From the NCBI GenBank assembly GCA_030704615.1, contig CM060733.1, forward strand, positions 70,184,001 through 70,248,000: a stretch of DNA of 64,000 bases, written 5' to 3'. The notes beneath the pieces were generated by a model that saw only the letters and a program-made list of their open reading frames with translations, was not told the DNA's origin and made no database searches. Shown in pieces: positions 1 to 64,000 of this stretch. Position 1 is the stretch's first letter; each line of letters starts with the position of its first letter. The DNA is from Takakia lepidozioides (lineage: Eukaryota > Plantae > Bryophyta). A program made the position numbers and the translations under genes.

Positions 1-984
1 ATTTGCAGCGGTGACAGTCCACGATTGTCGTGCTCAAAAGTCCATACCTCTTGGACATTTTATTTGATTGACAATTTGACGGTTGATATAGGTAGATATT
101 GAAGTTAGGAATTCGGCACGGAAAATGTTTCTCAACATTAAATTGATTCTATTCAAAGCAATTCATGATATCATGCATGACAGTCACTGAAAACTGTGCC
201 GGTGACGTCAATTTTGGTCCACCTTACCTTGCATCTACCCGTATATTAAGTATGGCTTGGCCAGTTTCCTACAAACAATATAGAGCATGGTGGGCGATGT
301 GGCAAGTCTGCATCCATTGGTACTTGGACTGGATGAGAGGAGGTTGGTTGGGATTGTGGGAAGGTGGTTGTGATAAATCTGTGAGTGAATTGTCACTCAG
401 CTGGAGGACCCTAGTTGCCAAGCACAAAAACATGTATATGATGTAGTACTATCCCTCAGGCCGAGCGCTAGTAAAACATCAAGGCCACCACGAGGAATAT
501 GGAGAATCTCGTCAAGTATTGATCAACGAGCAACAAGGTCCAATTACAAGATATGTAGGATACAACAATGGCTTCGCCTGTACTCAACTACACATACTAA
601 TGGAGTTTTCTCCTTCAAGTTCTGAAATTGGTTTGGTAGTAATCTTCAATTTGAAGAAGATGTAATGATCACTTCAATCTACGTTAGCATGTACTCAGAA
701 AATAATTTGTAACAACGTCTCAGAAATAATTTTTATTATTTATTTATTTTTATGAACAGGGGGATGATCAGTTCCTTTGGCTCTGCTCATAGGATCGAAC
801 TTGTATTCAGTAGTCAGATTTTAGCTTTCTCTCGCTCTGAGAGGTATGGTTCCTGGCCTCACAGATTACGGTGTGTGTGCCTTATGGTGTAAACCGGGGT
901 TTTAATTATTCCCCTGAATAATTTATTAATAAATTAACCAGGGCTTCATTTTTAAATTTGAAAGAGGAGATATGAACAATTTAT

Positions 985-1215
985 GTCATTAAACATATCA
1001 GCAAGGGCAGTCTCTAGAATGATATCTGGTGTAATTCCAGCTTTCATCATGTCAGCATGGATCTCTTTCCCCTTTTCAAGGGCTCATATGCTTGCACGCC
1101 CATTCAGAACACCAAGGATGGTGACCTTGTTGGGCATCACTCCCTCCCATTGCATCTGTTCATACATTTCAAAAGCTTCTCTAACACCCCCATGTTGAAC
1201 ATATCATGTGATCAT
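985..1215 (-). pseudogene. PLS-class pentatricopeptide repeat (PPR) gene fragment
   Basis: Manual minus-strand translation MIT*YVQHGGVREAFEMYEQMQWEGVMPNKVTILGVLNGRASI*ALEKGKEIHADMMKAGITPDIILETALADMF matches the P-L motif pattern of plant PPRs; two in-frame stops. Confidence 0.75.
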
Positions 1216-1595
1216 CGTATTCTGTGTCTAAATTCATCCATGCAAACAACACTTCCGCCACTACTACAACAACAGGCAGTTACAACAACTCATTGACGAA
1301 CCTTCCAATGAGAGATAACATGCAAATCTAGCCAAATATGTAAATGTACTAGAAAATCACATTTTGCCCCAAGAATCCCACTGGAAGGTGCAGGAAGAAG
1401 TCTCTTCAGCCAAAGGTTGATGGGCCACCTAGTTCAGAGTAAATGTTACAAGGGGATGGAAAAGATGGAAGCTGCAGCTTAAATGACATGGTGATTGTCA
1501 AGATGATGTACTCAACTTTGCTAGAAATTCACACCTTCGGCTTACCACACATGATTGTTATAACCCCGTAAATGTACTTGCAGCTACATACATGT

Positions 1596-1941
1596 TGTCA
1601 GGTAGTTTTTAATACTAGTAAAATTAACTAGTTCACTAGTTAATGTGAAACTAGTTAATTTACTAGTTAGTGTGAAAATAACTAATTTCCTAGTGTGAAA
1701 CTAGCTAGAATAAACCTAGTTATTTGTTCTTAACACTTGGAATAAGTTCAAGTGTTAAATCAGGTGTCAAGGTCAACTTGACACCTGGAGAGAGCTTATC
1801 CTCACGCTCGTGGTCGTTGTTAGAGGACTGTCTGGGACTTAGACACTTATACGGGATCTGTGGGGTACCCTTAATTTTTGCACAGACTGAGACCAACAGG
1901 AGCCTTAGGGGTGACAGCAGCGCACTGTAGGGGGGGTTACA
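1596..1941 (+). repeat. Putative 5' LTR of the first gypsy (TGTCA...GGGTTACA, about 346 bp)
   Basis: TG...CA ends; 1692-1806 closely resembles the reverse complement of LTR segment A at 62601-62715. The right end is inferred because there is no second copy. Confidence 0.55.
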
Positions 1942-2225
1942 CAGCCCGTCACAGTCCGACACAGCCGACACAGCCAGACACAGTCAACACAGCTCGTCAC
2001 AGTCCGACACAGCCCATCATAGCCAACACAGCCACACAGCCAGTCACAGCCCGACACAGCCAAACACAGTCGCACAGCCAGTCACAGCCCGACACAGCCG
2101 GTCACAGCCGGTCACAGCCCGACACAGCCGGTCACAGCCCGACACAGCCGGTCACAGCCCGACACAGCCGGTCACAGCCGGTCACAGTTTCACACAGCCA
2201 GTCACAGCTTGACACAGCTGTCACG
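1940..2225 (+). repeat. Minisatellite of about 10-bp CACAGCC(G/C)-type units in the 5' leader
   Basis: Many copies of cacagccggt / cacagcccga / cacagccagt seen directly. Confidence 0.95.
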
Positions 2226-2807
2226 ACCATAGGGAACGGATAGAAGGACAAGGAACGACTGTGGGGAACAACACGTGCGAATGGAACATGTTAGTTCACG
2301 GACGACGGTTAGTGAGGGAAACGGTTAGAACAACGGGTAGGAAGATAAAGCTAGGAGCAAGGACTGAAAGAGGGGGATTCTTGGATCACTTCGGGGGGAA
2401 TCACTGCTGGAAGGAGTGGGAGGAGCACTTCTTGGGGAAGACTTCGGACATCACTGGGGGAAAGGAGGAGAGAGCGTATCTCTGAGCAGAAAGAGGGAGA
2501 GCACGGAGTAGGAAGAGGATCTGTTGATGCTTAATGAATGCAGGCAGTAGAATTGTAATGTAGAGCAGATTAGAGACTCCATGGCTTCAGCCTGATACTT
2601 GATAAATATTAATCTGATACACACCTCATACTCACACTGTGTAGAGAGATCTAAGTGAAGCTGTGGAATGAATTGATGAGTTGATGGAATCCGATAAATT
2701 GATGAAGCAAACTGATACTTAATTACCAGCAGTAAGGTAACTAGCTAACATGAATGCGGGAAGGAAAACAAATAGGAAACACCCCCATGATACACTAGCT
2801 GTAGGTC

Positions 2808-3395
2808 ATGACTGATTGTTCTGAGCGGGCTGAGTACTTAGAGATTTCCAACTCTCCTATCTTGGAGTTTCCGCCTCGGATAGCGAAGGGATGGGTGAGT
2901 AAAAGCCGCGCGACATTTGGCGACCATACTGGGGACCTGGGTCATGAACAACCTGATGTGACAGGCATCTGGTGGGATCATGGTGGATGGAGAATTAAAG
3001 AATTTGATGTGAATCAAATTCCTTGTGAAACTGAGAAGGAAAGATTGTCCAAACGATTCTTCCAGAGGTTTTTGGAATTGCCAGACGGTTGTAAAGAAAA
3101 CATTCTTAAGAGAGTGCATAATGCTGACCCAGAGTGGGGTCTGGAGAAAGGAGTGATAAAGATTTATCAGGTGGCCTGTAGAGGAAGAGCACGTTGGTTA
3201 CCAACATTGGTTTATGTGATAGCATTACTATCCATTAAGCGAGTAGAGTTTGAAGGCTGGGAGGAAAGAAAGGTGAATGTTTATACTCATATGCATGAAG
3301 AGCTTGTACTGGTAAAGAATTGGATTCCAAAGGATATTTTGTGGATCAAACTCACACCAAGAACAGCTTTCCAGACTTGTTTGTCACCACATTAA
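2808..3395 (+). CDS. Extra ORF upstream of gag, unknown function (195 aa, possibly truncated)
   Basis: ORF track; lies between leader and gag in sense orientation; no recognised motif. Confidence 0.4.
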   Translation: MTDCSERAEYLEISNSPILEFPPRIAKGWVSKSRATFGDHTGDLGHEQPDVTGIWWDHGGWRIKEFDVNQIPCETEKERLSKRFFQRFLELPDGCKENILKRVHNADPEWGLEKGVIKIYQVACRGRARWLPTLVYVIALLSIKRVEFEGWEERKVNVYTHMHEELVLVKNWIPKDILWIKLTPRTAFQTCLSPH

Positions 3396-3577
3396 AAAGA
3401 AATGAAAGACATGGGACATGAGTGATGAAAGAGAAGCTAGACGCCAGAGATAGATAAAGCTATCTGAAAGCTAATTATCCATATCTTTGGGAGAGAGGAA
3501 TAGACATAGGGGAATCATCTGGACCTCTCACACCATTAAGATCAAAGAGTACATCACCCATACCGGAAGAACTAGAG

Positions 3578-5770
3578 TTGGATGCCACTCCTTCTGTTTC
3601 TTTGCAAGAAAGATTAAGGGAATTGGTACGGGAAGAAGATCAATCACGAGGTGAAAGATCTGAGGTACATCCCTGGATAAAAGATTTGACAGAAATCTTT
3701 GATAAGAGTTGGCATGGAACATCAAAAGCAGGAACTCCAGTTTCTGAAGCGGAAGGTGAAGAAGGAGGAGATGATGTGGCAGAGCCAACGGAGAGTTCAG
3801 ACTCTCCAACACCATTGCAGTTGAGTTACATGAGTGAAGAAGAAACCCAAGGGCAGAACTTGGAGGATGAAAACAGAGAGAAAAAATTGGAAGAGGAAGA
3901 ATATGAAGAAGTAGACCCAACAGCTGAGGTTGAGACTACAACCAGGACATCCCAACCCGTTGGACCTGGATCAAGTGGAGCACTTGGATCACAGGCCAAC
4001 GAAGGTGTCGGCTCAGGGGGATCAGGCGGGCTGCCTGGATCTGGCTCTGGGGGGACAGGGAGTGTGGGAAGTAGTGCAACTGAAGCTGGGAATACTGTGA
4101 ATATCGTGGGGCCAGAAGCAGGGAGTGCTCAAGGGCCACCACTTGGTGGAAGATCCACCACAACAACAACAGGTCCAGAAGGACCAGCACCAGCAAGGGT
4201 GCCAGCACCTGTCAGTGGGCAGAAAGTAGGGCCACAGATGGCGTTACAACCAACACGGACAAAACCACATTTTCCAATATATTCAGGAAAAGGGGATCCC
4301 GATGTACACATTAGCCAATTTGAGCACATGTGTATAGTAAACAATGAGAATAGCGATGATGCCAAGATGAGATTGTTTCCTTGTGCACTTATAAAGAAAG
4401 CAAGTGAATGGTATGCAAGATTCCCTGATAATCATTTCCTAACCTGGAATGGCTTCAATACAGCATTCCGAAATAGGTTCAGGACAAGTAAAACTGAGGA
4501 TGAAGTGTATGGAAGTTTACAACAGTTAAAGCAAAAGAAGCATGAAATTGTTGAGGAGTATATGGAAAAGATGGAATTGATGATGAAAAAGCTGGCTGCA
4601 GTACCAGCACCAAGGTTACAGAAGACTTGGTTTGTGAGTGGACTAAGACCAGAGTTGCAAAAGAAAGTGGATATGTTACCCCATAATACAGTGGGGGAGG
4701 CATTTGAAACTGCAAACAGAATTGAGCAATTGAGAATGCTCAGGAGAGAGAAAATGGATGATGAGGACTCTGAGGATGAGTCAGATGAAGAAGAAGAGCA
4801 AGAACTAAAAAGGGAGAGTAAGAGAAAGGAGAAGTTGAAGAGGGATAACTATGAGAAAAGATTGGAAGAAATCTTGAAGAAGTATGCCACAGAGGCTGCA
4901 ACACATTGGAGGAAGGGTGTATGGTGTGCAAAGTGCCAGAATGAAGGCCATACCACCACAGAATGCCACATGAAGGAGAAACACTGTACTATCTGTAAAA
5001 TGGATAACCATTCTACTGAGAATTGTTACTACAATAGAAGGACAGTTGCAAGAGAACCTAAGCAAGTAAGGGTGCATCAGGTGCAGCCCCAGCCAAGAAG
5101 AAACAATGATCAGGACCACTATGGTAGGTCTGGTGGTTATAACAATGGCATGGAAGGGAGAGGTAATTCAAGAGGGAATTACCAAGGAAATTCCAGAGGC
5201 AACTATCAGGGTAATCCAAGGGGGAATTACCAGCCCGGGAATCAGGATTACAGAAATAATCCAAGAGCAGACCAAGGGCGAGGACCCAATGGTGAAGAAC
5301 TATGTTATTATTGTAATCAGCCAAGACATCGCAAGGCAGCCTGTTCATTCTGGATTAGACACCAGAATGAGATGAGAGCTCCTGTGAATGAGGGCCCAGT
5401 GGTGGCAACTCACATGGTTAGGCCATGTGTTGTACCAGAAGTAAGTACAATGATAGTAACAAGAAGTAAAGCCAAACTAATACCTCCAGTAGTAGAGGAA
5501 GAAGATGATAATGAAGGTGACAGTGATATGCCTGAAGATGATGAGGCTTGGAGAGATGAGAAGGAACTGCACAAGGAAGTGGCAGATACCATAAGGGAAA
5601 TGCAGAAGAGTACTGATATTCCTGTGGCAGATTCCTCTGATTCTGATGGAGAAGAAGAAGTGAGTGAGGATGAAAGGAAGAAAAGAGATGCAGACATGCA
5701 AAGTAATGAAGAGACTTTGGCTGAAGTAATATGCCAGACCAAAGCAGAGATTACCATTGGACAGCTATAG
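3578..5770 (+). CDS. gag: Gag (retrotransposon capsid plus three CCHC zinc knuckles)
   Basis: FPIYSGKGDPDVHISQF...ASEWY...LKQKKHEIVEEY; knuckles CAKCQNEGHTTTEC, CTICKMDNHSTENC, CYYCNQPRHRKAAC. Confidence 0.9.
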   Translation: MDATPSVSLQERLRELVREEDQSRGERSEVHPWIKDLTEIFDKSWHGTSKAGTPVSEAEGEEGGDDVAEPTESSDSPTPLQLSYMSEEETQGQNLEDENREKKLEEEEYEEVDPTAEVETTTRTSQPVGPGSSGALGSQANEGVGSGGSGGLPGSGSGGTGSVGSSATEAGNTVNIVGPEAGSAQGPPLGGRSTTTTTGPEGPAPARVPAPVSGQKVGPQMALQPTRTKPHFPIYSGKGDPDVHISQFEHMCIVNNENSDDAKMRLFPCALIKKASEWYARFPDNHFLTWNGFNTAFRNRFRTSKTEDEVYGSLQQLKQKKHEIVEEYMEKMELMMKKLAAVPAPRLQKTWFVSGLRPELQKKVDMLPHNTVGEAFETANRIEQLRMLRREKMDDEDSEDESDEEEEQELKRESKRKEKLKRDNYEKRLEEILKKYATEAATHWRKGVWCAKCQNEGHTTTECHMKEKHCTICKMDNHSTENCYYNRRTVAREPKQVRVHQVQPQPRRNNDQDHYGRSGGYNNGMEGRGNSRGNYQGNSRGNYQGNPRGNYQPGNQDYRNNPRADQGRGPNGEELCYYCNQPRHRKAACSFWIRHQNEMRAPVNEGPVVATHMVRPCVVPEVSTMIVTRSKAKLIPPVVEEEDDNEGDSDMPEDDEAWRDEKELHKEVADTIREMQKSTDIPVADSSDSDGEEEVSEDERKKRDADMQSNEETLAEVICQTKAEITIGQL

Positions 5771-5851
5771 GCACCTTATTGTAGGCACAGGCTGTATCAA
5801 GCAATCAATCGAATTGCCCAGGAGACATGAAACACAGACCTGAACAACAAG

Positions 5852-7435
5852 GTGACCAGTTATAATGTGAAGCCGGAAGGGCGAGAAACAGTTATGGACT
5901 TTGATGATTCTATGCCAGTAATCCAATTGAGAATTGGAAGCACAGAACTAACTGATGTACTGATAGATGGAGGTTCTGGAGTAAATATCATGACAGACCA
6001 ATTAAGGAAGAAGCTTGGTCTAAGTAACATGAAACCAACCCCATTTACAGTAACAATGGCAGATCAAAGAAGTGTACAGCCATTGGGATTAATAAGAGGA
6101 GTTAAGATACAGATACAGAAGATGATCTTTATAATCACAGTAATTGTGTTGAAGATGGATGAAGTCATGGAGGCTTACTCCTTATTATTGGGACGTCCGT
6201 GGCTGAAACAGGCCAGGGTATTCCATGACTGGAATTCTCAGTTACTAACCGTGCATAATGGGATACACGAGATACAAATTACCACAAAGAAATCTAGTAG
6301 ATTACCTGCTACGAGAAGACCTCGAGGAGTCAGAGAGTATGACTGGAGAGGAGGACTGGATGAGGAGCAGGAAGCTACCCTGTTTGCTGCACACCCAGAG
6401 TGGGAGCAGGTTGCGGAGATGCGGCTGGAAGGCCTAAGTTGTTTAAGGGGTATCTGCTGTGGTGTAGTGTCAACAACACCGATTGAAGAGGAAACCAATA
6501 GTTACCCATCACATTTCTATGAAGAAAAAGAAGGAGAAATGGAAATCCTAGAGGAACCAGCCACTGTGAGTTTACAGGATGAAGTGGTGACTGGTTGGAC
6601 AATCACAGCTGATGAGCAAGTGAGGGAAGTGAATGTGGGAACTAAAGAGGAACCGAGGATGGTGAAGGCAGGAGCTGATTTGGAGTCAGAATTCTTTGAA
6701 GAAGCTAAGAGTTTGTTCATCAACTACAGAGATGTATTTGCTTAGAGCTATGAGGATTTAAAAGGGATACCACCTGAAATCTGTCAGCATAAGATTGAAC
6801 TGGAACCGGGGTCAGTACCAATCAAGCAGGCAAGGTACAGAATGAATCCCAACTACGCACAGAAGGTTGGAGAAGAGATCAAGAAGTTGGCTAAGGCTAA
6901 GTTTATATACCCAATAGAGTATACAACTTGGTTGTCACCCATTGTGATAGTTCCCAAGAAGAATGGTAAACTAAGAGTTTGTGTGAACTACAAGAAGCTG
7001 AATGCTTGTACGAAGAAAGATCATTTCCCTTTGCCATTCACAGAAGCAGTATTAGACACTGTGGCAGGCCATGAGATGTACTCATTCATGGATGGCTTCA
7101 GTGGTTATAATCAAGTGCAAGTGGCAGAAGGAGACCAAGGAAAAACAGCTTTCATCACAGACTGAGGTGCTTATGCATACAAAGTCATGCCCTTTGGACT
7201 TTGTAATGCACCAGCGACCTTTCAGAGAGTGATAAGTGAATCTTTTCATGAGTATCTGGATGATTTCATGCAGGTGTTCTTGGATGATTTCAGTGTGTAC
7301 AGCTCTAAGAATGAGCACTTGCATAAATTGGAGTTATGTCTGGCCAGATGCAGGATGAGAGGTCTGGGCCTGAATCCAGAGAAGTGTACTTTCTGTGTGA
7401 ACTCAGGGGTGCTTGGATTAGAGCTAGAACTTTGA
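5852..7435 (+). pseudogene. pol: Pol: aspartic protease and reverse transcriptase, disrupted
   Basis: VLIDGGSGVN and LLLGRPWL (protease); WLSPIVIVPKKNGKLRVC, MDGFSGYNQ, MPFGLCNAPATFQR, VFLDDF (RT). In-frame stops at about 6743 and 7163. Confidence 0.9.
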
Positions 7436-7494
7436 AGAAGCAAACAGTCTTTTCATTAAATCCAAATATGTATTTGCATGGGATTATGATGATT

Positions 7495-7690
7495 TGAAAT
7501 GGATACCTCCTGGGATTTGCCAGCATAAGATTGAATTTGGAACCAAATGTTGTCCCAATCAAACAAGCAAGATACAGAATGAATCCCAACTATGCCCAGA
7601 AGGTGGGAGAAAAAATCAATAAGCTGGCTATGGCCAAATTTATATATACCCAGTGGAGTATACTACATGGCTATTAGTGATAGTACCAAA
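7495..7690 (+). repeat. Diverged second copy of the RT N-terminus (about 6760-6960)
   Basis: cagcataagattgaa...agatacagaatgaatcccaacta...cagaaggt recurs with substitutions and indels. Confidence 0.8.
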
Positions 7691-9074
7691 GTATAGCGTA
7701 ATGTAGGGTAACTAAAAAGCACACTTGGAAGATTTTTGGGAGTGGATGGACTTTGGTCATCATCCAAAAGCTGCAGGAAATGAATAGAGTAAGAGATGAC
7801 GAAGGGAATAAGGAGTGGAGGATGGATGAACTTACAGCATCAAAGGATAGTATAAAGGTTCAAACCCTGGCTCTGACTTCTAAGTTTGATCTACTATAAT
7901 CAACGGAGGAGATGCATTCTAGAATGAAGCGGAACCTTCATAATACTTGTGTCGGTGGGCGGCTGGTGGAGACAAATCCTCCGCCGCGATACTAAGGGCA
8001 TTTTGGGGAACAGTAAATTAAATTAGGCTTCACGTGAAGCCTATGCAGGATAGACCCGTAGCCAGAGTGCTGATAAAGGAGGCCTCACAGTGTTGGCAAC
8101 ACAAATTGGCAAGGGATTGGCTGAACGATGAGAGAGATTGGAGAATGGGAAGAAGGAGAGAGACCCTGACGTGGAGAAAGAGGCAAACATGAAGGGCTGA
8201 GGTCCTGTAGAAAGCATGTAGTGAAGGTGGTATGGGCTGAGAAGACATATACTATATTTACATAAGATGCTTAAGTAAAAGAGGATATCATGGTTGCTGC
8301 AACTAAGTGCAAATACGAGCTACTCTAGTTTATCCTAGTTGGGAGCTTTTCATGGAGAGTCTTCTTTGCAACAAAGGAAATGAGCTTCATTGTCAAGTGT
8401 GGCTTGGCCTATTTCGGACTCCTTTGTTAGCTCAATAAACCATCGATAGGATTTTATCTGAGCTTGCATCTTGTATTATTTTGGTTGTGGTTCAGGATTG
8501 TTAAGTCATTATCAAGCTTGACACAAAATCCAAACTCTAATTTCAGTTCAGCTACAAAATTTCTCTAGAGGTAACTCAACCCTGATCAATGAGCATAGAG
8601 CAACACGATCATTTGCAGTTATAATATTTGATGTAGATAATTAATTGCTCAATATCTAGTCAAACTTGAGTTTCAAGAGCATTGTCTCTAGTAGAATTGA
8701 ACCACTTCTAATGTATCTTTCCACCGTCTCACAACCCTAGTGAAGTTTTTATTGACGGGGATGGATATCTTGTGAGCGTGAGTGGTGAGCAGCTGGTCCG
8801 GATCAAGCTCGGGTCAGGCTCGGGTAGATTCGGGTCCGGGTTAGGCTTGGAACAGGTAAGAGAGTGATAAAGACAAATATCTAGAATGAAAATGAAATTA
8901 TTTAGGTGGAGCTTGGATTATTGACGTCAATAGGCGGTGCAGCCCTTATGTCCGCGGACAAGTTTAGCAACACCCCGAAGCGCGGAAGTAATAGTCTGCG
9001 GAAAACCAGGTAGTGTTAAACGATGAAACGAGGGCATAATGCAAGGTTGAAAGTGTCAACGCTGTCAGAGTTGT

Positions 9075-9475
9075 TAGTTCTGCGTGGAATTGAAGATCCA
9101 TAAACCCTTGGAAATTTAAAAAATCACGTGTAAAATTTAGTTTGATGTGTCCAGGCAGACAGTTCCGTGCTGAACTATCAAAGAAGAGGGGCTCGTAATA
9201 TTCAAAAATCATAATCAAAATTGATTTTTATTTTTTTTATGTTTAAAAATGTTGCATATCAGTAGTCAGATAGTTCTGCTCGGAATTGAAGATCCACAAA
9301 CCCTTAGGATTTTAAAAAATCACGTGTAAAATGTAGTTTGTATGTGTCCAGGCAGACAATTCCGTGTCGAACTGTCAAAGAAGAAGAGCTCGCAATATTC
9401 AAAAATCACAATTAAAATCGTTTTTTATTTATTTAAAAAAAAAAGGTTGCATGTCAGTAGTCAGATAGTTCTGCG
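9075..9475 (+). repeat. Tandem duplication of about 196 bp (2 copies), probably TE-derived
   Basis: tagttctgc..ggaattgaagatcca...aaaaatcacgtgtaaaa...tgtgtccaggcagaca...agtagtcagatagttctgc occurs at about 9075 and 9271. Confidence 0.85.
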
Positions 9476-12400
9476 CAGAACTATCCAAGATACATTAAAA
9501 AAACAATCTTCTTCTGTCTTCATCCCCGTGAGTAGGGGTGGGTATTTCCGCGGACTGCACTGATCTTCAACATGGCAATGCGGTGTGCATTTCCACGGAT
9601 TGACCCGACCCCGTAGTTCCACGCGGAACTGTGATTGTGCCCGGGATTTTTCTGTTGTTTCGGGTTTTGCTTCAGGTTTGGTTTGGGCGCAAAATTTCGG
9701 GGAATGTTCTCAAAAATTGAGTATAATTCCTCCTTTGCTCACAAGATCTTGTGCTCACGCTCACGAGAAACACTGCCTCTTTATCGACTAGTTCAAAAGT
9801 CCTAACCTAGGATCACCGACTTTTATAACTTTGTTTGAAAAACATGAAACTTTTGGCAGTGTCCCACACAAAAGCCATTGTCTTTTGCTCATGGATTTCT
9901 AGATATTAAGTTTTTGGAGGTTTGATGTGACCAATCTAGAGCAAAGATTTTATATCCTGATTTTTCCATGATATCCTTATTTCAAAGACCATTTGAGACT
10001 TACTATATTGGTCATGTTTGTTTTGACATTCAAGAAATATCCCAGGAGATGGAACAAGTGAAAATTTGAGAAGTGGACAACTAGGAAAAATATATACAAT
10101 AGAAAAAATTGGATAGAGTGATACATGTTGCAAGTATTGGCAAAGAATATGGATTCCAACACCTGTGAAGTCCAAAGCACGATCGATGTTATGTTCGCGT
10201 GTGGGTGACTACCATACGGAGATGATCAACAAACGCTACGACCACAAAAATATGACTCCGCCTGATGGTTGACATGAGCTAGAGCCTGACAGACATAGCT
10301 ATAACAAACTTGGTGAGAATCTTAGGATTAGACAACTCTCTACAACCGGGTCATGAATGTAAGTTAAATAAGATTTGGGAAAGTCAAACCAGTTTTTGAT
10401 ATACACATCATTGATTAAGATAACGATATGCATTTGTCAATGACTTAGGTTCCTCAAGGCCTAGATTGCTAAAATCTCAGCTGAAAATCCTATGCAAACC
10501 AAAATTTCATGCTCTCTAAATGTCTGACTGATAATGTAAGATGATCTAGTTATATGTACATGATTAGGCCTTGTAATGAATACATTTATATTTTACAAAA
10601 TAATGATAGAGTGAACTAGCTAGATAAGCAACATTTTGTACTTGGTCTGTAGCTTACTACAAATTGCAATCTGATCATGTATAATAACTACAATTTGAAT
10701 GCATGAGATCGTACCTGTTTAAGTATTGTTACATATTCTATACGAGAAACAACACGTAGATTGAAGAGTTGAGGGAAAAAATAAATAAAATAAAATAGAA
10801 CATTTACTTGTGATGAGATTTTTTTAAACAAGTATTTCAAACCATCTCGTCTTACATCAAAAACTATTTTTCAACCTTGAGTGATGTGGGACTCTGATCC
10901 AGTTGTAGAGTAAGAATCTACCTTAAATTCCCACCAGTGCAATCTGAGGGCCTAATTGGAATCATATGAGAAGTTACAAATAAAGGAAAGAATGGCTTGA
11001 GTATGTGTAGTTGATCAAGATATAGATGGTCATAATATAGAGTTGTAAACAGATGAAGGGCTACCAAGGATTGTATGGCTAACAACGGCCTAAAAATCAA
11101 CGTCACAGTTTATATGATTCCAACTCATTGTCGAGTTAATTTGGTCAGCAAATATACATTGAGGTCTACAAAGTTCTATTGAAATGACAGTGGGAGGAGG
11201 AGCGAAACAAAATGGAGATGATACACAAACAGAAGCTGGTTGAAAATGCACAAAACTTGAACACAAGACGATGCCATTCATCCCACTTGGGGGATCACCT
11301 TGTGTGCATTGGAAGGAGAGAAAACATTGCAAGCATTACTAAACTACAGACTGTTCTTTTGACTGTAAAGAGAGAATTTCAGCTTGATCAATAAATTCAT
11401 GGATAAGCATTGTGGCCAACCTCACAGCCAAACATAAAGTCGTGTATGCTTCCGATCTCGCAAAGAGCACAAGTAGGCTAGGAAGAGCTAGAGACAGACA
11501 AACAAAAGAAGGTCGTGCAATCTATCCCAGATAAACAACCGCTTCGTGACATGTCGTCGTAGGGCAGTAGAAAGACAAAGCATGGACAACTCTGACGTCG
11601 AAAGAATATGGCAGTCTCGTTCATTTGAAGAATCTAGCATTTTTGTCTATTTGTAATTTTTAACGTTCTATTTTCCCAGTTTTTTTCCACCAACATCACA
11701 ACATTGTTAATTCCTACAGAATCTCCCACCATTGTCTCTAAGTTTCATTTTCATTTTCATTTTTATATATTTAAATTTGATAAAAATTGTATTGCAATTA
11801 AAAATCAGAACGACTATTCCAAGAATGTATAAAAGAGGGCATGTGGTTCACCAGATTCCCTAATAGGGGGGATTGCAGTGCCAAAATGGGGTGGGTAAAT
11901 AGTGCGGCACATACAGTGAATATGAATTGAAGTTAAAGATCAGAAAGCGAGGGGCTAATCCTGAGAAATTGTGTTTGTCTTTTTTAAGTGTATCTCTGAC
12001 AATCATGGTAGATAAAGGATCAAAATATTTGGCATGATTGGTTGAAAAAATAGAATTGTGATGAAGGATAGGTTCGTTGTGGATGTTCATGCACCTTCAA
12101 AATCAAAGGATAGTAATTTGCCTAGCCTACATGGCCCCTTTTGTGATTGCCTACTGGATATTTATGGAATTGTGCATCAGTTGATTTTGTTTGTTGCCAA
12201 ATTATTTGGTCTCTTCGGCGGAACACTCCCTACATATTTCATTTCATGATATGTAGTGCAAAAATTAAATTTAAAACATACATGGATAGTTTTGATCTCA
12301 CACAAATTTTCCATCAAATAGCTAGACAATAGTTTATACAGATGGAATGTCAAATTGAAGCGGGAATGTCATACTCAATTGCAACAAACATAGATCAACT

Positions 12401-12545
12401 AATCACCAATACTCCATTGGCATATCATATAATAAAGTAAACAATATGCCAATTTTACTATAAATTATATAGTAATTTTTTTTAATTTCTTATAAAGAAA
12501 ATATGATACAATGAATCTGATATGTTATAATGCTATATTGAAGAC

Positions 12546-12569
12546 TATATATATATATATATATATATA
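12546..12569. repeat. (TA)n microsatellite
   Basis: Direct reading. Confidence 0.95.
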
Positions 12570-15500
12570 CGTGCGACAACATCGATTTCCACTTCAAAGT
12601 GCAAGCCATGCCTAGAATAATGTATTGTTTTCATCTATAAGATTGAAGAATAAATGAGTAATTACTAACATAATCCACGCCAAAATGTTAATATTAAAGC
12701 ACATAGAACTACAAAAAAACAAAGCAACATGCTACTCATTTCAAGCACCTTTTCATCGGACCATGCTAGTCGTACATATGTTACCTCCCTCAAGTCTCTC
12801 CAGTGTATTGCTAATAATCCTGCGTTATATAATCTCCTGGCTAGCACCCCTGCTTCTCTAAGCCTTTCTAGCACAGGAATAGAGAAAAAAAAAATGAGAA
12901 ATAAAGTGAGACCTGAACAAAGACACATGGTTAATAAGAAACACAAATAGATAAATTTGCATATGATATAGTGTACAACTGTCATTATTGGGATACTTCA
13001 ACCATCACTCAGAGTACATTGGTGCCCATATTATGCATAGGGGGTTACAACACTTATATGTTGGAACTACTACAATATCAAAAGAAGATGGAGCTACACC
13101 AACATAATATATTACATTGTTTATAGATCGACCAAGTCATATTATCAAATTGTTGATACTTGATTAAAACCCTGCATTGCTTGACTTGTAATAACATAAA
13201 TCACATACTCATTTTTATTAAAAAACACAATCGGATATTATATGTAAATGTGTATTTCCAAAATCATAATGTCATTGGCTTCATTGTTGCTCTAGTTTGA
13301 CCATTCTTAGAAGCACGTTGTTTTAAAAGTTTTGTCAATAATAATCATCACCATTATCATGGGACTTGTAGTGTCCGTCCAAAACCTAAATTATGTAGAA
13401 GATTCCAAAGTTTCAACTCTCAAGTGTTTTAAGTTCATCCACTACCATCCACGATCAATGTTGTCATTTGGAGGGTTGTCTATTGACAACATATTGTCTA
13501 ATAATAAGTTTTTCTCACCAGACTAATATGGTTCAAACCATATAAGCGTAACCATTAAGCTTTAAGATATAGTTATATGTAATTTTATTTTGATATGTAC
13601 TTTAATGCATCTTAATGCCAACGTAAATGCTAATTAATGGCTATAACTCACATTTCAAATGATAACGAGAATTTAACTATATACTTTTAGTTATTTCTGT
13701 ATAGTAAAATATAAAAATATCAATTTGATAAGTATTTAATTGTATAAAATTATTATAATTAGATCAATCAATTGATACATGATCATAAAGTTTGACATCA
13801 CCAACTAGAAACAAATTCTATAAAACATGATATGGATGTAAAACATATAGATGCGATGTCACCTTCCTCAACCGTTGAGATTTAGTTTACACATTTGTCA
13901 TTGAACAAATAGCAGCTTTTAAGATTTTGAGTTGAATGACTTCGAGAATCCAAATGGTAGATGAGAACATGATATTACTTGTTTAATCTTGGTTTACTTT
14001 TTGAAAATATCTTACAATAACATTGGTGAGGTGAAAGAGATGACAAAGGACAAGTTTTCTTAGATTCACTTCAGTTTCCATAATTGCACCTTTTGAAGGA
14101 GATGGCAAAGAGTGGGGTTTGCTTTCTCTTGCCATAAGTTTTGCCACAACCCTAGAGCATTCAAAGGAGATGATAAAAGACAAGTTGTTGTTGTCCTTTC
14201 GAGTCTAACCCTCAAAGCGAAAGTCTTTTGCGAAGATGATGAAAGTCAATCGTTATGTATTAAAATGGACCAAAAACTGAGATGATTAAGTCTAAGTCAA
14301 AATCTCGCTCAAAAATGATATGAGAAGGTCGTCCAGCGAAGAAAACCATGGGGATTCCAGGCCCTACAAATTTCTCGATGCCTTGCCATCATCATCGACA
14401 TTATAGCTATCGCCAATGTCATAGACCTAGCCGACCAAAAAAAAGATGATATAGAATATGAGGACGGAAATATAAAAGGGAAAGACGTCAACATAGAATC
14501 TCTAGGAGAAAAAAGGATAAGATTGAGATCCAATATCGATGCCAATACAACAAATCACAATGTTTCGACATACGTACTCATGATAAAAATATACATTGAC
14601 CATATCTAGAATTGTGTGATCTTTGAATTGGAACTCTGCTCAATAGGTTTAAGCTATTTCTTTGGAAAGCTCCCACTAAAATGAGAAATTCCTCGATAGA
14701 GCTGCTAGTACCGAGTAAACTCATATTGGCTAAAGTGGGGAATAGGGAATGGTAGGAAACATTGGCATGGTGCTGACTAAACCTCCATAATATTTAACAA
14801 GTCGAGTCTTATGTTTGTCATATGGAGCACCAACACGTGGAGAGGGGCTCCATGACTTGACATAGGTAAAATACTACCTTCAATTCCTTGTATGTTTGGA
14901 CTGAACATACCAATAGTCACAAAATTCATATGGGCTACGTCGGAGTCCCTTTCCTCAACCCTCTTTCTCAAACGACATCTTTTCCTTAGTTTCAAATTTT
15001 GGATTGATAGCAAGTGTTGAAAAAATATAACATTTGCTTGACAAGTATGGAGTGTTGATGTATTTGACACAAATATTACCTACGTATTATATGTAGATAA
15101 TAAATTTTTAAATAATTCACTTTTATTTATATGATAAAAATTATTATTATTAATTTCTTTAAATAAATAAACAGGGGACATGGCCTGAATATTTTATCGA
15201 TGATAAAATTCGAAATGATGGTAATAAATTAAATTATATAACTAAAATTGGATTATTACTGTTATTATTATTAAATATAAACAGGCTGAAGCCAGCTCAA
15301 TTTTATTTGAAAGAGGGGGAAAAAGTATTGTTATTAACAATACATTTTTTTGATATATAGAATATATCTATAAGTATATAATAAAAATAAAAAAAGCCAT
15401 TTTTGTTATATAACTATAATTAGTATTATTTATTACCTTATCACAAGTTACAAAGATGAAGACAATTCTAGCCTCAGCCACCGCAAATGAGAGTCTCTTG

Positions 15501-15589
15501 TTAGTCTTAGGCTATCAAAAAGTAATTCGGCCCTGCATGAACTTGCTCTATCTACTGTACCAGATGTGGTAAAAGAAGTATGTACCAAC

Positions 15590-15810
15590 AGTCAGTAGCT
15601 TAGATGGTTAAGTGCATTGAGTGCCACCCAGATGATTCTGGGGTCAAATCTTGCTACTGATGGGTGTAGTATGGTTCCTGGGCGGTGTCCCACTCATTCG
15701 CCTCCATGGCGCATAAATGAAAGAGGTTATTTTCTCCTCTCACTACTAAGGGGGTGAGCTGGCGCTCCCAGGTGTTTCCCTTTTTTCAAAAAAACAAACA
15801 AAAAAACAAA
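15590..15810 (+). mobile_element. Putative tRNA-derived SINE
   Basis: A-box-like TAGCTTAGATGG, B-box-like GGGTCAAATC about 35 bp later, A-rich 3' tail; TSD not identified. Confidence 0.45.
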
Positions 15811-16541
15811 TCATGTGGGTTGTTAAGAGCCATGAGAACATCTGGTCAATCATCAAATGCAGTGATTGTTCAGCCAATTATTCTAGGATTTCTCAGAGCT
15901 AAGGAAAATACTTTCCTAGAGCTTTATGCCTTGAAACATGCATTTGGAGATTTGATATTTGGAGTTTGTTTGAGATTTTAGGCTTTTTTTTTGTAAAGTT
16001 TCTGGAATTTCGGCAGTTTTTCCTAAATTTTCACTTAATTATTAGGCAGATTCATTTCTAATTATTTAGTGCCGGATCAGCCTTCCCACTACGGTACATG
16101 CAGGATGTGCATTCCATGATTTTTTTGCGAGTCAATAATTGCATGCATTGAGCAATGCATGTGAAGAAATGGACCATTGTCTTGGTAATAATGAGCTGAT
16201 TCACTAGTATTTGCAATAAAACCTCAGATTATAATTTAAAAAAAACTCTATATAGCATGAAAGATTTGGGAATTTAATTCCTAGTACAATCAGGTCGACC
16301 ATAAGGACATTTGTACATTGCATGCTTTTTCCAGCAGAAGAACCTCATTTCATTTTTCATTTTTCAACGATGGAGGCAGGGTGGGAGTTTTGCACCCTTG
16401 TAAAATTTGTTTGAGGGCCACCTAATTGTGAAGAACTTTTTGAGGAATATCCAATCACATCGGAAAATTTTCATAAAATTTGATTGGGGAAATTTAATCA
16501 CTTTGATTTTAGCTGGAAAAGAAAAGAAAAGGAACATGAAA

Positions 16542-16631
16542 TGGATACAGAACAATCTAGCAATAATTTAAGAACTTAATGCAAGTGGATACAGAAAAAT
16601 CTAGCAATAATTTAAGAACTTAATGCAAGTG
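16542..16631 (+). repeat. 44-bp tandem duplication
   Basis: tggatacagaa(c/a)aatctagcaataatttaagaacttaatgcaag occurs twice. Confidence 0.9.
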
Positions 16632-16748
16632 TGCGATCTCTTACAACACGGTATGCCAGTTTTCAGCCCACACATATAGGGTGAAACTTAACCTAACACT
16701 GACCACGTGTCATTGTCTTGTAACTTCTCTCTTTGTCCCTGCCCTATG

Positions 16749-16919
16749 TCTTGAGCAGGTAGCCCAGTGGTTAGGTAGCCCAGAGGTTGGGTGTTTGTGC
16801 CTTGCCTGTGGGTTCAATCCTTCAACATGTTCCTTCAAACCCTCCATTGGGCCCTTGATGGCCTGTGTTGAGCAATAGGCTCTGTAAATTCACTGGTCGT
16901 TAAAGAAACTTTATCTCTA
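16749..16919 (+). mobile_element. Putative tRNA-derived SINE with 19-bp TSD
   Basis: A-box TAGCCCAGTGG and B-box GGTTCAATCC; flanked by direct repeats tctttgtccctgccctatg (16730-16748 and 16920-16938). Confidence 0.6.
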
Positions 16920-17573
16920 TCTTTGTCCCTGCCCTATGGTCTCGTTGTTACTTTAAAAATCTAGTAACTTAATTAACTAACCTAACAGGAGCCTTTGTTA
17001 CTTTAAAAATCTCGGACAGGGCTAGGCTGCTACGAGCGGTCCTCTCTCTATGAGCACACTGCTGCACTTTAGCAGCAGGTATTTGATCATCCTTCACTGA
17101 CTACAGTGTGTAGCCCTCATGGTGCAAAAGGGGGTTTTATTTTTTTCCCCACAATTTTGGAATAAATGCAATATTTCTGGGTAAAAAACAAAATCTAGTA
17201 ACTTAATTAACTAACTTTACAGGAGCCTTCCCCCTTGCTGCTGCGTTGGCAGTGAGAAATAGAAAGGAATAGCTAAGCTCTACCATAGGTTAGCTGCTGA
17301 CATGGAAAACCAGCTGTCATGTAGGATAGCTGCAGGCATGTGGGGACAGGTACACTTTGACCTAGCTGCCATGTCAGCTGCTAAGTTAAAAGTTAGCTGC
17401 ATGTGTGAACGGGCCATTAGGTTTTGTAGATCTTCTAGTTATAAATAAAAAGGTGGCATGCACAGGGCCAAGAAAGGGCCTCATTCAATGGGGCAAAATA
17501 TAACAACCCTTCGCAGAAGGTGAAAAAACCTGTGAGGAATTTTATCTACCTCAGCAGGGCCACACATATGGAT

Positions 17574-20550
17574 CTATGTTGTTGTCTGGGGTTTTCCTAT
17601 AGGATGCTCTCCCTTCACCAGAGTCTGCACGGCTTCAAGAACTACAGGCCTGAGTTTGAAGTTGGTTGCAATTATGCCCATCTCCAAATCCAAGAATCTC
17701 CCCCTTGAAAAGTCCAAGGGCTTTCCAGCGGCGTCAAAAACTGAACCTCCTGCTTCTGGTCATAAGACAGGCCACAGTTGACTAGGTCTTCAACTTTTCG
17801 CATATCCAGAAAATACCAGGACTTGCTGACTACAACCAAAAGCAAGATGAGGCAGTAGTGCTGCCACCGATAGAGTGAGAGACAAAGAGAGTGCCCCAGT
17901 AAGCTTTGGCTGGTATACCTGTGATAACAATGGAGCCTGCAGCATGATCCCATATTTTTTCTCGATACCCTGGGTGCGGAAATCGAAGATAAATCACAGC
18001 ATCTCCTCTTGCCATAACCCCATACTTTGCTTGGCTGTCTATCCTCACTGGAGGGGCAGAAACTCCCAAGACCTAAAAAATAAATGGTTGGGAGTAAGTC
18101 AATCCCAGTTGATGCATTGGAACTTGGAAAGTTGATGTCATAATCCTTCGAGCAGGTGTATACTGTCAGACAATGTCAACAAGTTTTCTTGTTTTACGAT
18201 TGAACAATGGACCATCGGTCCTGCCAAAATAACTTAGCGCAGTCAAGTTTCATAGACTGTTGTAACGGTTGAGACAGAGACATAGAGAGGGAGATGCAGA
18301 TGGCAATATGCCAAAAACCTAAATAGGACGATGTGAGCATGTAACGCATGCACTTCCCCTATGATCCTTCTACATGACTCCTTTTTCAAAGAAACCCAAT
18401 GGCAGGCTTACACGAGCAATGTTCGCTGTCAGATCCTGCATTGAATGTGCTGATTCATATGACTCACAAAACGTGGCCCATGCTGGATCCTCCACATTGC
18501 TTACATACACCTGCCATTCCGCCACCCCACTCGATTGCTTTTGGCCTTCTAGCATTTCTGGACCAATTACGCAAAGCCAACTCCAGAGTGACAAAGAGAA
18601 AGACAGAGGGAGAGATCTACAAATGGAAGACTAGCTTACGCACCCGTTTCGGCTGCACCATACCATCCAATGACTGCACAGTTGTGCCTGCACCTTTGCT
18701 CGCAGCAAACAGGCAACCAATGGGTTCATTTGAAGCAGCCGGGTTGGCTATGGAGGCCATGGGCAAGTTGGGGCACCCCAGGACCCCAGCAACGACTTCC
18801 CCATCGTCCAAGAGTCCCAAAGCCACTGCATACTGGTCTCCTCTCACAAAGCTGAAATGAGGATTGGATCCCAGTTAGAATGCCACAGATGCCATAGAAC
18901 CCCCTTCCCTTTCTCCACACCCATCCAACAATAAAAGCAATTAAGGTCTAACTTTCAGGTTCTCATACCTGAAAGCTTGCACTTCATCTGCATTTCCATA
19001 TCTCCCTTGGGTACTCCTTACCAACTGCTTTGGAATAGCCCCATTTGCTATCTCTGTCTTTAAGGATCATGTTTATAGAGTTTATGACACAACTACAATG
19101 ATGATGATGGATTACCCTCGTGTTCCATCAATGGGGTCCAAGACCCAATGCCGCCCTTTCGAACCACCTTCTGATTTTCCACGGTCAATGGCTACAAGCA
19201 CATCTTTCTTTGTCAAAGGGGCCACATCAAAGCTTGCATCACCCACAATAGTTTCGTTCACCAGTTGTGTGATACGTTCCAGCATTGGTGCTCCCATATC
19301 CGTCCGCAAATCCTCCGAATCCTGTCAACGAGGGATTGACACTATTAGCTACTAAGTATGTAGATTCACCAACTGGCCGTCCAGGCATCCAGTCTAAGAA
19401 GTGCATTGGAATTCACCCTGGCATATCTTGTTAGATGGCACAGTCGAGAGGAAGAACTCTACCACAGATTTGGATGGAAAAACAAAGCCTGCCCTTTTGT
19501 GGGACCATGTACAAGCATAGGAATAACACAACAGCACACACCACTGCCTGAATGCTGGCCTGACAGTTATTGCCAAGAAGTAAACCATGACAACCACCAC
19601 AACTTTTAACCTCCAAAATGGTCTGACTTCTACACAGAAAAGAAAAACGACGCATGCCTCTTCAGCCACCAAAGAGAATGAGCCTGGGGGCAGCTCGCGC
19701 TCCAACGCCCAGCTCACAAGTGCTTGCGAGCCTGCGAAGTGACCACATAAAAGTAAGGGATTACATGCTACGGCGTTCGTACAAGCCTGGGCGATTAGTA
19801 ATTCTTTTCCACAACGGTGAAAAGGTTGAACCATCATATACGTGGAACAGAATTGGACTTCCTGCACCTACAAACTAAAATTAGCCCTCCTATAAACCAC
19901 CATAGACCATGCATACCTACATAGGATGCCGGAAAGTCAGGCGCACCCTGAAGTACCCAGCTGGTTTTTGCACATTTGGGTGCGAGCAGCCTCCACAGAA
20001 CTTTCATAATTAGACACAAGGAAGAAAATTTGAGTCGTTGCAAGAGCCTGGACAAGGTCTCTTTGATCCAGGGTCTCATGTGGAGCTTTAGAATTATGCC
20101 AAAAAGTTTGAAAGATTGAGTTCTTGAAGTAATCATGACAGTTACTAGCAGAGAAACGGTGACATACCGTAATCGGCGACTGTGACAGGTGACTTGTCAG
20201 CTTTTGCTTGCGTTTCATTGGCCAATAGTCCCCTTTGCACCGACTGCACCCCCATTCCTATCAGCCTCTTGTCACTTTCCACACACACACTCCTCGGGGA
20301 AAATTGAGGCCAATCAAAACGGCTAGAATATATGAAAACTTAAGTAGAGCACAGGTTTCAGAAAAGTAGGGGGGATTGCCTGGCAAAGGCGCGATGCGAG
20401 TCGGACTGCGCGAACGGCCATCACCAGATCGTCATGGTAAGCTACCATAACTGAACTCCGTTGCCAGCCGCCAGTGCACCGTGTGATACTTTGCAGGGCT
20501 GGGCAACGATGATGGGCCGTGCCTACCCGACACCCTCGCGCCACCAACAT
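17574..20550 (-). CDS. SAL1: 3'(2'),5'-bisphosphate nucleotidase (SAL1/FIERY1, HAL2 family), 8 exons: 20550-20380, 20243-20168, 19731-19658, 19321-19116, 18851-18644, 18510-18412, 18072-17919, 17755-17574
   Basis: Spliced translation gives KADKSPVTVADYGSQALVS, LVAEEDSEDL, HWVLDPIDGTRGFVRGDQYAVAL, RIDSQAKYG, YREKIWDHAAG, EAGGSVFDAAGKPLDFSRG; N-terminal Arg-rich extension before a second Met. Confidence 0.92.
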
Positions 20551-20938
20551 AGAGCCAGCAACGTGAGACGCAGGTGAGCGCCGGGAGAAGAAGAAGACAA
20601 CAGTAATTCGTTCGTTACCGAGTCATTCGGGCGTTTCTTTTATATCATTCGCTCGTCAGGTTATGACGTTCGTTTATGCACGAAAATTTTCGTTCGTCTC
20701 TCGCTCGTTGATGTGCAGGTTGGTTCGCTCGCAGGGTCTCCTAGGGCTCGTCTCTCTACTTGCGTTGAAGCCCTGGCGTTCCCCTTCTGTGAAAACCATG
20801 TACACCTGCGGAGAGGCCAGCAGCTGCGTTTGCAATGCAGAATGCATCCTACTGTGGAGGTCATCATGATGTTTTAACAGTCTGCCAGGAAGGAAAGGGG
20901 CCAGAAACGGTGGAGCTTTGGCAGGAACGCAGTTAGGC
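20551..20938. promoter_or_regulatory. Short shared (bidirectional) promoter and 5'UTR region between SAL1 and ARF-B1
   Basis: Divergent start codons only about 390 bp apart; CG-rich relative to flanks. Confidence 0.55.
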
Positions 20939-24892
<3,954 letters not shown>

Positions 24893-25499
24893 TGGGAGGC
24901 AGTCCAGGGTGCAAGGACCCACCCCTTCGTGTTTATAATCTGTAACATGGATGGCCATTTGTTTTGAGTCATTTTAAGCTGAAACTGTGTGCTCCATGTG
25001 CAGTGGTGTGGGGATCAAATGGCCAGATGGGCTGGGATTTGGTCATTTGTAGGGAGCAGTGTTCTGTAAAACTGCTGGCTAGCCCTCTAGTGTTATGAAA
25101 GGTGGCAGTTGATCTAGCCACACAGACATGGTCTGTCGCTGAAAACTGACCGCTGACTGAATCTTGGCAATCACCAACTAGGCACTTCACTTTGTGCTTA
25201 CTATATTCCCAACTCATGTTGGGATGTGCCCTATCTTCGATGCAAATGTACTGTCGGTTGTACCTCCATATTTCATAACCAGCTGAGGCCCTTTTTATAA
25301 GGGTGTGCAACAGACCTGGCACTCATTAGGTTTTTCTAATTTTTTTGGATGAAGCAGTACTGATTCGATTGTGTGCAAGGACTTTAGGTACTTGTGGTAT
25401 TAATGTATGCATGCTAGTGATAAGTGGTTGTTTCCCCAAAGAGCAGGTTTCATTCGCGCGGACCCTCCGACTTCTGCTCAAAGATTTGGACTTACGAGA

Positions 25500-26400
25500 G
25501 TCGCGTAAGGTGCCCACATATGCATCCCATTGAGGGTCGATAATCGCCTATTCCAGACCCGCCCTCACAGTCACCAGTCGATCCACCATCAAAAAGTTTG
25601 TGGCAAAGCGGGTTTCACCCGGGTTCCTAAGGCTGTATTTGGGTTCATGCTTTCTAAACAATGCCAGGGGGATGTGATGTGTACGGATGAACGTCACAAT
25701 CGACTTTGTCTTTTTTACTAGCTGTTTCATCCATGATTTTTTTTTCCAATTCTTCAAAATGAGATCAAAGATATGAGCAACTCACCCTTGGTAATATAGA
25801 TGGGGATATCGTACCATCAAAATATCGGCCATATTAACCATGTTAGATGCATTGTCTGTGCATACTTGAAATTTTATTAGTTCCAATTGTATCGATGAAA
25901 TTCGTCAACAACCTTGCTTGATAACGTGCATCTTTTTTCTTTCCGCTTGTGTCAACGGATCCCAAAAATTGTTCCCCCGCAGGACAGACCAGCATGACAT
26001 TGAACAGTGGTCGATTAGTAACAGAACTCCAACCGTCCGCACACATAGTGCTTCCATATTTCCGGAGAGAATCACCTGTCTTTTCATTCACCTTTTGGGT
26101 GAGGTCAGACATAGCCTCTTCTAGCAATCATGTGCGGAGATCGCGATAACTCGCAGGTGTGTATGTGGACTTGGAATCGGACGTGGCTTTGACAGCAGTC
26201 ACAAACGCAGGAAGCCTCGAGACATTGAACGGAATATTGGCCTCGTAGAAAAATTGGGCCCACCTCTTATCCAGAGTCTTCCTGTGAGACAAATTTAAGC
26301 ATTCTTGCATTGATTGTTGTCTCAATGGTCTGGTCCGTACAAGTGCTGGCGTACAATCGAGTGTTGCTCCTGACCCACCGGCTTCTCCACGAACATCAAT
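25500..26400 (-). pseudogene. hAT-family transposase fragment (DUF659-type)
   Basis: WAQFFYEANIPFN, YGSTMCADGWS...RPLFN, FLGSVD, PGETRFATNFLMVDRL; stops and frameshifts, both ends missing. Confidence 0.85.
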
Positions 26401-26420
26401 TAAAAATAAATAAATAAAAT

Positions 26421-26656
26421 ATGCGACCACCCCCCTGCTGGTGGTCGCATCTATTAAAGAAAAGGAAAATGGTGCGACCACCAGCAGGTGGTGGTCGCAC
26501 CTATTTTTTTTAAACAAAATTGCTATGACCATCCCTCTGCTGGTGGTCGCAGCTATTAAAAAAAAGAAAAATTCTGCGACCACCCCCCTGCTGGTGGTCG
26601 CACATAATAAAAAAAAGAAAAAATGATGCGACCACCCTCTGCTAGCGGTCGCAGCT
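26421..26656. repeat. Array of five about 30-bp hairpin units (TGCGACCACC...GGTGGTCGCA) with A/T-rich spacers
   Basis: Units at about 26421, 26472, 26525, 26574 and 26627. Confidence 0.9.
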
Positions 26657-27233
26657 ATTACTAGCGTGCGTAGTCATGATGACAGCGCGCCCCGAGTGTA
26701 GATGGGGCTTATAAGGCCTTCGAGGCCATTCTCTCCTTCATTTCTCTCCACACCAGGACTTGGTGGGCGATGGGATGTTGCATTCCTTGTCGTTGAGTCC
26801 GAGTGGAGAGGGGTGCTATTGGTTGGGTGGGGGGTATTTTTGGCCGTTGGTTTCTACGAAGTCGATGCTGAGTACTTCCCAGGAAGCCCTCTTCTGGCAC
26901 CCACGTTTTTTTCATTGCACATTGCATCATATCACTTAGAACTGCGGAGGGAGTGACACGTGCCTCTAGTACTGGGGAGGATTCATTAGGGAGTAGGATT
27001 AGGTACGATTTAGGAGGTTTGGGAAAGCATTTTTCTTAGCAAACACCTGTCGAGTTGGGGTAAGCCAGAGTCATAAATGGCAGAGGAGGAAGACAGAGGA
27101 GGTCATCCCAGGGATGAAGATAATGAACTTGGACCTCCAAAAAAAAAAACTGAAAGGGGCCAGGCGCGAACTTCGTTGGGACATATACAGTGACCCCAAC
27201 ATTCTTGCGGAACCAAGTTGGGAAGTTTAGAGG

Positions 27234-28720
27234 TTGGGGCAGAGGTGGTCGCTTGGTGATTGTAGGAAATTTGTGGACTGGTGTCACATAAATCGTTTGT
27301 GGCCCAGAGATAGGCATGAGCCACAAACCAAACAAAATCAAGCTAGCTTACATTCCTGCGCCAACCCGCATTTCCGCCACATGGCAGAAGAGGTACATAC
27401 AACATTGTGGGGTCAACCGCTCGTCAACAACAAGGTCCCGTATTTATTTACGGCCATGTTGTACACAAAGTTGATTTTATTGCGACCAGTGGATTGGCAA
27501 ACTGCCACTACGAGACAGCGTACTAGACTATACATGCTCTTTGATATCCCAGACTTGTATATACGTGAGAGGCAGGACATCATACGATTGGATGAAAACA
27601 ACGAGGTGGAAGAAGGAGGAAATGCAGACGCACTGGTGGTGTGGGAGGTGCAGGGGGACCAACCTCCAGAATATACGCCTCAACAGGTCTCCACAACCGG
27701 GCCTTCAACGTCTGAGGTGGAGGGGGGCGAGGTACGCTCTCCGTTGGACTCCGTTGGAGGAACAGTTGGCCGCACAGGAACAACACATCAAGGACCTGCA
27801 AGACATTGTTCATTTGCAACGGTGGCAAATAGCGAAGTTGTTGGAAAGAATGGGATTGGGGACTCTCGACAGCGTACGCGGTGTGCTTCAGGACCCGAGG
27901 CCAATCACCAACGAGCAAGACATATTGGCGCGTTTGGATATGCCAGCAATGGACATTGACCGCGTCATCGACGGGGTTGACTCAATCGGGCATGGGAATG
28001 AAGTGCAAACGCCTGAACTGGACCCAGCGACGGTTGAAGAAGAAAGACTTGCGGCGGAGAGGGCAAGAAAATGGAAGGACCCCATAGTGGAAACTGGGGA
28101 ATGTTCAGCCGTGCAAATTACATCGGCCCAGGAACAGGTATTAGAGCAGCTTATGGGGGAACGTGACCAAGCTAGGGTTGTTGCATATCGGTACTCAAAT
28201 GTCATGCAAATCCGATCGTGGCCATGGTTGAAGGGGAATTGGCGGAATTGGGTGACATGGGCAGGCCATCTAGCATCGCGGGAAACACGGATAGAAGAAG
28301 CACTATCCTCCCTCCAAACGTGCAGTGCGTTTGTCGAATCGAAGCGTAGATAGCATCTCTACTAATTTGCAAAAGCACCACACTGTGCGTGATGTATTCA
28401 TGTCAAAGTACACTGGATTCACCACATGGGCTGATGTGGATGCCATGTTTGAGCATTGTGTACATACAATTTCCGATACCAATAAGAGCATAAATTGGGA
28501 ATTGGAAGTAGAGGAGGAGTGGGACAACAGGCCGAGGATGTCATCCGGCATTCATGAGGAATCGCGGACGTGGATATCACGGAGCAATCCACCGTCATGG
28601 GTAACAGATGGTACAGTGTGCACAATGTGCCTAAACCCTTACGGACCGGAGAGAGGCTATATGCTTGGTTCATGTGGCCATTTGTTCCACCCCACATGTC
28701 TCATATTGGCAGGCATCTAG
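27234..28720 (+). pseudogene. TE-associated coiled-coil protein with truncated C-terminal RING finger
   Basis: Overlapping ORFs 27234-27959, 27541-28353 and 28325-28720; ends CTMCLNPYGPERGYMLGSCGHLFHPTCLI (RING-H2-like, last CxxC missing). Confidence 0.5.
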
Positions 28721-30581
28721 AAGCCACTACTTCCAACAACCAAATAGGCTCTAAATTATGACTCCAGGAGTCCAGCAAGCAAATAGCTGCATAGTCATAG
28801 ACTTTCCCAGCAATAATTGTCTAGCACAATTGTCATGCTTCGTTAGATGCACCCAAGCTACCAGCCAATTAGACTATTTACACCAAAATGCACATGTACT
28901 TGGTTAAGTGCCTCTACAGACTGGACAAAGAGATTAGGAGCAACCCACAGCATAAGAGGGGTAAAGCACATCAAGTGTAACAATTTTGGGAAATGATCCC
29001 TTATATCTGTGTTTTCCAACAGCCGAACTTCACCAGAACCAGGCACTCGAAAAAAGCGAGGGTAGAGATCAGGTATATTGACAGAATGCAGGGTGCCATT
29101 CAACATGGCCTTGACCTGAGGGCCCACCAGGCTGGTGTTTCTGTTGACCCCTTTTTCAACATACTGAGCTAGTTCCTTCTCTTTTGGTCGGTCACGGTTA
29201 AATTCCCACCAAGAAATGAAAGCCAGGTCATCACCATCAATAGAGCGTATCAAGCTCTACAGTGTGTCAGGTGGAATCAGCCAGAGAGCAGCTGCATCTG
29301 GTTCACAACATATGATCTATACATCACGTGGGTCATAACCAGCCAGTATGGAATAGCTCCCACTTGGATAAATATCCAAGGAGTGAATATGGCACAGGCC
29401 TATTTGATAAAGTTTGAATATTCCACCCGCTGTTTTGACTTCAATGCCTCCATGGACATCTTGGATGGGATTCACATTGTTGGTTGGGTTACCACTGCTA
29501 TAGATCCAGGGATGCCTCGGCGTGAGCCTGGTCACGTGAGCGCAACTGCGCTCACGCCACGTCACCTTGCGCAAATGCCACGTCACGGGGCTCACTCCAC
29601 GTCATCACACGTGAAGGCCGCGTCACCACGCGCCCAGAAAGAAGTGGAGTGTATTCCCGCGGATTGACACCCTTTACCGCGGAAACAAGCTGGACGACAT
29701 AATAAAAGGCATTGAATAAAGGATGGATGAATGTACAGTTTGGATGATAAACAGATGGATGAGTGTGAAAAATGAATGTAGATGGATGAATGAGGGATGG
29801 ATAAGAGTAAAATGGATGAATGTATAATGGATGTTGAGCAATGACAAAAATTCATGACAGGAAGATGCATGACCAAATCTTTTGACGAATACACCTCGTA
29901 TATGAAATGAGTGTGGAAGGTTTGTGGGGTGGATTAAAGAGTACAGAGGATGAATGTACAATGGATGTTGTACAAAGGAAAAAATTCATGAATGGAGCAC
30001 GCATGAATACAGTGTAGATGAATGCACAATGGATATGAGAAGAGTCAGGGAGATTTGTGAGATGGATTCATACATATCGCAATTTAAACGAAAGTTGATT
30101 CTGTGATTATTATTTGTTCTAAAGGAACAACTACGGTGGAGGAAGGGGATTCAACGTTTTCCAGATAATATGAAAATGAATATTAAAAGAATACAGTTCA
30201 GTCTGACTCAGAGTCAGTACAATGTATCCCCGCTTCCTCTGCATCTAAGTCTAAGTATTTTAGAACACCAGATCCACGCTGGATACACCTACGGCTGGCC
30301 ACTAAAAAGTCAGGGGATAGGGACTCGGCCGCGTGAAGTGCCATTGCCTCGGCATAAACAGGAAGAAGAAAATTGGAAAGGGGGCTGTCGAAAACAGACT
30401 CGCCAGAAATGACTGTATCTCCTGAAGATCCACCGCTGCCTTTCCTGAAAGACAGCCTGAAAAAGTTATTACTGTAACTTTGATGTTATCGAGAAATTGA
30501 GTATGACTCCCAAAGAGGGTTTAGCACTTACTCACATGAAAAGTTGTTGTCGACCTGCTTATCTTCGGGATCGTCATCATT

Positions 30582-33500
30582 TCAAATTTGAATCCGATCA
30601 GTCTGTGTGCCTGAAGTGGAGCCAGACAAAAGGGGGAGGAGCACTGTGTTGTAGAGGTCAGAATCACCCTCCATGCCAAAAAGGATTCTTCCGCCTGCCT
30701 TGCATGCGTGGTAAGTTGCTCCTGCACCAGACAGGAGAACATGAACAGTTTGGAGGGGGAGATTTAAGCAGATGAAACTGTTGAAACGAAACCAATTCGG
30801 AAGGGAAAAAACGAACCTGTGGACACAGAAAGATCGACCACACGTGCAGAGCGGTGGCTGCATGACTCCAGCAATATTTGCATGAACGCTGGTGACTTTT
30901 CCTTTGCACCTCTCCAGGGAGTGCCATCTGCTCTCTTCAGAGTCTGACTGGACTGCATGAAGTTGTACAAAATGTCATCGACATGGGGCTCATAGGGGGG
31001 GTTGACGAAACAACCCTGGTCAGAAATCTCAAAGCTGCGAATGGAGGATGGTGTCTTTGAGGTGCAAATCCTCCGCAGGCAGATCGCCTCGAACATCCTC
31101 GTCTGGCAAAGATAGCAGGTTAGTGTGGTAAACACAATCTATAGTGGAAGTGTGTACATCGCTATTTAGAACTCTGACACAAAAAAATCATGAATCGGTG
31201 ATGATCGGTGTCGATCATAACACATTCTACAAGAGTGGAGCTGCAGAGAAAATTGAAACTCATGATCAAAGCACAAGCAGAAGGGAGACGGCATACCAGC
31301 TGACCAGGGAAACCCCCTTTCACAAGGTAGAGGCTGTTCACACAATTCCATGTGCGCAAAACTTCAAACCCTGAAGACTTGAGGTATGATGCCAATGCCC
31401 GACGACTATCATTGTCACATGACTGAAAAAGCAGAAGTGTCCCTGCATCAGAGAGGAAGTTGTTGCAGAACCCGAACACCCAACTCCAGTAGTTGTCCTC
31501 GAATTTGTTCCAGCCTGGCGTCTTGCCCTTTGGAAGAACTTCTGGCATAGCCTGGCCATCCGGGATGTCGAGAATGACAATGTCGGCCGCATAAGTTTTC
31601 TGCACACCGCACACGAAGGTGGGACCTGTGCTCACCTGCAACAGACATGTTTTTTATAAGAACGATGGCAAGATTGTTTTCAAAGAACGAGACTGAAATA
31701 CTGCCAACGAAACTTTCAGAGAAAAAGGAAAGAAACTGGAATTCTCACCACATTGAGGAATGAGATTATATTGTCCCAGGTAGGGGATGGCACCCCAGTG
31801 TATCCTCTCTTTCGACTCTGCATCATCGAAAGCCAACCCTCATTAACAATTTTCATCTCTCCTGCGGAATCAGAACGGGAAGGGTGTGGCTTGGCATCGA
31901 ACACGCACTGAAGAGTGCGGGTATATCTTCCAGCAGTAAAGTCCTGCCCACTCTCCATCTCCTTTTCATTCTCCTTCCCCTTGTCCTTTTCCTTCTCTTT
32001 GGACTTGTCTTTGTCCTTTGGCTTTGCTGGTGAGATGGCTATGACATCAACAGCCTTGTCTTTTGGTTTGCGGCCCGCCTTCTTTCCCTTCTGCGGCGTT
32101 CCCTGAGCATCAGGCTCCTTGGCAGCCAACGTTGCTATGTTTCGTTGATACTCTTCGTCAATCAAAGGCGCCAGCATCTCAGCGTTACTGTTCAAGTATT
32201 TCATATGTTGTTCTTGAAATGTCGTGTGCTCAGGTGGGCAGTCAAGGTACCAGCCACAGTCTTTGAAGTGAGGAGGACTCCAGTCCTTCAATATCCCTGC
32301 AGTATACATGGTTGGATCGTTTGCAGGGTCCGACCACATGTCAAGATAGTCGGGAATTCCGCTCAGGTGATTTCCTTCCATAAGCACATATTTCGTGTAC
32401 CTGAAAAAAGGAGATAAATCCCAACCCACAAAAGCGCTCAGTGAGTAAGATGCAAGTAGAACAGAATGAAAAAAACATATATTGAAATGGCTCTGAGAAC
32501 TGCTCCAAGGACCTTTCAGAACCACACTACTGCTCCAGATATGAATGTCGTCAACGCCATTCAGAACATTCCATTCAATGATACTGTAAATACACCCCAA
32601 TCCAGGTGAATGCAAATTATCGTTTAGGAATGACACAGACATAGAAGTGAATGTCGTCAACGACATTCACTAATGAAGCCAAATTATTACTTAAATGAAG
32701 CAAAATCATAGGATGGAAATCAAAAAATCGAGTAAGGAACCCACCAGGAAAACTCAATGCACATTCATAACGAACATATCACTGAGGACCTCACAACATC
32801 ACTGTATGTGAATGGCGTCAACGCCATTCACAAAAATACCAAAAAGAAACCAATTACTTAGCTCCCAATCCATGTAAATTCAATTTGTCGCTGTTGAATA
32901 ATACAGACACAGCAGTGAATGTCGTCAACGACATTCACTTTGGATTTCTCATAACAGAGCTTATCAAGCCTCCAGATTCCTCGCAAGAGGCAAAAACAAT
33001 GCAGAACAACTGAATGTCTGCATTGACATTCAGCAAAATGAAGTGAGGAACCCTCACTGTAACCTCTATGGACATTACAAAAATTTACATAACTCTGAGG
33101 ACCTCTCAACAACTCCGTAGGTGAATGTCGTCAACGCCATTCAAGGACATTATCAATTCTAATCAGGGACAATATAATTGCACCCTTAGATCCGAACCAG
33201 GTATATTCATATACTCGCTTAAGAATGACTCAGACAAAGAAGTGAATGTCGTCAACGACATACAATCTGGACCTAAGGTTGCAATCCATATGAAGCCACA
33301 TTTTTTCCCAAAAAAAACAGTAGAGTTTCAAGTATGACATTGCACATGTACACAACTCGCATCATGGCCCACTCTCCTCCAACCTGACTGTCAAAGTCGT
33401 TGGACCGTAAAATGTTATCATCTTTGGAGAACTCCCGGAAAAAACAGTATCTCCAGGTGAGACCTCTCCACTTCCTTATGTATGCCTCCAATGACATTTG

Positions 33501-36093
33501 GGGAGGGGAAACAATCGAAATGTTCAGGTCCTTCAAAGTTTGATCCAGCACAATGACGGCTCGCTTTTCGAGCTGCAAATAGTATATTTGTCAGAATTGC
33601 AAAAGAAATAGTCATCACATACTTGAAGAGAAGAAAACAGCATGTTCGAATACACACCTGACTCCAAAATGTAGCCTTGTGGAGCCAGTTATCAAACACC
33701 AAATCACTGATTCCTTCCACCTTTGTGCCAGGCTGTATGGTGCTCTTTGGGAACTGATTCAAGTCCTTTACTGTTTGATCTGAGTTCCATATCTCCAGCC
33801 ACCTTATTTTTGTTTGTGGGTCGACCATCGATATGGCCAGCCGGTGCAATTTCTCCTGCTGCATCTCCGGATGCACATGCTTGTCATAGTGTGTTTTGAT
33901 CTGCTGGAGGAACTCAGGACCAAGTCCAGGATCTACTATTCTAAGCTGCTTTCCGAAGGCTGACATCAATTTGGTTCTTCGCATTTCAAACTCCTTTATT
34001 GCAGCTTCCACACCCTTTGATGTCCTTAGTTCTTCTGGTGTAGTGCGGTAATATTCGGATTTTCCCTTCTCAGCTGCCTCTGCCAGTTCTTGCTGCATTC
34101 ATTCAAGTAGTGATTAGCTCCGAAGGGACTACAAACATGTATTCGAAAAGTAAACAGAGTACAGACTCGGGCTTACCGCATACATGTACTCCAGAAACGT
34201 CTCTCAATACCAAGTGCCTGCAGCTCTTCCTGTTTCGCACTTCTTGATGATATTGGGTGGTAGTACTGTCCAAAAATCATCCAGCTTCATCAGACCAATC
34301 CTCTGAATTCGGAATAGTGTGTGAACCAAGCTTGTTGTCACATGCGATTTCTCTGTCGATCTGCAAAAACATTGGAAATATTGCATTCCTTAACACTGTT
34401 TTTTGAGAATTAATAAGACACTACAGAGGGAATGAAATCTCCTGGATGACTTACTTGTTCACGTCGTGCATAGTTGTAAGAAGCCTAGCGATGTCGTTTC
34501 CAGGATCCAAAACCATTGCCTCCACAGCAACATGCTTGTCTTTGTCTTTCGAATGGTATTTCTGAATGTATCCCATCCATGCCAGCAATCGGTGGTTGCC
34601 GTCCCAGACGTAGAACATGTGGTTGCAGAATTGATGGGTGTTCTTTCCCATCATGAGGCCCAGCTCGAACTCCTCATTGGCATCTTTCCAGCACTCATCC
34701 CAGTTATCACTGATCTCTGGAGACACTAATGTGCTTTTCCCATTTATATCCGTCAGTGACACATAAAAAACTTGTGCACCAAATCTATATCCATGCACAA
34801 AATCACTCTCCAATTTTGTTATGTCATGGGAAAGAGGTGGACGCACAACAGGCATTGATATCATCCGGCACAGAGGTATGTCCAGACGCCCTCCAGATAC
34901 GAGCATGTCCCTTATAACCTCCTGAGAGTTTACCTTCTGGAATGACATGAGTTCTTTCACCTTGTCAAGGTAGTGCACTTCGGATTCATTTGCTTCATCT
35001 GTATTCTCTGAGCTTTTTGCGGACTCGTCCCCATCTCCAGATCCTTTCCCCTCTGATCCTGTAGGCTTCGACCTCACAGTTTTCTGCACGATGCCATTCA
35101 GTTCTGACTAAGTGATTTGCAAATAGTGAATGGCGGTAACGACCATCACTCTGTCTCAAAGAAACTCACCATGAATGGTGTGAAAGAATTCAGCACAATC
35201 TACACAAGCAAAGCTGAGACTGCCGTATTCAAAACAAAAGCGAGAGCGATAGCGAACGGCGTTAACGACAATCACAACAGATAACGACCTGCCGGATCGG
35301 TGTTGTGTAATGACATACATGTGCAACTGATTGGCGGCAACGACATTCAGTGTAATTTAGGGCGGATAGTAAATGCAGACTCTCTCTTCAAACACATAGG
35401 TACATAAATCTCATGAGGAGAATCGAATGGCGTTAACGACGCTCGCAATTCAGTGGTTCCTGCTAAAGAAGGGAAGAGGAAGGACTCCTTGAAAGGCAAT
35501 CAGACAGACTGTATGATCTGAACACCAGTGAATGACTGTACCGATAGTCACCAACTCATTGTGCTGTAAACCCTTCGCAGAGGAGTAGAAAGCAAATCAC
35601 CTTTGTGATTGTCGGTAGCGACAATCCCTGTCTGGGACATTCCACTCAATCTCTACGCATATCTTCAACAATGAAATGTAAGTTAGATAAAACTTACTAG
35701 CACCTTCTTAGGTTTTGAAATTTAATCCCCTTCTGCAGCTTTCCTCTTCCCTCTCACATTTGCTGGAATTTCTATCTGCGCTAGGGTTTCTTGATCTTCT
35801 CCCGGTTCGGCGTTCCGCGTGCTTCCACCTTCTTCAGTGTCCCTGCGAATCATCTCTGCCTCCACAGGCTGGCGCACTCTTATCGCCGACTGTGTCACAG
35901 CCGCTGCCTCAGTCTCCGTCTGCTCTTGTGAATCAGTCTCCGCGTTCACCTGCTGCCTTGGCCCTGTGTTCTCCAACAAACGACGCCTCGTCATTTTCTC
36001 TCTTGCTCTGCGTCTCTCTCTAAGGGAAGTAAAATAAAGAGACTTTCTTCTCTTTCGTATTCTAGAAGGAACCCTCTCCAGCTTGACTACCAC
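30582..36093 (-). CDS. ParB/Sulfiredoxin-like domain plus beta-class amino-(N4C/N6A) DNA methyltransferase-like protein, multi-exon (copy 1, outer element); start uncertain
   Basis: Exon at about 34456-35090 has LDIPLCRMISMPVVRP...FYVWDGNHRL (ParB DGxHR). Later exons have ADIVILDIPD (motif IV position) and WRGAKEKSPAFMQILLESCSHRSARVVDLSVST|GATYHACKAGGRILFGMEGD (motif X-I-II). Colinear with copy 2. Confidence 0.7.
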
Positions 36094-36849
36094 TCTCCCT
36101 CTAAGCGCGAAAAGTAGAAAAACGCAGTGACTCCCGATTTCTTGCGGGATTGCCTGCGTTCTTGCGTGTCTCTAGAAGCATCGGATTCCCTCCCGCGTGA
36201 CCGTTACACATAGTCGTTCCCTTATTAGTGCACATGCCAGCAATTGGTGTACAGCTGTTCGTATTCAGTTATGGATGTCTGACGTGTGTCGCCCAAAAAA
36301 AACGGCGTGTTCTTTATTAGAACGGTTTCAATATTTAAAAATAACAGCGAATCCAAGAAATCTTGGCGCACAGTCTTAGACAAATATATGTAAATGAACG
36401 AGAGTTTGATGACAAATTTTGGGATATTATACATGGTCATCCTTGTTAGCCAACCCCACGTTCGTTTCACATTTTGAACTTTCCAGGTGCGCATGATCAT
36501 TGGTAGTAGTATAAAGATACAATTACTTAATCTGCAATCCCATTCTCAGATCCTGTGGCATGCTTCCAGGAAGTCGGCTTTGTTGTTGGGTTTATTGATG
36601 AGGTTCTGGTTAACGGTTTTACAGCTGCCGACACTGCACCTAGGGATACTCTGACCACTGGGCCCACAAGAAAAGTAATTAAAATGGACGGCTGCATATC
36701 TGGAAAGAATAACATAATATGCACAGTCGTTATCTGAGCTTCCTCCGCCATATTCTCTGCTCATTCTTCAACTGTGCTCTGGAGACAGCAGTAAACCGAT
36801 TTACACTAGATCTGCGATAGCAAGGTACAAACGTACGCGAGGAAGGAAG

Positions 36850-37925
36850 ATGGCTTCCTCTGAAGCGGAGTTCTTCTCTGACGACAAACCAGTGCCGTTC
36901 TCCCAGGAAGTCCTTGACAATGGATTTGCAATTGTTCTGGAACATGTCTTGGCTACCCGTTTTCAGCTGCAGAATGGCTCCATCTTTTTGGAGAAAGAGG
37001 TGTACGATCTTAAAGGGAAGTTGGTGAAATATTCTTTCCAAAACCGTGATGAGACGGCTCATATCAGCCAGTGGAGAGTGCGTCCTGGTCGATACAGAGT
37101 ACTTGGAGAGCCTCGGCGAAAGTCCCTTGGGTCATATGTGACGCCCGGGACTGCTGCTTCGGTCGTTGAAGACAAGAGGGAGGTGGTGGTGAAAAAAGAA
37201 CAGACGTCCTCCACTCCAATCGTTGAGCTTTCGGATTCTTCAGATGATGACATAAGTGAAATTCCAAATCCAGTCCTTCCTACTGTGGTTGGAGAAGCTG
37301 ATGAAGAAGAGATTTGTAGTGTCATTCCAAAATTGCGGGCGATGGGAGGAATGGCTGGATTCAAAAGTGAGTTGCGGGGAATTGATTGGGAATCTTTGAA
37401 GCAGGTGCCTGTGAAGTTCTTGCCGGAGACTTTTGATGGCGATATCCTATTCGAGCTGCCTCCTCCTCCGCGAGTTGGAGGTGTAACAATCATGATGCAT
37501 GGAATGGACAAGAAACACGACGGGCACCCGTGGTGCAGAACAAAAACATCCAATATTCAGAATGATGACAAGCTTGTTTTTAGGAGGACAGTTTGCAATG
37601 GACACCTTAGGTGTGATAATTTGAATTGCAGACACTTTCTTCAGTCTGGGGTTCATAATCAAAGCGAATGGGAGGGTCTGGCGGAAAATCCATTTCAGCC
37701 TGTGACTGCCCCTCCACCGGCAAACACTTTCGTCTGCAAATTCTGCAAACTTGTGCCATCCTGTTTGGCGCTCTGCGGAGCAAGAATGTACTATGTTGTC
37801 CACCGTTTGAATACAATGACGAGAGCTTGTGTGCATTTTGGATTCCATAACCATCCTGTCTCGAAGGGGGATTACAGGGAGAGTGTTGAGACAGTATCGA
37901 GGTTGATCAAACAGGAGTTCGGGAG
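36850..37925 (+). CDS. Outer transposase, part 1 (N-terminus and GCM-like Zn-binding DNA-binding domain), interrupted at ...KQEFGR
   Basis: GMDKKHDGHPWCRTKTSN...CNGHLRC...C...CKFC...C..RMYY...HFGFHNHP; continues in frame at 49705 (NPSATTSAIALG). Confidence 0.85.
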
Positions 37926-38587
37926 GGGGGTTGCTATTCCATATGCACAGGTTGCGTGCATGCATGCACAAAATCCCTTATTATATATGCATGTGACAAA
38001 TTTGTATGCACACATTGTAGATTGTATGCAGTGGAGTTATATAACATAGAATACGACGTATTTATTGCATATGCAAATGTTACATCATATGTATATAGAA
38101 AAAAATAAAATAAAAAATCTTAGCTAACAAAATCAGTAGTCAATGGTCAAAGATGCATGTGACCACTAACTCCAACTAATGCACCACCTTAAACTGAAGA
38201 GAATACAAGATCCCTGGCCAAAGTAATAGTTTGCAAACTTGTATTCAAGGAAAACAGTTTCATATTAACCAAAATATGGACTTTTGTACTAACAAATGCA
38301 TATGTGTCATGTTTGGAACCACCACATTGCATGTCTGTTTGTAATGCCAAGCAGTTCTATAATTTGAAAACTTGTATGACAGGTACACAAGTTCCATTTT
38401 AACCAAAATAGGAACTTTTGTACCAACAAATGCTATGTGTCATGTTTGGAATAAAGTAGTAACAAGATAATTACATGTCACATGCATGAAAATGAACGGC
38501 ACAAGTTAGAGGTTCTTTTTTTGTGCATTTCATGTGTCACTAAGTAGTTGAACTAGGGTCCTTCTTTAGCATAGCCCTAACCTCTAA

Positions 38588-41500
38588 CTAGCTAAGGGAA
38601 GGTTGGTGGATCTCATAAGCCCCGGCGCATCCTAGATGCACGTTGTACATGAAGTACATGTGCTTACAAGGTAGATATGTTTGTTTTTTCTTCTTGACAG
38701 ATAGCTCATCAAAGTCGGGACAATCACAAGATGGAAACTGACCAATGTATACATTGTAAACCAATCCTGCTCTGGTAGATCCCTCTGTTTGTAGCTGGTA
38801 AATTCTCCCATAACCTGGCTGAGGCACGTTTCTGAATCCACGAACCTCAGCAATAAGAGTCTCCGCTGACTCTTGGCGACTCAAGTGTCGAGGAGTCGGA
38901 TCCCGACACCGAATGCGCACCCCATAGCGTGTAGTGGGATACTTACCCACAGGAAGGACAACACCTTGATGCATATGTTGTTCCACTGGAAGTGGTCCCA
39001 CAGGAAAGTTCGGATCAGGAACGTTGGGAGGATGGACTAGTCGAAAACCTGCAAGGGTCAAGTTGTCCACCTCTTCTTGTGTAAGGTTGGTTCCAACCTT
39101 CACAGGCCACACGTTTGGTATACCCGGTTTTCCCGAGCAATAGGATGGCACGGTCCCTCCAACACACGACAAAACATCTGTGGGGCAAAACCAAAAAACT
39201 TGCAGTTTTGGTTCTTTCATGTTCGGTGCTAGTAACTTGCCAGTGAAGCAAGGTGCAGGACTTCCTTTACCTTTCCTGATGAGCGCTTTGCATTTATCTT
39301 TGGAAACTCCAACCAAGGCATAACAACGAACCATGGAAGCAGGACCTGTCCGCTGAATCCTGAACAATGCATCGGAAAAGTCTTGTGTCTCTCTCACTGG
39401 ATTTCCCCATTGCATTGGCTGAGGAGGGATAGCAACATGTGGATTTGTCTCACAGAAAGTTGAAGAACTAGGAATGTCATGACTTGATTTGGAGCTGACG
39501 AACCTAGATGGCTGGTGTGGACTGGGCATCCCAGTGGCGCGCACTGGAACAGTCTTTACATTCATATCACACCTCCAAGATTCGTTTGGCCCACCATGCT
39601 CATCGCCTAACTTGCGTTTGACTGGAATAGTGCGATTGTCTCCCTCCAATTGAACCCCCCTTGTGTGCATGGGTGTTCCAGCTACTATGCCACGTACAAC
39701 CTTACCCATTTTTGCTGGGCTATTAGATCTAGCTGCTTGACGCAACATGAGCTCCTCTTTGTTGGGCCCCGTCCCCCATGTCTTTCCTGTGGTGTGCCTG
39801 TAAAATGTTGCTGCTGCAAAAGAGCTCGTGACATGTCATGCATGGTGGCCTCATATAGATCCACCTTCATTTTTTTCCCATTGCCTGCTGTCTTCCACCA
39901 AGCAGAATGGACTGCCTCAGACAAATTAGTGGTAGGCATATCTGCATCTGCCTCCACATCCATGTCCTCTCTCATCCATTGGCCCCACATTCGATATCTG
40001 TAGTGCCACCATGCAAGCCATGAATCTAGTTTTGGCAGACTCTTTTCTGTGCATGCTCCTGAAGAGAGCCACCAAGCCCGAATTGCAATGTATGTGGTTG
40101 TAGCATCCTCCAAGGTAGCACTATCTTTCCATTCATAACAGAGCTGAGTGTGCCTTTCACGGAAGTCCTCCAAGATATAGTCGTTGGTGTGTCTTCGGAG
40201 GCTTTCAGCCCAATGATATAAACATGTTCTTTCTTTACCTTCCATTGGGACATTGGGATCAGATCCATAAACCCTTCGAACAGCAGCCCAATTCGCTCCT
40301 GCTGCATCCGCCATGAAGCCAGCAAAATTTGGTTTGTTCAAGCCAGCAAGTTTTGCTTGTTCATTGATCATCTCCCAGAATAACACCTGAGCATCTGCAT
40401 CCTCTATTTTCATATCGCAAATGGCAATGGTCATCATTCGCTTGACATATGGTTCATAGACATGACACGCAAGAGTTGTCCAATCCTTGATGCGTTTGAC
40501 ATGGTCAAATACTACCCAACTTGTGCGTAGATCCCCCTCACTCATGCGACGCACAAGATCAACACCACTCCCGGGACCAGCAACAGACATCTTGAAAACA
40601 TGGGGGAGATGAGAAGTATGCTGGCCTGGAAGGAGATTGCTGTGAATGAAATGGTATGTACTCAGACGCTTCAACTCCAATATGGACATGATGGAATTGA
40701 CACGTGCAGATGCGACCTTGTTTTTCACATTGGGGCTACAAACATGGGCAAACTCTTCAAGAATATCTTCCAAAGCCTCTCCCTCAAGACGTACTGTCTC
40801 TGTGCCATCAGCCACAAGAACTCGATCAATCAAGAGCTTTTGGGCCATTGACAAGGAAATAGCTCCCGGGGTCGACCATGGCTTCATCTTAACGTGCTCT
40901 TGAATCATGCTTGATGCATTTTCCGCAGCCTCTCTATTCTCGCCCTTGGCACATGGATGGTTATGAAACCCAACGTGAACTGCAACACGTGTATATGTTG
41001 GAAGGGAACTTGTGACATAGTACATTCTTGCCCCACAATGCGCCTCACAGAAAGGTCTTTCTTTGCAGAAACTACACTTGAACTGGTTGAATGGAACTTG
41101 GGCTCCTGCAATGAACACCTTGTCTGCATTGCCTTCCCAATAGCGGTCATTCCGTTCTCCTTCTTTCTTGAAGAAGGGGCAAGTGCTGCTTTGACATATG
41201 AGCTTTCCAACACAAAGAACCTTACTACATTTCACATGATCTGGAACACCAGACATATTGTAGGTATTGGTCTTGCACCAAGGATGACCATCAAACTTGC
41301 GGTCCATGCCTTGGAGGGACTGTGAACCACGGTCCGTACGTAGTTTGACCACGGGGGGGAGTTCGTGGATCACTTTTCCATCAAAAGCTCGAGGAAGACA
41401 CCGAACACGATGCACTGGAATGTGACTATAGTCCAAGGTAGAAAGCTCTCCTTTTGATCCATTCCTCCGAGCAAATGGCCAAGATACTCAAAATGGACAA

Positions 41501-42081
41501 CACACCAGAAGGAAATGCAGATGTAGCCTCCCCTGCTAGTCGTGGAGATGAAGATAAACCCCTCGCAGATTCGCAACAATCAGACGTGGTGTTGTCCAAT
41601 GAGTTTTCCGAGGCTTCATGTCGTGAAGCAAGACCGTATGAGCAGATGAGGAAGGTTGAGATCCACAAAATACACTCTTAGAAACCTCAACACAATCCGA
41701 ATTATGAGACCCCAAGCTCGCCGAATCTGCAACCTCCTCCTTCAATTTACAACTCCCATTTGTCGCAGCTTGATCGTTCTTTCTTGCAATAGAAGTGTGC
41801 CTCTCATCATGTGACTGTGTATAGCTCGTACCTGTGACACGGTACTTGGAGAAAGTGTCTGGAAACAACTCCCATTGCTTTTGGCCGTCATTGAAAACTG
41901 GAAGCAACACTGTGGAGGCATCATCATCTCCATCATCCTCCAAAAAAACTGAACCCGGAACAAGTTTGAATCTATTGCATAACCAAGGTTCTGGGATAAT
42001 GCACTTGTTTCCATTGCAAGGATAACGAACCACTTTTGCATCAGGTGGACATGAAAGCACTGCATATTTTGGTGTAGACAT
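38588..42081 (-). pseudogene. Inner transposase: GCM-like, MULE DDE and SWIM domains, frameshifted
   Basis: ORFs 42081-41536, 41436-39685 and 39748-38588. Motifs WVVFDHVKR (D1), FMADAAGAN (D2), CLYH (CxxH), TTNLSEAVH (E) and SWIM SCDCPDF...PCKH. Confidence 0.85.
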
Positions 42082-43123
42082 TTGGCAATGCCCTCAAAGT
42101 TTGAGAGAAGATGCAAAATGAATGAAAGCGCACATCTTGCAAGACCTTATGCAAATACATTAAATGGCTTACATTACTTATGTGTATCATCAATCCAGAA
42201 GGTCCAAATTTTTTGAGGCATGTGCTCCATCCATATTATTCTCTGACAGAAACAACTAAATGGACTATCCCCTATTTTTAAGACGACGGCGCCGTTGTTG
42301 AGATCTTAGAATCCAATGTACTGCCTTCTTCTTATGAGCATATGAAACATAAATGCTCTGCATGTTTCCATTTATTTTACAACCAATCGTTGATTAATCG
42401 TCCAACTATGAACTGACACACTAGACGGCACAATTTATTTACAATCAAATCCCATGACATGTATGTTGATTTGTTCTTTGATTACTCATGTATGAGTAAT
42501 GAGTACAAGTATTTGTGGCGACAATTGGCTCTAAAACCAATAAATTGATTAAGACACCCATAACAAAATATTTAGTTACTTTATCACTTACTTTATATTG
42601 TATTATGAAGGCGCCGCCACAAAGTAACATGTCAATCGTACTCTGAGGATCCACGTGTAACCCATGTAGTCCAAAAAACACTAACGCCAGAGTGTATAAA
42701 AAATGTTCACATTTCAGATTTGGCCAATTTGGCCTTTTTAAGGCCTTAGCCTTCGCCCTCGCCCCCCTTGGCGGGGGCAGGTTTGAACCCGCAACCTAGT
42801 GGAAAATACACCACAACCTTACCAACAAGCCATGCTCTATTCAATGAAACAACCTCTACTTTTTTGTTAATAAACTGTTTCTTTTCAGTTAAACTTGTTG
42901 CCATTACTACATGACTAACCCGGTATCATTACTACACTAACGTAGTCTAGTATACTTGCACATTATCCCTTGCCACTCCCCCAAACAAACACACACAAAC
43001 TACACAAGCACTTAACACGTCTCTAGTCTCTACACCCTGGAGACTCCCGTTGCGAAGAGGAGACGGAGGCGCCGCATCTCGGCCTTATACTATACCACCC
43101 CGAGGCAACGAGCTGTTGCGGCG

Positions 43124-46100
43124 ATGGGGAGGAAGAAGGACACTCGAGGGGGAGGCGTTGCTGGTGGTGGTGGTGGTAGAGGCAAGCTGCGGACGGAGAA
43201 GGTAAGCTGTAGTTTTGTTTTTTTTCATGACCTGCACTTAGGCATATGCGCCATCGCATAAGCCCCACCAAGCTGCTCCTTATCTAGCACATCCGCCGGC
43301 GCAGATGCCTAAGTCACTTCAAGTCTCACAAGTTTGCGAATCTCCACACATACACACAACCGTCTCCGCCGGCGGAGACAGCTCATTCCCCTTGGTTTTT
43401 TCTGATGCTTGGAAGGGCTGGGCTGCCACCTCCGCCGGCGCATACCGTTGGAGCTGGGATGCTCGCATGTTTCAGGAAGTGCTCCTCTACTCCCATCCCG
43501 TTTATTTTTTTGCATGCTCATACGTTGCTGATGCTCCGAGCGGGTTGGGCTGGCGTATCCGCTGGCGCATACCTGTGCAGCAGGGCTGCTCAAATGTTTC
43601 AGGAAGTTTTCCCTTTTCCATCTTCTTTGTTTTTCCGCATGCTGATGCTCCGAGTGGGCTGCGCTGGCATATCCGCCGGCGCATACCCATTGAGTACATT
43701 CTTTTTTGCTCAGATCATAGGTTTCAGGAACCTCCTGCAAGCGTCTCCACCGGCGGAGACACTTGGAGCTTGGTTTTTTTGCATATTCCCTGTGTTACGG
43801 AAGCTCCAAAGCGCCAAGGCTGCCACCTCTGTCAACACAGACCCGTGCAGCAGGGCTGCTCACATATTTCAGGAAGTTCTCCCCCCCTTCCATCTCTTTT
43901 GTTTCTCCGCATTCTCATAAGTTGTTGATGCTCCGAGCGGGCTGGGCTGCCATATCCGCCGGCGCATACCCATTGAGCACAATCTTTTTTTGCTTAGCTC
44001 CTAGGTTTCAGGAACCTCATGCAAGCATCTCCGCCGGCGGAGATGCTTGGAGCTTGGTTTTTTGTTGTATATTCCTTGTGTTACGTAAGCTCCAAAGTGT
44101 CGAGGCTGCCACCTCCGTCGGCGCAGACGCTTGGGGAACCTTCCCTATTTTGGTTGATCACAGTATTCAAGTATCTCAAAGCTTCTACGTTGCCACCTCC
44201 ACAACTCCACATGCTTCCATAGGCCTAGTTTGATCTTTCAAGGTGCTCCTGTATGTTTGGCTACAACCTCCCTTCCATGGTATGCGCCGGCGCATATGCT
44301 TGGAGCTCCTTGAGCAAAAATTTCTTCAAGGGCCTCAAATCTTGTCAAATTTTGAGTTGGTTGCACATATGTGTCATATGCGCCGGCGTAGGTGGTCGGA
44401 GGTCCTCTGTCGGGATGCTCACGCCTGTATTCTGCTCCAAGTTGTAAGCTTTGAAAGACAAGGATATTCATGGAATTAGTTGACTATCCAAATTCATTTG
44501 TTTTCTTCATGCAACCATGACACTGAACTGCTCTTTTTACATATTATACATTCACACATGTGCTCTTCTCATACACTGACATCTTGAACTGTTTTGGTCT
44601 ATGGAATTAGGAAATTACTACTACAACTGAAGCTGTGGAGGCCGGGACGCTTGCAACCATTATTGACGACATTGATGCAGGGAATTGGGGGCAGATGAGT
44701 ATGAAGAGGATACAACATCTAGTGATCCTCTTTCTCTAGATGCCAAACAGGCAATTATTCTGGAAAAGAAACAAGATCTGAATGTAACTTTCAGGTCCCT
44801 CCTCATTGAGGATGGAGTTATGGACATTCCATTGTGTCGCATGATTTCTATGCAGGTTGTTAGGCCCGCCCTTGCCAACGACATCCTAAAGCTTAGAGGA
44901 GACTTCTATTCTGGATACCATCCAGGAGCAGCCGTGTTCTATGTTTCTGTTGAGGGGATTGATGGATCTACTGTAGATGTAGGTCCTGATATCATCTCTA
45001 CATGGGATAGTCATTGGAAAATAGTCAATGATGAGTTTGAGAAGTATCTTGAGTCCAAGCCAAAGTTGCATCATCTTCGGGGGAAGATGTTTCATGTCTG
45101 GGATGGGAATCATAGGCTTCAAGCATGGTATCCCTATATCAATGAAGTTCATGGGGCCAACTTGTCAAGACATGTCTGTGTGACAAGTTGGGTGCTCAAT
45201 GCGGACATTGAAAATCGTGGTTCCCTCAGGTCCATCATGGATGGAGTGAATGTGTGAGTTTCCTTTCTATTCTTCATTTACTTTCATGTTCAATGTTGTC
45301 ATGTTCTTGCTCAATGGATGTACATATACACATCTTCTTTCTAATGATCATATTTTATATGTGCAGGGCAACAGAGAGGGCACATGTTACATCCAAATTT
45401 GTGCACTTGGTTTGCAAGGTCAATATGATTGGCCTTACACCTGTCTCTGAATGGAAGAATGTATTGAGGAAAGAGCAATACGACGAATGCATCAAGAAAG
45501 CAGGAAAGACTTGGTATAACCTGACAGTCCATGCAATGACAGAGATTTTGTACAAGGTAACATCATGTCTTAACCAAGTTTCATTCTTTGCATCCATAGA
45601 CAAGATTCACCTCTGGTTCATGTTATGAACTGTTTTGGTTCTTTTGGCAGCATGATATTGTTGAGGCCCAACGCATGGCGGGGGAAGCTTACAAACTTGC
45701 TGAGGGGCCAAAGAGTCAAGAGGGCCTTGAAGATACAATGAGACAGGCTGGATTGAAAGCAAGGGAGCAACACAAGAGTCAGCTTGTGAAGTTGCTTCCT
45801 ATTGCTGATCCAACCCTTGGAGAGGGGTTTCTCCAAGAACTTAAACTGCATTGGTCACGTGTAAAGGCAGGATCAGAGGAAATGACCCAAGAGAAAATGG
45901 TGAACATTGCTACCGCCCGGGTGGATCCTGAAGAAAAGGTGGAATGGCTACATATATGGAATGGAGACCAAACACTTCACGACCGTAATTTTTTTCCACC
46001 CGGGCCTATCAGTGGGCCAACACTTGATCCTTGGCTGAATAGAAGGACTTTTTGGTGGCAGGTACATATACAATCACTATCTTCTCAATGCAATTAATTC

Positions 46101-48361
46101 ATTTTGTTGATGACACATTAACATAGTTATTTAACTGACTGTATTTTCTGGCAGCTTCGCAAGGTTGCCTTGGCTCAGTTTGCCTTGTACACCACTCAGC
46201 TTGGCCAATTTCATGTTGCCTTGGAGGAAGGAGAGAGTGAGAGTCTGGGAGACTACATGGATACATGGAAGATGACTCATTTCAATGAGTTGTTTCATAG
46301 AGAGTTCTCATTGCCAAAGGGGCCATTCAGAGGCAATGATTGGGAACAACAAACAGGTGGGGAGAAGGTGGTGAGACGGATTTTATTCAGGTACCATCTT
46401 TCCATTGCATTGTACATGGATAGTGTATACACCTTGTAAGTCAAAAATGTCTATGCTTCAAGTATTTTTCTAGTACATTGGGATATACATGTTTCTTAAT
46501 GTGCTTGTTCAATTGTTGAACAGGTTGCATAAATATTTGTCTCCACAATAACTTTGAATGTGTTTGTATTTTAGGTACATGAGATTTGTGCTTGTACCGA
46601 GTGATCGACTTAAGGCTGAGCCCAAGTTTCTGATGGCCTGGAAGTTTGGTGCTCAACAAGCTTCCATGTACACACCTGCAATTGAGGAAGATTGGGGTGT
46701 GGAACACCGGGAAGGGGGGGTTGGTATTTGGATATGCCCAAGGGTACTATCCCCTATGCAGAAATGGGACTTCATAAGGAATGTGTTCGCAGGCAGTCAG
46801 TGAGTGATGAAGGGGGTATCTCCACTGAAGTCCCTGTTCTTGATCTGGAGCATGCAGAACAGATTGCTACACAGGCCGCTGACGCTGTAGCCCAAGTGGT
46901 CCCTGCCGTTGTGGGTGTACCAAAACGCAAATCACGAAAAAGAAAAGGTGCGGATGTCAATGCAGGTGTGGCTTCTATTGCTGGTCCTATTGGTAGTTCT
47001 TCACATCCTTCAAATCAGTTGGTTGTAGTGCCTGCACCTACTACTCGAGGAAACAAGCCAAAGGCAGGCGAACATCCTTACAGTGCAGTGTCATTTTCTG
47101 GTGGTGCACCTAGCATGTATCGCATGAAGATCATGCCTACTCATTTCATTGATATGGTGGAGGCCTCAAGTACATCTCCTGATGCGACCTTGAAAGAGCT
47201 CATGGAGTTCTTAAAAAATGTGAGTTTCCCCCAACAAACAAACTTGAATGTAAGGAATTCTTCGATGTTTTTATATCCTCATCATCCGGCTATTGACTCC
47301 TACATTTTCTGTATGTTGTTTGCAGTTGCCAGGAACTTGGTCTAGTGTTGTGGATGGAAAAAATGTGCATGTGGCTGTGGACATGATCATCGTGGACTGC
47401 CCAACAGGAATGCCTGTACAGGGCTGTTTGGATGGTGTACAGGTTCCTCCCTGGAATGCTTTTGATAAACGGTATTGGGAGTATGCATTCTCCATTGCTA
47501 ATGACCTGTTGGATGACAATGGATGCTTGGTGTTCTTGCAGGGCTCCGATGATTCATTTGCATTGGAGCTCTTTTCTTACTCCAGGGGCAGCTCTATTTC
47601 CGTATTATCAAGGAAATATACTTGCATCAATACCACCCCTCTACACACTCAGACAGGAAAGGTAAAAATCATCCCTCTTCAATATCTCATTGTTTGATGT
47701 TTCATCTTCCTACTCTCATACATATTATTAAACCATCCGGGTGCACTGTTTTTGTGGAAATGGCACGTCTAACAGACCATGTTCTTCCACGCCCATGTCC
47801 TCACCAAGCAAGGAGGACTATTCAAACTGCGTGAGTCTGGCAAAGTTGTGGACCCCCTTGCAGACCCTGTTGAGTTGGATGCCATCTACAACCACATTCC
47901 AGATGTTGCACTACCCATGCAAACTCCTCAACAAGCCTGGAGGGGTGCGCGAGACCGTAGTCCCGCCTTCATGCAAGTGTTGTTGGAGACATGCTCACCT
48001 CCTGGCTCCCGCATTTTGGATCTCACAGCTGGCACAGGTTTGCATTGGTCTCCATTTTGTAATTAAAATCTTCTGAGCTGATTCATGATCATTAACTGTT
48101 ATCCGATATAATATCATCATTGCATGTTTTTTTCCTGCAGGTTCTACATTTATTGCTGCCCGCGAGTCTGGACGTCACGTATTTGGTCTTGAGGGGGACC
48201 AGACGTTGTATGCAGCACGTCTCTCTGCACTTCAAAATACTCAACCCGTTTTGGTTTCATCTGTGGTAACTCCAACCATTCAACGTCCTGTGAGTTTGTT
48301 GGAACCCCCCGCTCCTAAGGTGGCGCGCAAGCTTGGTCTTCATCTCGGCAGTACTTCCTAG
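43124..48361 (+). CDS. ParB/Srx plus amino-methyltransferase-like protein, multi-exon (copy 2, inner element; at least one frameshift at about 46715)
   Basis: Probable exon 1 MGRKKDTRGG...EK|gtaag (43124-43201). Then MDIPLCRMISMQVVRP...FHVWDGNHRL, VDMIIVDCPT, and WRGARDRSPAFMQVLLETCSPPGSRILDLTAGT|GSTFIAARESGRHVFGLEGD. Confidence 0.72.
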
Positions 48362-49704
48362 TGAGTATGTCTCGCCTCCATTCCCTTTGTTGCAATCTCT
48401 ATATTATTTGCAAAGCAAACCATTCCCATTTGATTTGTTAACATAAGTATACATGTATGTGTGATGCAGTGATGGGATTGTGCGGACCATCTACGATAGT
48501 CTACCCCAAAGTCCTCTTTCATCGTTTTATCTACCTTCGTATGCCGAGTCCCAAGCTTTGCATTCAATACATCAACAACGTGATGTAGGTCTTTCCAATG
48601 ATCTCTTGTTTGACCGAAGAGCAGCTATTGTTGGACAATCCGTGGATAGGTTGCGTAGAGTTGAGGCTTTCATGGATGTGTATGCCTCTGAATCACAGGC
48701 TTATGACACGGATGATGAAGTATCAGCTGATGATGTTATGTAGGTAATTAGAAATTACATATACAATACATTGTCCTCATTGTCAGTCCGAATTTTTTGT
48801 TATTTTTTATGATACATGTATTTCTCTCTAGTGTAAGGTAAAACAAATGGGGCAAATGACATGGTGTTGAAATCAGATTTCATGTTATCTTCCTGTCATT
48901 TGATTTATCTATGTAATAGTTTGTACATAGATCTCTACTGCATTTCATAGATCCCTTTACCTTAATGCAAGTTCGACATGCACTTCAGCACTATCAAATT
49001 TCATCATTAGTAAGATCAACCCTTATGAGTATTGTGGCATGTTATGTACACACAGGGTGACTATCTTTATCTCATTAGTGTTTCATTTCATTAGTGTTTC
49101 AAGTCTGAATGGGTAGTGTAGTGGTATGAACTAGGCTTGATACCCGATAGGTTGTGGGTTCTATCTCTGATGGACATTATGTTTTTGTAAAATAAAAATG
49201 TTTCAGAAGATAGATATATAGATACTGCAAAACCTATGTAACAAAGCTCCCTAGCATTGTCAAGCTCCCTAGCATTCCCTTAGCATTGCTCCATTCTGAA
49301 CTTCAAACTAGACTCCCACCATTGGAAGAGCCCGTACCTTCACCATTTGTATCTAACAAGGAGCCGTGCCTCGTCATTTTTTAATTTTTCGACCTTTTTT
49401 CTCATGTTGGAAAGCCATAAAAGCAACATGTTCATCTCCCATTCCTACACTCACCCATGTGGAATAATAATACAATGAATATGGAATATTCTATATAGAA
49501 TATTCTTATTCCATCCTTTGATATTTTGACTATGGACCCTAAGATTAGATGAATCACAATTTTTTTATATTTTTTTTGTACCCTTATTTAAGTGTTGTGC
49601 ATATAAAATTGTTCCTATGCATATCTAAAATTTGTATGCACGCATACATTCCTCCATATGCATGCATTTGTGTGCGCATATAGTATAGGCTACCTCTTCG
49701 GGAG

Positions 49705-50641
49705 AAACCCATCCGCAACAACATCTGCAATTGCTCTTGGCGCAAGCAAGTCCTTCTTGGAAAGCCATATTTTGAGTGAAGGAGATTCTGTGGGGACTAA
49801 ACTTGACGGTGCAGCATTGGACCTGGTCATGGATTATTTCTCCACTTTAAGTTCACCTAACATTCGGCATCAGATCAATGCATTGAGAATGGGCTCTGGG
49901 ATCAGAGGCTACATAGACAATATTTTGGAATTGAAACGAGTGAGCAAGTACAATTACATCCAGGACAATGTATTCCCAGGTCAAGGTGCCATCAAAGTTT
50001 TTCTTTTCAAAATGTCGACTGTTGAGGAGGGCAGTGGGGTTAGCCTTGTGAAGCGGATGCAGAAGACTGGGGACTTGCAGAATTGTTTTCTTATGTTTGA
50101 TCATGTGAAACGAGTGAAGGATTGGACGACAATGGCTTGTCATGTCTACGATCCAGTGTACCAACGAGTTATGACAATTGCAGTTTGTGACATGCAATCC
50201 GAGGATACGGAATCCCAGAAGCTCATGTGGAATTCCCTGATACGTGTCATGGGCTGCCATGGGCTGCCATCTCCAAATTTCGCAGGTTTCATGGCGGATA
50301 GTGCTCAAGCAAATTTCAATGCTGTTCGTATTGTCTTCGGATCGGGCGACCCAAAAGTGCCTATGCCAGGAAGAGAGCGTACATGTCTATTCCATTGGAC
50401 ACAATATCTAGAAAAACATACAAAGTCGGACATCAAACCAGAGATGCAGACTCAGCACCGTAAATTGTGCAAAGAGTACAAAGATGCTAGAACAATGAAG
50501 GAGGCGGACACTTTGTTCCAAACAATTCGTGCATGGTGGTTCTCTTCTGGAGCTGCATCACTTGAGAGTATGAGAGCATTGGAAGATTGGCTGGCGTTTT
50601 GGCACTTCCGGTATAGACAGTGGGGAGCAGCCATGACAATG
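49705..50641 (+). CDS. Outer transposase, part 2 (MULE DDE core), ends at GT donor 50642
   Basis: FLMFDHVKRVKDWTTMACHVYDP, FAGFMADSAQAN, ERTCLFHW; colinear with 39685-41436. Confidence 0.88.
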
Positions 50642-50730
50642 GTACGAGGCTTCTATTTCATGCTTTATTTATACATTTGCTTTCCATATTTTTGACTCAT
50701 TGCTTTTTTTATGTTGTTTCCTGTGCACTG

Positions 50731-50817
50731 TGTCGTGCGCATACATATCGCTACACAACTACATCGCTGTCCAAACCACACCACACATATATGCACAATA
50801 AAGTAGTTTACCACAAT
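50731..50817 (-). repeat. Repeat B2 (87 bp, terminal)
   Basis: Identical by eye to 51168-51254. Confidence 0.95.
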
Positions 50818-51165
50818 AGATAGAAGTCCAACGAACACACTGTGACACAAAACATGAAAACCAAACCATCACTCTTAGAAAATAGTAGTCGAGCCAGGGG
50901 CACCCCAAGCTATGGGGACTCCACCCCACAACAACCTGTACCCCTACATAAGCACACTCAAATCTAAACACATGCAGGAGCTCGGTCGCGCAGGCTCAAC
51001 TCGAGAAAGATGAGCCGCGCGACTGCCGCTCTCGTGAAGATAAGACGGACCAGGTGTCAAACTAAACTTGACACCTGATTTAACACTTGACCTAAATCCA
51101 AGTGTTAAATACAAATAACTAGTTTTATTCTAGCTGTTTTCACACTGTGCTTATTTAACTTGACA
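50818..51165 (-). repeat. Repeat A2 (348 bp)
   Basis: Identical by eye to 62386-62733 except the base at 50818. Confidence 0.95.
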
Positions 51166-51167
51166 GC

Positions 51168-51254
51168 TGTCGTGCGCATACATATCGCTACACAACTACA
51201 TCGCTGTCCAAACCACACCACACATATATGCACAATAAAGTAGTTTACCACAAT
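51168..51254 (-). repeat. Repeat B1 (87 bp, internal), preceded in element sense by polypurine tract AGGGGGGCG (51263-51255)
   Basis: Direct reading; PPT followed by AT-TGTGG. Confidence 0.9.
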
Positions 51255-51511
51255 CGCCCCCCTAGCTGGTGGATAGGTCCCTCTACCTCCAGATAGCTAC
51301 AAGACGTAATAGCCATAGCCGTACTAAGTCCTGTATCACTGTCCCTATCGCACTCAAACTCTATAGACCAAGAGGCCGGGTACAAGAGTAGCCCCATCGT
51401 TAGTCGCCGTCTTGCAATCTGTGAACTTGAGCCAGGACTTCGTGTATTCAAGGTCTCCTGTAGCTGGGCCTTGCGTTGCTTGTTAGCCTCCCATGGTTGT
51501 ATCCACTCCCA

Positions 51512-52936
51512 CTATCCAATGCATTGTGGACATAACCAATCCCCATCTGGAACCATCTCAAGAGGTGGAGTCAAGCACCCCATATGCCAACCTCTAGAGC
51601 ATCGATCACACACCAGCATGGTGGCTGCCCCTTTAGCAGACCCACACAACATGCACCTCAAACCTGCAGATACCACTGCCAGGTTTGGGTCAATCCTGCC
51701 ATCGACATTCGGAAGGTGACATGGCGCACAATTACGCACATGGTCCTTCCAAGTTATGCCATCCCGACCCTCCAAGACCAAGACGCCTGAGGGCAAGACC
51801 TCTCGTACCCTCAAAATAACACGTCCTGCAGTCACATCCAGGGTCGTAGGAGCAGTCTGCTGCAGATAGACATAGTCACCAGGGTTGAATCTCCGAACCC
51901 CAGGACGATAGCCCCCACCACGTATGGTAGCATACCTCAACGTATCACGGTGTTGTGCAATGGCAAGGTTCTCGAAAGCCATGGGCATGACTCTCTTGAA
52001 CAACTTTGCACGCTGCTCACATGCACGTGCCCATACGTCCGGATCGTCAAGGTTAAGAACTGTAGCAGCTTCTCTGCAAACGGATGTAGGCAAATCCGGC
52101 TCTCGGCCAAAGAGAAGAAAGTATGGTGAGAAGGAGGCAAGTGATGCTTGCTTGCTGAACCTGTAGCCCATGGCTAACCAGGGTAACTGAAGGTCCCAAT
52201 CTCCTAGGTGTCCCTTCTGCAAGCCATACTTGCGCAAACCCCTCTTTACTGTCTGAACAACTCTCTCTGCCAAGCCATCGGCCTCAGGATGATCCCGAGA
52301 AGTGGTGCGGTGGTCTATCAAGGCCTTGTCACACAAAGCCTGAAACTCCCCCAAGAACTCTCTCCCTTGGTCCGTGAGTACCTCAGCTGGAGCACCGAAT
52401 CGGCTAAGCACACAATCCAAGAATGCATACGCAGCTCCCTCACTAGCCTTATCAGGCAATGGAACCAATTCAATCCACTTGGAGAAGTGCTCCACCATCA
52501 CCAACACGTACTTGTTGTGGCACATGGTCAGTGGCAATGGCCCTGCGAAGTCAAGACTCCACCTGTAGCCCAATCCCATGATCGGAAGAGGGTGCAATTG
52601 TGGAGTAGGGGCGTTGAATGAAGCACGCACCCTGTCACACACCATGCACCTAGCCACAAATTGTTGCACCTCTGTGTGCATACCACGCCACCAATACTGC
52701 CCCTGCAGTAGGCTATGGGTGCGTCGCACCCCAAAATGCCCCAACTCCTCGTGGGCATGCCGCACTAACCGTGCCCGCTGTGTTGGGTGAGGCACAATCC
52801 TCACTCGACCATCCTCCCACACTCGGAGCAGGTGTGTCCCCTCCCACTTGAACCTCTTGGCTCGTTGTAGGATCCGATCCCTCTCATTGGCAGTCACAGT
52901 GGCTGCCGTGTCTCCAGTGCGAAGATAGTCCAACAC
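51512..52936 (-). CDS. Integrase (H2C2 zinc domain and rve DDE) with C-terminal PHD finger
   Basis: HEELGH...CMVC; WSLDFAGP, VLTDQGREF, GLAERVV; CMLC...MLVCDRCSRGWHMGCLTPPL..VPDGDWLCPQC (C4HC3). Confidence 0.93.
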   Translation of the reverse strand: MLDYLRTGDTAATVTANERDRILQRAKRFKWEGTHLLRVWEDGRVRIVPHPTQRARLVRHAHEELGHFGVRRTHSLLQGQYWWRGMHTEVQQFVARCMVCDRVRASFNAPTPQLHPLPIMGLGYRWSLDFAGPLPLTMCHNKYVLVMVEHFSKWIELVPLPDKASEGAAYAFLDCVLSRFGAPAEVLTDQGREFLGEFQALCDKALIDHRTTSRDHPEADGLAERVVQTVKRGLRKYGLQKGHLGDWDLQLPWLAMGYRFSKQASLASFSPYFLLFGREPDLPTSVCREAATVLNLDDPDVWARACEQRAKLFKRVMPMAFENLAIAQHRDTLRYATIRGGGYRPGVRRFNPGDYVYLQQTAPTTLDVTAGRVILRVREVLPSGVLVLEGRDGITWKDHVRNCAPCHLPNVDGRIDPNLAVVSAGLRCMLCGSAKGAATMLVCDRCSRGWHMGCLTPPLEMVPDGDWLCPQCIG

Positions 52937-54486
52937 AGCTGAATCCTCATGTATATCTTTGGCGCCACTTGCTCATTGCTGGCCTCAGGGTCCTCAGACA
53001 CTTGATCCACAGTCATCCCTGTTGCAGGTCCAACCTGGCCTTCCGCTGCCAAGATACACAGAAATGCAGATGCATGCCATCCGGGCACCATCTCCTCGTC
53101 CGTCTCACCATGCCACCGAGCTCCAGTGTCATCCTGCTGGCTCGTGCATGGATTGCGACTCAACCCATCTGCATTGCGATTGACCAAACCCGGTCGATGC
53201 ACCACCTGAAAGTCATACTCTTGAAGGATGAGTGCCCACCGTGCAAGCTTCCCCGTAAGCTTGTCTGACTCCATCAACCACTTGAGTGGTTGGTGATCCG
53301 TGACAAGGGTGAAGAGATTGCCGTATAAATAGCACCTGAAGTGTGCCACGGCCCACACTGCAGCTAAGCATTCTCCCTCATATGAGCTATACTTAGACTC
53401 TGCAGCATTGTTCGAGCGGCTAGCATAAGCCACTACGAACTCTCTTCCCTCATCATCCACCTGTGTGAGCACCGCTCCAAGCCCCAGCATGCTCCAATCT
53501 GTATGCAGCTGAAAAGGACGCCCCCTGATAGGTCGTCTCAAGATGGGCGCCGAGGTCAACCTCGCCTTGAGCTCTTGAAAAGCTTGTTCTTGCTCATCTT
53601 CCCACTGCCACTCCTGGTCCACCTTGGTCAGCCTGGTTAGAGCCTTTGCAATGGCACTAAATCCCTTAACAAACCGTCTGTAATAGTTTGCTAACCCCAT
53701 GAAAGCTCGAACTCGGCTCACATCCGTGGGGCGTGGAACCTGTGCAATGGACTCTACCTTAGTCTGCTGTACCCCCAATCCTCCAGGATATATCATGTGA
53801 CCCAGATACTCAATCTGGTTGTGGAAAAACTTGCACTTGCCCGGATGTAACTTCAATCCGTGCGTCCTCAAGCGCTCAAATACCCCCTGAAGGTGTCTCT
53901 CATGCTCCTCCACCGTAGCACTAAAGATGATGATGTCATCTATGTAGCACCGAGCAAACTCCACCCCTGCTAGAATCCTGTCCATGACTCTTTGAAACTC
54001 AGCGGGAGCGTTTTTAAGCCCAAATGGTAAGAACCGCCACTGGTATAGGCAATCCTTCCCGTGCTCGTTGATCCCCCAGAATGCCGTTTTTTGCTTATCC
54101 GCCTCCTTGATCGGCAACTGGTGATATCCGGATCGTAAATCCAACGTGCTAAAGACCTTGGAATGCCCAATGGCATCAAAGATCTCCTCTGGTGTTGGCA
54201 TGGCATACCTATCGGACTTGGTCTGACGATTTACAGGCCGGTAATCACCGCACATACGTCTCTCCGTCCAATTGCCATAGACATCCTTCTTAGCTGGCAT
54301 CACTGTGGCTGAAGCATACTCTCCACCAGAGAGCTCCACCAAACCTGCCTCCCAGAGATCTTGAGTCCTCATCTGAATCAAAGACCTCTCCATGTCACTG
54401 TATCTATAGGGTCTCCGAAAGATTGGCGTGTCAGTGGCCAACTCAATACGGATCTCTTGACCCTTCAGTGCTCCCAAGTCCTTCAA
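52894..54486 (-). CDS. Reverse transcriptase and RNase H
   Basis: RMCGDYRPVN, LDLRSGYHQ, LPFGLKNAP, YIDDII; RNase H LHTDWS, YEGECLA, VTDHQPL, NADGLSR. Confidence 0.95.
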   Translation of the reverse strand: MKDLGALKGQEIRIELATDTPIFRRPYRYSDMERSLIQMRTQDLWEAGLVELSGGEYASATVMPAKKDVYGNWTERRMCGDYRPVNRQTKSDRYAMPTPEEIFDAIGHSKVFSTLDLRSGYHQLPIKEADKQKTAFWGINEHGKDCLYQWRFLPFGLKNAPAEFQRVMDRILAGVEFARCYIDDIIIFSATVEEHERHLQGVFERLRTHGLKLHPGKCKFFHNQIEYLGHMIYPGGLGVQQTKVESIAQVPRPTDVSRVRAFMGLANYYRRFVKGFSAIAKALTRLTKVDQEWQWEDEQEQAFQELKARLTSAPILRRPIRGRPFQLHTDWSMLGLGAVLTQVDDEGREFVVAYASRSNNAAESKYSSYEGECLAAVWAVAHFRCYLYGNLFTLVTDHQPLKWLMESDKLTGKLARWALILQEYDFQVVHRPGLVNRNADGLSRNPCTSQQDDTGARWHGETDEEMVPGWHASAFLCILAAEGQVGPATGMTVDQVSEDPEASNEQVAPKIYMRIQLCWTIFALETRQPL

Positions 54487-54645
54487 ACTGAAGGCACAGC
54501 AATTCCTATAAGCCCTCAGGAACCGCCGTATACGTCGTCTCTCTCCTCCGGTGACAATGGGTCCAATGTCAGGCTCCCAATTGTCCTCCGTAACTGCAAC
54601 CTTAAGTCCAGTGGGCTTAGAGGTAGAGGACGCGTCCCGTGGTTG

Positions 54646-56010
54646 CTATGCTGCAACCTCTTGAGCAGTACCCCCTTCCTGCTCAGTCAATGACAAGGCC
54701 TCATCCTGCCCCATCGTCTCATCATTGAGAACCTCCTCATCCCGAGAAGAATCCCCAACCCCATCCATCACAGCTGCCTTCGCTGCCAACTCCCTCTGAA
54801 CCTCGAGCACCTCCCACATGTGCCATGGATGTCTACACCTCGTGGTCCTCACCGGCTCGCCCCCACTCGCTGCCTGTACCGTCTCGGTAGGCAGAGAGAC
54901 CGTCAAGGGAAGTGCACTCCGCACTCTACGTTGCTCAGCCATAGCCAAGCTGACAATCCAGGTCAAGCAATTGAGATCCATTGCTTGCCCCAACACCTGA
55001 CGACGTGATGCCTCAGAAAGAGAAGGCACCGCCGTGGTCCCAGTGGAAAACCCCATAGCCCGCTCTCGCTCGTCGGCATTAGGCTCCACTAACTGCTGCA
55101 ACTGAGCATCCCACAAGAGGCCAGGTCCACCATCCCGAAAAGCATGGGATCCTGGGAAGCTGAGCAGTGTAGGTAATGCTGCTCGTGGTTGACCCACCCT
55201 GTTGACCACTGCCAAAGGCGAACGGTCATCGTGTCTCACACGTTGAGACTGCCTTCCTGTGTCCAAAATGCCATCCACGGTGAGGTGTGCTGGCCGCTGC
55301 ACCCCATCAAATGCACGCTTGAGCAGTGCGGGTGGCATCAAGTTAGTCCACCATAGTCGTGGACGATGAGCCCGTGACCCCACTGCAGCTGCATCCAGCA
55401 ACACTGCTGACCCAAGCCACGACCGGACTTGATGCACACTGGCCATCACCCTGGCCCGAGAATCACCCATCAGTGGTACATTCTCCAAGATGTATGCTGG
55501 AGATACAGCTTGATGAAGCTGCAAGCAGCGCAAAATCCGCACCATCTCCCAAAACAGACCCGTCCTCGAGTCTCGCAATCCATTGCCATGCCCGGCTGAT
55601 GAATGCCCTTGGCAGGGCCAACCTGCCACTATCAGATCAATGGAGCCAACCTGCTCCAAATCTTGCGCCCCCAACAAGGAAATGTCTGCTGGCAAGGCTT
55701 GTTGGTATCCACGAACTGCAGACACAGGCAACAAGTCAGGGTACTGCTGTACCAACTGAGCCACATGGCGCAGTGAGACGCGTCGTGCAGTCTCATCCCT
55801 CTCCACATACAGGTAACGCCTTACCCGCACACCTGCCTGTAGCACAGCAGCCAATCCGGTGCTGATCCCGCCAAACAAGTCCAGAAGGCAAATGCCTTCA
55901 TCCGGCCGCTGCCACACAAGAGGTGTGGTGTCCAATGGCGACAACTGAGGTGGCCCTGGTGCAATCACCGCACTCTCCTCCTCTCTGACGGTACAAAAGC
56001 TTCTTCCCAA
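54646..56010 (-). CDS. C5 cytosine DNA methyltransferase domain (DNMT3/DRM-like) within pol
   Basis: Motif I LLDLFGGISTG, II YVERD, IV IDLIVAGWPCQ, VI YILENV, VIII AHRPRLWWTN, IX ERERAMGF, X RRQVLGQAM. Confidence 0.93.
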   Translation of the reverse strand: MGRSFCTVREEESAVIAPGPPQLSPLDTTPLVWQRPDEGICLLDLFGGISTGLAAVLQAGVRVRRYLYVERDETARRVSLRHVAQLVQQYPDLLPVSAVRGYQQALPADISLLGAQDLEQVGSIDLIVAGWPCQGHSSAGHGNGLRDSRTGLFWEMVRILRCLQLHQAVSPAYILENVPLMGDSRARVMASVHQVRSWLGSAVLLDAAAVGSRAHRPRLWWTNLMPPALLKRAFDGVQRPAHLTVDGILDTGRQSQRVRHDDRSPLAVVNRVGQPRAALPTLLSFPGSHAFRDGGPGLLWDAQLQQLVEPNADERERAMGFSTGTTAVPSLSEASRRQVLGQAMDLNCLTWIVSLAMAEQRRVRSALPLTVSLPTETVQAASGGEPVRTTRCRHPWHMWEVLEVQRELAAKAAVMDGVGDSSRDEEVLNDETMGQDEALSLTEQEGGTAQEVAA

Positions 56011-58847
56011 GCTTGTTGCACCCGTCCATCAGCAGCTTGCTGCAAATCCTTGCTCGTACCCCACAACGGAGTGTGAGCAACCATGGCAGGCAACTCCGCC
56101 GTACCATGCATGTCATCCTGCTCTGCTGGAGGTGGCACATCCTCTGCATGGGCATTGCCTTCCAGCAACTCTCCAGGCCAACTAACGGCAGCTGTGAAGG
56201 CGGCTAGTGTTGGCATCTTGCCCCGCTGGGCAGCTGCAATACCCCCAATGAATGTCACAGGGAGCTGTGCACGGCGACCATCCCCTGACTGCCATCCAGG
56301 CCTGTAGGATGCTGACTCCTCCCAGAAATCCAGGGTGAAGCCCATGGGGTATAACACTGCCCCACCAACGAGGACATCGTAAGAGACCGCGTCTGTCACA
56401 ATGGCCTTGGCTCGCATCACTGAGCCATCTACAGGATGATCCGGCTGCAGTCTAATAGCCAACTGATGTCGTGTCATGCCGCGAGCCTGCTCTGATCCTC
56501 CCAGAGATGTCTGTATCTGGAAAGGACAAGGCTCCATATCCGCCTCCATGAGGCCCAAACCTGCAATAGCAGCTCTGCCCAACATCAGTGGCTGAGCTCC
56601 TGAGTCCAACAAGACCCGCAGTGGCCGGTACTTCTTGCCTGCCGGTCCACTCAAAGTGAAAATGCCTCCCTGGTTGTCTAACAAGACAACTCCAGGTGTC
56701 ACCATGGCGCGCTCAATGGCTGGCCTAGCTGGCAGCTCCGTCAACCTGGCAGCTGCAACTTGCCATGGCGCAGCCGTGGCAGTCTTGACCCTCAAATCCG
56801 AGGATCCCTCTGCCACTACACCTTCCACTAACTCCGCAGAAGATGAAGTGACCTCCCCACTCTCACAGAGTGTTGCTGCTAGTCTGAACACTGCAGCTGG
56901 TCTCACCCCCGGCGTCGCAATCATTGTTGCCGAGAACAGTGGGGCCTGACACACAGAGGTGGCTGCCCCCAATAACACACCGGCCGCACTAGCCTTGGCA
57001 GCAGGAGTCAATGCTGCACGTGTAGCTCTCCCCAATGGCATAGTAACCTCCGCCTCGGTAACAGTCGGGCGAGAACTAGGTGCCATGGATGGCGTCGACA
57101 CAGTCTCCGCCAATGTGAATGACTGAGGAAGCCTTGCCTGACGGCTTGCCTCCCCACGCTGTGGATCCAATTCCACCTCTGCACCTCGTGGCTCAGGAAC
57201 TCGTGCTGCTCCTCGAGTCACGGCTGCAGCAGACTCCACCTGCTCTAGTGGTAGTGCTGCTCCGCACATAAATCCCATGCCTCCCATATCTCCTCCCTCA
57301 GGAGCAGGAGGTGGACCATCCCGCCTGGGAGCCGGTACCGCCTGAGCTATAGCCATGGCAGCGAGCCTCTGCTCTAGCTGCTGAAGCCGGTTGGCCATGC
57401 CTTGATCAACGCCCTGACCACCGCGTCCTTGGCCATGTTGAGCTTGCCCTTGGCCTGCACCTCGTGCCCGACCACCTCGTCCTCTCTGGGCTGGTCCACC
57501 TCGCCCCCGGCCACCATTGTTCCCTTGGAACTGGCCTGGGCGCAACTCAGGATGCAAGTCATAACACTGGGCATCTCCATGCCCATACTTGCCACAATGC
57601 ACACACTGCAACTGTGCAGGCTGTGCTTGTGCTGGCCTTCTGCCACTCTCTGGGCAATCTCTCTTGACATGGGGTCCTCCACATGTCCAACATATCACCC
57701 CTGGTTGCTGTTGGCCTGCAAAAGATGCCACGGGCCTCTGCACCTGAGGTCCCCTGTAAGCTCCATGGAACTTGGGCTGGGCAACCTTGCCCCCCTGACC
57801 ACGCTGTTGGGCAGTCCCTTGTGCCTGTGGGCTGACAGTTGTGCCCCGTACAGGCATGTCCTTGCCAAATCCAATTGTAACAACTCGCTCCTCCACCATG
57901 TTGAGCTCAATCCGCTCAGCCAGTAGAAACACATCTGTTAATGTGGGTTGGGCTGCTTGTAACAGGGTTGCATCTCGCACCCTTCTCTTGAGCTCCTTGT
58001 CCAGAATTCCATACCAAAACTGGATTGCCTGAGCTTCAGTAACCCCTTGGGTCACACTTATCAAGCGCCTCATACGAGTGTACGCCTCTCGCAGGCTCTC
58101 ACTGGGTTTGCGCTGGAAGTCTTGCAAACTTCGCAGCTTCTCTGTCCGTACACCTTGGTAGTTCCTCCGCAAATCCTGGAAGAACTCCACCACCGGGTTG
58201 AATCTAGGCACATGTGTTGTAGTCGTGGCAGGAGGAGTAGTAGCACCTTTTGAACTGGTACCACCTGCAGAAGTACCAGCACTACTTGCTCCACTACTAG
58301 TGCTGGCAGTGGGAGCTATTGGTACTGATGCAGCTACTGGTCGCGTCGTGCCTCGAGTAATGGAGACGTAGTCAGGTGACCAATACATCCTCCACTCCTC
58401 AATCTCTGCTTCATGTCCTCGCCTGAACTCGTGGTAATCGTCCATAGGCGGGCCTTCCAAATGCTGGAACAGTCCCTTCCACGCCATGAATGGGGTGAAT
58501 AGCTGTGGATTGCGCATCTGCTGCAAATCACACCAGCTGTCAAACTCCTGGATAAAGTCATCCAACTCAATTGTGCCCACAGCTCCAGAGTACCTACGAG
58601 GCCCCTTGGTAGCTCCATACATCTCCTCCATGTCGTCCCACAACAATGGCGAATGAAAGTGCACACTTGTTGATGAAGCCTCCGAGTCTGTGTCTGACTC
58701 TACAGTAATTGAAGGTGGCGGTGAAGGTGGTCTGAACCGAATACCTCGTCTTGTGAACCCACTCTCACTGTTACTGCCTGTAGCCGTACTCCCCTCAAAA
58801 CCCTTGGGTAACTCCGTAATGACACTCACAATGTGCACCTCCTCCAC
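55965..58847 (-). CDS. gag: Gag and aspartic protease
   Basis: FQRKPSESLREAYTRM; knuckles CWTCGGPHVKRDC and CVHCGKYGHGDAQC; protease VLLDSGAQ...YDVLVGG. Confidence 0.9.
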   Translation of the reverse strand: MEEVHIVSVITELPKGFEGSTATGSNSESGFTRRGIRFRPPSPPPSITVESDTDSEASSTSVHFHSPLLWDDMEEMYGATKGPRRYSGAVGTIELDDFIQEFDSWCDLQQMRNPQLFTPFMAWKGLFQHLEGPPMDDYHEFRRGHEAEIEEWRMYWSPDYVSITRGTTRPVAASVPIAPTASTSSGASSAGTSAGGTSSKGATTPPATTTTHVPRFNPVVEFFQDLRRNYQGVRTEKLRSLQDFQRKPSESLREAYTRMRRLISVTQGVTEAQAIQFWYGILDKELKRRVRDATLLQAAQPTLTDVFLLAERIELNMVEERVVTIGFGKDMPVRGTTVSPQAQGTAQQRGQGGKVAQPKFHGAYRGPQVQRPVASFAGQQQPGVICWTCGGPHVKRDCPESGRRPAQAQPAQLQCVHCGKYGHGDAQCYDLHPELRPGQFQGNNGGRGRGGPAQRGRGGRARGAGQGQAQHGQGRGGQGVDQGMANRLQQLEQRLAAMAIAQAVPAPRRDGPPPAPEGGDMGGMGFMCGAALPLEQVESAAAVTRGAARVPEPRGAEVELDPQRGEASRQARLPQSFTLAETVSTPSMAPSSRPTVTEAEVTMPLGRATRAALTPAAKASAAGVLLGAATSVCQAPLFSATMIATPGVRPAAVFRLAATLCESGEVTSSSAELVEGVVAEGSSDLRVKTATAAPWQVAAARLTELPARPAIERAMVTPGVVLLDNQGGIFTLSGPAGKKYRPLRVLLDSGAQPLMLGRAAIAGLGLMEADMEPCPFQIQTSLGGSEQARGMTRHQLAIRLQPDHPVDGSVMRAKAIVTDAVSYDVLVGGAVLYPMGFTLDFWEESASYRPGWQSGDGRRAQLPVTFIGGIAAAQRGKMPTLAAFTAAVSWPGELLEGNAHAEDVPPPAEQDDMHGTAELPAMVAHTPLWGTSKDLQQAADGRVQQAWEEAFVPSERRRVR

Positions 58848-59366
58848 GTGACACTATAAGGCTCTAGTACTAATCTAATAGTGACACGGGTGGGCACCTG
58901 TTGCAGTTTAAGGGTCGTATCACAATGGCTCAGGGCACCTGCACCTGCATCCACCGCAAGAACTCCTATGGTTGGCTGGTCATCAACCCAGCCTCACCAT
59001 AGAAGAAACACTGGTGGTCTTGCTGGTCATCACTCCAGCCTCACCACCGACAGCATACTCTAGGATTGACCGGTGATCAAATCCGGCCTAATCCCTATGA
59101 AAGCAAGCGCCCACACAAAACCAACATGGCGCACAGTCAAGCATGCAGGTGTTGGGGGGGATCCAAACACAAGAAATCAAAACATCAACACCCCCACACC
59201 AAAATCCAGCTGCAATGCTGATCCTGCAGAATATCCCAGCCCAAAACCCCGGACTGACTGGCCTCCACCAAGAGAGGCTTTGGCAACTACGAGTACAAGA
59301 TAATGAAAATAGTACAGAGATGGAGGGGAAGAATAGAAGTTCGCCCAAGCAAGATCTAATCCTGAT

Positions 59367-60116
59367 CTATGCTATCAACTTCCAGACTTCTCTCAAAGTG
59401 CCTCGCTCTGCGTGATGGTAAGGTGTAGGAGGTATATCTATGTCCAGAAACCTGCCACTAACCTTGTCCCAAGCTACAGTAGCTCGCTCTAACCAACCCT
59501 CCTCCTCTTTCTGCCAGGTAGAGACAAAGCAATACTCCCCTATCTCCCGCTCACTGAACACTAAAGAAAACAAAGGTAGGGTCTGATAGTCTCTCAACTC
59601 GAAAGCTTTGAGACGGTTGCGGGTGTCTTCATTGCGAATGACTGCATCGCCTTCAAACAGAACAAACTTGTCCTCGCTAATGAACCCCCGCTCGTGGTTG
59701 CCTTGTGCAGAGCGTGTCCGACTGCAACACTGTCTAATTGCACAAACTTGTGTAGCTCCTGCTCCTCTGCTCCAGTACACCACGGCCTTGTGACTGAACA
59801 CCTTGGTCCCCGGGGCTGTCTTTGGCTGTGTTCCAAGCCTAGCTTTCACCCACTTTGGTATTTCACCTACAGCTGCAGAACTGCTGGCTCCAACAGAGTT
59901 CTGACTGTCCAAGGCGATATTGAGGCCCTCAATGCCAACTACAGCAGTCTGTTGTCTACTGCTAATGCCTGACTCCCAGTATGCAATCAACTCGTCCAAC
60001 TGTTCTCCACTCAAATCAGTCTGAGTTCCTTGGGAAACATAAATCTTGTCCCCTTTGGTGCACAGGCTAAGAGAAGAGACCTGCCCTTCAACGACGTCCT
60101 CATTTCCCCCAGCCAT
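59367..60116 (-). CDS. Extra 249-aa ORF upstream of gag, unknown function
   Basis: Intact ATG-initiated ORF in element-sense orientation; no recognised motif. Confidence 0.5.
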   Translation of the reverse strand: MAGGNEDVVEGQVSSLSLCTKGDKIYVSQGTQTDLSGEQLDELIAYWESGISSRQQTAVVGIEGLNIALDSQNSVGASSSAAVGEIPKWVKARLGTQPKTAPGTKVFSHKAVVYWSRGAGATQVCAIRQCCSRTRSAQGNHERGFISEDKFVLFEGDAVIRNEDTRNRLKAFELRDYQTLPLFSLVFSEREIGEYCFVSTWQKEEEGWLERATVAWDKVSGRFLDIDIPPTPYHHAERGTLREVWKLIA

Positions 60117-60944
60117 ACAAGGAGTACATCCACAGATTTGTCTCTAATATAGACCAGCACAGGTTCTAGAGACAGGATTGTGGATCTTTCATGGCACACT
60201 CACACTCTAAAAATTCCATAGATTTTTAGCAGAGTCCCAAAAACAGAAACCAGGTCTAGATAGGTAGATTTCCCCTTTCTGCAGCTATCCCCTCAAAAAC
60301 TGAGTCAAACGGAGCTCATTTGACAAAGATATGACCAACCAGGCTCTTTAAACATTTAAATTAGATCAAAAAGGCTTTGTTTTTTTTTTTTTTTTTTAAC
60401 ACCAAAACGCTTTTGCCATTACAACCTGTTCCCAGGTTATCTACGAGTTCCCGAGGTCGTTCCCCTCCAGGATTCTCCAGGCACCAAGAGCTCGTTAATT
60501 CCAACACTCGACCTCAGTTGGGTGGGGTATCACGATTTGCTTTTCTCTGCGCGTGGGCCTGCCTCCTCGAGACCTAGAGACTACAAACCAGGAATTGGGG
60601 CGATTTCAAGAGCAGATGCACTGCGCAGCACCTTCATGGCTTATGGACAGGCGGCCTGCTGTGATGTGGCCGTCTTTGCATGGAATCCAAAGCCAAGACC
60701 AGCTTGAAGTTCCATCAACTTGGTCTAATTCGCATCTCTCATGTTTTCCTGCAACGGGCATTGACGCCCACAATTTCCAGGGCTTGCACTGAAGCATTTC
60801 TAAGCTGTTCTTAGGCCACTAACACACCCTGTGTAGCTGCAGAAATTGTTCCCACGGGACCCTATAGATTCACCTGTAAGGCTGCTCAACGCCTGAGCTT
60901 AGAGTATGGTTGGATCACTTGCTCATTAAAGGCCCACAGAATAT

Positions 60945-61522
60945 CTACAAAAGGACCCCAGCCTGACCACCACCTGCTTGTGCCAGCTTGTTCAAAGATT
61001 TGCCCAGGTACTTTCCTTGTCTCTCAGCAACACTCTTTGTTTGCGGTAGGGCTTCCATTAGTAACTGGATCAACTGCCAAGCTTCCACCAGGGCACTTCT
61101 TCACAGGTAAGGAGTGGACAAAGGAAGAAGATCCAACACCCATTGATCAAACCAGCAGCCCGTATGGCACCTCCGTCCCATCCGTAAGCACTAATTTGTC
61201 TGGCAGAACATCCTTGACTACATCTTGCATCAGCTTTACCCCAGTCTGAAAACAGTTATGCATTTAAGACCCTCCAGCTTATCCCTCCAAACCCTTGATC
61301 AGGTGCCTGGTCGCGTACTCCCGGAGTCGAACATCGAAAGATGAAAAAAAATCTCCTTTGCCTCAATAAGTGTGACATGGATAAAATCTTTCACATGGCC
61401 GAACTAGCCGTAGACGTCTCTCCTGATGAGTCACTGAGCTCACCACTGAGTTCCACCCCTGTAGGACCACCACCTACAACAACACAGTGTAGCAGTCTTG
61501 CCTTCTCATCTGCTGATATCCC
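60945..61522 (-). pseudogene. Captured fragment of mitochondrial alternative NAD(P)H dehydrogenase (NDA-type)
   Basis: Manual translation: [30 protein letters not shown]...[13 protein letters not shown]...SSFDVRLREYA | TGVKL...[21 protein letters not shown]...VAERQGKYL; stops and frameshifts. Confidence 0.85.
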
Positions 61523-62174
61523 TGCAATCCATTTTGAAAAAAAAAAGAAACTGTCCAGGTACTGCATGCTGGATTGCCTTGTCGGTTGTTGGCTAGTCCC
61601 ACCACTGCTGTATTTAGCCTTCTATCACATGAATCAAGTCGTCCACAGTGGTGTCTTCCCTAAACTGCACTTGCCACTACTGTCCTTGTCAATGGTGATT
61701 CAGTTAGAGTCACCCCTGAATCACGATAACTTGCAGCCCCAAGTGACAACGTTCAGATGTGGACCCACTTTTGAGACCCACCAAATGTCATTTATGCCCA
61801 GTCCTCTGCCAAGTCACAGATACACACAACTAGTTGGATCAGAGCCTTCTTCCGAGCAAGGCATTCTTTTCCGCGCTGCAGTGTCATCTGCTGCCAAAAA
61901 TTTGGAAGACAAGCTTCCACCCACTGTTCCACATCATCATCATCGTTCGTTGTGACTTCAAGCTTCTGATTCTGCAAAGCCTGGACAGTCAAGCGGTTGT
62001 TCCTTTGAAAGAGGATCAGTGGTATGCAATGAAGCCTTCAGACATGACACACAAGACCAGAAGAGCTCCTCTATAAGCTTACTGGTGAAACGATCATCCA
62101 GCTTCAAGGATCATGCATAGGTGCCAACTAGCATTTGCTGCTGCATTTTTAAGTATCTCCTTGTGTACCCCAAA

Positions 62175-62297
62175 GCCTCTAGTGACTTGGTAGCTTCAGC
62201 GACTGCAATAACAATGGCGGCTCTGGCATCGTCATCCTCCAGGCGTTTCAGGGCACGCTGAATCTTGTGGTCACATTCAATGATATGCTTCTCAAAC
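62175..62297 (-). pseudogene. Captured fragment of LUC7-like splicing factor
   Basis: FEKHIIECDHKIQRALKRLEDDDARAAIVIAVAEATKSLE resembles plant LUC7 (ECDRKI.RALKRL.EEDAKAAIAISVSEVT, recalled from memory). Confidence 0.65.
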
Positions 62298-62385
62298 TAA
62301 TCACTACTTATACGCAGGTAATCTTGCAAGTGCTAACCCTCAACTCCTACCTTGCACTCACAGGTAAGAGAGCATCTTTCTCGAG

Positions 62386-62733
62386 TGATAGAAGTCCAAC
62401 GAACACACTGTGACACAAAACATGAAAACCAAACCATCACTCTTAGAAAATAGTAGTCGAGCCAGGGGCACCCCAAGCTATGGGGACTCCACCCCACAAC
62501 AACCTGTACCCCTACATAAGCACACTCAAATCTAAACACATGCAGGAGCTCGGTCGCGCAGGCTCAACTCGAGAAAGATGAGCCGCGCGACTGCCGCTCT
62601 CGTGAAGATAAGACGGACCAGGTGTCAAACTAAACTTGACACCTGATTTAACACTTGACCTAAATCCAAGTGTTAAATACAAATAACTAGTTTTATTCTA
62701 GCTGTTTTCACACTGTGCTTATTTAACTTGACA
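62386..62733 (-). repeat. Repeat A1 (348 bp, 5' terminal; TGTCAAG...CTATCA)
   Basis: Direct repeat of 50818-51165. Confidence 0.95.
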
Positions 62734-62765
62734 ACTGTTCTGAAGTGTGGTTATCCTCTTTGCAG

Positions 62766-64000
62766 AACATGTCCATTGAGGAAATGGCGGACATGCCATC
62801 TTGCAATTTGGCAGAAACTGTGCACAACGCATGGTTGCAGCAGTCTGGGAAACGAGGTCGGGATTTGTATGTGGCAACAACAGATGATTTGATACGTGCC
62901 TTGCAACAACAAACCCGATACCGTGATTTCTTACGAGGTGGGGTTGGTGGCAAGGGTCCGGACAAATGGGAGTTGATGTTGCGTGCTGCAAACAGATCTG
63001 GGGATCCAATCAAGATAGCACGGGCGGTGAGCATGTATGCCCAGGGAACGCCACTTGTTTCTAGAGTTCCACATCTTGAAGGGGAGGAGAGATTCGGCTC
63101 CTGTAAGAGGAAATTGAACACTCCACCTGGTTCGGATTCAGATTCCCACAGGGCAGACCGTGATAACTTCTCGAAGCCTTGTGTTCCCCTGCATGACAGC
63201 TCCATGTCCGGAACCTCCATTGTGGAGGAACCTCCAACACGACGGCAAGCTCCAGCATCAAACAGTGCCACTGAAATGGTGCAGGAGAGAAACAACCCCC
63301 TTGATGTGCTTGAGTCCGCATGTCCCGACCACGTTTGGCACATAGAACGCACAAGTGTAGGGTCTCGTGTGAAATGTACAGCGATCAGGGCAACTAATTT
63401 CGAGAAATGCACTTCATCTATATCCAGAGGTGGTGCCCGAACTCCTGCTCCGACTTTCACGGGCTTGATGCGTCCATACGGTCAACCAGAAGCCAAGAAC
63501 CACAAGTTCTGGTTCTGCGCAGATGATTGTGCCAAATGTGTGCATGGAACTGTGCGTCCTTCCGTAGTGATGAAGCCAACTCCTCCAACCATTTGGCCCG
63601 TGAAGGTGGGAACACATCTCAGCTTTCAGGAGATTGAAATGCTGGAGGAGGCAGGTTTTTCCCTTGCGAGACAACCCCAACTCCATGCATGTGCTACTAC
63701 TTCTGCGTCCTCCCGGGTCCCCCCGGCAAATCCTGACTTGTGGCCAACCAAACGAGATGGAAAGCTCGTTCGGCGTTTCCCTCCAACTGCTGAACACTTT
63801 GGCAAAGTGGAGTCCGCAAGAATGCTCCAAGCTCGTGTTGGAAGCACCACGGAAGTACCCGATCCAGGATATGGTCGGGTATTCACAATCATCACTTCCA
63901 CATCTGCTGTTCATGACAGGACCTACGACATCACGGTTTCCAATTTCCCCAATTGCACATGTCCTGATTTTGTGAATATGCTATCAACCAGTTTGGGCAA
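62766..64000 (+). CDS. Outer transposase, part 3 (catalytic E region to start of SWIM), runs off window
   Basis: After acceptor TGCAG: NMSIEEMADMPSCNLAETVHNAW...DLYVAT...; same frame reaches FPNCTCPDF at 63951; homologous to the inner transposase C-terminal half. Confidence 0.88.

Follow-up and report, generated by a model that had tools for sequence, protein, structure and literature searches.

Land plants silence retrotransposons by cytosine methylation, and the locus in this study raises the question of why a retrotransposon in such a plant should carry a cytosine methyltransferase of its own. In the window, which is the whole 64,000-nucleotide stretch of Takakia lepidozioides DNA that was analyzed, a stop-to-stop frame on the minus strand (56028-54646) encodes a C5 cytosine methyltransferase, and this frame sits within an insertion of 12,003 bp (62733-50731). 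All features of the element given below are on the minus strand, except for one palindrome to which no strand is assigned. A liverwort and peat-moss family of such elements, widespread and in places very abundant, conserves its own de novo-type methyltransferase, and the relatives in Marchantia polymorpha make the purpose of the enzyme testable in a genetic model.

The domain itself (54907..55908) carries motifs I to X in unpermuted order, with the catalytic Cys, Glu and Arg intact: LDLFGGI (I), YVER (II), WPCQ (IV) and LENV (VI) are followed by AHRPRLWWTN (VIII), ERERAMGF (IX) and RQVLG (X). An earlier note, made from the letters alone, had claimed that these motifs are intact and non-permuted, and this is borne out both by the reading of the frame and by the profile check it proposed, in which PF00145 matched with E=2.8e-13 (50.5 bits; cut-off 22). 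The same note called the domain DNMT3-like, and DNMT3A indeed tops both the sequence and the fold matches. By sequence, the best solved relatives are DNMT3A (7e-11) and then DNMT3B (2e-7), with M.HhaI at 3e-4 and DRM-type entries at 8e-6 to 5e-4 over the N-terminal 130 amino acids only. The motifs of plant DRM enzymes are circularly permuted (VI-X before I-V), and a plant DRM identity was rejected on the I-X order of the domain; the match to DRM2 is confined to domain residues 4-130, which is what a permuted enzyme would give. An AlphaFold model of the domain, built on 52 relatives, reached a pLDDT of 94.8 and has DNMT3A as its best fold match (E=1e-19, TM 0.72/0.84) at an identity of only about 20%, and all of the fold matches listed are DNMT3 structures. 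Sequence and model together therefore identify the domain, as a prediction, as a C5 cytosine methyltransferase of the DNMT3-like kind.

Across full-length domains of the family the catalytic Cys is kept in 66 of 68, the Glu of ENV in all 68, and the two Arg residues of motif VIII in 65 and 66 of 68, respectively. Several positions with dimer and cofactor roles in DNMT3A differ in the alignment, and the target-recognition region gives no sequence alignment to DNMT3A, so the sequence context of methylation is not predictable. Atlas clusters with PF00145 for the homologue P0002 came from Streptophyta, Chlorophyta and phages, all at 0.95-0.96, and are thus non-discriminating.

Relatives are many and comprised 261 proteins of near length and 68 longer ones, with 49 of at least 1345 residues carrying the profile. 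Metagenome stretches gave 194 of 276 candidates, with 80 kept, and viral contigs gave one weak locus (L081) from three candidate stretches. Among the matches listed, most of which are unnamed, the land-plant hosts named are Marchantia polymorpha, Marchantia paleacea, Calypogeia, Riccia and Sphagnum and the algal hosts Klebsormidium nitens, Closterium, Scenedesmus and Haematococcus, with no seed plant, fern or lycophyte named. One protein of this retroelement family (P0021) is deposited as a cytosine methyltransferase of a Candidatus Obscuribacterales bin, which is probably contamination. In a quick tree of 106 domains, from which partial domains of <250 aligned residues and unnamed short proteins were excluded, and whose outgroups were fish DNMT3 and a Symbiodinium protein (both long-branched) rather than host plant DNMTs, the window domain falls in a clade of 21 with proteins from Marchantia, Calypogeia and Sphagnum (100% SH-aLRT), a placement that makes a non-seed land plant the likely host.

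That the domain is a passenger, whether captured once from a host gene or decaying as a relic, has a probability close to negligible. The frameshifts in this copy (see below) and a dN/dS of 0.5-0.9 in decayed peat-moss-type copies could be read that way, but the ratios in those copies are also high in RT (0.47-0.67), which points to post-insertion decay, as would be expected. Between families, the domain has a dN/dS of 0.136 (dS 0.25) and 0.123 (dS 1.3), which is similar to the protease (0.116 and 0.129), with RT lower at 0.04; these are simple counting estimates that are saturated for most between-family pairs. The dN/dS check named in the earlier note therefore came out as purifying selection on the domain between families (0.12-0.14). 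The domain is also nearer to element-borne relatives (38-76% identity) than to fish DNMT3 (26%), is found at this position in Klebsormidium, Closterium, liverwort and peat-moss relatives, and has a tree that agrees with that of RT in the main split. The presence of the same element-borne domain in many relatives, under purifying selection, largely refutes a one-off capture.

A second architecture, RT-RH-DNMT-IN-PHD, forms its own clade in both the methyltransferase tree (44 members, 100%) and the RT-RH tree (36 members, 99%), and includes P0157, P0158, P0162, P0165, P0167-P0169, P0176 and most of P0230-P0256, among them P0238 from Scenedesmus. The domain has changed place in the polyprotein, and the family extends to chlorophyte algae. 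Additionally, five divergent Gag/protease-DNMT proteins (P0177, P0178, P0180, P0205 and P0207) end 11-12 residues past the domain, and the P0177 cluster includes a K. nitens fragment; this group may represent a second, independent separation of methyltransferase and RT.

The element around the methyltransferase contains Gag, protease, RT, RNase H, a DDE integrase and a C-terminal PHD finger, with all catalytic motifs intact. Gag, with two CCHC knuckles, and an aspartic protease (LLDSGA) occupy 55965..58631, with the first ATG at 58631, and are 50% identical to residues 1-859 of P0123 (Mp_4g09160), a naturally intact relative from Marchantia. The RT (YIDD) and RNase H lie at 52894..54645, and the integrase (HHCC, with D-D-E intact) at 51512..52972, ending in the PHD finger at about 51655-51521; no chromodomain was found in the element by Pfam. 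The PR-RT-RH-IN order is that of Ty3/Gypsy elements with a Dnmt3-type domain added, and the Ty3 RT is the best solved match to the RT (E=1e-73). The element is flanked by a 4-bp target-site duplication (CAGT in the sense of the element; left copy 62734..62737, right copy 50727..50730) and interrupts a transposase-like gene, the two halves of which match consecutive parts of an ORF at 41487-39685, a paralogue in the window. These are two related SWIM-finger transposase-like genes, at 38588-41487 (minus strand) and at 49607-50695 and 62727-63998 (plus strand), the latter being the one split by the element.

This copy, as assembled, cannot make the enzyme, because of a one-base frameshift upstream between protease and methyltransferase (55983..55985). 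A second one-base frameshift lies between RNase H and integrase (52966..52968). Both are specific to this copy or are assembly errors: protease and methyltransferase share a frame in 49 of 57 junctions, with this copy among the 8 that do not, and RNase H and integrase do so in 29 of 33, with this copy among the other 4. Copies elsewhere in the host are known through Logan contigs, the depth of which gives no copy number, and other contigs of the same organism show a one-base difference at both places. Programmed frameshifting at 55984 and 52967 was rejected, given that relatives are in frame and same-organism contigs differ by one base. Either the frameshifts are assembly errors, or this defective copy would have relied on the proteins of intact copies to move.

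The 5' internal region (59367..62300) was found by ORF and Pfam reading to be long and to carry cargo, and is about 2.6 kb longer than in peat-moss-type elements. It contains broken fragments similar to a type II NAD(P)H dehydrogenase (about 61621-60948; PF07992 at E=8e-4, below the cut-off), a run of A (about 60395-60380) and a frame of 258 codons (60143-59367) of no known family, for which neither Pfam nor the 81 fetched loci gave a match. The plant type II dehydrogenase-like pieces, the A-run and the frame are together likely to be captured host RNA. Elsewhere in the window, a diverged (84%) piece of the repeat R1 described below lies on the opposite strand at 1692-1806 and is a remnant of another copy or of a relative. 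A second, unrelated Ty3/Gypsy element at 3458-7670 (plus strand) retains Gag, protease and the beginning of RT, contains stops and a 240-bp internal duplication, and is strongly depleted in CpG; a 10-bp tandem array lies upstream of it at about 1940-2230.

The earlier note placed the domain in pol, between protease and RT. The position between protease and RT stands, but this is no ordinary Pol domain: methyltransferase and RT do not share one open frame, an in-frame amber stop separates the two, and the methyltransferase ends a Gag-protease-DNMT frame. The stop (TAG at 54648-54646) is conserved, and so no lesion, and lies in a readthrough-type context, TAG CAA CCA (54640..54648), with RT in frame behind it. 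Of the 52 loci in which both domains are visible, 50 have, in the RT frame and 170-205 nt upstream of RT, a stop with CAR-YY after it, although these loci are not independent, coming mostly from one peat-moss-type family with some insertions counted twice, and amount to about four families (the window, L015, the peat-moss type, and L036/L037/L049). The context is TAG CAACCC in 30, TAA CAACCC in 14 and another in 6. All 40 of the same-frame loci have the stop with CAR-YY, which is the sole stop in 21 of them, and CAR follows other stops in the spacer in just 4 of 67 cases. The divergent contexts are TAG CAG TTA (L036 and L037), TAG CAA TCA (L049) and TAG CAA CCA (L015 and the window), and that of the peat-moss type, CAA CCC, is an imperfect CAR YYA.

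In the available text of Lao et al. (2009; PMC2754532), UAG-CAR-YYA is the readthrough signal of TMV, which works in plants and gave 32% readthrough in a plant reporter. The window, L015, L036, L037 and L049 share this exact consensus after UAG; unlike in TMV, a leaky stop here would determine how much Gag-PR-DNMT is made relative to RT-RH-IN. The databases contain many Gag-PR-DNMT proteins that end 51-139 residues past the domain, and the first Met after the stop falls inside the RT domain, with none preceding that domain. The conserved stop is thus likely to be leaky and read through. Most ribosomes would stop after the methyltransferase and a minority would read through to make RT-RH-IN-PHD, and since Gag-protease-DNMT would be the major product, each particle would take up the enzyme at capsid copy number. 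On this prediction, particles should contain far more of the enzyme than of RT and integrase.

Removal of the stop by splicing, or production of RT-IN from a separate RNA, would likewise leave the enzyme in excess over RT, and splicing has a precedent in Ogre elements. Four gene models from Marchantia and Sphagnum (P0126, P0127, P0131 and P0159) do fuse the methyltransferase to RT, with spacers of 42-94 residues, but each uses a different junction, which is usual for ab initio models that skip a stop. In the peat-moss type, a pyrimidine run precedes the TAG and an in-frame ATG follows it, yet both are absent from the window, L036 and L049; the conserved bases follow the stop and none precede it, and every family stays in frame across the stop. 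A splicing or separate-RNA origin is on this evidence rather improbable. Among host contigs, the stop is not one of the 40 variants listed (there are 657 more), and a contig covering 52849-55020 crosses the stop without a skip, although it is given no weight on splicing because the run it comes from is only guessed to be RNA. The stop appears to be derived, because in the RT-RH tree the stop-bearing elements are one clade (100%) nested in the PR-DNMT-RT group that includes the K. nitens protein. The K. nitens protein and several relatives are without a stop before RT, so an excess of enzyme is not essential for the wider family.

The repeats are the second unusual feature of the element. The layout is R1-body-PPT-R2-GC-R1-R2, the same as in L059, L061 and L078 and partly in other loci, and a canonical LTR layout was rejected on account of these split and permuted repeats, which are DIRS-like (A-body-B-A-B). 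A DIRS identity, with its tyrosine recombinase, was also rejected, as rve and H2C2 integrase domains are present; no tyrosine recombinase was matched in the ORFs of the element by Pfam. The 5' repeat R1 (62387..62733; 347 bp) starts with TGTCA and recurs at 50819..51165, and R2 (87 bp, ending CGACA) is present at 51168..51254 and, as the terminal copy at the right end of the element, at 50731..50817. The earlier note judged the repeats identical by eye and the insertion recent, and both claims hold: the copies match at 347 of 347 (R1) and 87 of 87 (R2) bases, so the insertion is recent. A polypurine tract, AGGGGGGCG (51255..51263), precedes the first R2, with the same tract in related loci. 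TG...CA ends, a DDE integrase and a short target duplication, which are features of LTR retrotransposons, are present. The 4-bp duplication is exact in five of the seven insertions checked (the window, L059, L078, L027 and L017) and matches at 3 of 4 bases in L061 and L040.

No tRNA genes are present in the window, and the primer-binding position directly after R1 (62373..62386) has no TGG start of the tRNA type. It is instead exactly complementary over 14 nt to a position within R1 (62567..62580), which is the predicted self-primer and transcript start; 0 of 2000 shuffles reached even 11 nt. A different self-primer pair of 17 nt occupies the same place in the peat-moss type (L059, L051 and L052), in which 13 of 24 5' ends have a complement of at least 10 nt; the other 11, all decayed copies, have a shorter one or none. 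The first 1300 bases of L036 and L049 gave no self-primer, and the 5' repeats of these two loci probably lie off the contigs.

Within the 3' unit, a palindrome J, GACAGCTGTC (51162..51171), consists of the right element end, two bases and the left element end. The same junction occurs in peat-moss-type loci and L049, with one change in L036, such that the internal junction CACGACA-GC-TGTCA, carrying both ends of the element, is kept in three families; J is predicted to be the site of integrase cleavage. The junction s (50817..50819), which joins the end of R1 (the self-primer end) to the start of R2 (the polypurine tract end) with one extra base, is predicted to be the circle junction, and variants of it with one base fewer or two more are seen among host contigs. 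Under the proposed mechanism, the 5' end of the RNA would itself prime reverse transcription, giving linear DNA with R2-GC-R1 at both ends; these ends would be joined at s, and integrase would open the circle at the internal palindrome, leaving TGTC...GACA ends and the layout R1-body-R2-R1-R2. The observed layout is the product expected from a two-repeat circle opened in this way.

All of the 24 visible 5' ends, which represent about 21 distinct insertions, start at R1, and none has the full R2-GC-R1 unit. The mirror layout, R1-R2-R1-body-R2, was likewise absent from all 24. It should arise from a symmetric 2-LTR circle as often as the observed layout, and its absence therefore counts against the circle model. 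Of 17 loci with the tract and the first R2 visible, seven have the long form, nine a short form, R1-body-R2 (L014, L017, L024, L026, L027, L040, L066, L070 and L075), and one ends at the contig end. The short form, without a 3' R1, should be a replication dead end but is as frequent as the long form, and L027 and L017 also carry 4-bp duplications; it could come from one-repeat circles, double cuts or R2-R2 recombination.

One explanation for these asymmetries would give the methyltransferase control over integration, with the CpGs beside the palindrome methylated such that the internal copy is spared and cutting by integrase is limited to the last-made junction. On that account, the methyl marks on these conserved CpGs may protect the junction that becomes double-stranded first. 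Three families with barely alignable repeats retain two CpGs, one in CGAT about 22 nt and the other in CACGACA about 5 nt from the end, the mirror layout is missing, and Gypsy-Dnmt3 and DIRS-Dnmt3 elements both have the split-repeat layout in the available text of de Mendoza et al. (2018; PMC5890265). The CpGs may, however, simply be integrase contacts, the asymmetry could reflect where the integration complex sits, and the short form could come from cutting both junctions; control of integration is therefore considered doubtful. The full version, in which a green-lineage Ty3/Gypsy family would no longer integrate through linear ends but would circularize its cDNA, have integrase open the palindrome, and use a DNMT3-like enzyme loaded at capsid copy number by way of the leaky stop to methylate the adjacent CpGs and choose the junction cut, is a shade more doubtful again. 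If true, the choice of junction by methylation would be a restriction-modification-like switch inside a eukaryotic retrotransposon.

The preferred reading is that the methyltransferase marks the element's own cDNA before integration, and that the DNA would arrive already methylated and looking like host heterochromatin, which is the most likely purpose. Methylation of cDNA has been proposed for DNMT retrotransposons previously (de Mendoza et al., 2018, in the text available; PMC5890265). The whole model of leaky-stop packaging, integration from a circle and cDNA methylation is given a probability of roughly 0.6 from sequence, structural modeling and analogy, and the anatomy of the element alone is much firmer. 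The most likely role of the enzyme would be methylation of the element's own cDNA inside the particle. Counting against it, the K. nitens domain gave no methylation in yeast, and no sign of self-methylation was seen in the CpG and CHG composition of the element, in which the CpG observed/expected ratio is 0.51, against 0.53, 0.54 and 0.62 in neighboring DNA and 0.20 in the other Gypsy element of the window. The PHD finger is closest to those of CHD4, KDM5 PHD1, ATXR5, DPF3, PHF21A and AIRE, which are readers of unmodified H3 tails (unmodified H3K4). By analogy, it would steer integration to silent chromatin, which pre-methylated arrival would fit.

It is also conceivable, though unlikely, that the target of the domain is chromatin, during or after insertion, or that it works mainly as a nucleic-acid binder or RNA methyltransferase, and not on cDNA. 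A PHD finger steering integrase to unmethylated H3K4 would suit a chromatin role, and the RT-RH-DNMT-IN-PHD architecture places the domain next to integrase; the algal domain was inactive on yeast DNA, a result that its authors call inconclusive in the available text (de Mendoza et al., 2018; PMC5890265). In the lineage of the window, however, the stop leaves the domain with Gag and the PHD finger with integrase, so that the two are not linked by default, and the domain keeps all DNA-C5 catalytic residues and matches DNA-bound DNMT3A in its modeled fold. Methylation of the cDNA thus remains the preferred role.

With regard to known systems, the closest is KnitGypsy-Dnmt3 of K. nitens, which in the available text has a Dnmt3 domain in Pol, DIRS-like repeats and purifying selection (de Mendoza et al., 2018; PMC5890265). 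The window element shares with it the Ty3/Gypsy domains, the unpermuted Dnmt3-type domain and the DIRS-like split repeats, and its domain order, PR-DNMT-RT-RH-IN, recurs in the K. nitens protein KFL_009030040 (P0229), with 45% identity across 76% of the methyltransferase domain. The two fall in the same 99% clade of the RT-RH tree (FastTree, with no DNMT-less outgroup), and in the quick methyltransferase tree the domains are homologous, with the K. nitens branch at the base without resolved placement. The element therefore appears by sequence to be a land-plant variant of the KnitGypsy-Dnmt3 kind. They differ in that the algal methyltransferase lies in the Pol frame, with no stop in P0229, and the window element has the conserved stop; priming and the origin of the split repeats are not treated in the available text of the algal account. 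The name KnitGypsy-Dnmt3 was found in one paper only, and two later papers, in the text available, say "streptophytes" for such elements, one of them citing de Mendoza et al. (2018). The kind is thus already known from one alga, and within the literature within reach, which excludes most subscription journals, no prior paper was found on land-plant members, the conserved stop or the priming and circle model.

Self-priming is known among Ty3/Gypsy elements from Tf1/Sushi and the plant Tcn1 group (Neumann et al., 2019; PMC6317226, in the text available). These share with the window element the lack of a tRNA site, a primer position complementary within the 5' repeat, and moss-type hosts, and differ from it in that the window element has a PHD finger rather than a chromodomain, a methyltransferase and permuted repeats; the likeness noted is in the primer signature.

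Integration from a circle was long regarded as a dead end. The repeat anatomy here points to a DDE retroelement that would integrate from one, and LTR finders that require two matching terminal repeats would miss such elements. A parallel is available in foamy virus, in which integrase cuts 2-LTR circles at their palindromic junction (Delelis et al., 2005; PMC1180852, in the text available). Common to both is a palindrome that holds the two processed ends and is opened, here by prediction, by a DDE integrase. In the element, however, the palindrome lies inside the repeat unit and not where the linear ends meet, and unlike in foamy virus, all visible integrated copies end at the palindrome.

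The split-repeat layout itself is also that of elements of the DIRS/Ngaro type, some of which bear DAM (10.64898/2026.05.21.726589, in the text available). Among these, SymbioDIRS-Dnmt3 shares with the window element the A-body-B-A-B arrangement, the methyltransferase and an internal copy of the end junction, but in the available description it has a tyrosine recombinase, whereas the element in this study has a DDE integrase, TG...CA ends and 4-bp duplications (de Mendoza et al., 2018; PMC5890265).
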